Part shown: positions 1-37,413 of the stretch, one piece after another | Numbering within the stretch: the first letter of the stretch is position 1 | How the letters are laid out: each line of letters begins with the position of its first letter | From: Promethearchaeota archaeon | Lineage (GTDB): Archaea > Asgardarchaeota > Lokiarchaeia > Sigyniarchaeales > SOKP01 | DNA length: 37,413 bases | NCBI GenBank assembly: GCA_018238625.1 | Contig: JABCSY010000034.1 | Span: 1-37,413 of the forward strand | Direction of reading: 5' to 3' | The notes under the pieces: model-generated | Database searches by the model: none | Told to the model about the DNA's origin: nothing | Seen by the model: only the letters and a program-made list of their open reading frames with translations | Translations under genes and position numbers: made by a program

Positions 1-3000
1 AAGAAAGCAATGATTGACCCGTACTGGTTAGTAAAATTCTTTAAGCGTCTTATAAATATGTATACTCGAAAATTCATTTTCTTTATGACCTCTAACTCTT
101 TCTCGTCAAGCATATTCAGAACCTCAAAATTTTCGTAATATAACCCAATTTGGGGATTGAATTTTCCATTCAGTTTTCCAGCGCTAATCAAAGAGATAAG
201 ATGTTTTTGGATTTGCTGTTTTTTTATTTTTAATTCATTCTGTAAAAAGCTTAACGTAAGAAATTCGTTAGCAACAGCCTTTATCGCCATTTCAACGTAC
301 GATTTTATTACTAACTCTTCTAAAGATTTAACTTTCTCCCTTAAAATGTCGCTAAACTCTTTTATAAAACGATCAAAATCGTCAATTATGTGTTTATTTT
401 TAGTTTCAAAATTATTTGATTGTTTGTTAAATTCTTTTATTAGCTCTTTGTTTCTTTTATTAACATCTTTTATTTCTTGTTCAATGTTTTTCTTTCTTTT
501 ATTTACTTTTAGATATGCCCTTTTAAATTGTTCTGTTTCGATATAATCTTCAACTCTCGCTTGAAGGCTACCCAATAATTGACTCAAATGAATTTTATTT
601 CTATTTATATCGATTAATAATTTGCCGCGACAAGTCTCAAATCTTAAAGTATTTATCTGTTCGTTAACAAGATATACCTTTTCTTCGTACTTTTTTAGAG
701 ATTCATTCTTTTTCTTAATGTAGAATTCTCTTGCTTCTGTCTCAAACTTTCTTGATTCATAAGTATTATTAATAACTAAATTCAACTTTTCTTCGATCTT
801 TTCATCAACTTGTTTAAATTTCCTTTCGACTTTTTCCTTTCTACTTTCAAGAATTTCTTTCATTTTCTCGTATGCTTCGATCTTTTCGACATCTTCCGAG
901 AGTTTATCAAATTGATTCTTTATTTCTATTTGAAGGACGTTATAGGTGTTGCTTATAAAATTTAGTAACTCATTAAAAAGTGTTAGATTCTGTTTTATAT
1001 TTTCTATTGCTAACCGATCATTACTGATGATTGAGTTAACTCCTTTTTTGAGTTCCATGTTTTCGATTCTTGCTTCGTCAACATTTAACTCTTTACTCTT
1101 CACATCGTATCGCTTATTAAAAGATTCCTCTAATTTGCTCAAATCATCAATTCTATTTTGAATTTCTAACAAATTTACTCCTAAAGTTTTATTTTTTATA
1201 CAAGAATCGTAAAGTGCTAAAAATTTTCCAATGGATTCCTGCGTTTGTTTCAAAATCCGGTTTTCTACGTAATTTTTTAACTCTCGACCCTTGTAATATT
1301 CCTCTGTATGAACTATTAGTTCCTTTTTATCTTCAAATAAAACTCCTTGTATTTTGGAAATTTCTATTAAATTTTTTATCCTTGGGATTACGGCTTTACA
1401 TTTGAGGTCTAACTTGTCAGCTAGCTTTTTAATATCAATTTTATCTGTGTTTTCTTCCTTACTCAAAAATAATATTTCGCTAGATATTATATTGTCTACA
1501 TATTCTTCTTTTAATTTGGTTATTTCTTCACTTAAAAAATCTTTAAATTTGTTCCATTGCATTGTCGTAATCGAATTTTCTTCAAACTCATCAACAATCC
1601 CTTTTAGATCAATTAACTTTTTGGAAAATTTCTTATTATGCTCGTTAAATTCAATAAGGATCTTGTCAAAGCCGTTAACTACATTGACAATTTTTTTAAT
1701 TCTATTTTGATTGAGATATATTTTGTAATTCTCTATTTTATCTTTGAAGCGTGTAATTGTACTAGAAATATAATTATCATAATCTTCAATCTTCGTCCTA
1801 TTTCTCTCTTCAATAACTTTTTCCTTTATAAATTGCACTTGTTCAGCTACTAAATCAATAATGTTTTCTTCGAGACGATCTAACTTTTCCTGCAAGTATT
1901 TATAGAGAAGGTAAAGCTTTTGTTTGAATTTTATTTCTTTTTTCACAATCGATTTTAAATCTTTAATCTCTTCAGTTTTTTGTTTTAATATAATATCGGC
2001 TTCTTTTTTGATGATTTTAAACGCGTCATGAAATTCGTTATTAATAACTTTATTTTTCACATTTTCTCTTATTTCTAATATCCCCGCTTGGATATTATCC
2101 TTGACGTTCCCGATTTTTTCATTTAATTCGTTAAAAAATTGGAATCCATTCGTATAATCTGCAAAAATCGAATCAAATTTCGATTTTGATTCGACCCAAT
2201 TGTTAATTATTTTTCTGTGTTTTTTGACTACTTTTTTTTCCTTGACCGTAATTTGGTGAGAAATTTTGTAGACGATTTCATCGTATCTATTTACGTTTTG
2301 CGATATCTCATTAAACGATTGAACGATAAGATCAAACTTTTCCTTACTATAGCCGTCTTCAAGAATTTCTACAACAAAATTCTTAAAAGTATTTAATTCG
2401 CGATTTATATAATCTTGAATATTATATACCTTAGTATTCAATTCATCTAAGATTACAATATACTTTTTTAATTGCTCTTTTTCTTGAATTCTTCCTTGAA
2501 GATATTTATTTAATTCGTTCATTCTATTTTGCAAAAGCGAGTAAGCTTTGTTCCATTGCGATATTTCAGACCCTAATGTAGCTTGTAAATTAATATAAAT
2601 TAATTCTTGATTAAACCCGGTTTCAACGTTTTCGTTTAAGAAGTCAGCTTCCATCAAAGCATCTCGCATAATGAACTTTAACCTTTCTTTAGCAATCTCA
2701 ACTTCGTCCAATAAAAGATAAGATTCAATTTCTTCCCTAATCTGTGGAATAGTATTCTCTAACTTTAATATCATATTATAGATATCGTTTTTAAATTCTT
2801 TTAATTTCGCTTTTTCCTCGTATAACCTCTCTGTATTAATCTCGTTATCAGAAACGATTACTTTCTCATAAAGAAAGTTTAGATATAAATAAAATTTAGT
2901 TCTAAATAAAAATGCTTTTTTTGTTCTAATTTCTCCTTCAAAAAAATGATTGCTAATTAAGTCGTAAATTAAAGGAAAAATGTCTTCTTTCAATTTTAAA

Positions 3001-4274
3001 GGTTCATAATGGTAAGAAGCTTTATACTTCTTAAAAATATCAGAAAGAGAGATAACGCTATTTTTGCTCAGTTGGTTATAGATTTCCTTAATAATAATTT
3101 TTTTACCTTGACTAAGGTTTTGAAGATAGCGATTGAATTCTACAGTATTATCTAAGATACTCAAATTTATGGTGTAATTTAGATTAATGTACAAGATAAT
3201 CTCTTCTATACCATAACTCAAACCAAATGTTGCTTTGATTTGGTTTAAATCTATGAAGTTACGCTCTTCTAAGCGTTTAAACACGACTCTTTCAATCTCT
3301 TCGATAAAGCGATGCCATATTATAGATAACAAAATTACTAATTGTGATACTTCTGTTAAGACCTTTAAACTCCAACTTTCACTTTCTTTTAATATGTTAT
3401 CTAAATTTTTTGAGATAAAAGAATAAATCCTCGCGGGATTATAATCAATTAGCCACGAATATATATCTAGAACATTTGCAAACCAAAAAGTGGTAGATAT
3501 CTCCCCATCCATAGAATCAAAACCAAATCCTCCGTGATCTTTTTGAAATGAATAGAGAAATTGAATTTCTTTATCTTTTACATCTAAATCTAAATCAAAA
3601 AATTTAAGACTTAGAAGCTTAAAAATTATGGAAGTATCTTTTTTCCGATCGTTAATATATTGGCGAAATTGTTCCTTAAATAACCGTACATCCACACCAA
3701 GAAGTATTAAACTCTCAATTACAAAGTATAGGGTTTTAGCGTTAGGGGTTTTATTATCTTCTTCGCATTCTTTATCTAAACAATGCAAAAATCCGTTGCT
3801 TCTTTTATGGTCGTAAATAAAGTTTTTAATTTTTCTGATATTTTCATCCTGACCCTTATAAGAAAGATATTCTTTCAAAACTCCTAACAATTTTAAACTT
3901 GCTAATGCAAAATACGAGGACCAAACATCAGGTTTTTTAGTAGAATTTGGAGAGGATTTAAAACCTAATTGATCTTTTTCAATAATTTCTACTTCGCAAC
4001 TTTTTATAAATTCTAAAATCTCTTCTATATATTCGTTCTCTTTTTGCTTGAGATATTTTCTTAACAAAAGAAACCAATATATATTCTCTAGAAGCAAATT
4101 GGATTCATTTAACAAACTTTTATTGTAAGTTTGATATAAATCTAAGACCTTTTCGTAGCTACTGATATAAAAACTCCCAATTTCCCCTCTTTTAACAAAA
4201 ACAAAAGATCTAAATGGTTCTTTTTTAAATTCCGTAATATAAGGATAGGCCGTCTTGTTTTCCACATTAGTCAA
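1..4274 (-). CDS. Very large protein (>1420 aa, runs off the left edge): N-terminal prenyltransferase-like alpha/alpha repeats, winged-helix-like segments, long coiled coil, C-terminal PCI-like winged helix
   Basis: Hand-translated from TTG 4274 (or GTG 4265), just after an in-frame TAG: VENKTAYPYITEFKKEPF...FIKSCEVEIIEKDQLGFKSSPNSTKKPDVWSSYFALASLKLLG...SFQKDHGGFGFDSMDGEISTTFW. It ends ...LTLSFLQNELKIKKQQIQKHLISLISAGKLNGKFNPQIGLYY...YGSIIAF at the edge. The frame was open wherever checked; absence from the ORF track fits having no stop inside the window. Confidence 0.85.
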   Translation of the reverse strand, partial: MTNVENKTAYPYITEFKKEPFRSFVFVKRGEIGSFYISSYEKVLDLYQTYNKSLLNESNLLLENIYWFLLLRKYLKQKENEYIEEILEFIKSCEVEIIEKDQLGFKSSPNSTKKPDVWSSYFALASLKLLGVLKEYLSYKGQDENIRKIKNFIYDHKRSNGFLHCLDKECEEDNKTPNAKTLYFVIESLILLGVDVRLFKEQFRQYINDRKKDTSIIFKLLSLKFFDLDLDVKDKEIQFLYSFQKDHGGFGFDSMDGEISTTFWFANVLDIYSWLIDYNPARIYSFISKNLDNILKESESWSLKVLTEVSQLVILLSIIWHRFIEEIERVVFKRLEERNFIDLNQIKATFGLSYGIEEIILYINLNYTINLSILDNTVEFNRYLQNLSQGKKIIIKEIYNQLSKNSVISLSDIFKKYKASYHYEPLKLKEDIFPLIYDLISNHFFEGEIRTKKAFLFRTKFYLYLNFLYEKVIVSDNEINTERLYEEKAKLKEFKNDIYNMILKLENTIPQIREEIESYLLLDEVEIAKERLKFIMRDALMEADFLNENVETGFNQELIYINLQATLGSEISQWNKAYSLLQNRMNELNKYLQGRIQEKEQLKKYIVILDELNTKVYNIQDYINRELNTFKNFVVEILEDGYSKEKFDLIVQSFNEISQNVNRYDEIVYKISHQITVKEKKVVKKHRKIINNWVESKSKFDSIFADYTNGFQFFNELNEKIGNVKDNIQAGILEIRENVKNKVINNEFHDAFKIIKKEADIILKQKTEEIKDLKSIVKKEIKFKQKLYLLYKYLQEKLDRLEENIIDLVAEQVQFIKEKVIEERNRTKIEDYDNYISSTITRFKDKIENYKIYLNQNRIKKIVNVVNGFDKILIEFNEHNKKFSKKLIDLKGIVDEFEENSITTMQWNKFKDFLSEEITKLKEEYVDNIISSEILFLSKEENTDKIDIKKLADKLDLKCKAVIPRIKNLIEISKIQGVLFEDKKELIVHTEEYYKGRELKNYVENRILKQTQESIGKFLALYDSCIKNKTLGVNLLEIQNRIDDLSKLEESFNKRYDVKSKELNVDEARIENMELKKGVNSIISNDRLAIENIKQNLTLFNELLNFISNTYNVLQIEIKNQFDKLSEDVEKIEAYEKMKEILESRKEKVERKFKQVDEKIEEKLNLVINNTYESRKFETEAREFYIKKKNESLKKYEEKVYLVNEQINTLRFETCRGKLLIDINRNKIHLSQLLGSLQARVEDYIETEQFKRAYLKVNKRKKNIEQEIKDVNKRNKELIKEFNKQSNNFETKNKHIIDDFDRFIKEFSDILREKVKSLEELVIKSYVEMAIKAVANEFLTLSFLQNELKIKKQQIQKHLISLISAGKLNGKFNPQIGLYYENFEVLNMLDEKELEVIKKMNFRVYIFIRRLKNFTNQYGSIIAF

Positions 4275-4444
4275 CTAAAAAACCCCTGTAAACATTATAA
4301 TAATAATAAAAATTTTAGAATATATTTTTTTGTAATTGTTTTTTATTTCAGTGGCTCAAACATTTGGAAATAGAGAAAATAGAAACGAAAAATCTTTTGT
4401 TAAATAAAGTAAAACAGAATAGAAATAAAAAAAATAAAAATAAT

Positions 4445-5941
4445 TTATAAGGGCGGATCGCTGTTAAAACTCAGCGTGGTATTTATTCCCATATTGTCGT
4501 ACATTAATGGCATTTGAGTTGCGATTAGTGGCATAAATTGGTTCCATGGTATGAAATTTATAGCAAAGATAAACGCGTTACTTATAGTCTGATTTTGATC
4601 TAATTGCTCCCAGAATTGATGGAAGAACCAAGACCCAGCAAACCCATCTCCATTGTTGTTGCTTATCCAGTACCAAGAAAATACGTTTGACGAGGCACTG
4701 ACAAAAAGGCAATTCGGTATGTCGTACCAACTCGAACCTATGTTTTTATTACTGTTTAAGAAATTACCGCTAAAACAGCTATCAACATTTATCATAATTC
4801 GCTCGCAATCGATTTCCTTCACTAAATCATAGAATTCAAATTCAGTAATAAAACTATTATCTGCTTCAAAGTGAAAAGTCGCGTTACCATCCCCAAGCAC
4901 TGCATTTGAACCGTGATCGGTCATAAATATAATTAGTTGGTCCTTAGAGTTAATTCCAGAAGCAAATGAACCTGAAATCGAAACATTTAATTCTTGTTTA
5001 AACCTACTAGAATTAACATCATCGTTCTCCACATCGATCAAAGCACCTATTAAATCGTTTGCTATTAAATCGTTTGCTTTAATATCTATTACATTATCGT
5101 TTGTGTGATAAAGCATTAAAAATATTTTATCATCTGTGTAACCGTGAGATTTTAATATCCAGTACACGTGAAGCGCTTGCGCAGGAAAACCGTCAGAATC
5201 AATTCTACTTGGAGGGGGGCTCGGGTTCGGATCTGTAGGATTTGTATTATTGAACGGTATCAATTTATCTACAACGAGGTCATCGTAATTCACGTGGTCA
5301 AGTGGCCCCGTAGCAAAACCACCTTCTACTGATAGAACTAAATGTAAGTCTGTAATTTCGTTGCCTGTTTCGTTATTGCAAACACCCACTATGTTGAGAG
5401 AAAACCATTGATTTAACGTAGAATTATCGTAGCTAGACCAATCGGTTCTAGTAACTTGACCAATTGAATTCAACCATACTAATCCTATTCGAACGCCTTT
5501 ACCTATAATAGGACTTGGACTATTTACATGCACGCTTACCGTGAGATTATACATTGCATATTCGGATAATTCATAAAACTGTGAATAATTTAAGGTGTAA
5601 GCAGCACTTACAAGTTCCATCCCCGTCGGTTGGATAAGTAAGGATCCTGGCGTGTTATTGCTTAAAATTGGATCCCAAAGCCCTACAGAATTTGTTCCTG
5701 AAAAAGTCCAATTACCTGAATCAACTACAAAATTCGCATCGTTTCCGCCATTATAATCCTCTTCTGCTTCATAGGGGTAAAAATCGTTCGCACTACATAG
5801 AATTATCGCTTTTCTGGAACCTGTTTCAAAGTCGGGTCCCGGAGACGGTGGCATAAATACAAAAACTAAGGCTATGACTAAAACCGCGACGACGGTAATT
5901 GCAACTATTGGAATTACTATTTTCCGTTTCATAATTCTCAC
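4445..5941 (-). CDS. Membrane-anchored clan CD cysteine peptidase (C13 legumain/caspase-like) with inserted beta-sandwich domain
   Basis: N-terminal basic plus hydrophobic anchor; KAIILCSAND first strand; catalytic dyad motifs IFMTDHGS and INVDSCFSG; SWFFHQFW segment. Confidence 0.8.
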   Translation of the reverse strand: MRIMKRKIVIPIVAITVVAVLVIALVFVFMPPSPGPDFETGSRKAIILCSANDFYPYEAEEDYNGGNDANFVVDSGNWTFSGTNSVGLWDPILSNNTPGSLLIQPTGMELVSAAYTLNYSQFYELSEYAMYNLTVSVHVNSPSPIIGKGVRIGLVWLNSIGQVTRTDWSSYDNSTLNQWFSLNIVGVCNNETGNEITDLHLVLSVEGGFATGPLDHVNYDDLVVDKLIPFNNTNPTDPNPSPPPSRIDSDGFPAQALHVYWILKSHGYTDDKIFLMLYHTNDNVIDIKANDLIANDLIGALIDVENDDVNSSRFKQELNVSISGSFASGINSKDQLIIFMTDHGSNAVLGDGNATFHFEADNSFITEFEFYDLVKEIDCERIMINVDSCFSGNFLNSNKNIGSSWYDIPNCLFVSASSNVFSWYWISNNNGDGFAGSWFFHQFWEQLDQNQTISNAFIFAINFIPWNQFMPLIATQMPLMYDNMGINTTLSFNSDPPL

Positions 5942-6188
5942 AAAATTAATTGTATTTTTAATTATTAAAAAATCGATATAATTATTATACCTTAATGTAA
6001 AAATAGAAAATATACAAATATAAATGTTGCCAGAAGAAATCTACTAGGTCTAATTATCTGTTGATAATCAAAAAATTTAAATGTTTTCTTAAATCTAGGA
6101 TTTCTTTTGCCTATCATAAAACACCTTAGAATTAAAGATCAACAAATCTATTTAAAAAATCATAAATAAAATAAAAAAAGAAAATTTA

Positions 6189-6205
6189 ATGAGCGGATTG
6201 CTCAT
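6189..6205 (-). terminator. Short hairpin followed by T-rich tract, putative terminator of the FAD/Fe-S operon
   Basis: ATGAGC-GGATT-GCTCAT inverted repeat just past the stop at 6212, followed on the minus strand by T runs. Confidence 0.4.
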
Positions 6206-6211
6206 ATTTTT

Positions 6212-7594
6212 TTAGCCTAAAAAATCTGCTTCGGTCGGTTTTTCGAGAATATCTAATAAGTTATTTTCTATAATCAATTGTAAAACGCCCTTAACTTGCA
6301 TACCATGATTATAGAGGTTATTCGCATCGTCTAAATTCCTCCAACAGAAGGGACATTCCGTTAGCAAGAAGTCTGCTCCTACCGCGTTAGCCTCATCGCA
6401 CCTTAAGCTAGCTGTTCTAATCGAGAAATCAGGATATCCTGCTCGAACTCCACCTCCAGCTCCACAGCACATAGAATTCATTCTTATTCGATACATTTCG
6501 TTAAACTTGAGTCCCACATCTTCTTCTAGCTTTTTAAGTATAACTCGCGGTTTATCGAACCATTCGTCAATCATTTTATTAACTTTTCTCATATCGAACA
6601 TAAGGTTCTTAGATTCTTTGATCATGTTCTGTTCCATATCAACCGCAAAATGCCTGCCTGTATGGCATGGGTCGTGGTAGGTAATTACTTTTCCCTTTAA
6701 TTCCTTGTTAGCTTTAAACTTTATCTTCTCTTTTTGAATAAGATCAGTTATTAATTCAAACGCGTGCAAGGTTTTAAAAGGAAGTTTCTCGTCTTCTGCC
6801 ATCCACTTTGGATAATCAATTGTTATCGTTCTGTAGCATCCAGCACACGAGAAATAAACCATTTCCAAATCCTTAAAATTTTCAAGATTCTTTCTCATTA
6901 ACTCTTGTGCTGTTTCTACTGCACCAATTCTAAAGAAAGGACTACCACAACACACTTCTTCTTCAATTAAAGTAAAATTAATACCTAATTTCTCGAAAAG
7001 TTTTGCGGTCGTTACAGCGACTTCTATTTGACGATAACTAGCAGTACAGCCTACGTAATACCCTACTTTTGCACCTTTATTATTAACGAACTTTCCTAAG
7101 CCCGCATCTTTAGCCCATTTGAATCGTTCCTCAGCTTTGCCACCGTATGGATTGTTCAATTCTTTGACCAATCTATCAACCAAAGCGTGCTTTTCGATCA
7201 TAGGTACTCCTGATTCTATTAACGCAGCCCGTAAAGATTCGATAATATCTACGGTAGGGATCTTATTTTCGCATTGGGCAGAACATTGACCACAAGTTAT
7301 GCAGGGCAAAATAACATCTCTTACTTCTTCAGAAAATTCTAAATCTCCGCTTAATATCGACCTAGCTATCCACATCTTGCCAGCGTTCCAAAAAGCTTCC
7401 CATCCATATTCTATTCCAGCTGGACACGAGTCAATCATACCTTCGTAAAGAACTGTACCTTGTTTTCCAGTGAATTCCCCTATTCCGTCTCTACTAGGCT
7501 CTCCCGAATAAGCAAACCTACACGCTTTACAGTGGATACACTTATATATTTCCTTCTCCAATTCTTTTAATCTTTCCATTCCAGTTTTAGCCAT
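6212..7594 (-). CDS. Fe-S oxidoreductase, HdrD/GlcF family (2x[4Fe-4S] plus two CCG domains)
   Basis: CIHCKAC...CP and CITCGQCSAQC; EVCCGSP, SCAGCYRT, YHDPCHTGR, MCCGAGGG, TECPFC. Confidence 0.92.
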   Translation of the reverse strand: MAKTGMERLKELEKEIYKCIHCKACRFAYSGEPSRDGIGEFTGKQGTVLYEGMIDSCPAGIEYGWEAFWNAGKMWIARSILSGDLEFSEEVRDVILPCITCGQCSAQCENKIPTVDIIESLRAALIESGVPMIEKHALVDRLVKELNNPYGGKAEERFKWAKDAGLGKFVNNKGAKVGYYVGCTASYRQIEVAVTTAKLFEKLGINFTLIEEEVCCGSPFFRIGAVETAQELMRKNLENFKDLEMVYFSCAGCYRTITIDYPKWMAEDEKLPFKTLHAFELITDLIQKEKIKFKANKELKGKVITYHDPCHTGRHFAVDMEQNMIKESKNLMFDMRKVNKMIDEWFDKPRVILKKLEEDVGLKFNEMYRIRMNSMCCGAGGGVRAGYPDFSIRTASLRCDEANAVGADFLLTECPFCWRNLDDANNLYNHGMQVKGVLQLIIENNLLDILEKPTEADFLG

Positions 7595-7616
7595 TTTTTT
7601 TTACCTCCTTGTTCAG

Positions 7617-9104
7617 TTATGGAAGAGCGAGCCTCCCAGGGTGCATTATCATATTAGGATCAAATATTTTCTTCATCGTTCTCAAATATTTCCAGTACAT
7701 TCCTGCTTGAGAATAAGTGAGAGGCGCGTGGATGTATGGGTCAGGTCTATAATTCAACCACCCTTGTTTAAGCGCGTATTCTGTTGTTTCTCTATTCATC
7801 TCTTGAACCTTTTCGATATCTGATTGTTTTGTGCTGTCGAAACAAATGATGGGCATACAAATTGCTTGCCTACAACGCTCAATACTAGCAATCCACATAA
7901 CTTCTGGGAACCCATATTTCTTCATAGCAGCACAATACATTTCAGCGAAATGGGCGCATTCGTTCCATGGTGTATAGAAAGTAATAAATAAAAATCCTGC
8001 CTCCCAAAACGCATACGGAACCGCAATCTTATTGGGTTTCTTCAATCTGCTTGCAATCTGTTTGGGATGTAGTTCCTGAGGTTTCATGCTATCAGGGTCT
8101 TTGGCTCTGTTTTTCTTGAAATCTTCAGCCATTTTATTGATTCTATTAACCACATAATCTAACTCTTCTTGAGTTTGTGCCCAGCACTCCCAATTCATCC
8201 ACCACTTACTAATTCCTAGTTGTTCGTAGAATTCGTAATCGTGAGGAACTTTATCCTTCGGCCAACGTGTCATCACCAAAGGGTAATTCCCACCTTGAAC
8301 CATAACTGTATTATGGGCAATTCCAAATTCTTGCTTTCCAATTTCAAGCGTTAGGTCCTGCATATCCTCAGGATTGGACATACCCCATACAACTACAGTC
8401 TTAAATTTTGGATGTGGGTATATTTTAACTGCGACTTTAGTCATTACGCCTAGAGTCCCTTGTGAACCCATTAAAAAGGACCAGATATCTGGACCTATTC
8501 CGTATTTATAGAACGGTTTCGCAAATGGAAGTGCCCAAGAGCCAGTTCGCACAATATCTCCGTTTGGAAACACAATCTCGCCACACATGAAGTTATCACC
8601 TTGTGGGCCAACGGAACTAGTGTAGAGGGAAAATCCTCGATCGATAGCATCGCCCATTACGGTAGAGGCTGGTGGGGCACCGTCTGGTACGGGAGGCGCC
8701 CATTCTGGGTAATTTTTGTGCATGTAACCCCAAAGCTCCCCAATCGTGACTCCTGGTTCGACTACGACGTAACGATTCTCTGTATCGACTTCGATAATTC
8801 TATTCATTCTACCTAAATCAAGCATAACTCCAGCAGGCTTAATGGTTGGACACGCAAAGCCGCCAGATAGTCCGCCTGAAACCGGTGAGACTGCAATTTT
8901 TTCTGCAGAGCAGTAAAGTAGAATTTTACGAATCTCTTCCACGTATTTAGGGCGTACGACGATATCCGGAATCTGGGCTTCTAATCCCATTACAGATTTG
9001 GAAAGATATGACGCTGTAATTGCCTTGTTATTGGTGGCGTACTCCTTGCCTACGATCCCTATCATGGCATCTAAATCTTTATCATCTGGTAATTTATAGC
9101 TCAT
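7617..9104 (-). CDS. FAD-binding oxidoreductase, VAO/PCMH (GlcD-like) family
   Basis: PDIVVRP, DLGRMNRIIEVD, VVEPGVT, GSQGTLGVMTK, KKIFDPNMIMHPG; adjacent to HdrD/GlcF partner. Confidence 0.92.
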   Translation of the reverse strand: MSYKLPDDKDLDAMIGIVGKEYATNNKAITASYLSKSVMGLEAQIPDIVVRPKYVEEIRKILLYCSAEKIAVSPVSGGLSGGFACPTIKPAGVMLDLGRMNRIIEVDTENRYVVVEPGVTIGELWGYMHKNYPEWAPPVPDGAPPASTVMGDAIDRGFSLYTSSVGPQGDNFMCGEIVFPNGDIVRTGSWALPFAKPFYKYGIGPDIWSFLMGSQGTLGVMTKVAVKIYPHPKFKTVVVWGMSNPEDMQDLTLEIGKQEFGIAHNTVMVQGGNYPLVMTRWPKDKVPHDYEFYEQLGISKWWMNWECWAQTQEELDYVVNRINKMAEDFKKNRAKDPDSMKPQELHPKQIASRLKKPNKIAVPYAFWEAGFLFITFYTPWNECAHFAEMYCAAMKKYGFPEVMWIASIERCRQAICMPIICFDSTKQSDIEKVQEMNRETTEYALKQGWLNYRPDPYIHAPLTYSQAGMYWKYLRTMKKIFDPNMIMHPGRLALP

Positions 9105-9306
9105 ATTTTTTTACCTTTTAATCAATCTTCATACTTTTTGATTTTTGAATAAAATAATTTTTATAATTCCGAAAATTAAATATTAAATTTTAAATTTGTC
9201 ATAAATGATTTTAATAAACAGATGTATTTTTCTTATAATTGGATTGTTGAATTTATAAAAATAGATTTGAATAAATGTAAGAATTAGAGTATGAATATTT
9301 TTAAGA

Positions 9307-9533
9307 AATCGAATAGCCTTAAACTAAGTTAACTACTCTGTTTATTTCGGCATGTAGTTGAATTACGGTAAAAGGTTTACCGATAAAGGAAACAGCTCCT
9401 ATTTCGAGCGCTCGTCCTTTAATTGAATTATCTGCGCTTGCAAAAAGAATTTTTATGTGACTATTAATTTTTAGTAATTCTATGGCAGTATCAATCCCAT
9501 TTTTCACTGGCATTCGATGGTCCATTAAAATTA
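9307..9533. repeat. Direct repeat copy 1 (3' two-thirds of response regulator gene plus short 3' flank); copy 2 at about 11440-11667
   Basis: Colinear similarity, including AAATCGAATAGC past the stop codons and TGGTCCATTAAAATTA at the other end. Confidence 0.85.
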
Positions 9534-9684
9534 CATCAGGTTTAATAGAAAAAGACATGAATTTTTCAATGGCTTCTTTTCCATTACTTGCCTTATCAAT
9601 GACTTCAAATCCGAAAGTCGTTAACATCATCTCGTATAGCCTTTGCAAAGATAAATCGTCTTCTACGATAAATATTGAAATCAT
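9319..9684 (-). CDS. Stand-alone response regulator receiver (CheY-like)
   Basis: IFIVEDD, phosphoacceptor in ILMDHRMP, FASAD, FIGKPF. Confidence 0.95.
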   Translation of the reverse strand: MISIFIVEDDLSLQRLYEMMLTTFGFEVIDKASNGKEAIEKFMSFSIKPDVILMDHRMPVKNGIDTAIELLKINSHIKILFASADNSIKGRALEIGAVSFIGKPFTVIQLHAEINRVVNLV

Positions 9685-9685
9685 T

Positions 9686-11227
9686 TTAGTTCACCTCTGG
9701 TATCAAAAGAATAAAATTACTTCCTTTAGTATAATCTCCTTCGACCCTATCCTCTACCCAGATTTGTCCATTGTAGTTTTCAATTATTTTTTTGACAAGA
9801 GTTAAACCTAAACCTAACCCCATTTTATCTTTTTTTTCGTTATAACCTCTTTGAAAGACTTTTTCTTTCATTTCGGGTAGGATACCAATTCCGTTATCAA
9901 AAAATTCAAGTTTAAGATAATAAATTTCATTCTTAAAGACTTTAGAAATTTTTATTATAATCTCGATTAATGGATTTTGATTGTGTATTATCGCATTTAT
10001 CAATATATTTTCAAAAACAACTCGTAATAATTCATTAGTTTTAATGAATAACTTTTTGTAATCACACTGAATCTGAATAATTATTTTTTTCTTTTTGTAT
10101 ATTTTGATGAGATTGTTTTTTATTTCTTGTAAAACTTCAATTAACTCGATTTTATTTAGTATAAGTTTATGATCCTCAATTTCAGAAAGTTTTCTTATAT
10201 TAGATACTAAATTCGTACCTCTCTTGACTTGATCTCTTATTATCTCTAACAATTCATCATCATTTTCAAGATTTAAATCTCCCTGAACACTTAAAGTGAT
10301 TAACTCAACTGAAGATTGAATATTTTGAAAGATGTTGTTTATATCATGGGTGAAAATGTCTTTATAAAAATTAACATGATTATAAGCTTCACGATATTTT
10401 ATTTCAGATTGTTTTAGTTTTAGTTCTGTATTTTTTCTTTTTGTAATATCTTGTATTATAAATTGTATCACTGTTTCTTTCCCAATTTTTGATAAAGAGG
10501 CAGTAGCACTAACCCATAATTTATCTCCAATTGATCGATGTATTGGAAACTCAAATGTTAAAGATTTTTCATCTTTTGCTATTGTTTCAAGGATTTTTTC
10601 GAATAATAGAATATTGGGTTTATCTTTTTCGTGGTAACTCCAAAATTCATTAAAATTTTTTCCGATTATATCGTCTTCTAATGTGTGTTTCGATAAAAAC
10701 ATATTTGTAGCTTTATTGCAATCCAATAAATTTCCATCTAAATCAAAAATTCCTATGGAATAAGGAGAACTCTCAAATAAGTAACGATATCTTTTTTCTG
10801 ATTCTTTTAACAATTTTGCAGTTCTTAAGTTGTTTTTAACTTCTTCTTGTTTTGTAATATCTTCAGTAGATACTAAGATTATGTCTGGAGGAATATATTT
10901 ATAAATAACGTAGAGATTTCGAAACATTCCAGAAGTTTTGTAGAAATAACGCATCTCTTTAGATAAGTCTAATTTATTTTCAAAACAGTTAAAAACATCC
11001 TCTATAATATCTTGTCTTTTTTTATACAACTCTGTTAATTTTCGTCCTAAAAAACCCTCCATTTTTTCGTCGGCAAATAAATTTGCGGCTTGATTATAGT
11101 CTAATAATTCAAAATCTTTATCATGATATTTCCAAATATAAGTCGGAATCGGAATTGATTTAAAAAATGTCCTATATATTTCTGGAGTTCCATTTAATTT
11201 AGTATTTCTCGCACCATTTATCTTCAA
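9686..11227 (-). CDS. PAS-PAS sensor histidine kinase (soluble)
   Basis: Two PAS-like domains (ending STEDITKQ and IIQDITKRK); H-box FTHDINN, N-box FENILINAIIH, DNGIGI, GLGLGL. Confidence 0.95.
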   Translation of the reverse strand: MKINGARNTKLNGTPEIYRTFFKSIPIPTYIWKYHDKDFELLDYNQAANLFADEKMEGFLGRKLTELYKKRQDIIEDVFNCFENKLDLSKEMRYFYKTSGMFRNLYVIYKYIPPDIILVSTEDITKQEEVKNNLRTAKLLKESEKRYRYLFESSPYSIGIFDLDGNLLDCNKATNMFLSKHTLEDDIIGKNFNEFWSYHEKDKPNILLFEKILETIAKDEKSLTFEFPIHRSIGDKLWVSATASLSKIGKETVIQFIIQDITKRKNTELKLKQSEIKYREAYNHVNFYKDIFTHDINNIFQNIQSSVELITLSVQGDLNLENDDELLEIIRDQVKRGTNLVSNIRKLSEIEDHKLILNKIELIEVLQEIKNNLIKIYKKKKIIIQIQCDYKKLFIKTNELLRVVFENILINAIIHNQNPLIEIIIKISKVFKNEIYYLKLEFFDNGIGILPEMKEKVFQRGYNEKKDKMGLGLGLTLVKKIIENYNGQIWVEDRVEGDYTKGSNFILLIPEVN

Positions 11228-11380
11228 AGGTCATCAGCTTATAGAAATTACTTCTAAATCAATAAAACGATAACATTTTTACTTGAGTAAGTTATCAAAA
11301 TATTAGATAAAATATGGTTTATTTAACAATTCGCATTACAAATTTTTGTTTAAAAATTTATAAAAAAAAAAAATTACTAT

Positions 11381-11440
11381 TCTTCCATTTCTTTTAGTTT
11401 CTAATTGAGAACTCTTCAGGATCGTTTAGTTCTATCGTTA
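11381..11440. repeat. About 60-bp intergenic copy of an internal segment of the inactive ABC ATPase gene (13116-13176)
   Basis: 33-bp exact match AGAACTCTTCAGGATCGTTTAGTTCTATCGTTA at 11408-11440 and 13144-13176; degenerate match continues about 27 bp leftwards. Confidence 0.9.
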
Positions 11441-11452
11441 AATCGAATAGCT

Positions 11453-11659
11453 TTAAATTAAGCTAGCTACTCTGTTGATTTCAGCATGTAGTTGAATTAC
11501 AGAAAATGGTTTTTCGATAAAGGAAATAGCACCTATTTCAAGCGCTTGTTCTTTAATTGAATTATCTGCGCTAGTAAAAATAACTTTAATGCGACTATTA
11601 TATTTCATCAATTCAATGGTCGCTTCAATTCCGTTTTTAACTGGCATTCTATGGTCCAT
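11453..11659 (-). pseudogene. 5'-truncated paralog of the response regulator
   Basis: MDHRMPVKNGIEAT...FIEKPFSVIQLHAEINRV aligns to the C-terminal part of 9319..9684; the N-terminal acidic pocket (EDD) is missing and upstream DNA is non-homologous. Confidence 0.75.
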
Positions 11660-11713
11660 TAAAATTAATAATTTCGGAATTAAATTATAAATTCAGCAAA
11701 GTTATAGAGAATA

Positions 11714-12037
11714 ATGAAAGTAAAAAAAATAGTAATTTTTATGAATGGGAATAATAGGAATAGGTCCATAGGTATAAAAGAATTAGTGAAAATCCCAGGG
11801 GTGGGTAAAGTTATAGCAAATGGTCTATGGAACATTGGCATTACTTCTATAGAAGAATTAAAAGATAAAAATCCTGAAAAACTTTACGAAAAAGTTTGTG
11901 CGTTTAAAGGAGAAAGGATTGACAAATGCGTGTTATATGTCTATAGATGCGCTGTTTATTACGCTTCAAACGATATTCACGATTCGGAATTGCTAAAATG
12001 GTGGAATTGGAAAGATTTAGAAAAAAATAAGAAATAA
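11714..12037 (+). CDS. Helix-hairpin-helix protein, Cdd1/pathogenicity-locus-like family
   Basis: IPGVGKVIA HhH motif; DKCVLYVYRCAVYYA and LKWWNWKD family signature. Start may be ATG 11741. Confidence 0.8.
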   Translation: MKVKKIVIFMNGNNRNRSIGIKELVKIPGVGKVIANGLWNIGITSIEELKDKNPEKLYEKVCAFKGERIDKCVLYVYRCAVYYASNDIHDSELLKWWNWKDLEKNKK

Positions 12038-12094
12038 AATTCGCTCCTAAAAATTAAAAGAAGAAGTATGAAGAAAAAACTTATTTTTACATTA

Positions 12095-12904
12095 TCAATC
12101 TTTTTTTAAAAACCTTTTTGAAGAGAATCTTATGCCGAAAAACAAGAAAAACAAAGAGAAGATCAATGTTAACGGTAAATGTCCAATAACAATGTAGGCA
12201 AAAGCGGGTTCTGATGAGTAGGCAAATAATACAATTGTTACAACTAAATGAATGATAGAGTTCGCAATGGCAACTCTTCGATTTGGAGATAAAATACCAA
12301 AAAGAAAATTGGGAAATAAAAATAAAATCATAATATTTCCAGTTGATAGCAGAATCATAGCCGGAAAAAATCTTGTGAACAGCTCATCACCATATAGATA
12401 TTGAGTTAGGTTAAAAGCCTCAAAAAGAAAAAGAGTAGCATAAATACTGAGTAAAATTAAAGGGTACATAAGCGATCCGTTAATTAACCACGATATTACC
12501 ACTCTAATTATGGGTGTGCTTATAATTTTTCCTTTTAGATTGCTTTGAATGTTTTTTTCCATTTCTTCTTGAATGATTTTTTCTGTGTCGTAATCAGGTG
12601 AATAGGAATCGATAAATTCTTGTAAAATATTTTTCAAAATGTTAGAGACCAATTCGTTGTTATCGTTTGAACTCACGATCGCGGCTCCGAGTAACCGTTC
12701 GTCTTGTTTTGAGACGATGATAAGTTTATTGTTTTCCCCAAGATCAACGTTTTTAACTGCCGTACCTAAGGCTTCCCTACTAAAGTTAGTGATAGATGTG
12801 AAAAACCCTATTAATAAATTATCGTCGTACTTTTGTTCTCTCTCAAAAGATTTGGAATATAATAAAATTCCTTTATTATCCATGATATATAGATTTTTTA
12901 ACAT
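12095..12904 (-). CDS. Longin-like domain fused to about 4 transmembrane helices
   Basis: N-terminus LYIMDNKGILLYSKSF...DDNLLIGFFTSITNFSREALG...LKNILQEFIDSY fits the longin beta-beta-alpha-beta-beta-beta-alpha pattern; four hydrophobic segments follow. GAGGAGTG precedes ATG 12904. Confidence 0.72.
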   Translation of the reverse strand: MLKNLYIMDNKGILLYSKSFEREQKYDDNLLIGFFTSITNFSREALGTAVKNVDLGENNKLIIVSKQDERLLGAAIVSSNDNNELVSNILKNILQEFIDSYSPDYDTEKIIQEEMEKNIQSNLKGKIISTPIIRVVISWLINGSLMYPLILLSIYATLFLFEAFNLTQYLYGDELFTRFFPAMILLSTGNIMILFLFPNFLFGILSPNRRVAIANSIIHLVVTIVLFAYSSEPAFAYIVIGHLPLTLIFSLFFLFFGIRFSSKRFLKKD

Positions 12905-12943
12905 ACTCACTCCTCTTGTTTTGTCATAATTTAGTTTTAAATT

Positions 12944-14647
12944 TTATTTATTTTCAACAAATTCTAAATATTCTCCAATGGAGGCATTAGATTTTTTAAA
13001 ACATTGTAATTGTGGACCAAATAATTCTGTTATCCTTACAATTACGTTATTTGTATTCGATTTAAGAAAAATCTTATATTTTTCATTCTTTCTTTCTTCG
13101 ATTATTACTTCAATTTCTTCTATTTCTTCTAGTTTTCTAATTAAGAACTCTTCAGGATCGTTTAGTTCTATCGTTACAATCTCGCCATATTGAGGCAGTT
13201 CTTTAATATAATCCTTAAAAGATCCTATTTTTGATGCTGTTTTGGTGATCGTTAAAATTTGGTCGCAATTTGATGCGATCTCCTCAGATCCATGGAAAAT
13301 CATAATCACATGAAATTCTTGCTTAATTTTATCCATGTAATTGTTAAATTTTTCGTATTCTAATTTTCCTAAAATTCCATAAGGTATTGAAAACATTATA
13401 ATCGTTGGTGCTTGGATTAAAGCGCGTGCTATTGAGAAAAGCAGGTATTCTAAAGGTGTTAACTCTGAGAACTTCTTATTTTTCTTATTTAGCATCCCAG
13501 TTACTTCCAAAACATTTTTTAGGAACTGTTTTTTACGATTGAATTTGTAAATTGTATCCGAAACTAAATCTTCAATAATTTCATCTATACTTTGACCTAA
13601 TCCAGCATTTTTTAAAATTGCGTTGAATTCATTCTTTCTCCCTTTATATATCTTATTCAAGTTTATCTTGTATTGAATTGCTTTCTTTACCTTCATATTT
13701 GTTATTACTGAGTTGTAAGCAGGAGGTAAAAGAAAAATTTTCTCTTTTTCTTTTTTTGATAACGATTTTATGGGATTTCCGAAAATTTCTATTGACCCTG
13801 AAAAATCTAGTTGCGAGCCTGCTATGGTCTCAAACAGATTCAATAAGTCTAATCTATGATCCACATTATTTAAATACTCTTCGTCGTACATAATGCCAAT
13901 AGACTTTCCTCTATGAATCTTAAAAGAAAGATTATTAATTGCTTCTCCCACTGACACGTCATTAAGAATTAAATATTGAGAATTTTCTTTTAAAGGTTCG
14001 AGATTGGCCTGTTTTGAAATAATTTCACAGATTTTTTCAATTATTTCAAGAACATGCGGAGGATTTTCTATATCCCAGTTTCTTATAATCTCTTCTTGGT
14101 TAAACTTTTTTTCAGTAATAATCCTTGACAAAGATCTTGAAAATGAAAAGGAAGGTAAAATTGGGTATTTTTCAAATTTAATTTTTAATTTGGTAGCGAA
14201 ATTGGGATAAGAGATTCGAATCTCTCTATAGTATGGGTTATTTCTTATTTGATAATTTTCAAACTTATTATCAATTAGTTCAACCTCATAGTTCAAAATT
14301 TCTAAGCGTTTTTGAAATTCTTGCCTAAAGAGGCTCCTCATGCGCCGAATAATTTTCATTGGATTAATAAAACCATCTTTATCGAAGCTTGGATTAAATA
14401 TAATCTCACTGAAATCAATCTCATCTTCAATAGGAGTATAAATCTTTAATAATGGAGCTCCTTTCTCCAAGACATCGCTATTAGTAAAAAATAATATTTC
14501 AATAAACGACCTTTTATAAATTAAATCAATAATAGAAGCAATCCCAAAAGTATCTTCTCTATAAGTCATCCAAAAACGTTTAGAAAGCCGGATTGCGCCC
14601 AAGATTTTTAATCTTAATCGTTCTAATTCTATTTCTCTATTCTTCAA
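12944..14647 (-). CDS. UBC/RWD(UEV)-like domain(s) fused to a degenerate (inactive) ABC ATPase and C-terminal regulatory domain
   Basis: KIKFEKYPILPSF...IIRNWDIENPPHVLEIIEKI; ABC scaffold INNLSFKIHRGKSIGI, SIARALIQAPTII, FHGSEEIASNCDQI; Walker A, LSGGQ and DEP replaced. GAGGTG lies 7 nt before TTG 14647. Confidence 0.7.
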   Translation of the reverse strand: MKNREIELERLRLKILGAIRLSKRFWMTYREDTFGIASIIDLIYKRSFIEILFFTNSDVLEKGAPLLKIYTPIEDEIDFSEIIFNPSFDKDGFINPMKIIRRMRSLFRQEFQKRLEILNYEVELIDNKFENYQIRNNPYYREIRISYPNFATKLKIKFEKYPILPSFSFSRSLSRIITEKKFNQEEIIRNWDIENPPHVLEIIEKICEIISKQANLEPLKENSQYLILNDVSVGEAINNLSFKIHRGKSIGIMYDEEYLNNVDHRLDLLNLFETIAGSQLDFSGSIEIFGNPIKSLSKKEKEKIFLLPPAYNSVITNMKVKKAIQYKINLNKIYKGRKNEFNAILKNAGLGQSIDEIIEDLVSDTIYKFNRKKQFLKNVLEVTGMLNKKNKKFSELTPLEYLLFSIARALIQAPTIIMFSIPYGILGKLEYEKFNNYMDKIKQEFHVIMIFHGSEEIASNCDQILTITKTASKIGSFKDYIKELPQYGEIVTIELNDPEEFLIRKLEEIEEIEVIIEERKNEKYKIFLKSNTNNVIVRITELFGPQLQCFKKSNASIGEYLEFVENK

Positions 14648-17600
14648 TTTTAGGCACCTCAATTAATTTGTATCTGAAGAATTGTTCCATTTTAGAATCG
14701 ATTTGCTTTATTTCTTGGATGGAATCTTTACCAATTTCACTTTCGATTTTTTCAATTAGTTCTTTTACGTTTAATTCTGTAAATAACGAATAATCAGTTC
14801 CCGCTTTATTTTCAAGAACGTTTTCTATGCCATCTATAGATTCGAGCGTTTCAATTACGTTTTCTTTTAGCTCGGTAAAACATACTTCTACAGAGCGTCC
14901 TTTTCCTGGTAATTGGGCTAATAGATATTTTGGTTTCCCGAAGTCTATAACACCGCGATTTCTGCCGAAAATAGCAACACGATGGCAGAAGCGTGATTCT
15001 TCGGGGTAATGAGTTATTACAATTAGAGTAGTTCCAAATTGCTCGTTGATTTTTGTAAGGGCTAGCCATAAATTTTCGCGTATGATAGGATCTAATCCTG
15101 AAGTAGGTTCGTCTAAAATAAGAAAGATTGGGGAGTGAATTAGCCCGATTGCAATGCTTACCCTTCTTTTTTGACCCCCCGAAAGGTTTCTCACGAATTC
15201 ATCCATTTTATCTTCAATTTCAAGATTACGCAAAAGTCTCCTAGATCTACTTATTATTTCTTGTTCCGTTAACCCATATTGATTTCCAAAATACAATAAG
15301 TTTTCAAAAACAGTAAAATTATGATAGATTTTCCCTAGATCTTGGGGTACATAGCCATATATGGGTCTAATCTTTTTAGAATTTTTTTTATTAATGTTCA
15401 TTCCATAAATTTTACAAAACCCCGTAATTTTTCTCATTCCCAGCAACCCTTTTACAAAAGTTGACTTTCCTGCCCCACTTTCCCCTAAGATTCCTAATAT
15501 TTGACCATGTTCTATTTTCATTGACACAGAGTCAACAATCAATCTTCCTCCAGCATATACGCTAAAATTTTCGCAATCGATTGCTGGAAATCTTTGTAAA
15601 TAGGATTGTGTAATTCTTCCACCAAGACCTAATTTTTCTTTAATTCTTTTCAATAACGCGAGTCTTTTGCGAATTTTTAAAAATATAAATAGACCAATAA
15701 ACCCAGCTTCAGTAAGTAAGATATAAATTAATAATTGGTTCCAAGGTTTTGAATCAAAACTCTGGTCATATTTTAATTCGTCTATAATTATAATTCCATA
15801 GGGCGAATTTCGTAAATCAGCTCCAAAATCAGGGGTATCCCCTATTCCTCCCGTATTGGTGCTTATACATCCCGAAAACCAGACTAAAGCTTCTTGAATG
15901 TTATCAGGTTGAAAGTTGTAGTCGTAAAGCGCCTTAGAAGCGAGATAGGTCACTAAAAAAGATGAAGGTAAATCTAAAAATACCCCCATCATGGGTAGAA
16001 GGGAAAAACTTCCATCGGAAGTTTGCGAAAGCTTTAAAAAATCAATTGCGGTCATTTTAGACATTGGACCGTTAACAAAACCCTCGTAAAAGATTTGCAA
16101 ACCGTAATATGTAGAAATAACGTCGCTATGAAATCCCATAACGATTGAAAATCCTCCATCAGCGTTTTGGCACGACCTTACCCAATGAGAAAGATTATTA
16201 TAATGAATCCGATCTAACCCATTAATTAATTTTAGAGAAATTAAAGCCCAATATGTACTTTCTACAGTGGAAACATTTGTATTGATTAAATTAGTAAAAA
16301 TCATAGAATAAGACCCAAAAAGAGATAATAAATAATCGATATCGTTTCCAACTCTGAAACCTCCATCAGGATTTTGCAAGTTAGATAAGAAGTTTTTTGT
16401 CAAATTTAAGGTATTTGGAAGAAACCAAGGTTGATTTGCGGGATTATTTGCGGGATTAAGCATTTGAAATAGTTTTAATCCACAATACGTAGCAAAAAGA
16501 GTTGCTTCTTGACCTGGTTGCGAACCAAACCCTCCATCGTGAATATTATAACATGTATTTGTAAAATATAAGATATTGTTTTTTATGTATTGAAATTGCG
16601 CGGTCTGTATTGAATCGAGATACCCCATGCTAAAATAAGTTAAAATTCCAAAATAATTAGTTTCAATTGTTATTTGCCCAAATAGAGCGTTTTTTGCTTG
16701 GAAAAAGTGTAGCCATTCATAGTAATTAATTTTAATTTGTTTTATAGCCTCAATTACTTCTTGAGTAAGAATTAACTGACTTTCTAAAATTCTAATTGAT
16801 TTCATTGCCGCCCAACCAGATGTGAAATCAGATTTAGTTACATTTGGATGAAAACCAAATCCTCCATCATTATTTGAACAATTCAAGATAAATTCTAAAG
16901 TTTTAGAGGCATTTATTAAAGGAAGCTCTAATAAATCTAGCGAAGAAATAGCGTAATAAGTTGATTGGACATCAGTAATACCTGCTAAAATGTTACTATA
17001 GCCACCATCGAATGGGTTATGCAATGAGTTAAAATAAGCTCCAATGGCTATTACTTCACCTAAATTATAAGACATATTCATTCCTAGAAAAGCTCTTACA
17101 CCATAGAAGGTCGTTTCTGGATTTGAAACTAAAGAGTTATTTGTTATTCGATAACTACCTCCAAACCATGTAGAATTAATAAATTCTTCAATATTTTGAT
17201 TAAGAAGTAAAGAACTCTCTGATAAACTATATGCGAGTTCAATCGCACAGAATGTAGAAATAATGTCAGAATCGTTTAAAAATGGCATAATCTTAAATCC
17301 CCATCCGCCTCCGTTTAAAGATTTTACTAAATAGTTAGCAATATTATTCGTTTCTCCTAGATTTATCTTGCGTTCAAGATACGATTTATTGGTTATTTCT
17401 AAAGTTTCGATTGCTTCATAGGTTGAAAACATATTTCCAAATTCTGCTATATCTGAATAAGACCCATCCACATTTTGTTTTTCAAAGATATAATCAAAAA
17501 AGAAATTGCGGAAAAAAGCTTCAATGTTTAGATTATTATTAGGATTTATTAATTCAGGAGCATTAATATTTGAAAATGTGAAATTAATAGAATCGATAGC

Positions 17601-17828
17601 TCTAAAATTTGAATCAATATCGGGTTCTATAAACAATCCTACATCGTTATGGTGAGTGCTTGTAAAAGAAGTTGCCATATTTTTAATTTGTTCTGCATTT
17701 TTTTCGTCAATATAATAAGTCCAATGAACATTTACTAAAACCAAAGTTGTAATTGGAGTTCCGATAAGAATACAGACTATAATAAAATTTTTTAGTCTTT
17801 TTTCGTTTTTCCGACTTAATTTTAAGAT
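14637..17828 (-). CDS. Fusion: signal anchor, extracellular prenyltransferase/squalene-cyclase repeat domain, TM helix, intact ABC ATPase
   Basis: About 9 repeats such as KQNVDGSY, CSNNDGGFG, LQNPDGGFR, CQNADGGFS, SQTSDGSFS; TM LLIYILLTEAGFIGLFIFL; GESGAGKS, YVPQD, LSGGQ, LILDEPT, ITHY. The frame is open upstream of TTG 17744 and encodes RKNEKRLKNFIIVCILIGTPITTL; start uncertain. Confidence 0.85.
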   Translation of the reverse strand: MLKLSRKNEKRLKNFIIVCILIGTPITTLVLVNVHWTYYIDEKNAEQIKNMATSFTSTHHNDVGLFIEPDIDSNFRAIDSINFTFSNINAPELINPNNNLNIEAFFRNFFFDYIFEKQNVDGSYSDIAEFGNMFSTYEAIETLEITNKSYLERKINLGETNNIANYLVKSLNGGGWGFKIMPFLNDSDIISTFCAIELAYSLSESSLLLNQNIEEFINSTWFGGSYRITNNSLVSNPETTFYGVRAFLGMNMSYNLGEVIAIGAYFNSLHNPFDGGYSNILAGITDVQSTYYAISSLDLLELPLINASKTLEFILNCSNNDGGFGFHPNVTKSDFTSGWAAMKSIRILESQLILTQEVIEAIKQIKINYYEWLHFFQAKNALFGQITIETNYFGILTYFSMGYLDSIQTAQFQYIKNNILYFTNTCYNIHDGGFGSQPGQEATLFATYCGLKLFQMLNPANNPANQPWFLPNTLNLTKNFLSNLQNPDGGFRVGNDIDYLLSLFGSYSMIFTNLINTNVSTVESTYWALISLKLINGLDRIHYNNLSHWVRSCQNADGGFSIVMGFHSDVISTYYGLQIFYEGFVNGPMSKMTAIDFLKLSQTSDGSFSLLPMMGVFLDLPSSFLVTYLASKALYDYNFQPDNIQEALVWFSGCISTNTGGIGDTPDFGADLRNSPYGIIIIDELKYDQSFDSKPWNQLLIYILLTEAGFIGLFIFLKIRKRLALLKRIKEKLGLGGRITQSYLQRFPAIDCENFSVYAGGRLIVDSVSMKIEHGQILGILGESGAGKSTFVKGLLGMRKITGFCKIYGMNINKKNSKKIRPIYGYVPQDLGKIYHNFTVFENLLYFGNQYGLTEQEIISRSRRLLRNLEIEDKMDEFVRNLSGGQKRRVSIAIGLIHSPIFLILDEPTSGLDPIIRENLWLALTKINEQFGTTLIVITHYPEESRFCHRVAIFGRNRGVIDFGKPKYLLAQLPGKGRSVEVCFTELKENVIETLESIDGIENVLENKAGTDYSLFTELNVKELIEKIESEIGKDSIQEIKQIDSKMEQFFRYKLIEVPKIEE

Positions 17829-18859
17829 ATAATTCCACCTTCACTATTTATTTCAGAAATATTTACTTCATTTTCTTTTTCTTCTTCCTCTTGGATTCTG
17901 ATCTGAAAGAGTCTTCTAAAATTGGCAATATCCCTACTCATTGAATAAATTTTAACATCATTTTCAAATAAGTATTTCATTAATTTAGGCAAGTTATTCT
18001 CAAAATTTTCCATTAATACTTCGATAGTTTCATTTCCAACGCGTAATACATTTTTGACCGAATCAAATTTTTGAACCGTTTTTATTACTTTTTGATCTAA
18101 ATTTTCGATTGAAATTCTCGCTACTAAACCCCCACTGGGCAGAGAAGATATTAACTTTCGAGGCGTGTCAAATTCGAGTAATTTCCCCTGCCTTAATATC
18201 GCAGTTTTATCACATATTAGTGCCGCTTCTAAATCGTGTGTAATAATAAACATGGTTGTGCCTAAATGCTGGTTTAGCTTCTTTAGATAACTGAGTATAT
18301 CATAACGTTTCGACGCATCCACACCAGTCGTGGGTTCGTCAAGAAAGAGAACTTTTGGGTTGTGGATTAAACCAATAGCCATTGAAAGACGCTTCTTTTC
18401 GCCCCCGCTCATCCGAGATACCCTTTTTTTCCAAGTATCCTCGGGAATGTCTAATATTTTAAACAGCTTTTCAGCGGTTTTTTTTGCCTTCTTTTTGTTC
18501 ATTCCATAAGTAGATGTAAAAACCTCGACATTTGACATAGGATTTAATTCAAAATATAAATTCAATAGTTCTAGTTGAGGAACGTATCCAATATTACTTA
18601 GAATTTTTGAATGATTTCTTTTTTTCCTAGGATTTAAACCCGTAACTTCTACATTTCCGCTCCAATTTTTCTTTTCAATTTGGCATGTTAGTACCCTAAT
18701 AATTGTTGTTTTTCCAGCGCCTGAAATTCCAAACATACCAATGATTTCGCCTTGGTCCACATTAAAAGATACATCATGTACAATTTGGTTTTTCCCAAAT
18801 GTGACATTTAAGTTTTCCACGAGTACCATTGAATTATCAGAAGGATTAGAAATCTCCAT
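17822..18859 (-). CDS. ABC-2 type transporter ATP-binding protein (DrrA/CcmA-like)
   Basis: GISGAGKTT, YVPQ, MSGGEKKR, LFLDEPT, ITHD; GAGGTG precedes ATG 18859. Confidence 0.95.
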   Translation of the reverse strand: MEISNPSDNSMVLVENLNVTFGKNQIVHDVSFNVDQGEIIGMFGISGAGKTTIIRVLTCQIEKKNWSGNVEVTGLNPRKKRNHSKILSNIGYVPQLELLNLYFELNPMSNVEVFTSTYGMNKKKAKKTAEKLFKILDIPEDTWKKRVSRMSGGEKKRLSMAIGLIHNPKVLFLDEPTTGVDASKRYDILSYLKKLNQHLGTTMFIITHDLEAALICDKTAILRQGKLLEFDTPRKLISSLPSGGLVARISIENLDQKVIKTVQKFDSVKNVLRVGNETIEVLMENFENNLPKLMKYLFENDVKIYSMSRDIANFRRLFQIRIQEEEEKENEVNISEINSEGGIIS

Positions 18860-18860
18860 T

Positions 18861-20093
18861 TTACACCTCATATTTCCTTCTTTGAAATATTATAAAGGAT
18901 GCAATTACAAGAAAAACGCTAACGCCTAATAAAGTAAAAAAGTCAAAACCAAATATTGATTTTCCCTTAGTAATTATTCCTGTTATTAACGGACTTCCAT
19001 GCGATAAAGGAAGCGCATATGCCATTATTTGTAAGTAAATCGGCATGGCATCAATAGGAATAAATATTCCACTTAGAAGAAGTAAAACTAGAAAAGTAGC
19101 ATAAAATAATTGATTTGCTTGAGTTTTAGTTTTGCTTAATGTGCTAATAAAAATACCCATAGCAAGGCCGGTAAATCCTAAAATAAATAATGCGAGGAAT
19201 AAATCGAACACTGACCCTACTACATATAACCCAAATACTAAAGCACTAATAACAAGTGAAAGATCTTGAATAATCACAATGCTTATATAAGTGATATATT
19301 TTGCAGATAGAATCTCAGCCCTTTGAACGGGAGTAAGCAATAATCTCGCAATTTGATTTTCTTGAACTATTGTTAAAATTGTTGAGACCATCCCAACTCC
19401 TATAACCATAAAAGAGAGAAGAAGTACCATGGCATAATTAAATCTAAAGTTATAGCCTTCAGGAATTGAAAATTCTTCAAAACCACTAACTTCAAATTGA
19501 GGGGTCAAATTATTTTGGTTAACAAAAATTTTAATAGAATCGTAAACAGCATTTAAATTTTCTTGAATTTTTAAAAAATCTGATGAATCTGATATACATT
19601 CTATTAAACCCGGATACCCAAAGATTAACAATTCAGAAAAGTCAACTGGAATTGCGATAATAACCTTAATTTTCTTTGAATTTAAATAATTTCTAGCCGT
19701 TTCCATCGCATAAATCTCTTCAGAAGCGTTAAAAAATTGTATAAGGTTTAATAAATTCGAACTGTTTACAGCCTCAACATAATTTATACTGTAATCATCT
19801 ATTTTTGTTTCCGTAAAATTATTTTCGTTAATATATGTGTTAGAATCATAGGAAATTACAACGCAATCTATAGGGTTGGAAGTAGTACTTCCAATGTTAG
19901 TGGTTACTCCTAATAAAGCAACTACAAGAGGAGGTATAATTAGTGCTATAAAAATATTGAATTTGTCAGTCCATAAAAGTTGAAATTCTTTCTTAGTTTG
20001 TCTAAGTAATCGAATTATACTTTTTTTAAAATTTAGTATTTTCGATCTAACTTCTTTAGACGATTTATCGTTGATTTGGTTGCTCCGTTTAAT
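18861..20093 (-). CDS. ABC-2 type permease (about 410 aa; N-terminus extends well beyond the ORF-track call)
   Basis: The frame is open from 20096 to ATG 19706 and encodes TKKEFQLLWTDKFNIFIALIIPPLVVALLG, matching IKKEFGRIKSDKRTLILLFAIP of the upstream permease; RLLLTPV, LSGIFIPIDAMP, LPLSHG. Confidence 0.85.
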   Translation of the reverse strand: MKRSNQINDKSSKEVRSKILNFKKSIIRLLRQTKKEFQLLWTDKFNIFIALIIPPLVVALLGVTTNIGSTTSNPIDCVVISYDSNTYINENNFTETKIDDYSINYVEAVNSSNLLNLIQFFNASEEIYAMETARNYLNSKKIKVIIAIPVDFSELLIFGYPGLIECISDSSDFLKIQENLNAVYDSIKIFVNQNNLTPQFEVSGFEEFSIPEGYNFRFNYAMVLLLSFMVIGVGMVSTILTIVQENQIARLLLTPVQRAEILSAKYITYISIVIIQDLSLVISALVFGLYVVGSVFDLFLALFILGFTGLAMGIFISTLSKTKTQANQLFYATFLVLLLLSGIFIPIDAMPIYLQIMAYALPLSHGSPLITGIITKGKSIFGFDFFTLLGVSVFLVIASFIIFQRRKYEV

Positions 20094-20096
20094 TCT

Positions 20097-21248
20097 TCAC
20101 ACCTCCACTTTTTTAAACTTATATGCGATATAAGCACTTAATAGAAAAACAAATGAAATTAAAAGAAGAGATAATGTGTGTTCTAAATTTAACGATAAAC
20201 CCCTTAAAGTTATATCCGTTATGAGGACTGAAGCGTGGCTTAAAGGAAGCATATCTGAAAGAAATCGCGCACTCCCCAAAGATTCAGGTGGTAAAACAGT
20301 TCCTGAAAAAATTATGATAATTATAAATAGCATCATGTACATTTGATTAGCTCCTTGTTCTGTTGGGCTAATTGCAGAGATAAATAAACCAATAGTTATC
20401 CCGCTAAAACCAATCATTAATAGAACTAGGTAAAAATTAAATAACGAGCCTAAACTATATAAACCAAAAAATGATGTCAATACGAATATTTCTGTAGCTT
20501 GCAATATCATTATTATAGCGTTTGCAATTAGTTTGCTAAGGATTACATCTCTTTTTTCAGTAGGCGTAATAAGCATTCGCGGAAGTGGAGCCTCAGAAAC
20601 AATTGTTAAAGATGTTAAATTCATCGTAGTTCCAATTATCATCATTGGTAAAACCAGAGCCAATGTGTAGTTGAGCAATTGAGATTCCCACGAAGGTACT
20701 CCAAATTCAAGGTGAGGGACCATTATTGTAAAATTTTCCAGCATATTAATTTCAACGCGAAAAAGAGCGAGAGGTTCTTGGAGAGCTACCTCAATTGCAC
20801 CAACAGCCATTAGATCAGATCCATCAATATAATAGATTAATATAGGATTAATTTTATTTGCTACAGATTCTGAGAAATTTTGAGGGAGCACAATAAAAAC
20901 ATCTATTACTTCATTTTTTAATAAATTAAAACATCGATCAAATGCTTCGTTATATTCTCCACTATTAGTACTATTATAGTATCGGTAAAGATCCCATGTT
21001 GTGGTATTTTGTTCCATTATCGAGATAAAAATATCATCGTATTGAGAAGAATTTGACGGGAAATTATCGTAAGTGGGCATTTCATCGAGAGTTATAATCG
21101 CAGAGGTAAAGAATTTTATAGGGCCAACACCCGTAGTAAGCCCAAAAATGACAATTAATATTATTGGTATTGCAAATAACAGAATTAAAGTTCTTTTATC
21201 AGATTTAATTCTACCAAATTCTTTTTTTATTAATCCGCCTATGTTCAT
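20097..21248 (-). CDS. ABC-2 type permease
   Basis: N-terminal TM, extracellular loop, further TMs; RMLITPT...ILSKL, FSGTVLPP, LPLSHA. Confidence 0.92.
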   Translation of the reverse strand: MNIGGLIKKEFGRIKSDKRTLILLFAIPIILIVIFGLTTGVGPIKFFTSAIITLDEMPTYDNFPSNSSQYDDIFISIMEQNTTTWDLYRYYNSTNSGEYNEAFDRCFNLLKNEVIDVFIVLPQNFSESVANKINPILIYYIDGSDLMAVGAIEVALQEPLALFRVEINMLENFTIMVPHLEFGVPSWESQLLNYTLALVLPMMIIGTTMNLTSLTIVSEAPLPRMLITPTEKRDVILSKLIANAIIMILQATEIFVLTSFFGLYSLGSLFNFYLVLLMIGFSGITIGLFISAISPTEQGANQMYMMLFIIIIIFSGTVLPPESLGSARFLSDMLPLSHASVLITDITLRGLSLNLEHTLSLLLISFVFLLSAYIAYKFKKVEV

Positions 21249-21273
21249 TATGTTAAGCTCTTATAAGAAGTAT

Positions 21274-21281
21274 TCTATAAA
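21274..21281 (-). promoter_or_regulatory. Candidate archaeal TATA box for the ABC operon
   Basis: TTTATAGA 26-33 nt upstream of ATG 21248, consistent with a leaderless transcript; weak evidence in AT-rich DNA. Confidence 0.3.
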
Positions 21282-21344
21282 TTTGAAGATTTGAAAAATA
21301 ATAAATGTTTGTTTAATGATATTTAGGCGAATTTTCTTAAAAAT

Positions 21345-21908
21345 TTACTGCATAGTTTTGTCAACTGTTTGAAAAAATTTATGATCCGAAACTGGTGTTA
21401 ATTCATTCATTTTCAAAAGAGACCTTCTTTTTTTGTCTTTAACAATAAATTTTTGAAATATTTCATTGTTATCGCTAATAAATTCCCAAAATTCTTCGTA
21501 AATATCTTGTAATGTTCTATGATTTTTTCTATTATAGCTCTCTTCGATTTTTTTTGTTTCTTTTTTAGTATCTGGCATTTTTGGCATGTTTTTGATAGAA
21601 TTTTCCTTTGATACTGAAGATTTGTATAGTTTTAAACTATTTACAAAACTTTCTTCGTAATTATGTCTTAGATTTTTCTTCTTTTTGTCATTCTCTAATT
21701 GAAAATCAACTTTTTGATATCCCCGTATTTTAAAATTTTTGTCTATAAATAATTGGAAGTGATGTTGACAAATTTCACCTTTAGGTACAGAGACGGTTGT
21801 TAGTTGAGAAGCTTGGTTAATTACGGACTTAGGAATCCGTACCGTGTTCTGTGCTTTACACACAGGACAAATAACTTGAACATATCTATTAACTGTTATA
21901 GCTTCCAT
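21345..21908 (-). CDS. Hypothetical Zn-binding protein of a Lokiarchaeia-type family
   Basis: CPVC...ICQHHFQLFIDKNFKIRGYQKVDF motif, recalled as common in lokiarchaeal proteomes. Confidence 0.7.
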   Translation of the reverse strand: MEAITVNRYVQVICPVCKAQNTVRIPKSVINQASQLTTVSVPKGEICQHHFQLFIDKNFKIRGYQKVDFQLENDKKKKNLRHNYEESFVNSLKLYKSSVSKENSIKNMPKMPDTKKETKKIEESYNRKNHRTLQDIYEEFWEFISDNNEIFQKFIVKDKKRRSLLKMNELTPVSDHKFFQTVDKTMQ

Positions 21909-22076
21909 ACAATTTTTAAAAAATAGATTAATTTTATCGTCTTACAATTTATCTACATCTTAGAATATAAATACCCCTAATTTCGAAAACAATATAGATT
22001 CAACCTTCAAAACTAAATTTTAAGTTCAATAAATAATAATCTTTTGTATATTCTTTTCAAAGGGATAAATTAAATT

Positions 22077-23489
22077 ATGAGCGATCAAATAGCTGATATG
22101 GATGTTTTCTTTAATCCTAAATCCATTGCTATTATAGGAGCTTCAGATACTTTCAAATTTGGTTATACTATGACAAAATATTTATTGGATTCGAATTTTA
22201 TGACATATCCCGTAAATATAAGTAAAGATATTATTTTTGGTCATAAAGTGTTCAAAAATATTAATGATATACCAGATGATATCGAATTAGCAATTGTCGT
22301 AGTTAATAATGAAAGTGTGCTTCAAATCGTGAAGGATTCTGTTAAAAAAGGAGTTAAAGGAATAATTATAGAAACAGCGGGCTTTTCTGAAACGGGTATT
22401 GAAAAATTTATTAAAATCCAAGAAGAAATAGAGGTAATTGCTAAAAATTCGAATGTAAGAATAATTGGCCCTAATTGTGTAGGTGTTACTAATTTCAATA
22501 ATAAATTTACAACTACAGAAATAGATTTTAACCAATCTATTGAAGGGGGCACTATTTCTATTATCGCGCAATCAGGTGTGTTAGGGAATATATTTGTTGA
22601 ATGGTCAGCAAGTCAGAAAATTGGTTTTTCGAAAACTATAACTCTTGGAAATAAAGTAGATGTTGACGAAATTGATATGCTGGAATATCTCGAGAAAGAT
22701 ACTAATACTAATGTGATAACAGTTTATTTAGAAGGCGTGAAACGAGGACCAAAGTTAATAGAAACATTAAGAAAATTGACTAAACCCGTTATAATTCTAA
22801 AAAATGGGCGTAGCGAAATTGGTTCTAGAGCGATAAAGAGTCACACTGGCTCTATTGCTGGAGACGATAAAATTTACGAAACGATTTTCAAACAATATTC
22901 TGGTATTTATCGCGTAAATAATTTTTACGAGATGTTTGATATAGCTCAAGTATTTGCTACTCAACCCTTACCTAAAGGAAAGAACATCGCAATAATTACA
23001 TCTTCTGGAAGTTTAGGAATATTAGCCTGCGATGAAATTGAAAGATTGGGTTTAAAACTTGCAGTTTTAAATGAGTCTACCATCCAAGAGATGAGATCTA
23101 TCTCACCCAATTGGACTTCCTTGAAGAATCCTGTCGACTTGGGACCTTCTATATTTATGACATTTAGTAAATCGTTAAAAGCGATACTAAACGATGAGAA
23201 TGTCGATGCCTTATTACACATTTTCGCTGTCCCTCAAAAACCTTTAGAAACCTTTTCTATACCTATAACTCCACACTTGAAGGAAATGAGAAATCTTTCA
23301 ACCAAGCTTAATAAACCCGTTATTACTTGCGTTTTTGGTTCCCGCTGGGTTCTTGAATATTTTTTAAAACATTCGCATAAATATAATGTTCCAATAATGA
23401 CTCAGATAAGCCACGCAATAAAGGCGTTCAAATTTATGTATGATTTTAGTAAATCAAATAAAATTGCGAATAGTAATACCGAAATTTAA
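22077..23489 (+). CDS. acdA: Acyl-CoA synthetase (NDP-forming), alpha subunit
   Basis: FFNPKSIAIIGAS, IIGPNCVG, AQSG, LGNKVDV, phospho-His SHTGSIAG, NPVDLG. Confidence 0.88.
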   Translation: MSDQIADMDVFFNPKSIAIIGASDTFKFGYTMTKYLLDSNFMTYPVNISKDIIFGHKVFKNINDIPDDIELAIVVVNNESVLQIVKDSVKKGVKGIIIETAGFSETGIEKFIKIQEEIEVIAKNSNVRIIGPNCVGVTNFNNKFTTTEIDFNQSIEGGTISIIAQSGVLGNIFVEWSASQKIGFSKTITLGNKVDVDEIDMLEYLEKDTNTNVITVYLEGVKRGPKLIETLRKLTKPVIILKNGRSEIGSRAIKSHTGSIAGDDKIYETIFKQYSGIYRVNNFYEMFDIAQVFATQPLPKGKNIAIITSSGSLGILACDEIERLGLKLAVLNESTIQEMRSISPNWTSLKNPVDLGPSIFMTFSKSLKAILNDENVDALLHIFAVPQKPLETFSIPITPHLKEMRNLSTKLNKPVITCVFGSRWVLEYFLKHSHKYNVPIMTQISHAIKAFKFMYDFSKSNKIANSNTEI

Positions 23490-23541
23490 CATTTATTAAT
23501 ATCTTTCAATTATTTTTTTTAAAAAATAAATCTAAAAACTG

Positions 23542-23571
23542 GACTCCAAATTTTTTATAATCGACTCCAAA
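23542..23571. promoter_or_regulatory. Tandem direct repeat GACTCCAAA x2, possible transcription-factor site
   Basis: Copies at 23542-23550 and 23563-23571 (21-bp period) flanking TTTTTTATAA, upstream of 23626. Confidence 0.35.
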
Positions 23572-23625
23572 CTCCTTTTAATTAAAAATAAAACATTAAA
23601 TACAATAGTCAAAAGGTGGTAATAA

Positions 23626-24147
23626 GTGAATAATAATTGGAACCAAATTTCGGAACAAGCTTTATTATATTGGGAAGAATTTATGACATGGTTTTTAAGT
23701 ATGCCTATCCCTGCTCAAGTTTTAATCATAATTGGAACTATAGCGTCGTTAATTCTCGCAGTAGTTATAGTATATTTTGTGTTAAAAGGAGTCGGTTATT
23801 TAATTTATTACATATTAAAAGGGGTTTATCTTCTATTAAAGGGTATTTTTGAAGGCTTATACAAATTATTTGAAGAAATATATTATGATGTTTCTGGAAA
23901 ACCTAAGCCTGTTAAGAAAGCTTCTATTAGCGAAGAACAAAAAGATGATCAGCCCCAAACTTATGTAGAACCTGAGATCATTAACCCCGTACTAAAAAAA
24001 GTTGAAATTGTACAGCCTAATGCCGTATACTGTAGTGAATGTGGAAGTCAATATACTGAAAAAATGCTTGAACAATTAACTGAAAACGGAATTGCTTTCT
24101 GCGTTTACTGTGGAAAGGGATATAAAGTTAATTTAGTAGAAGCGTAG
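23626..24147 (+). CDS. Membrane protein with C-terminal zinc ribbon
   Basis: Hydrophobic N-terminal half with LKGxxxLxxx repeats; CSECG...CVYCG. Confidence 0.75.
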   Translation: MNNNWNQISEQALLYWEEFMTWFLSMPIPAQVLIIIGTIASLILAVVIVYFVLKGVGYLIYYILKGVYLLLKGIFEGLYKLFEEIYYDVSGKPKPVKKASISEEQKDDQPQTYVEPEIINPVLKKVEIVQPNAVYCSECGSQYTEKMLEQLTENGIAFCVYCGKGYKVNLVEA

Positions 24148-25029
24148 CATTACAAAATTATTTAATTTTTTTTCATAAAGAACAACAGCTACAGGTTCAT
24201 CTTCCCAAGAGGGATCTTTAAACCCTAATTCTTTTACATACTTTACTACTTCAGCTTTACAATAAAGCTCAACTACATCGATCCAGTCCTTATCAATTTC
24301 GAAACCTAATGTATAAGATATTAGTTTACAAGAGGCAATTGGATCACCGTAAACTATAATCCATATTTCTTTTTCGCTCGGTTTTTCTGGTTGAGCTCGA
24401 CTTCTCATGTCTATTTTTTGTAAAATTGCTTCAGAATTAGTTAACCACACAGAATTTTTGTCTTCTAAATTTGATAATGGAATATACGACCACCCGATAT
24501 TTAATTCATCTCCAGGACCAATATCCATTTTTTTATAAATTCTTTTTGCCTCTTCGTTTGTTATTTTCCGTATTTGAGAAAAATCACTTTTACTTTGTTT
24601 TAACTCTCTTATTTTACATTCTAAGACTTCCATCCTTTTTTTCTCTTTAAATCCGTGAAATTTTGCTAAAGATTTCGACCCAAAATTTCTAGAAGATGTA
24701 TCGTATTGAGCAACCTTAGCGCCCGCTTGAATCGCGTAATCTATTGCATACTTCATTAGATCACGACCTATTCCTTGTTTTTGATGAGTTATCTTCACTC
24801 GGCCACCCTCTAACCAAGCTACCCCATTAGAAAACATTTTTACTCTTCCAAATCCAATTAATTCCTTCATTTCTTTTTCAAGAAAAGCTCCATAAACCAA
24901 CTTATCATCTTCATTTAACCACCTTTTTATCACATCGGGAATGTAATCATCTCCTTCCCATATATCCTTACTTATATCTAAGATTGCTGGTATATCTTTT
25001 TCTGTTAAATCTCGGAAGAATAATTTCAT
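24133..25029 (-). CDS. GNAT family N-acetyltransferase
   Basis: WLEGGRVKITHQKQGIGRDL acetyl-CoA motif A; NFGSKSLAKFHGF. Confidence 0.88.
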   Translation of the reverse strand: MKLFFRDLTEKDIPAILDISKDIWEGDDYIPDVIKRWLNEDDKLVYGAFLEKEMKELIGFGRVKMFSNGVAWLEGGRVKITHQKQGIGRDLMKYAIDYAIQAGAKVAQYDTSSRNFGSKSLAKFHGFKEKKRMEVLECKIRELKQSKSDFSQIRKITNEEAKRIYKKMDIGPGDELNIGWSYIPLSNLEDKNSVWLTNSEAILQKIDMRSRAQPEKPSEKEIWIIVYGDPIASCKLISYTLGFEIDKDWIDVVELYCKAEVVKYVKELGFKDPSWEDEPVAVVLYEKKLNNFVMLRFY

Positions 25030-25080
25030 AATATCAACTTAAAAAAACAAATTGTTTATATTAAAATAATACGAGCGTAT

Positions 25081-25671
25081 TTAAGAAAGTTTTTTGTATA
25101 AGTTATAATATATTACAAAGACTAAGCTAAAATGAACTATAATACACGCAAATATGCCTAATGTAAAAAGGAGATAAGCGTTATAGATTCCTAAAAGAAA
25201 CGAAAATATAAGATAAGAAATCAGGATTTTTAAGTCTTTAAATCTAAACCATGTATGAATGTGATATAGCGAAAAAATTAAACTTGAAATCATAATTGTT
25301 GAAATTAATTCTAAATTTAGATGGTTTAATAAAAACCCTATAAGATAGTAACGAAAAATTAATTCCTCCATTATCATAGTCAACGGAAAAAAGACGAGTA
25401 AAACTATTTTACCTTCTTCGTTCAAAAAAGCCCTGATAACATCGTGTTGTTTCATTTTTTCTTTACTTTTTTTACCATACAAAAATTTTTCCATCACTTT
25501 TCCTAATACTAAAAGAAGCACAAGCCCTATCAATAAAAATAACAAAATCTCTAAGTTAATTTCGCTTACGGTGAGAAAATCGGCGTAAATTCCAAAAAAT
25601 ATTGGAATAATTAAAACTATAACTATTGAAATTATAGCTAAATACTTTTTTCCCAATTTCAATTCTTTCAA
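25081..25671 (-). CDS. CPBP family intramembrane glutamic protease (type II CAAX protease/Abi/Rce1-like)
   Basis: MEELIFRYY, IFSLYHIH and IIVHF motifs; multiple TMs. Confidence 0.88.
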   Translation of the reverse strand: MKELKLGKKYLAIISIVIVLIIPIFFGIYADFLTVSEINLEILLFLLIGLVLLLVLGKVMEKFLYGKKSKEKMKQHDVIRAFLNEEGKIVLLVFFPLTMIMEELIFRYYLIGFLLNHLNLELISTIMISSLIFSLYHIHTWFRFKDLKILISYLIFSFLLGIYNAYLLFTLGIFACIIVHFSLVFVIYYNLYKKLS

Positions 25672-25772
25672 ACCAATCTTATGATGTTGAAAATAGTAAA
25701 TTGAATTACATTTAAGTAGTTGAAGCTATCTAATATATATTATTTTAATCCACAAAAATTAAGGTTTAAAAC

Positions 25773-27290
25773 TTGTCAGAATTGTTTCAAAAATTAGAAA
25801 ATATAGTCAAGGAGAAATATATCTCGAACAGCCTTTACGTAAGACACGCCTATTCGAGGAACGTAGACCCCGTATTGCAAGGAGTCCCCGACATCGTAAT
25901 TAGACCGAAAGATGCAAAAGAAATCTCTGAGATTTTAAAAGTTGCAAACGAGGAAAATGTCCCCGTTACTCCTCGTGGCGGTGGTGATTGTGAATTTGGC
26001 GGTAGTAAACCAATAGGAGATGGCGGCATTGTCTTGGATTTAAAACGTATGAACAATATAGTTAATTTAGATCAAGAAAATCTTATTGTTACAGTCGAAG
26101 CAGGAATCTCTTGGGCAAAATTAAACGAATACTTGTGTCATTTTGGATTATACACTGGATGTTTGGGCCCAGGCTCCGGGCTGACCGCGTCAGTAGGAGG
26201 GGGTATTTCGCATCAATCGGTAGGAGGTGGTGGAGGCGCAAAATACGGTTCGTGCACAAATCAATTAGTTTCTTTAGAAGTAGTTTTACCAACAGGCGAA
26301 ATTATTGAAACTGGCTCTCAAGCAAATAAGTTTTCAAAGTTTCCGTTTAATAGATTTGGAAACGGACCAGATTTAGCAAGCCTTTTTTGCGGCGATAACG
26401 GCATTCTTGGCGTGAAAACCCAAGCATCATTACAAATTTTTCCAAAACCTCCATTTGCGGATTATAAAACATTTCTCATGCCTCGAAAATCTGAAGAAAT
26501 ATCAGCAAAAATTTTTACAGAATTTAGGCTTAAAGGGATTGATGTTTACGATTCGATGTATTTTATGGATCTATTAGTAAGAGTGGGCACAGAAAAAGGA
26601 ATTTTTCCTTTATGGGAGAATTTAAAGAGAAAAAGGGGTACAATGTTTTACACAGTAGAAGCTAACTCAGAAAAAGAACTTGAAGAGAAAGTTAAACAGT
26701 TAGACAAGATTTTTCTACAAAATAAAGCAGAAGAATTAGGTCCTGAAATTGCAGATGGTAATATTGGGAAATGGCATTACGAGGAACAAGGGCACTGGCT
26801 AATTGCCCATAATTTATGGGGTTTAGTTCCTGGTTTCACAGCCTTAGACGCAGAATGCCACACGCCAATTACCGCATATCCAAAAATTTTGAAAGATGTT
26901 GAACTATGGGATATTGAACACTCCAAAGAAATGGAGCAGATTTTAGCGATTACGGGGATGCGGCCGATTTCCGGGGCAGGACCAATAATATTGATTGGAG
27001 ATCAGAATGTTGAACTAACTACTGGATTTACGAGCTTCGAAAGCTACATTGATGGGAAAAATTATGAAATTATTAAAGAGCTTAACCTAAAACTCTGGAA
27101 ATCTTTACTCGAAAGAATAACTAAACACGGAGTAACATGGTACATGCTAGGAGATATTCTAAGTAGACTATTGGTTGAAATTGGAGCGTTTCAGCCAGAG
27201 TACTTACAATTCTTGAAATCAATTAAAAAAACACTTGATCCGCGATTTATTTTAAGCAGAGGAAAATTTAATTTTTGGGGAGCAAAATAA
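25773..27290 (+). CDS. FAD-binding oxidoreductase (GlcD-like), paralog 1
   Basis: PDIVIRP, TPRGGG, LDLKRMN, VEAGISW, GDNGILGVKT, KKTLDPRFILSRGK. Confidence 0.92.
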   Translation: MSELFQKLENIVKEKYISNSLYVRHAYSRNVDPVLQGVPDIVIRPKDAKEISEILKVANEENVPVTPRGGGDCEFGGSKPIGDGGIVLDLKRMNNIVNLDQENLIVTVEAGISWAKLNEYLCHFGLYTGCLGPGSGLTASVGGGISHQSVGGGGGAKYGSCTNQLVSLEVVLPTGEIIETGSQANKFSKFPFNRFGNGPDLASLFCGDNGILGVKTQASLQIFPKPPFADYKTFLMPRKSEEISAKIFTEFRLKGIDVYDSMYFMDLLVRVGTEKGIFPLWENLKRKRGTMFYTVEANSEKELEEKVKQLDKIFLQNKAEELGPEIADGNIGKWHYEEQGHWLIAHNLWGLVPGFTALDAECHTPITAYPKILKDVELWDIEHSKEMEQILAITGMRPISGAGPIILIGDQNVELTTGFTSFESYIDGKNYEIIKELNLKLWKSLLERITKHGVTWYMLGDILSRLLVEIGAFQPEYLQFLKSIKKTLDPRFILSRGKFNFWGAK

Positions 27291-27323
27291 AAGCAAATAT
27301 CATTAGAAAAAGAAGTAAAAAAA

Positions 27324-27638
27324 ATGTTTAGTAAAAGGACTTATCTTGAAAATAACGAGGGAAATACAGTTAAAGTAAAAGGGAGAATTTCTGAAGTAAT
27401 CTGGCAACATATGACTGCTCTTATTAATTCTCATCCACACATGAATTATTTCGACTTAGCTGATAGTTATCAAATTATAGTTTATACTAAGGACCAGATT
27501 TCTTGTAAAGGTCAGATCGAAATAACTGGGAAAGTTACGAAGTTAGAGAGTGATTACAATAATCCTGAAGCTAAAATTAGCGATAAATTTGCTGAATATC
27601 ATATAATTGCAGATTCTTGGAAATGTATTGAAGAATAA
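27324..27638 (+). CDS. Small hypothetical protein, probable OB fold
   Basis: EGNTVKVKGRIS...IEITGKV...YHIIADSWKC beta-strand pattern. Confidence 0.6.
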   Translation: MFSKRTYLENNEGNTVKVKGRISEVIWQHMTALINSHPHMNYFDLADSYQIIVYTKDQISCKGQIEITGKVTKLESDYNNPEAKISDKFAEYHIIADSWKCIEE

Positions 27639-27737
27639 TTAAAAAATGAGAAAGTTTGAAAATAAAATAAAGATTTAAGTAATTTATAGAGTCTATTATA
27701 AAATGTTTTTATTAAATTGTCAAGAGGTTTAAGAAAA

Positions 27738-29252
27738 TTGTCTGAAGTATATAAAAAATTAGAAAATATAGTCAAGGAGAAATTCATCTCTAATAGCATT
27801 TATGTAAGGCACGCGTATTCAAGAAATGTAGATCCCGTTTTACAAGGCGTACCTGACATAGTAATTAGACCGAAAGATGCTCAAGAGATTGCAGAAATTC
27901 TTAAAATTGCAAACATTGAAAATATCCCCGTCACACCTCGTGGAGGTGGTGATTGTGAATTCGGTGGAAGTAAACCCATAGGGGATGGTGGAATAGTATT
28001 AGATATGAAAAGAATGAACGAGATTATCAATTTAGACCAAGAAAATCTTATCGTAACCGTTGAAGCTGGAATTTCTTGGGGAAAATTAAACGAATACTTG
28101 TGTCATTATGGGCTTTATACGGGTTGTATGGGGCCGGGTTCTGGAATGACTGCGGCGATTGGAGGCGGAATATCTCATCATTCAGTAGGTGGAGGGGGAT
28201 GTGCAAAATATGGCGCTTGTACTAATCAATTGGTTTCGTTGGAGGTAGTACTTCCGACGGGCGATATCATAGAAACGGGTTCTCAGGCTAACAAGTACTC
28301 CAAATTTCCTTTCAATCGATTTGGTAATGGTCCTGATTTAGCCGGTCTTTTTTGTGGTGATAATGGAATTTTTGGCGTGAAAACTAAAGTTTCGTTGCAA
28401 ATATTTCCAAGACCACCGTTCGCAGCATATAAAACGTTTCAATTGCCTCGAAAGGAAAGGCAAGTTTCGGCAAAAATAATGACTGAAATTAGGCAAAAGG
28501 GAATTGATGTTTACGATGTTATGTATATAATGGACCTTATTGTTAGAATAGGTTGTGAACGTGGAATGTTTCCGTTTTGGGAAAACTTGAAAAAAAAGAG
28601 AGGTATAATCTTTTATACGATCGAAGCAAATTCGGAAAATGAATTAGAGGAGAAAGTAAAACAATTAAACGAAATAATGTTAAATAATAAGACAGAAGAA
28701 CTGGGTCCAGAAATTTCCGAAGGGAACATGGCTAAATGGCATTATACCGAACAAGGTCATTGGCAATTCTATCATAACTTATGGGGGATGTCTCCCTGTA
28801 TGGAACCATTAACAGCAGAATGCTTTAGTTCGATCAATTCATATCCTCCAATTTTAAACGATATCGACCAATGGGACATGGAACATAGTGAAGATATGCA
28901 AAAAATTTTAAATATTACAAAAAGTCGTCCGATTGCAGGGAGTGGGCCAATTGTTTTAGTTGATGGAAATAACGTAGAAATAACATGTGGTTTTACTAGT
29001 TTTGGAAGTTATTTCGAAGGAGAAAACCATGAAATTCTCAAGGAGTTAAATTTAAAGCTCTGGAAATCGCTATTAGAAAGAGTGACAAAAAGCGGGGTTC
29101 AGTGGTATATGATGGGAGATTTTATGTCTCGTCTAATGGTCGATATTGGAGCTTACACGCCTGAGTATTATAATTTTATGAAATCAATAAAAAATGTTCT
29201 TGACCCTAAATCAATAATAAGTAGAGGAAAATTTAATTTTTGGGGGGATTGA
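27738..29252 (+). CDS. FAD-binding oxidoreductase (GlcD-like), paralog 2
   Basis: Colinear and highly similar to 25773..27290; start TTG 27738 chosen by alignment with the paralog and an upstream GAGGT. Confidence 0.92.
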   Translation: MSEVYKKLENIVKEKFISNSIYVRHAYSRNVDPVLQGVPDIVIRPKDAQEIAEILKIANIENIPVTPRGGGDCEFGGSKPIGDGGIVLDMKRMNEIINLDQENLIVTVEAGISWGKLNEYLCHYGLYTGCMGPGSGMTAAIGGGISHHSVGGGGCAKYGACTNQLVSLEVVLPTGDIIETGSQANKYSKFPFNRFGNGPDLAGLFCGDNGIFGVKTKVSLQIFPRPPFAAYKTFQLPRKERQVSAKIMTEIRQKGIDVYDVMYIMDLIVRIGCERGMFPFWENLKKKRGIIFYTIEANSENELEEKVKQLNEIMLNNKTEELGPEISEGNMAKWHYTEQGHWQFYHNLWGMSPCMEPLTAECFSSINSYPPILNDIDQWDMEHSEDMQKILNITKSRPIAGSGPIVLVDGNNVEITCGFTSFGSYFEGENHEILKELNLKLWKSLLERVTKSGVQWYMMGDFMSRLMVDIGAYTPEYYNFMKSIKNVLDPKSIISRGKFNFWGD

Positions 29253-29256
29253 AAAA

Positions 29257-30489
29257 ATGAGTGAGTTAAAACATTTAAAAAAGGAATGGAAAGCCATATT
29301 TAGCTGTATGGGATGTGGGGACTGCGGATACGCCATAAGACCCGCAGTTGATAGATATTTAACTTGTCCGGTTAAGGAAGCTAAAGGAGGAGGAGGTTTT
29401 GAAATTTGTTTTTCTCGAGGAAGAATGAACGTTCTTAAAAGCATATTAGAAGAACAGATTCCTCTTTCCAAAGAGCTCGCGGAATTCGTTTACGAGTGTA
29501 TGGAATGCGGGAATTGTACAGAAGTGTGTCATATGTCTCAAAACGAGTATATCGTTCTTAATACGTCTAAATGGATCGACCATGTAAAAGTATGGGAAGC
29601 GCTAAGAAAAGATCTAGTAGAGGCTGGCTTCGCTCCACTTGATAGACACGGAAAGTTAATTGATTACATGAACGATGAAACTATGAGAAATCCTTACGGC
29701 GAAGAAGAAGCAAAAAAATTCGAGTGGACAACTGAATTTCCCGAAATCAAGGACAAAGGAGAACTAGTGTTTTTTGGAGGGTGTACGATGCCTTTAAGAC
29801 AAGTAGATACGTTAAAAAGCATGATGAAAATTTTAAATGCTGCTGGAAAAGATATCGCAATGTCTAAAAATGAGTGGTGTTGTGGTTCTGTTGCCTTGAG
29901 GATCGGCGATGAAAGGGCTCTAACTGATATAATTAGGCATAACATAGAAGTTTTTAAGAATATGGGCGCTAAAACAGTCTTTACAGCATGTGCAGGATGT
30001 TATAGAACTTGGAAAAAGGATTATCCTGAATTGTTAGGTGAGGAATTACCGTTTGAAGTAAAACACATTACGGAAATTTTAGTTGAGATGTTAAACAATA
30101 ACGAGATACCATTTAAATCCGTAGAAGGCGCGGAAATCACAACTTGGCACGACCCATGCCATTTAGGACGTCACATGGATCTTTACGATATACCTAGAGA
30201 AGTATTATCGAAAATTCCGGGAATTGAACTAATAGAAATGAAAAGAAACCGTAAGGATGCTTGGTGCTGTGGGGCTGGAGGAGGCGTAAAAAGTCAATTT
30301 CCCGAATTGGCTCTTGACATCTCAAAAGAGAGAATTCAAGAAGCCATAGATACGGGCGCAAAAATCTTAACTACGAGTTGTCCCTTCTGTATCGGTAATT
30401 TGAGCGATGCGTATAAAGAAATGGGCACTGAAGCTCGAGAAAAAATTCAAGTAATTGACATAATTGATTTGATCGCAAATAAAATCTAA
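29257..30489 (+). CDS. Fe-S oxidoreductase, HdrD/GlcF family
   Basis: CMGCGDC...CP, CMECGNCTEVC, WCCGS, ACAGCYRT, WHDPCHLGR, WCCGAGGG, TSCPFC. Confidence 0.92.
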   Translation: MSELKHLKKEWKAIFSCMGCGDCGYAIRPAVDRYLTCPVKEAKGGGGFEICFSRGRMNVLKSILEEQIPLSKELAEFVYECMECGNCTEVCHMSQNEYIVLNTSKWIDHVKVWEALRKDLVEAGFAPLDRHGKLIDYMNDETMRNPYGEEEAKKFEWTTEFPEIKDKGELVFFGGCTMPLRQVDTLKSMMKILNAAGKDIAMSKNEWCCGSVALRIGDERALTDIIRHNIEVFKNMGAKTVFTACAGCYRTWKKDYPELLGEELPFEVKHITEILVEMLNNNEIPFKSVEGAEITTWHDPCHLGRHMDLYDIPREVLSKIPGIELIEMKRNRKDAWCCGAGGGVKSQFPELALDISKERIQEAIDTGAKILTTSCPFCIGNLSDAYKEMGTEAREKIQVIDIIDLIANKI

Positions 30490-30526
30490 ATTTTTTTTTC
30501 TAAATTTTTCTATTTGTTTTCTTATA

Positions 30527-31075
30527 TTAATTAACAAATATTATTTTTAATAGAATAATAGTACCACAGGTTAAAGCACCAGTTATAATTGGGGTTATAA
30601 CTGCCCAGCCTGGAAAAAAGACGCTCCAGAAATTAAGAGGGAGGTCACTACCAACAGGAATTGGTGAAAATGGTGGAAAATTTTGTACCATTGCCATCCA
30701 AAAGATTGGTGCAATAATAAGTAATATTCCACATAAAAACCATACCCATAATACAATTTTGGTAAATTTATTACCTTTCCTAGATATAAAAGCCGCTGAA
30801 ATGCTGTTAACGATGAAAATGGACGCACCAACTATTATTAATACAGTACATATAATCCCAATATTAAGGATCAACGGATCAGAAATAAATCCCTTTGCCA
30901 TGCCATAATCCCATATACCTAATCTATCATACCAACCCCACATCCAAAAAATTAAGTGCCCACTACTCTCAAAATAATAAGCTGCTGGAGTAAAAATTGC
31001 TCTGAGCGTTAGAAGTCCGCCAATTAATGGCAATATCCAAATAAACCTTTTAATTTTGATTTTAATATTTAACAC
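30527..31075 (-). CDS. Hypothetical four-TM membrane protein
   Basis: 182-aa ORF with four hydrophobic segments and aromatic-rich loops (FWMWGWY, FWSVFFPGW). Confidence 0.65.
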   Translation of the reverse strand: MLNIKIKIKRFIWILPLIGGLLTLRAIFTPAAYYFESSGHLIFWMWGWYDRLGIWDYGMAKGFISDPLILNIGIICTVLIIVGASIFIVNSISAAFISRKGNKFTKIVLWVWFLCGILLIIAPIFWMAMVQNFPPFSPIPVGSDLPLNFWSVFFPGWAVITPIITGALTCGTIILLKIIFVN

Positions 31076-31263
31076 TCTATAAATTTTTTAAAAAAACTCT
31101 TTTTATTGTTTAGGTCCTAAATAATAATTGAAATATCTTTATTTATAAATTACATAAAGTTAATTTTTTTTATACACTTAAACTTTTTTTTTTTCTAAAT
31201 TTTCTTTTTAGTGAAAGTAATCTGAATGGTAATATTCAAAAACAATAAATTTTTTTCCTAATT

Positions 31264-31941
31264 ATGGGGAATTTGGATATTTATTTACAACCTACTAAAT
31301 TTTTCGATTTTAACAAGAAATTTGTTCGGGATAAAGCTTTTGAAATTACCGAAGGGTTAGAAACTGAAAAAGAAAAAGCCATTGCTCTTTTTTATTGGGT
31401 AAGAGATGAAATTAAATATAACATGCACACATATATTCCGTCAATAAAGGCAAATTTTAAAGCAAGCGTAACTCTACGACGAAAAAATGGTTTTTGCGTC
31501 TCAAAATCCGTACTATTATCTTCCTTTGCGAGGGCTATTGGAATTCCAGCGAGTATTCATTTAGTAGACTTGATAAATCATAAGATCTCTCAAAAAATAA
31601 TAGATTTTATGGGAACGAATGTCATGCATTATCATGGCTATAGCGAACTTTATCTGAATAATAAATGGGTAAAATTAACGCCTTCCTTTGACCCGAAAAC
31701 AGCACTAAAGGGCGGTTTTATTCCTATGGTTGAATTCGATGGCGAAAACGATGCAGTTTTTGCTGTATACGATAACGAAGGTAAGCTATTTGGAGAATAC
31801 GTCATGGATAGAGGCATCCACGCCGATTTACCGCTTGAGGAAATTGAAAGAGTATTTGAAGAAAAATATCCTATATTTTCTGACTATAAAAAAGGACTCC
31901 CTATTCTACCCGCAAAAGATAAAACTTTAGCATATAAATAA
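31264..31941 (+). CDS. Transglutaminase-like superfamily protein
   Basis: LFYWVRDEIKY, GFCVSKS (Cys), RAIGIPA, HGYSELYLNNKWVKLTP. Confidence 0.88.
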   Translation: MGNLDIYLQPTKFFDFNKKFVRDKAFEITEGLETEKEKAIALFYWVRDEIKYNMHTYIPSIKANFKASVTLRRKNGFCVSKSVLLSSFARAIGIPASIHLVDLINHKISQKIIDFMGTNVMHYHGYSELYLNNKWVKLTPSFDPKTALKGGFIPMVEFDGENDAVFAVYDNEGKLFGEYVMDRGIHADLPLEEIERVFEEKYPIFSDYKKGLPILPAKDKTLAYK

Positions 31942-31950
31942 AAGAGAAAT

Positions 31951-32877
31951 TTAACTAAAATAGCTTTCTTTTAAACCTAATTCTCGTAAATATATTTTAA
32001 ATTTACCTAATTTTCCCCCGTAGTTTCCGGCAGAAATTTTAAGCAAACCATCCATGTCTAAAATTCCTTCTATTATTTTTGCCGTTGTTAACTCAACCGT
32101 TTCAAGATCAAGGGCGTTGAAAATTATTTCTGGAATAGATAAAACTCCTTCAGGGACCTCAAATTCTTCTGAGGATAATTTATCCTTCAATGTTGGGCAG
32201 AAAGGATGATTTGTAGGTGGGCCAATCTCAGGATATTTCGCGTCGGGTGGTACTGGTTTAGAACCTGCTGAGCACACGTCAAAAGTCGTGCATACATTGT
32301 TTAATCCCGCAACGATTCTTACGGCTTCTCGTCCTACTTTGATACCAGAATCGACAGAATCACAAAAAAACCATAAATTTCCTCCCATTACTCCTTTCGC
32401 ATAAGATATTTCTTCTTCAATTAAAAAATCATATCCCATCATAATCGGAACAGAAATTAGCTTTCGATCGAATTTCTCGATTATTTCTTCGTATCCATCA
32501 CCACAATGTCCCACATTATCCATCATATTAAGTTTAGCGTCAATTTTTTTAGGATAATAATCAAAAACGGCAGTGGTTGGAACTACAAGAATACCTTGTC
32601 TCATTCTCCTCCCTAATTGTTCGTAGAATTTAGCTGTTGCCTTTTTTCCAGTTCCCGTTACCCATAATTGAACGATTGCCCCCAATCTTCCATCAATTGT
32701 CTCTTTTTCAGAAAGCCACCTTACAATTCCACCTTCAGCGTCCCCAAAAACCGTAGAAGGCAACGCAGTGAAGGCGTTTACGGCTCTATTTAGGAATTCA
32801 GCATCTTGGGCGGTCACCATTAACTGTATAACAAGGCCTTCAAAAGCTTCACAATAAGTATTTTCAATAATCGTCAT
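31951..32877 (-). CDS. ftr: Formylmethanofuran--tetrahydromethanopterin N-formyltransferase
   Basis: IENTYCEAF, GVMGGNL, SAGSK, TNHPFCPTL, IPEIIFN, ISAGNYGGKLG. Confidence 0.93.
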   Translation of the reverse strand: MTIIENTYCEAFEGLVIQLMVTAQDAEFLNRAVNAFTALPSTVFGDAEGGIVRWLSEKETIDGRLGAIVQLWVTGTGKKATAKFYEQLGRRMRQGILVVPTTAVFDYYPKKIDAKLNMMDNVGHCGDGYEEIIEKFDRKLISVPIMMGYDFLIEEEISYAKGVMGGNLWFFCDSVDSGIKVGREAVRIVAGLNNVCTTFDVCSAGSKPVPPDAKYPEIGPPTNHPFCPTLKDKLSSEEFEVPEGVLSIPEIIFNALDLETVELTTAKIIEGILDMDGLLKISAGNYGGKLGKFKIYLRELGLKESYFS

Positions 32878-33019
32878 TTTATAAATTCACTATTTAGATT
32901 CTTATAATTCTAAGATAATATCATAATGTTTCGATTAAATAAAAATTTAAAATCAAATGCTTATTAACTATTAATTAAGAATAATTTTAATATGAAAAAA
33001 TATACTGAGAATCTATATT

Positions 33020-33943
33020 ATGCCAGTTGGAATATATCTCTACGAAATAGACGAATCTTTTGGACCAAATGTATTAGCAGAATATTATTTGGCTCAAGAA
33101 AATAAAATTGATCCCGAAATTTTAAAAGATTTCGAAGAAAAACACATCCAAAACAAATTTTTGGATACAATATGTTGGAGAGAAGATTTAAGGTTTTATT
33201 CGTCAAAAATAAGAGCAGAATCTATTGAAAGAGACAATCTCTTCTTAGGTTTTGTCTTTAAAAATGATGAAGACTTAGTTTCTTTGAAGAGTATACTCGA
33301 TAACATCGCTACTAAAGTTGTTGAAGAATTTTCAAAGGACAAAGGAAAATTAGAAGCGTTGTTCAAAAAAGAATTTGACTCCATTTTCACTTTAATGGAA
33401 AAGTTAAAAGAACCGACTCTGATTAAAGAAACCATCAATGATAAAACCAAAAAAATGCTTGACGACGGAAAGTTGCAAGAAGCTAGAGAATTAATAGATT
33501 TAGGTGAAGATATCCCTGAGAAGATGTCAGAGGAAATCAAACTTGCTGAGCAATTATTAAACGATAAATTTTATAAAAGGGCTAGAAAAAGCTTCCTTAA
33601 AGCTGCTGAATTAGCCGAAATTATCCAGGAAAACGATGTAGTCTTGTTTTTGACAAGCAAAGCTGACCAAATAGTAAAATTTCCCGAATTAATTAAAGAT
33701 CGCGAAAATATACACAGAGAAATGGAAAAAAAAATTGAGGCGTTCCAACATAATAAGCTTCATCTATATCACGAGTTAATAAGACCTATAGATACTTTAA
33801 TAAATATTTCAAATTCCTTTGAGGATCAAGAATTAACAATAAGTTTAACTGAATTACTAAAGAGTTTCAAAAGAGCAGACCAATTAGCAAAGGAATTGTT
33901 TATTTTAGATACAAAAATCAAAGAACATTTCGAAAAACTTTAA
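33020..33943 (+). CDS. Hypothetical protein: uDENN/longin-like N-terminal domain plus helical bundle
   Basis: GIYLYEIDESFGPNVLAEYY resembles the FDxxxGP start of uDENN-type longins; helical C-terminus with a TPR/MIT-like segment AEQLLNDKFYKRARKSFLKAAELA. Confidence 0.6.
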   Translation: MPVGIYLYEIDESFGPNVLAEYYLAQENKIDPEILKDFEEKHIQNKFLDTICWREDLRFYSSKIRAESIERDNLFLGFVFKNDEDLVSLKSILDNIATKVVEEFSKDKGKLEALFKKEFDSIFTLMEKLKEPTLIKETINDKTKKMLDDGKLQEARELIDLGEDIPEKMSEEIKLAEQLLNDKFYKRARKSFLKAAELAEIIQENDVVLFLTSKADQIVKFPELIKDRENIHREMEKKIEAFQHNKLHLYHELIRPIDTLINISNSFEDQELTISLTELLKSFKRADQLAKELFILDTKIKEHFEKL

Positions 33944-33979
33944 TTTTTTTTAATCTAAAAAAGAGATATTTTAAGCTCC

Positions 33980-35803
33980 TTATAGTTCAGTATCCTCTGA
34001 AGGTTCTTCAACTTGAGGGGGGACAAATTCTCCAATATCGGTGAAAATTATCTTTGCAATATTCCATCCTTCTTTAGTTGGGGATTTTAACGCATTTGCT
34101 ATTAAGTTTTCTCCTAGTATATTATTCAACTCTACTTTATGAATTTCTGAATTGTTTTGCAAAATCATATCAAATTTCGCACCGCCACTACCCGTTGGCA
34201 CGATTAGTATAGCTGAATCAATAGCTTTTTGTTCAATCGCATCTTTCAATCGTTTAGCTGCGTAATAACCTGCAACCCCTGCGCTTCTATCGAAATTCTT
34301 ACAGGAAGGTATTTCTAAACCCCATTTTTTACCCCCAGTTTCAATTAAAGCAGCTAAAGTTTGAGATTTCTTGCCAAGCATAAATTTATATTCCATTTGA
34401 GTTTTGAATTTTTTCCCTTTTTGTTCTCCTACATTGTCAATACATTTTAGTGCGGCGCCCGCAACCGATTGAGGGTTAACATCGATCGTATATTCTTCTT
34501 CCGCTAATATTTCTTCAATAGTCCTTTTAATAATTTCTCTAGGCTTCGAAAAATCTACTATCTCTTCTTTTTCTGTCCGTGGTTTTGCTGTTGCTACCAT
34601 CTCTACGCCTGCCTTTAATAATTCTTCTACGCTCATTTCGTCCGTCACAATTTTTTCAATAAATCTTCTACAAAGTTTGATGGAATTCCTTGGATTTCCT
34701 TTAGTCTTTTCATAAATCATCTCAATTAATTTTTCGTTTAACGGAAATAACGGGTATAATGGAGGATTTAAATTGTTATCTTCCCAAAAGACTTCCATAG
34801 ATTTACTAAAGAATATTTTTAAATCGTTCAAACTAAAAGGTTTTAACTCTTGTTCAGGTTCCATCCTTGAGCGTAATGGGTCATCTGCGATCTCTAAAAT
34901 ACGTGGCCAGATTTCTTTTAAAACAGCAACAACAATAACTAAACTTTTAACTTCATTATATAATCGTTTTAATATTTCAAGCAATTTTTGTTCTGCAATT
35001 TCGCCATGCATCCTATACGGAGACTCTAACTCGTCAAAATAAAGAATTAGCACTCTATCTAGATTTTCAGTAATTATTTTAATCATGGCAAGGCATACAT
35101 CGTCCTCTTCCACGACAGAATTAATTCCAAGTTCACTCAATTCTTCGTCTTGTAAATCTTCACCGAGAAGCCATCTTTCAGCAAGACCTCTTTTATTTTT
35201 ATCTAATTGATAAGTTACAAGGGCCTTAACACAATCAGCAAATACTCCAGGGAATTCTCTTATACCTATTTGAATTACTTCATCGATTTTAGGCTTCTGA
35301 AACAATCCCCCCTTTTTGCCTCCCCATTTTTCTTTAACTAATTTTTTTGAGACGATATCGAGAATTTCTGGTCCACATTCCTCAATAATGCAAGTATATA
35401 CGTGGAGTAAAACGCGAATTGCAGCTGGTGGGCTCGGTACATAAACTATTGTCCAATCAACTGGTTCCAGTTGACTCGCCTCAATTTCTTCTGCTTCAAT
35501 AGTTTGCTCTATCTTTCTTTTATTTGCTCTTTCTTTGTCCTTAAATGAATGGTAAGCGTGAGTTTTTCCTGTGCCCGCTGAACCTAACAATGGTAACATT
35601 CTACTTGATTTGTCGCGCGATGTCTGACGTACTAATCTATAAACTTCGCGATCAATATAACTTCTTGGCCTGCTTATATCAATTTTATCTGGGATATCTC
35701 CTCGTGAGACAAAATTGCTGAAGGGTAAGATAGGGGCTTCTCTTAGAACATCCAAATACATTTCTTTATCGTCGTCACTTAATTCTGAGTAAATAAAAAT
35801 CAA
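33980..35803 (-). CDS. AAA+/P-loop ATPase with additional C-terminal alpha/beta domain
   Basis: Walker A GSAGTGKT, Walker B LYFDELE, arginine finger LRSRM, sensor-2-like GNPRNSI. Confidence 0.82.
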   Translation of the reverse strand: MIFIYSELSDDDKEMYLDVLREAPILPFSNFVSRGDIPDKIDISRPRSYIDREVYRLVRQTSRDKSSRMLPLLGSAGTGKTHAYHSFKDKERANKRKIEQTIEAEEIEASQLEPVDWTIVYVPSPPAAIRVLLHVYTCIIEECGPEILDIVSKKLVKEKWGGKKGGLFQKPKIDEVIQIGIREFPGVFADCVKALVTYQLDKNKRGLAERWLLGEDLQDEELSELGINSVVEEDDVCLAMIKIITENLDRVLILYFDELESPYRMHGEIAEQKLLEILKRLYNEVKSLVIVVAVLKEIWPRILEIADDPLRSRMEPEQELKPFSLNDLKIFFSKSMEVFWEDNNLNPPLYPLFPLNEKLIEMIYEKTKGNPRNSIKLCRRFIEKIVTDEMSVEELLKAGVEMVATAKPRTEKEEIVDFSKPREIIKRTIEEILAEEEYTIDVNPQSVAGAALKCIDNVGEQKGKKFKTQMEYKFMLGKKSQTLAALIETGGKKWGLEIPSCKNFDRSAGVAGYYAAKRLKDAIEQKAIDSAILIVPTGSGGAKFDMILQNNSEIHKVELNNILGENLIANALKSPTKEGWNIAKIIFTDIGEFVPPQVEEPSEDTEL

Positions 35804-35985
35804 CTCTATTTAATTACTTTAAATATTGTGTATCAAACTTTTTGATTGGAATAACTTTATTAAACTAAACAATTTTTTCTAGAATAAAGCTATTATGTTT
35901 ATAGCTTTAGTATTTATATTTAAATCTATATTTAAAAATTTAAGTGTAATTAATATCTACATATATTTTACTATGATGTGATACT

Positions 35986-36648
35986 ATGCCGGGAAAAGAC
36001 GATTACGAAGACAAAGATGAGGAAGATGAATATAATGATATTTTTAATATGATTAAAGGTTTTGGGGGTCCCAACAACCCTTTCAAAAATTTAGACCCTG
36101 CCAAATTATTTAATTCAAAAGAATTTCAGAAAATGTTTAAAGAAATCTTTAAACAAATCTCAAAAAATTTACCAGAAGATTTACAAGGACTTTCACCAGA
36201 AGATTTTACAAAAGAAATAATGAAAAATAAATCTAAAGTTGGAGCTAAAGGGCCAATAATATATGGGTTCAATATCGGTATCGGTCCAGACGGAAAACCT
36301 AGTATGGGATCGTTCGGAAATATTGAAAAGGAACCCCTTACAGGTGAAACTAAAGTAAGAAAGACGAGAGAACCACTGGTGGAAGTTAACGAAGAGGAAG
36401 ACCAAATCGTAGTTATTGCCGAAATGCCAGGAGTGAGAAAAGAGGATATCGAAATAAACGCTACAAACCGATCTCTAACTATTTCTACCGAAAAGATTGT
36501 TTTAGGGCGAAAATATTACAAAGAGATAGAATTGCCAAACGCTATTAACTCAGATTATGCTAAGGCTCGCTATACCAACGGGATTCTTGAGATCAAGTTG
36601 AAAAAATTAAAAGGAAAAGAAAAAGGAACAAGTATTGAAATCGATTAA
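35986..36648 (+). CDS. hsp20: Archaeal small heat shock protein
   Basis: GPIIYGFNIGIGPDGKP...FGN, REPLVEV, AEMPGVRKEDI, ARYTNGILEI. Confidence 0.95.
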   Translation: MPGKDDYEDKDEEDEYNDIFNMIKGFGGPNNPFKNLDPAKLFNSKEFQKMFKEIFKQISKNLPEDLQGLSPEDFTKEIMKNKSKVGAKGPIIYGFNIGIGPDGKPSMGSFGNIEKEPLTGETKVRKTREPLVEVNEEEDQIVVIAEMPGVRKEDIEINATNRSLTISTEKIVLGRKYYKEIELPNAINSDYAKARYTNGILEIKLKKLKGKEKGTSIEID

Positions 36649-36828
36649 GAAATTTTAATTCCATTGGGATATTTTTTGTAACAATTAAATAACCAAGATA
36701 TTTACTGACGGAATTTTGAAGTGCATTTTTCATAATACCAAAGTTTATCAAATTTAAAAATATACATTACATGCTTGAACAGAGATATTTATAGTTTCAA
36801 GTATAATATTAAAATTTGGTGAAAGTAA

Positions 36829-36969
36829 ATGTCTAATAGAAATTATGGCGATAGAACGATGCACAAAGCTACATGTGCCGACTGTGGAAACGAGTGCGAA
36901 GTTCCATTTGAGCCTAAGGAAGGCAGACCTGTTTATTGTCGAGATTGTTATAAAAAGCATAGAAGATAA
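36829..36969 (+). CDS. CxxC-x17-CxxC zinc-ribbon small protein (46 aa)
   Basis: Hand-translated MSNRNYGDRTMHKATCADCGNECEVPFEPKEGRPVYCRDCYKKHRR; below the ORF-track length cutoff. Confidence 0.9.
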   Translation: MSNRNYGDRTMHKATCADCGNECEVPFEPKEGRPVYCRDCYKKHRR

Positions 36970-36985
36970 TTAATTCTATTTTTTC

Positions 36986-37012
36986 TAAGTTTTGGTTACA
37001 ACCAAAAACTTA
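36986..37012 (+). terminator. Inverted repeat downstream of the CxxC gene, putative terminator
   Basis: TAAGTTTTGGTT-AC-AACCAAAAACTTA, flanked by T-rich tracts. Confidence 0.45.
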
Positions 37013-37158
37013 TTTTCTAACTTTATCTAGTAATAATTTTTTTATTTCTTTTTTATTGTTTATTGTTTTTTTAATGAGAATATCCTTTAGAAGGAAAGTT
37101 TCTATCATCATGTTTAATTATTGATCAAATTTAGGGTAGCTTAATTATATTTTTTCTT

Positions 37159-37178
37159 CGTGAAACGCCAATTTCACG
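37159..37178. promoter_or_regulatory. Palindromic candidate operator
   Basis: CGTGAAA-CGCCAA-TTTCACG immediately before TTTATATATA (37181), upstream of the VOC gene. Confidence 0.45.
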
Positions 37179-37264
37179 CCTTTATATATATTAAATAATA
37201 CTATTCTAATTATTATCTCAATATTATATTTATATCTAATTTAATTATTCAATAAGATGATAAA

Positions 37265-37413
37265 ATGGTAAATGAATCAGAAAAAGAGAGCTTAATTCGA
37301 AAAGTGGATTGCATTAGGATACCCGTTTCAGATCTTGAATCTGGCCTTAAATTTTATCGAGACTCCCTTGGTCATGAACTTATTTGGCGCACAGAAACTA
37401 GTGTTGGTTTGCG
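37265..37413 (+). CDS. VOC/glyoxalase family protein (partial, runs off the right edge)
   Basis: Hand-translated MVNESEKESLIRKVDCIRIPVSDLESGLKFYRDSLGHELIWRTETSVGL; VSDLxxxxxFYRDxLG motif. Confidence 0.8.
   Translation, partial: MVNESEKESLIRKVDCIRIPVSDLESGLKFYRDSLGHELIWRTETSVGL

Follow-up and report, generated by a model that had tools for sequence, protein, structure and literature searches.

A class-restricted ABC-2 transporter operon of Loki-type Asgard archaea with prenyltransferase-like barrels, UBC-like modules and a longin protein, and a predicted mini-intron in an ATPase gene of its relatives

Longin and UBC-like folds have mostly been found in Asgard archaea without genetic context, and a conserved transporter operon that contains both therefore makes their ancestral roles testable. 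Such a locus is present in the window (the whole stretch of 37,413 nucleotides that was analysed). Six co-oriented minus-strand open reading frames occupy positions 12095-21248 in the order permease, permease, ATPase, ectodomain-ATPase, UBC-like/dead ATPase, and longin with four transmembrane (TM) helices, so that mapping of reading frames and junctions bears out the co-orientation, tight spacing, and gene order given in the original prediction. All six genes are single-copy in the genome, and their features are as follows.

20097..21248, minus strand: G1, ABC-2 permease (383 aa; start ATG at 21248; Pfam ABC2_membrane_3, E 2.9e-21)
18861..20093, minus strand: G2, second ABC-2 permease (~410 aa; inferred start ATT at 20093; Pfam ABC2_membrane_3, E 8.8e-22)
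17822..18859, minus strand: G3, ATPase of the DrrA type with all motifs intact and a regulatory domain at the C terminus (345 aa; start ATG at 18859)
18326..18327, minus strand: empty intron site in G3, within the second Thr codon of DEPTT-GVD (no insert in this allele)
14637..17828, minus strand: G4, anchor, ectodomain, TM segment, and intact ATPase with regulatory domain (1063 aa; inferred start ATC at 17828)
15741..17720, minus strand: G4 ectodomain, two prenyltransferase-beta-type alpha/alpha barrels
14009..14647, minus strand: G5 N-terminal part, non-catalytic tandem UBC-like (RWD/UEV/BRE-like) modules (G5 start TTG at 14647)
12944..14008, minus strand: G5 dead ABC ATPase fold and regulatory domain (conserved ERxNE(K/R)Y motif in the regulatory domain)
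12095..12904, minus strand: G6, longin (aa 1-122) and four TM helices predicted from hydropathy (269 aa; start ATG at 12904)

Organization and distribution of the operon

The genes are separated by gaps of 3 nt (G1/G2), 1 nt (G2/G3), and 39 nt (G5/G6) or overlap by 7 nt (G3/G4) and 11 nt (G4/G5). SD-like motifs lie upstream of five of the six starts (G1 being the exception; background 0.025 per position), in line with the (G)AGGTG/GAGGAG motifs predicted before most genes. Since the SD motif guided the choice of start for G2 and G4, only the motifs of G3, G5, and G6 are independent evidence. The 5' region of G2 contains no ATG, GTG, or TTG, and its inferred ATT start follows GGAGGTG. Readthrough from G1 into G2 across the TGA was also considered and rejected: the shared frame is limited to a few loci and most orthologues differ.

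The original prediction had named gene-order conservation across Asgard genomes as a check. The complete six-gene order was observed in 32 of 53 fetched genomes; among 223 genomes outside the class, only 1 had the G4 ectodomain, and there the dead ATPase lacks the UBC-like modules. The sequences support a conserved and class-restricted ABC-2 operon. Five deep-branching loci lack an adjacent G6, and four of these five genomes have several G6 paralogues elsewhere. No description of the operon was found in a mostly open-access literature search (supplements aside), and gene-family tables of Asgard surveys could list it.

The transport core and its unusual subunits

Both permeases pass the thresholds set by Pfam for PF12698, PF01061, and PF12679 and share 30% identity, and hydropathy indicates an outer loop of ~150 aa after TM1 in G1. 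G3 and G4 are intact ATPases, in agreement with the active ATPases that had been predicted, with all ATPase motifs retained; under strict patterns, the individual motifs (Walker A, Q-loop, signature, Walker B, and H-loop) were recovered in 51-61 of 61 orthologues of G3 and 48-60 of 61 orthologues of G4, depending on the motif. Among NCBIfam families, both ATPases match drrA (TIGR01188) best, with 194 bits for G3 and 158 bits for G4, and neither reaches the curated cut-off of 312 bits for membership in this subfamily. A PDB sequence search with G3 placed ABCA1, ABCA3, ABCA4, and ABCA7 at the top, a ranking that is inflated because those scores sum two ATPase domains, and our own ATPase comparison covered Asgard rows only. 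The kinship of the operon with ABCA/ABCG is the general one of DrrA-type ATPases.

With its pair of ABC2_membrane permeases and with ATPases that carry a regulatory domain at the C terminus, the operon resembles DrrAB, RbbA-YhhJ/YbhFSR, NodIJ, and Thermotoga TM_1403. However, it differs from DrrA-type exporters in that it falls below every curated cut-off and contains an ATPase-TM-660-aa ectodomain fusion, a dead third ATPase with UBC-like modules, and a longin-TM subunit. The outer loop after TM1 and the regulatory domains are shared with eukaryotic ABCA proteins (ABCA1/3/4/7), whose membrane and ATPase domains form one chain, whereas here they are encoded by separate genes.

For G4, the predicted layout of ectodomain, TM segment, and active ATPase holds, with two refinements: hydropathy reveals an extra N-terminal anchor (aa 12-36) besides the TM segment before the ATPase (aa 697-719), and the ~660-aa ectodomain consists of two apparently nested barrels rather than one, with about 11-12 repeats. 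Pfam detects Prenyltrans and ABC_tran in this protein, and both fold and repeats uphold an alpha/alpha barrel of the prenyltransferase-beta type. Sequons for N-glycosylation are more frequent than expected in the ectodomain and in the cytosolic part alike, and therefore offer no proof of topology. The same barrel fold is present in sugar-binding and complement-like proteins, as well as in unrelated Asgard surface proteins adjoining transglutaminase and ATP-grasp genes. The G4 barrels share their fold and repeats with beta subunits of protein prenyltransferases (GGTase-I, RabGGTase/GGTase-III, and FTase; PF00432), but they are doubled, membrane-tethered, predicted to lie outside, and devoid of zinc ligands, and the operon has no alpha subunit. 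Bacillus TagGH is also said to tie its ATPase via a TM segment to an outer domain, which would be a small LysM in contrast to the double barrel of G4; our literature search returned no description of this TagGH arrangement. A non-catalytic outer prenyltransferase barrel would bear on the origin of protein prenyltransferases.

The ATPase of G5 is dead, as expected from the original prediction, since Walker A is missing from all 41 orthologues. RWD/UBC-like homology of its N-terminal part was also supported, although the single module first proposed becomes two, the first of them degenerate. A helix-meander-helix pattern occurs twice in the structure model of this part. The module 2 profile matches repeat proteins that are called RWD, UQ_con, or BRE by Pfam, and module 1 matches the same repeat family (HHalign P 0.00095 over 90 columns), while direct comparison of the two modules was not significant. 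Longin, JAB, and RING domains are further fusion partners within this repeat family. A direct Pfam RWD match was obtained for 2 of 21 G5 members (best E 6e-4). P162 and W191 are invariant in the modules, and the YPxxP seen there is a variant form of YPxxxP. Within the UBC-like modules of 21 sequences, a catalytic cysteine is nowhere conserved, a column at the far end having Cys in 8 of them. Sequence searches of PDB for RWD in G5 gave spurious matches only, and in a fold search with the full model the ATPase part filled the list, with residues 1-220 barely sampled and no RWD structure listed. BRE clusters at 0.75-0.78 in the Atlas offer a lead only, and a complex prediction for G5 and G6 (score 0.00) gave no verdict and was counted neither for nor against. 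RWD, UEV, BRE, and FANCL are non-catalytic domains of the UBC superfamily, and as far as they are described in PMC6601020, the G5 modules resemble them in the beta-meander between helices, the YPxxP motif, the lack of a catalytic cysteine, and the tandem layout, but differ in being fused to a dead ABC ATPase.

The predicted longin module of G6 is supported by profile homology. Its longin profile matches 20 further proteins encoded in the genome, with longin-clan Pfam matches in 7 of the 11 scanned, and HHalign gave 98.3% against a profile built from matches of the same query. Direct Pfam longin matches are weak (E 0.04-0.2 in 4 of 25 G6 sequences), and a PDB sequence search with G6 found no match.

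Possible functions of the predicted complex

We tentatively prefer the hypothesis, drawn from sequences and structure models, that the six genes specify a type V (ABC-2) exporter with isoprenoid-lipid cargo and a tethered outer acceptor. G1, G2, G3, and G4 would form the working pump, which may move a hydrophobic isoprenoid cargo outward; the likeliest candidates are a membrane lipid of the archaeol type and a lipid-linked surface unit. The barrel pocket of prenyltransferases holds geranylgeranyl chains, and the G4 barrels could reuse this pocket as a tethered non-enzymatic acceptor. G5 might act as a pseudo-ATPase regulator docking on the ATPases, and G5 and G6 together may couple the pump to cytoplasmic partners via protein-protein binding rather than ubiquitin chemistry. 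The link to small-GTPase and ubiquitin machinery suggested originally was not borne out, given the UBC-like modules without a conserved cysteine, the absence of any GTPase or ubiquitin gene within the operon of the window, and the separation of G6 in the five deep loci.

A less probable explanation is that the ABC-2 core, instead of pumping small cargo, uses ATP to move or mature a partner protein on the outside, with the G4 barrels binding a glycoprotein or glycan of the surface while the state is relayed inside by G5 and G6. NosDFY and GldAFG are ABC-2 machines of this kind, acting on an outer partner protein, and in sister systems a subtilase-GIFT protein takes the place of the barrel, a swap that would suit protein handling no less than lipid export. 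However, an outer loop of the kind typical for lipid-type ABC-2 pumps is present in the permeases, the barrel is nearest to isoprenoid-binding proteins among its fold relatives, and the fold match to NosF is no better than that to many other ATPases.

It is improbable that the ectodomain of G4 works as an isoprenoid cyclase, hydrolase, or transferase whose active site departs from the canonical ones and which modifies the exported substrate at the cell surface: the DxDD motif of type II terpene cyclases occurs anywhere in just 1 of 37 ectodomain sequences, the D-x-C...H zinc pattern likewise in 1 of 37 with neither Cys nor His at the equivalent positions, and the positions aligned to DVCYSWW and DPFHT of RabGGTase read TVESTYW and SDVISTYY. 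Similarly doubtful is an ordinary multidrug or peptide ABC-2 exporter to which G5 and G6 are loosely attached neighbors, their eukaryote-like folds being common building blocks; the drrA assignment of both ATPases, the abundance of longin in the genome, and the lack of G6 and UBC-like modules in some deep loci speak for it, but G5 stays adjacent even in rearranged loci where it is turned round (three loci), G4 and G5 overlap or abut in most loci, and the 660-aa ectodomain retains at least 27% identity across orders.

A predicted mini-intron in the G3 gene of relatives

The site that is empty in the window contains a 31-34-nt bulge-helix-bulge (BHB) insert in 12 genomes and 8 metagenome contigs, always at this single position between Walker B and the D-loop of G3, and this insert is new in the present analysis. 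All 25 locus rows (the 12 genomes, the 8 contigs, and 5 duplicates) have the BHB geometry, i.e., two 3-nt bulges on opposite strands, a 4-bp helix, and outer and inner helices, with four of four central pairs in 22 rows and three of four in 3 rows, and covariation is seen. Excision with cuts behind the second base of both bulges brings back the frame (DEPTTGVDA) in every row, whereas unspliced reading meets a stop after 3-7 further codons. It is very probable, judging from these sequences, that the G3 message of these relatives carries a BHB intron for removal by the tRNA-splicing endonuclease. No RNA data set was listed for an intron-bearing locus, and the one true RNA run that was aligned placed no reads there. 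Intron-crossing joints in two probably-DNA runs were rejected as a splicing signal, since the joint has its own synonymous changes and corresponds to an intronless relative. A genome-wide BHB scan of the genome studied here yielded 1897 candidates under loose settings and 694 after filtering, the best 60 and 45 of which were AT-rich noise or in intact genes; the scan had no shuffle control and does not demonstrate absence of introns. No description of the G3 intron was found in a mostly open-access literature search (supplements aside), and closed bioRxiv supplements could list it.

The intron occurs in about one operon in seven, with at least 10 changes of state on the 61-genome tree, and appears to have repeatedly spread or been replaced. 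Intron sequences roughly track host genera, which is also compatible with old inheritance and many losses. Alleles with the intron lack coupling to the upstream permease in 11 of 11 cases, versus 4 of 45, and some lie next to a gene for a double-HNH nuclease or to the scar of a truncated G3, suggesting collaborative homing. One such gene (L105:9064-11355) has two HH...C-x-x-CH motifs and matches the PHROG HNH family (E 3.8e-14), its Pfam HNH match being not significant. A free-standing HNH nuclease element may have inserted between G2 and G3 and spread together with the intron, a scenario that we consider somewhat favored. No HNH gene was found within 2.6 kb upstream in 9 of 11 intron-bearing genomes having upstream DNA, and 1.5-kb flanks of 28 other loci of the HNH family contained no convincing intron; both known introns were recovered. 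Cargo genes initially suspected of encoding nucleases (L091/L094, L107, L085, and L103) were rejected as such after searches gave no nuclease match.

A broader proposal, which we regard as speculative and rather unlikely, is an archaeal lipid-export complex prefiguring two eukaryotic layers, in which isoprenoid lipid would be pumped into the tethered prenyltransferase-like acceptor while a pseudo-ATPase with RWD modules and a membrane longin reading small GTPases exert control. In this view the motor gene would also be targeted by an active mobile system, with an HNH nuclease spreading a protein-spliced mini-intron into the most conserved motif of the mRNA and thus tying pump output to the tRNA-splicing endonuclease.

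As described in PMC2738675 and PMC7714728, the cbf5 pre-mRNA of Crenarchaeota has a short BHB intron within a gene that encodes a protein, with lineage-specific presence; the G3 insert differs in its Asgard host, its location in a transporter ATPase gene, its minimum of 10 changes on the 61-genome tree, and its link to an upstream HNH gene and insertion scars. In collaborative or intronless homing of phages, as presented in PMC2988022, a free-standing nuclease gene is found hundreds of bases away from an intron located within a coding motif that is highly conserved, but that intron is a self-splicing group I intron, whereas the G3 insert is a predicted protein-spliced BHB mini-intron in a cellular genome. 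Together, the predicted polymorphic mRNA intron, the adjacent nuclease, and the insertion scars would offer a concrete path by which introns spread, and one open to assay, in the prokaryotes most closely related to eukaryotes. In current annotation, intron-bearing G3 genes are broken into pseudogene halves.

Organization and conservation of the six-gene ABC-2 operon

We conclude that the six genes at 12095-21248 of the window (minus strand; G1 to G6 in order of transcription) form a genuine variant of ABC-2 exporters that has so far gone undescribed, and that its ATPase gene G3 is also a probable mobile-intron site. Literature searches for the operon and for the intron found no description of either, and the accessible part of PMC7997004 treats Asgard ABC-2 systems in general terms only. 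All six ORFs of the original prediction are present at their places in the sequence, which belongs to a 4.29-Mb genome. Database labels of homologues read Promethearchaeota or Lokiarchaeota, and the class is accordingly taken to be Lokiarchaeia. Pfam assigns G1 and G2 to the ABC-2 permeases and G3 to the ABC ATPases, and G4 combines Prenyltrans with ABC_tran; G5 and G6 have no match at 0.01. Neighboring genes overlap by up to 11 nt or are separated by up to 39 nt, and an SD-like motif precedes five starts (background 0.025). G2 and G4 lack a standard start codon, and both starts were placed by SD position. In a crude count, 52 of 61 orthologous G4 ORFs had no ATG in the 30 codons ahead of the first TM helix, and ATA, ATT, ATC or TTG follows the SD in G4 orthologues; the missing standard start appears to be a family trait of G4. 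Apparent ATA/ATT/ATC starts behind a strong SD are seen family-wide for G4 (window 17828) and often for G2 (20093), and may set a low stoichiometry.

A G4 query matched 94 of 151 Lokiarchaeia genomes at 1e-60, 13 of these matches being to the ATPase of a paralogue alone, and the full ectodomain was found outside the class in one of 223 genomes of a phylum sample. The conservation of gene order on which the original prediction depended is borne out: among 53 loci from 53 genomes, picked for having a G4 match, 32 show the order 1-2-3-4-5-6. Twelve are incomplete where the contig or the locus ends, and in one of these G4 and G5 apparently share an ORF; four carry G3-G6 with no permeases nearby, three are rearranged (G5 turned round, no G6) and one has 3-4-5 without G6. 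The lone out-of-class locus carries genes 1-5, and its dead ATPase has no UBC-like part. Four of the five deep genomes tested have G6-like longin-TM genes at other places, and the G3 and G4 trees agree (FastTree). Variants of the locus and other genes of the window are as follows.

L043:5934-7953, L079:7733-9377 and L080:11159-12845 (one genus): opposite-strand insertion between G4 and G5 of a membrane protein together with a small protein that by eye looks like a longin
L112 (G149:C87): 1509-aa open frame, G4 apparently fused to G5; possibly a deletion or an assembly error
Window 21345-21908, minus: 187-aa Cys/His zinc-binding-like gene, no Pfam match; in several members of the family it lies on one side or the other of the operon
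Window 33980-35803, minus: ATPase with a weak BrxC/D match, converging on the next gene
Window 33020-33943, plus: unannotated 307-aa protein
Window 6212-9104 and 25773-30489: ordinary lactate/glycolate dehydrogenase-like genes, made up of three FAD-linked oxidases and two CCG/4Fe-4S partners

Domains of G4, G5 and G6

Hydropathy places the TM helices of G4 at aa 12-36 and 697-719, so that aa 37-696 would lie outside and the ATPase inside. N-glycosylation sequons per 100 aa exceed expectation on both sides (outside 2.27 vs 1.41 expected, inside 1.07 vs 0.53) and do not discriminate the topology. The best fold matches of the confidently predicted model (pLDDT 90.7) are prenyltransferase beta chains, one of which aligned over the range 9-653 with 285 residues; we read the model as two barrels, one nested in the other. 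Type II terpene cyclases likewise have one barrel nested in the other. The zinc pattern and the DxDD motif each occur in one of 37 sequences; neither prenyltransferase zinc chemistry nor DxDD cyclase chemistry is kept. The conserved D664, D671, R673, N674 and E523 could line a pocket.

A fold search assigned residues 222-567 of G5 to an ABC ATPase fold with a regulatory domain, and Walker A was found in none of 41 sequences. A profile of aa 1-215 matched 123 proteins among 1.84 billion, the matched stretches being tandem repeats of UBC-like module 2; the 93 proteins scanned included RWD or UQ_con (18), longin (3), JAB (2) and RING (3) matches. Module 1 appears to be a degenerate copy of module 2 (HHalign P 0.00095; 4 of 33 orthologues at 10-19 bits). 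No catalytic cysteine was found in the UBC-like modules. RWDs are defined as non-catalytic UBC folds by Tromer et al. (PMC6601020), who note one Asgard RWD-like sequence, and the available portions of that paper and of PMC10936438 do not mention a fusion of UBC-like modules with a dead ATPase. An Asgard-type family of UBC-like repeats (P0153-P0248; L129, L130) has up to four repeats, fusions with longin, JAB or RING, and two members in the window's genome.

Direct Pfam support for G6 is weak. Its N-terminal profile matched 20 other proteins of the same genome; 7 of 11 scanned matched longin-clan families, and one was fused to a small GTPase. HHalign against a profile of seven such matches gave 98.3%, a partly circular comparison.

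Related operons and possible function

Sister ABC-2 operons in the class encode a short and a long ATPase with a giant subtilase-GIFT protein, and one type adjoins a Rab-like GTPase. A quick tree restricted to Asgard ATPases places G3 among the short ones and G4 among the long ones, G5 forming a separate long-branched clade. The six-gene operon is thus one member of a family whose shared plan is a second ATPase with an add-on and an attached outer domain. Related loci and other barrel proteins are listed below.

L051-L070 (e.g., L051:4823-15592, L052:1762-9991): sister operons with a giant subtilase and GIFT/ABC_transp_aux protein, two of these proteins matching the fourth domain of MBTPS1 (site-1 protease); long ATPase with winged-helix repeats (PCI/UFL1-like matches) or an unannotated N-terminal module
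L064:6736-15059, L066 and L063: third ABC-2 type beside a Rab-like GTPase and coiled-coil proteins; also a WD40 protein in L066
L072:3084-10885 and L074:3206-10874 (from Asgard archaea of other classes): consecutive genes for a prenyltransferase-barrel protein, for one protein that combines a barrel with 7TM and ATP-grasp, and for a transglutaminase
Window 3-4274, minus: protein of >1424 aa, incomplete at the contig end, combining a prenyltransferase-like barrel at its N terminus with a long coiled coil and a PCI domain

Sequence and models show the parts of the operon, their intact and dead motifs, their folds and their linkage. In the mechanism we favor, a heterotetrameric pump core would export isoprenoid lipids, with the G4 barrels as a tethered acceptor and G5 and G6 as regulators; isoprenoid-lipid export of this kind is tentatively our leading reading, at somewhat under an even chance. 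A protein-handling machine resembling NosDFY/GldAFG is less probable. An outer enzyme is improbable, and a generic pump with passengers is equally so. For the link to ubiquitin and GTPase machinery made in the original prediction, domain fusions and a sister operon offer only indirect support.

A probable intron in G3 of relatives and its possible spread

G3 looked split in several relatives, the cause being a 31-34-nt insert of bulge-helix-bulge (BHB) type, a predicted intron; the window's own allele is intronless.

Window 18327/18326, minus: intron site, empty here, within the second Thr codon of DEPTT-GVD
L101:2387-5640, L105:8375-11355, L092, L096, L163 and L088: BHB intron loci, some with an upstream double-HNH gene and truncated G3 scars

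A pattern search detected the insert in 11 of 161 class genomes, a twelfth came from the fetched loci, and a pattern covering only GAA-Glu alleles found it in eight metagenome contigs. The carriers belong to six genera of one family, a frequency of approximately one in seven relative to about 80 operon-bearing genomes. All 25 locus rows fold into an outer helix, a 4-bp helix, two 3-nt bulges and an inner hairpin. Cutting each bulge computationally between its second and third bases restores the G3 frame; unspliced, it meets a stop within 3-7 codons, the 33-nt insert included. Pairing holds in 97.2% of cells over 16 distinct intron sequences, from which the structure was itself derived, with 31 two-sided changes; none of 500 shuffles reached as high a covariation, a control inflated by relatedness. 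The intron also follows synonymous exon positions (UA/AU/GU and CG/UA/UG pairs). The accessible part of 10.64898/2026.10.13.758758 reports that 58 of 60 Asgard genomes encode EndA.

At least 10 intron changes were counted on a 61-genome G4 tree enriched for carriers. In all 11 scorable cases the intron allele lies apart from G2 (by 52 nt to kilobases, or on a different contig), as do 4 of 45 intronless alleles; independent pairs gave p 0.008-0.016 with a 40-nt threshold set after the data were seen and five genomes unscored. A double-HNH gene directly upstream of G3 is intact in one genome and a remnant in another, and two metagenome contigs have the gene at their edge, one of them with the same intron as the remnant-bearing genome. 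The closest homologue of this gene (54% identity) is found in a third genome, on the same contig as the operon and ~16 kb upstream. Three genomes retain truncated 5' pieces of the resident G3 behind G2, and the remaining intron loci have other cargo or short gaps. Collaborative homing has been described for phages (PMC2988022, in the part available). The pattern in G3 fits a spread of the intron by such homing, the nuclease decaying later; ancestral presence followed by repeated loss is the rival explanation.

Follow-up and report, generated by a model that had tools for sequence, protein, structure and literature searches.

Protein prenyltransferase beta subunits (RabGGTase/GGTase-3, GGTase-I and FTase; PF00432) are alpha/alpha toroids whose Zn2+ site is Asp-x-Cys ... 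His. Class II terpenoid cyclases (SHC and OSC, with a beta-gamma didomain) carry two toroids per chain and associate with the membrane surface. Among transporters, ABC-2 or type V exporters (DrrAB, NodIJ and GldA type) and ABCA proteins have permeases of the PF12698 and PF01061 families with an exterior loop after TM1, and each ABCA half follows the order TM, large ectodomain, TM, NBD and (regulatory) C-domain. In LptB2FG-LptC and in MacB/FtsEX, a helix-anchored exterior domain lies beside the transporter; LptC receives the extracted lipid and the MacB/FtsEX domains are moved by the ATPase cycle. Mechanical work with exterior domains is done by FtsEX, MacB, LolCDE and BceAB, and archaeal ABC importers employ membrane-tethered binding proteins. 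To our knowledge, the exterior domain of LptC, MacB or FtsEX never occurs on the same chain as a C-terminal NBD with one helix between them. Our literature searches returned no ABC transporter in which a membrane-crossing ATPase chain bears a large exterior domain, and no non-catalytic prenyltransferase/cyclase-type double toroid that serves as a transporter ectodomain. Main-text passages of a survey of Asgard transporters (PMC7997004) and of a 2026 structural-clustering preprint do not contain this architecture.

We analyzed a 37,413-nucleotide stretch of DNA (the window) from a Loki-type Asgard archaeon, in which this design, an ABC ATPase chain with a double toroid outside the cell, is real and conserved. 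The chain is encoded by gene E, the fourth gene of an ABC-2 transporter cassette, with gene A encoded beside it:

21345..21908, minus strand: gene A, 187 aa, with a zinc-ribbon-like N-domain (CPxC...CxHH), a K-rich linker and a conserved EIYEEFWEFI helix
20097..21248, minus strand: permease 1, ABC-2, 383 aa (PF12698, 2.9e-21)
18861..20093, minus strand: permease 2, ABC-2, about 410 aa (PF12698/PF01061)
17822..18871, minus strand: gene D, soluble DrrA-like ABC ATPase of 349 aa, the likely NBD partner (PF00005, 3.1e-25)
14637..17828, minus strand: gene E, the fusion, an open frame of 1063 aa with PF00432 and PF00005 that comprises TM1, a double-toroid ectodomain, TM2, an ABC ATPase and a C-terminal domain
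12944..14662, minus strand: gene F, 572 aa, an N-terminal 220 aa followed by a degenerate ABC ATPase
12095..12910, minus strand: gene G, 271 aa, a cytoplasmic N-domain and a hydrophobic C-terminal half (TM map)

The permease genes, D and E overlap tightly, and the cassette follows the order permease, permease, ATPase, fusion, dead ATPase and, where present, membrane protein. The same order occurs in four remote genomes and is conserved down to ~34% identity of E. Gene D lies directly upstream of E in all 21 loci with upstream sequence, and gene F lies downstream of E in 26 of 26. Gene G is present in 23 of these 26 loci, and the other three stop at a contig edge. The permeases are upstream of gene D in 15 of the 17 loci with room for them; in the remaining two (L019 and L025) the permease genes do not adjoin gene D. 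Gene A is linked at two alternative positions: in 12 loci it precedes permease 1, and in 5 it follows gene G. In Atlas it occurs in Asgard clusters only. The two permeases are paralogous, six-helix proteins, and in permease 1 an exterior loop of about 150 aa separates TM1 from TM2 (TM map). At the gene level, two PF12698/PF01061 permeases directly upstream identify an ABC-2 (type V) system. The preliminary description had called gene E receptor-like. We found no support for this; being the fourth gene of an ABC-2 cassette, gene E encodes a transporter subunit rather than a stand-alone receptor. Gene F lacks Walker A, LSGGQ and the DE pair and has no Pfam match at 0.01. It has partial NBD matches in NCBIfam (GldA, 4.7e-11), its modeled aa 230-570 match the NBD and R domains of MetN, ABCA and NosF, and its N-terminal 220 aa are modeled with pLDDT <50. 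The N-domain of gene G has weak longin-type matches, both under the cut-off (Pfam Intu_longin_1, 0.037; Sybindin, 0.04). In six sister genomes, gene D, the partner ATPase, carries a 31-nt frame-breaking insert. A soluble PAS histidine kinase and a receiver are encoded just downstream of the cassette, in the window and in 13 loci. A Bce-like link to this neighboring kinase was ruled out, as the kinase is without a membrane segment.

The extent of gene E depends on its start codon. On the minus strand, the frame is open from the stop at 17841-17843 down to 14637, and the ORF caller places the start at TTG 17744, giving 1035 aa. The 28 codons upstream of this TTG encode a K/R-rich stretch and TM1, which are retained in homologues with ordinary starts:

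17840-17835, minus strand: Shine-Dalgarno-like AGGTGG, 6 nt before the ATC start (17828-17826) of gene E
17730..17828, minus strand: K/R-rich cytoplasmic N-terminus and TM1 (6 K/R in aa 3-13; TM1 at aa 14-33; from hydropathy)

Gene D runs past this start, up to its stop TAA at 17824-17822. All 23 related loci with sequence upstream keep a GGTG[GA] box, which lies 6-7 nt before ATC/ATA in 18 of them and before TTG/ATT in the other 5. Because the spacing of this box is conserved and the TM1 region is kept in homologues, 14637..17828 with an ATC start, the extent originally proposed, is the best gene model. Permease 2 similarly starts at ATT 20093-20091, 6 nt after GGAGGTG, and conservation across 15 loci covers its N-terminal 115 aa; calling the ATG at 19706 instead loses its TM1. 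Since both genes start at ATC/ATT, standard gene calls (ATG/GTG/TTG) lose their TM1, so that automatic topology predictions for the corresponding database entries will be in error.

Two genes joined by a sequencing or assembly error would mimic such a fusion. We found no support for this reading, and it can practically be dismissed: both domains are carried by all of the best 120 homologues and by 11 clusters formed at 50% identity, dozens of genomes have open frames of about 1050-1090 aa, and the D/E junction is bridged by independent assemblies from two other studies, with no indel inside E. The toroid ectodomain and the ABC ATPase are genuinely fused, as had been proposed. A frameshift fusion of D to E was also ruled out, as it needs a -1 shift, the slippery site is absent and five loci have a plain TTG start right after the in-frame stop. 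The apparent E-F fusion in one genome (G223; 1509-aa open frame) reflects a run of N in the scaffold and is no Rosetta-stone fusion. Two runs labelled RNA-Seq (X19 and X20) were flagged as probably DNA and yielded contigs of relatives only.

We assessed the topology of the gene E product by hydropathy and found two hydrophobic segments, aa 14-33 and aa 698-718, which agree with the two flanking TMs first described:

15738..17723, minus strand: ectodomain, aa 36-697, about 660 aa, two alpha/alpha toroids (AF2 model)
15675..15737, minus strand: TM2, aa 698-718, with E707 inside, followed by KIRKRLALLKRIKEK (8 K/R; hydropathy)

The toroids must be outside the cell because the ATPase needs cytoplasmic ATP and exactly one hydrophobic helix separates the two domains; both flanks also obey the positive-inside rule. 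The arrangement of 6 K/R before TM1 and 8 K/R after TM2 recurs in all 11 divergent representatives, which have identities of only 29-59%, as do the N-terminus and TM1. E707 does not vary among the 26 aligned family members, whereas a Glu is present in only 6 of the 11 representatives. TM1 acts as a signal anchor or, possibly, as a signal peptide that is cleaved off, and cleavage could leave the product with a single tether. The external location had been argued from the many sequons. It is borne out by the topology and not by the sequons, whose number in the ectodomain (12) is not above the 10.0 ± 2.7 expected. This argument is weak because composition explains the count. Across the family, the mean is 13.7 versus 9.1 expected in the ectodomain, but it is also 3.5 versus 1.8 in the cytoplasmic part. 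Six sequon columns (aa 82, 185, 212, 218, 441 and 518) are kept in at least 60% of 26 sequences.

The ectodomain belongs to the prenyltransferase alpha-alpha toroid fold family. The PF00432 match has an E-value of 4.4e-33 and 115.5 bits against a cut-off of 26.5 (Pfam). About nine repeats, with room for two barrels, had been counted from the letters. We found ten [DNGT]G[GS][FWYI] repeats (at aa 121, 173, 223, 274, 321, 431, 488, 557, 605 and 659) and read two degenerate ones from the alignment (aa 59-66 and 377-384), and these 12 hairpins are enough for two toroids. The AF2 model of the ectodomain (pLDDT 89.5, pTM 0.90) places toroid A at about aa 95-385 and would form toroid B from about aa 386-687 together with the first helices (aa 43-90). 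The best Foldseek match of the model is GGTase-3/RabGGTase beta (E 3e-9). In VIA, GGTase-I beta reaches Z 27.1 (rmsd 2.9, 285 residues aligned, model range 8..652), and toroid A alone aligns over model range 60..349. The beta subunits of GGTase-I, FTase and RabGGTase (Z 24-27) rank far higher than class II cyclases (Z 15-19) or glycosidase-type barrels (Z 14-18), and the TE domains of C5, TEP1 and CD109 reach only Z 15-16. Conservation is highest next to the membrane:

15759..15848, minus strand: last, membrane-adjoining repeat, aa 661-690, GIGDTPDFGADLRN...YDQS, the most conserved 30-aa block of the ectodomain

The majority fraction is 0.80 in this repeat compared to 0.62 for the whole ectodomain, and G663, D664, P666, F668, G669, D671, L672, R673, N674 and D688 are invariant. 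Invariant polar residues outside the repeat motif are K117, E68, D126, D496, R673, D688, C426, C449 and C654. The helix starts of the repeats are aromatic and S/T/D-rich, which would fit a sugar as well as an isoprenoid.

Despite their prenyltransferase-beta fold, the toroids show no known catalytic residues. As the preliminary description had stated, neither the Zn-binding DxC motif nor DxDD occurs: the ectodomain in the window contains no D.C, D.DD or D.D[DE]. Across 37 family members, D.C is found in only 12, at unconserved places, D.DD in one, and the CxEQ thioester motif (A2M/complement, PF07678; searched as C.EQ) in none. No conserved His/Cys cluster is present in the ectodomain. Opposite DVCYSWW of RabGGTase beta, gene E reads TDVQSTYY or TVESTYW, the register between repeats being ambiguous, and opposite DPFHT it has SDVIST; no repeat carries the triad. 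The genome itself has no match over the cut-off to the PPTA alpha subunit (PF01239). With the Zn site absent, the alpha subunit not found and the domain extracytoplasmic by topology, the gene E product does not classify as a protein prenyltransferase enzyme, and for want of DxDD the ectodomain does not qualify as a class II terpenoid cyclase.

The cytoplasmic part of gene E is an ABC ATPase (PF00005, 7.3e-27, 95.1 bits against a cut-off of 25):

14904..15596, minus strand: ABC ATPase domain, aa 745-975, DrrA-like, all motifs intact (PF00005 at aa 766-910)
14640..14903, minus strand: C-terminal domain of the ATPase, aa 976-1063, of the kind found after ABC-2 ATPases

The motifs (Walker A G782-T790, Q829, LSGG 882-885, D906-E907, SGLD 910-913 and H940) are complete, as first noted, and none of them varies among the 26 aligned family members; each of the 11 divergent representatives has Walker A, signature and Walker B. 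Gene D is 36% identical to this NBD over 260 aa, and the C-terminal domain of gene E aligns with the C-terminal part of gene D and with the GldA/drrA models beyond the NBD. The best NCBIfam match of gene E is TIGR01188 drrA (3.2e-46, 158 bits against a cut-off of 312.45), to which gene D scores 194.2 bits. Having missed this curated cut-off, genes D and E are DrrA-like and not members of the DrrA subfamily.

We compared gene E and its cassette to the described systems. The same repeat motif and alpha/alpha toroid fold link the ectodomain to the prenyltransferase beta subunits (RabGGTase beta, phmmer 5.2e-15; VIA Z 24-27, rmsd 2.8-3.8 over 274-292 residues). Unlike these, gene E has two toroids per chain, is extracytoplasmic and membrane-anchored, is fused to an ABC ATPase and lacks the D-x-C...H zinc site, with Q/E at the Cys position and S at the His position. 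Two toroids per chain and association with the membrane recall the class II cyclases, and toroid A may likewise be inserted as gamma is in beta, because in the model the first helices appear packed with the C-terminal toroid (ranges 8..652 versus 60..349). Alignments extend over 463 residues for SHC and 477 for OSC, but the superposition is poor (rmsd 7.3-7.6, Foldseek TM 0.23), DxDD is absent and the sequence of gene E is closer to prenyltransferases. The cassette shares its permease families and the exterior loop after TM1 with ABC-2 exporters and ABCA proteins. Its ATPases score best to the drrA, NodI and GldA models and carry the C-terminal domain, with no family cut-off reached. It differs in that the large ectodomain is on the ATPase chain and not on a permease, and in its third, dead ATPase and two further subunits. 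The analogy to ABCA ectodomains drawn in the preliminary description holds for the domain order (TM, ectodomain, TM, NBD, regulatory domain), which gene E mirrors, and fails for the ectodomain fold (a toroid, not the ABCA ECD) and the number of TMs, which is only two in gene E. The likeness to LptC and MacB/FtsEX is an idea drawn from general background, and the ABC types and folds are different.

In our judgement there is an even chance that gene E encodes an accessory subunit of a heteromeric type V (ABC-2) exporter and that its toroids accept or gate hydrophobic, possibly isoprenoid, cargo. The products of D and E would form an NBD heterodimer under the permease pair, and the helix or helices of E would set the double toroid next to the permeases' exterior loops. 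NBD closure on ATP would then pass straight to the toroids via TM2, and the toroids could serve as a non-enzymatic acceptor, chaperone or gate for hydrophobic cargo pushed from the membrane by the permeases. Such cargo would most plausibly be isoprenoid-based (an archaeal lipid, a polyprenyl-phosphate-linked glycan or a quinone/terpenoid), and the dead ATPase F, the membrane protein G and the zinc-ribbon protein A may be regulators on the cytoplasmic side. If the toroids bind isoprenoid cargo, they would be the first candidate device for lipid extraction or hand-off in Asgard archaea, whose membrane biology bears on the origin of eukaryotes, and would illustrate one way in which the prenyl-binding fold of eukaryotic protein prenyltransferases came to non-catalytic use. 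A more specific proposal, which we regard as rather unlikely, is an Asgard-specific, ATP-driven hand-off of isoprenoid lipids. The ABC-2 core would lift an archaeal lipid or polyprenyl-linked molecule, the tethered toroids would keep it on the outside and pass it on to the surface, to protrusions or to a partner cell, and the longin-like, dead-ATPase and zinc-ribbon subunits would couple export to trafficking-type control. If true, archaea would have a functional counterpart of ABCA1 or Lpt that is made from a prenyltransferase fold and bears on lipid exchange in models of eukaryogenesis.

The single helix between NBD and ectodomain is a direct mechanical link, which would also suit a machine in which the ATPase cycle moves the toroids to do work outside the cell without solute passing the permeases, for example to activate or release a surface protein or to extract a molecule from the envelope or a partner cell. 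The strong conservation of the juxtamembrane repeat and of TM2, with its invariant Glu in the close family, points the same way, and three extra cytoplasmic subunits suggest regulation over bulk transport. However, the permeases are ordinary ABC-2 (type V) and not type VII, the cassette encodes no candidate surface target and the comparison with FtsEX and MacB is an analogy from general background, so that we consider this mode of action unlikely. The original receptor-like reading survives as a tethered binding protein or sensor that catches an outside ligand and passes it to the permeases (uptake or flipping) or signals to the ATPase. The tethered binding proteins of archaeal importers and the downstream kinase and receiver genes are consistent with it, but ABC-2 permeases and DrrA-like ATPases are hallmarks of exporters and flippases, and neither Foldseek nor VIA found a known binding-protein fold. 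Nothing physically ties the kinase to the gene E product because the kinase has no membrane segment, and we hold this role to be quite improbable. That one toroid is catalytic with a new active site, e.g., for terpenoid or glycan modification of the exported substrate, is suggested by the close structural relatives, which are all enzymes, and by the invariant polar residues beyond the repeat motif. Against this, the ectodomain is without Zn ligands, DxDD, a thioester or a conserved His/Cys cluster, the D.C and D.DD occurrences are scattered and the genome lacks a PPTA match over the cut-off, which makes a cryptic enzyme very improbable.

The accessory-subunit reading, which we prefer, is favored by the co-occurrence of genes E and F and by the high conservation of the ectodomain next to the membrane. 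Gene E is a patchy accessory gene in the phylum, found in 86 of 400 genomes, and gene F is found in 85 of the 400, with near-identical tallies by genus. The cassette is missing from 16 of the 41 genomes of its own genus, some of which are about 100% complete, and it is therefore dispensable and not a core lipid pathway, a point against this reading, as are the two loci without permease genes beside gene D. In this genus, all 25 E-positive genomes also carry gene F.

The reverse-strand frame of the fusion gene E is open from a stop codon at 17841-17843 to 14637. A start search limited to ATG, GTG and TTG begins the gene at TTG 17744 (1035 aa), halfway through a hydrophobic segment. Upstream of this TTG, 28 codons encode ILKLSRKNEKRLK and then a hydrophobic helix of 20 residues; this N-terminus is shared by homologues that begin at ordinary start codons (for example, MIIRLSRENKK... 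and MIIKLSRTGKRRLK...). AGGTGG lies 6 nt 5' of ATC 17828, and a GGTG[GA] box occurs at that spacing in all 23 related loci with upstream sequence, where the codon behind it is ATC or ATA in 18 and TTG or ATT in five. Two loci have no ATG, GTG or TTG in the first 50 codons of E. On this evidence the best gene model is 14637..17828 with an ATC start; the box and the homologue N-termini back the same coordinates in the preliminary description. The public cluster representative P0001 (1035 aa) is a truncated form.

Gene E and its membrane segments are as follows.

14637..17828, (-): gene E, 1063 aa
aa 14-33 of E, (-): TM1, from hydropathy
aa 698-718 of E, (-): TM2, from hydropathy

The preliminary description had about nine repeats between the two membrane segments; we counted ten DGG-type repeats and, by alignment, two degenerate ones (aa 59-66 and 377-384), which gives twelve hairpins in the ectodomain. 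Pfam detected PF00432 (4.4e-33) and PF00005 (7.3e-27, aa 766-910). The ATPase motifs, already described as complete, comprise Walker A, the Q-loop, LSGG, Walker B with the catalytic Glu, the D-loop and the H-loop; none of them varies among the 26 aligned members, and 11 of 11 divergent representatives have them too. The ATPase has to be in the cytoplasm and is divided from the repeats by one helix, so the repeats lie outside; the K/R residues around the membrane segments (six before TM1, eight after TM2) are consistent with this. The external location proposed earlier is thus upheld by topology and charge, and its other argument, the many sequons, adds nothing: the ectodomain has 12 against 10.0 ± 2.7 expected from composition, and the family-wide excess over expectation is as large in the cytoplasmic part. 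TM1 could be either a lasting anchor or a cleaved signal peptide.

We modeled the ectodomain (aa 36-697) from a 41-sequence alignment (pLDDT 89.5, pTM 0.90). The top Foldseek match was GGTase-3/RabGGTase beta (E 3e-9, target TM 0.65-0.68), followed by FTase and GGTase-I beta. A structure search independent of Foldseek matched GGTase-I beta at Z 27.1 (rmsd 2.9, 285 aligned) and FTase and RabGGTase-type betas at Z 24-27, compared with Z 15-19 for class II terpene cyclases and Z 14-18 for glycosidase-type barrels and thioester domains. The best rows spanned model residues 8..652 with about 285 aligned, and single-domain cyclase rows covered residues 60..349. The modeled ectodomain thus consists of two toroids. 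The helices that directly follow TM1 seem to pack against the C-terminal one, in a beta-gamma-like insertion topology. When both toroids are covered, SHC and OSC superpose only at rmsd 7.3-7.6.

A motif search of the window's ectodomain found no D.C, D.DD, D.D[DE], C..C or H..H, in agreement with the earlier report that the zinc-binding DxC and the DxDD motifs are missing. Of 37 family members, 12 have D.C, at positions that are not conserved, one has D.DD and none has C.EQ. In phmmer alignments, the RabGGTase beta segment with the zinc ligands Asp/Cys falls on TDVQSTYY or TVESTYW in E, and the segment with the His ligand falls on SDVIST. No PPTA alpha subunit scored over the cut-off in the genome itself. 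By every known criterion, the toroids are non-catalytic, although they may have a new kind of active site.

The fusion is genuine and not a sequencing error, the case in which the earlier reading would have failed: both Pfam domains are present in all 120 best homologues, and contigs from two other studies span the cassette and bridge the junction of E with gene D (a soluble ATPase) without an indel inside E. Wherever organism names were given among these 120, they were Asgard. Searching the ectodomain against 1.84 billion representatives retrieved 11 full-length clusters (1042-1153 aa, 29-59% identity), all with both domains; beyond them there was only generic repeat similarity. E is single-copy in the 4.29-Mb genome. 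It is an accessory gene, concentrated in its own family (75 of 134 genomes), patchy within its own genus (25 of 41), present in 22 of 90 high-quality genomes of the phylum sample and missing from several that are about 100% complete.

The neighboring genes run on one strand, with ends overlapping or nearly touching, in the order A (187 aa), permease 1, permease 2, D, E, F (a degenerate ATPase) and G (a membrane protein). Two of them are described here.

18861-20093, (-): permease 2, with an ATT start at 20093-20091, 6 nt behind GGAGGTG
21345-21908, (-): gene A, 187 aa, with a CPxC...CxHH zinc-ribbon-like head, a K-rich linker and a conserved EIYEEFWEFI helix

D lies 5' of E in 21 of 21 loci with upstream sequence, F lies 3' in 26 of 26, and G follows F in 23 of 26, the remaining three stopping at a contig edge. 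Of the 17 loci with room for them, 15 have the permeases 5' of D, and L019 and L025 lack them. The 7.9 kb 5' of D in L019 (L019:1-7900) has almost no open frame of at least 90 aa and the same G+C as the remainder of that locus. Four remote genomes keep the permease-permease-D-E-F(-G) order wherever the contig allows, with E at about 34% identity. Across the 400 genomes sampled from the phylum, E occurs in 86 and F in 85, with near-identical genus tallies, and F is present in 25 of 25 E-positive genomes of the genus. The GGAGGTG box of permease 2 overlaps the final codons and TGA stop of permease 1; starting at the first ATG (19706) would remove its TM1 and most of an exterior loop, and the part 5' of that ATG is conserved in 15 loci. 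The ATPases of D and E (36% identity) are both DrrA-like, yet under the family cut-off. F comprises a degenerate NBD and an R-domain, and its N-terminal 220 aa did not fold in structure prediction. G has weak longin-type Pfam matches only. Gene A, found in Asgard clusters only, precedes permease 1 in 12 loci and follows G in five; its retention at two alternative positions argues for a functional link.

We regard the cassette as an ABC-2 exporter whose subunit design is without precedent. Ectodomain conservation is highest in the last, membrane-proximal repeat (0.80 versus 0.62). From this, the transporter cassette, the two intact paralogous ATPases and the outward non-catalytic toroids, we infer a mechanism in which D and E would contribute the two NBDs of a type V exporter. 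The helix or helices of E would set the toroids beside the permeases' exterior loops; closing of the NBDs, driven by ATP, would be transmitted to the toroids via TM2, and the toroids would accept or gate hydrophobic cargo. Archaeal lipids are isoprenoid; given this and the toroid fold, a putative isoprenoid cargo is the natural guess. There are rival readings: the E subunit may be a mechanotransmission device, the toroids may serve as a tethered binding or sensor domain, or they may be a cryptic enzyme.

Among 135 genomes of the family, six that belong to the genus of the window (G233, G239, G240, G260, G265 and G266; loci L034-L039) have a 31-nt insert in D; the window's own D lacks it. Its site corresponds to about 18326 in the window and to the following positions in related loci.

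L001:8496-8519, insert site
L019:8441-8464, insert site
L025:4906-4929, insert site

The insert falls precisely at the boundary of the Walker B codons (DEPTT) and GVD, breaks the frame and has stop codons. It is single-copy in each of the six genomes, yet both halves of D are still conserved (74-80% identity). It hardly varies, whereas flanking synonymous sites do, and it forms a conserved hairpin; the flanking exon bases pair, with one compensatory change (GAA...GGT versus GAG...GGC). We see the insert as a candidate for an mRNA intron or for a site of recoding; its geometry is not the canonical bulge-helix-bulge.

Full-text literature searches returned no paper on the architecture of E, and it is not mentioned in the passages searched of an Asgard transporter survey (PMC7997004) or of a 2026 structural-clustering preprint. 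Our analysis contributes evidence on where E and permease 2 start, gene A as the seventh linked gene, counts of how often E and F occur together, synteny in remote lineages, and the insert in D of sister genomes.

An Rce1-like (CPBP, "CAAX prenyl protease" family) membrane protease gene at 25081-25671 (-) lies 3 kb from the cassette, and we found no evidence linking the two. Directly 3' of the cassette, 9319-11227 (-) encodes a 513-aa PAS-HisKA-HATPase kinase that is soluble, with no membrane segment, and a 121-aa single-domain receiver; such a kinase also lies 3' of the cassette in 13 related loci. PF00432 occurs in five reading frames of the genome. One of them, at 3-4274 (-), runs off the window after at least 1424 aa, with a toroid segment at aa 52-207 (7.6e-10), close to the N-terminus, and a PCI domain at aa 1309-1373 (2.9e-6), close to the C-terminus; its product is a second toroid protein of the window, apparently cytoplasmic.
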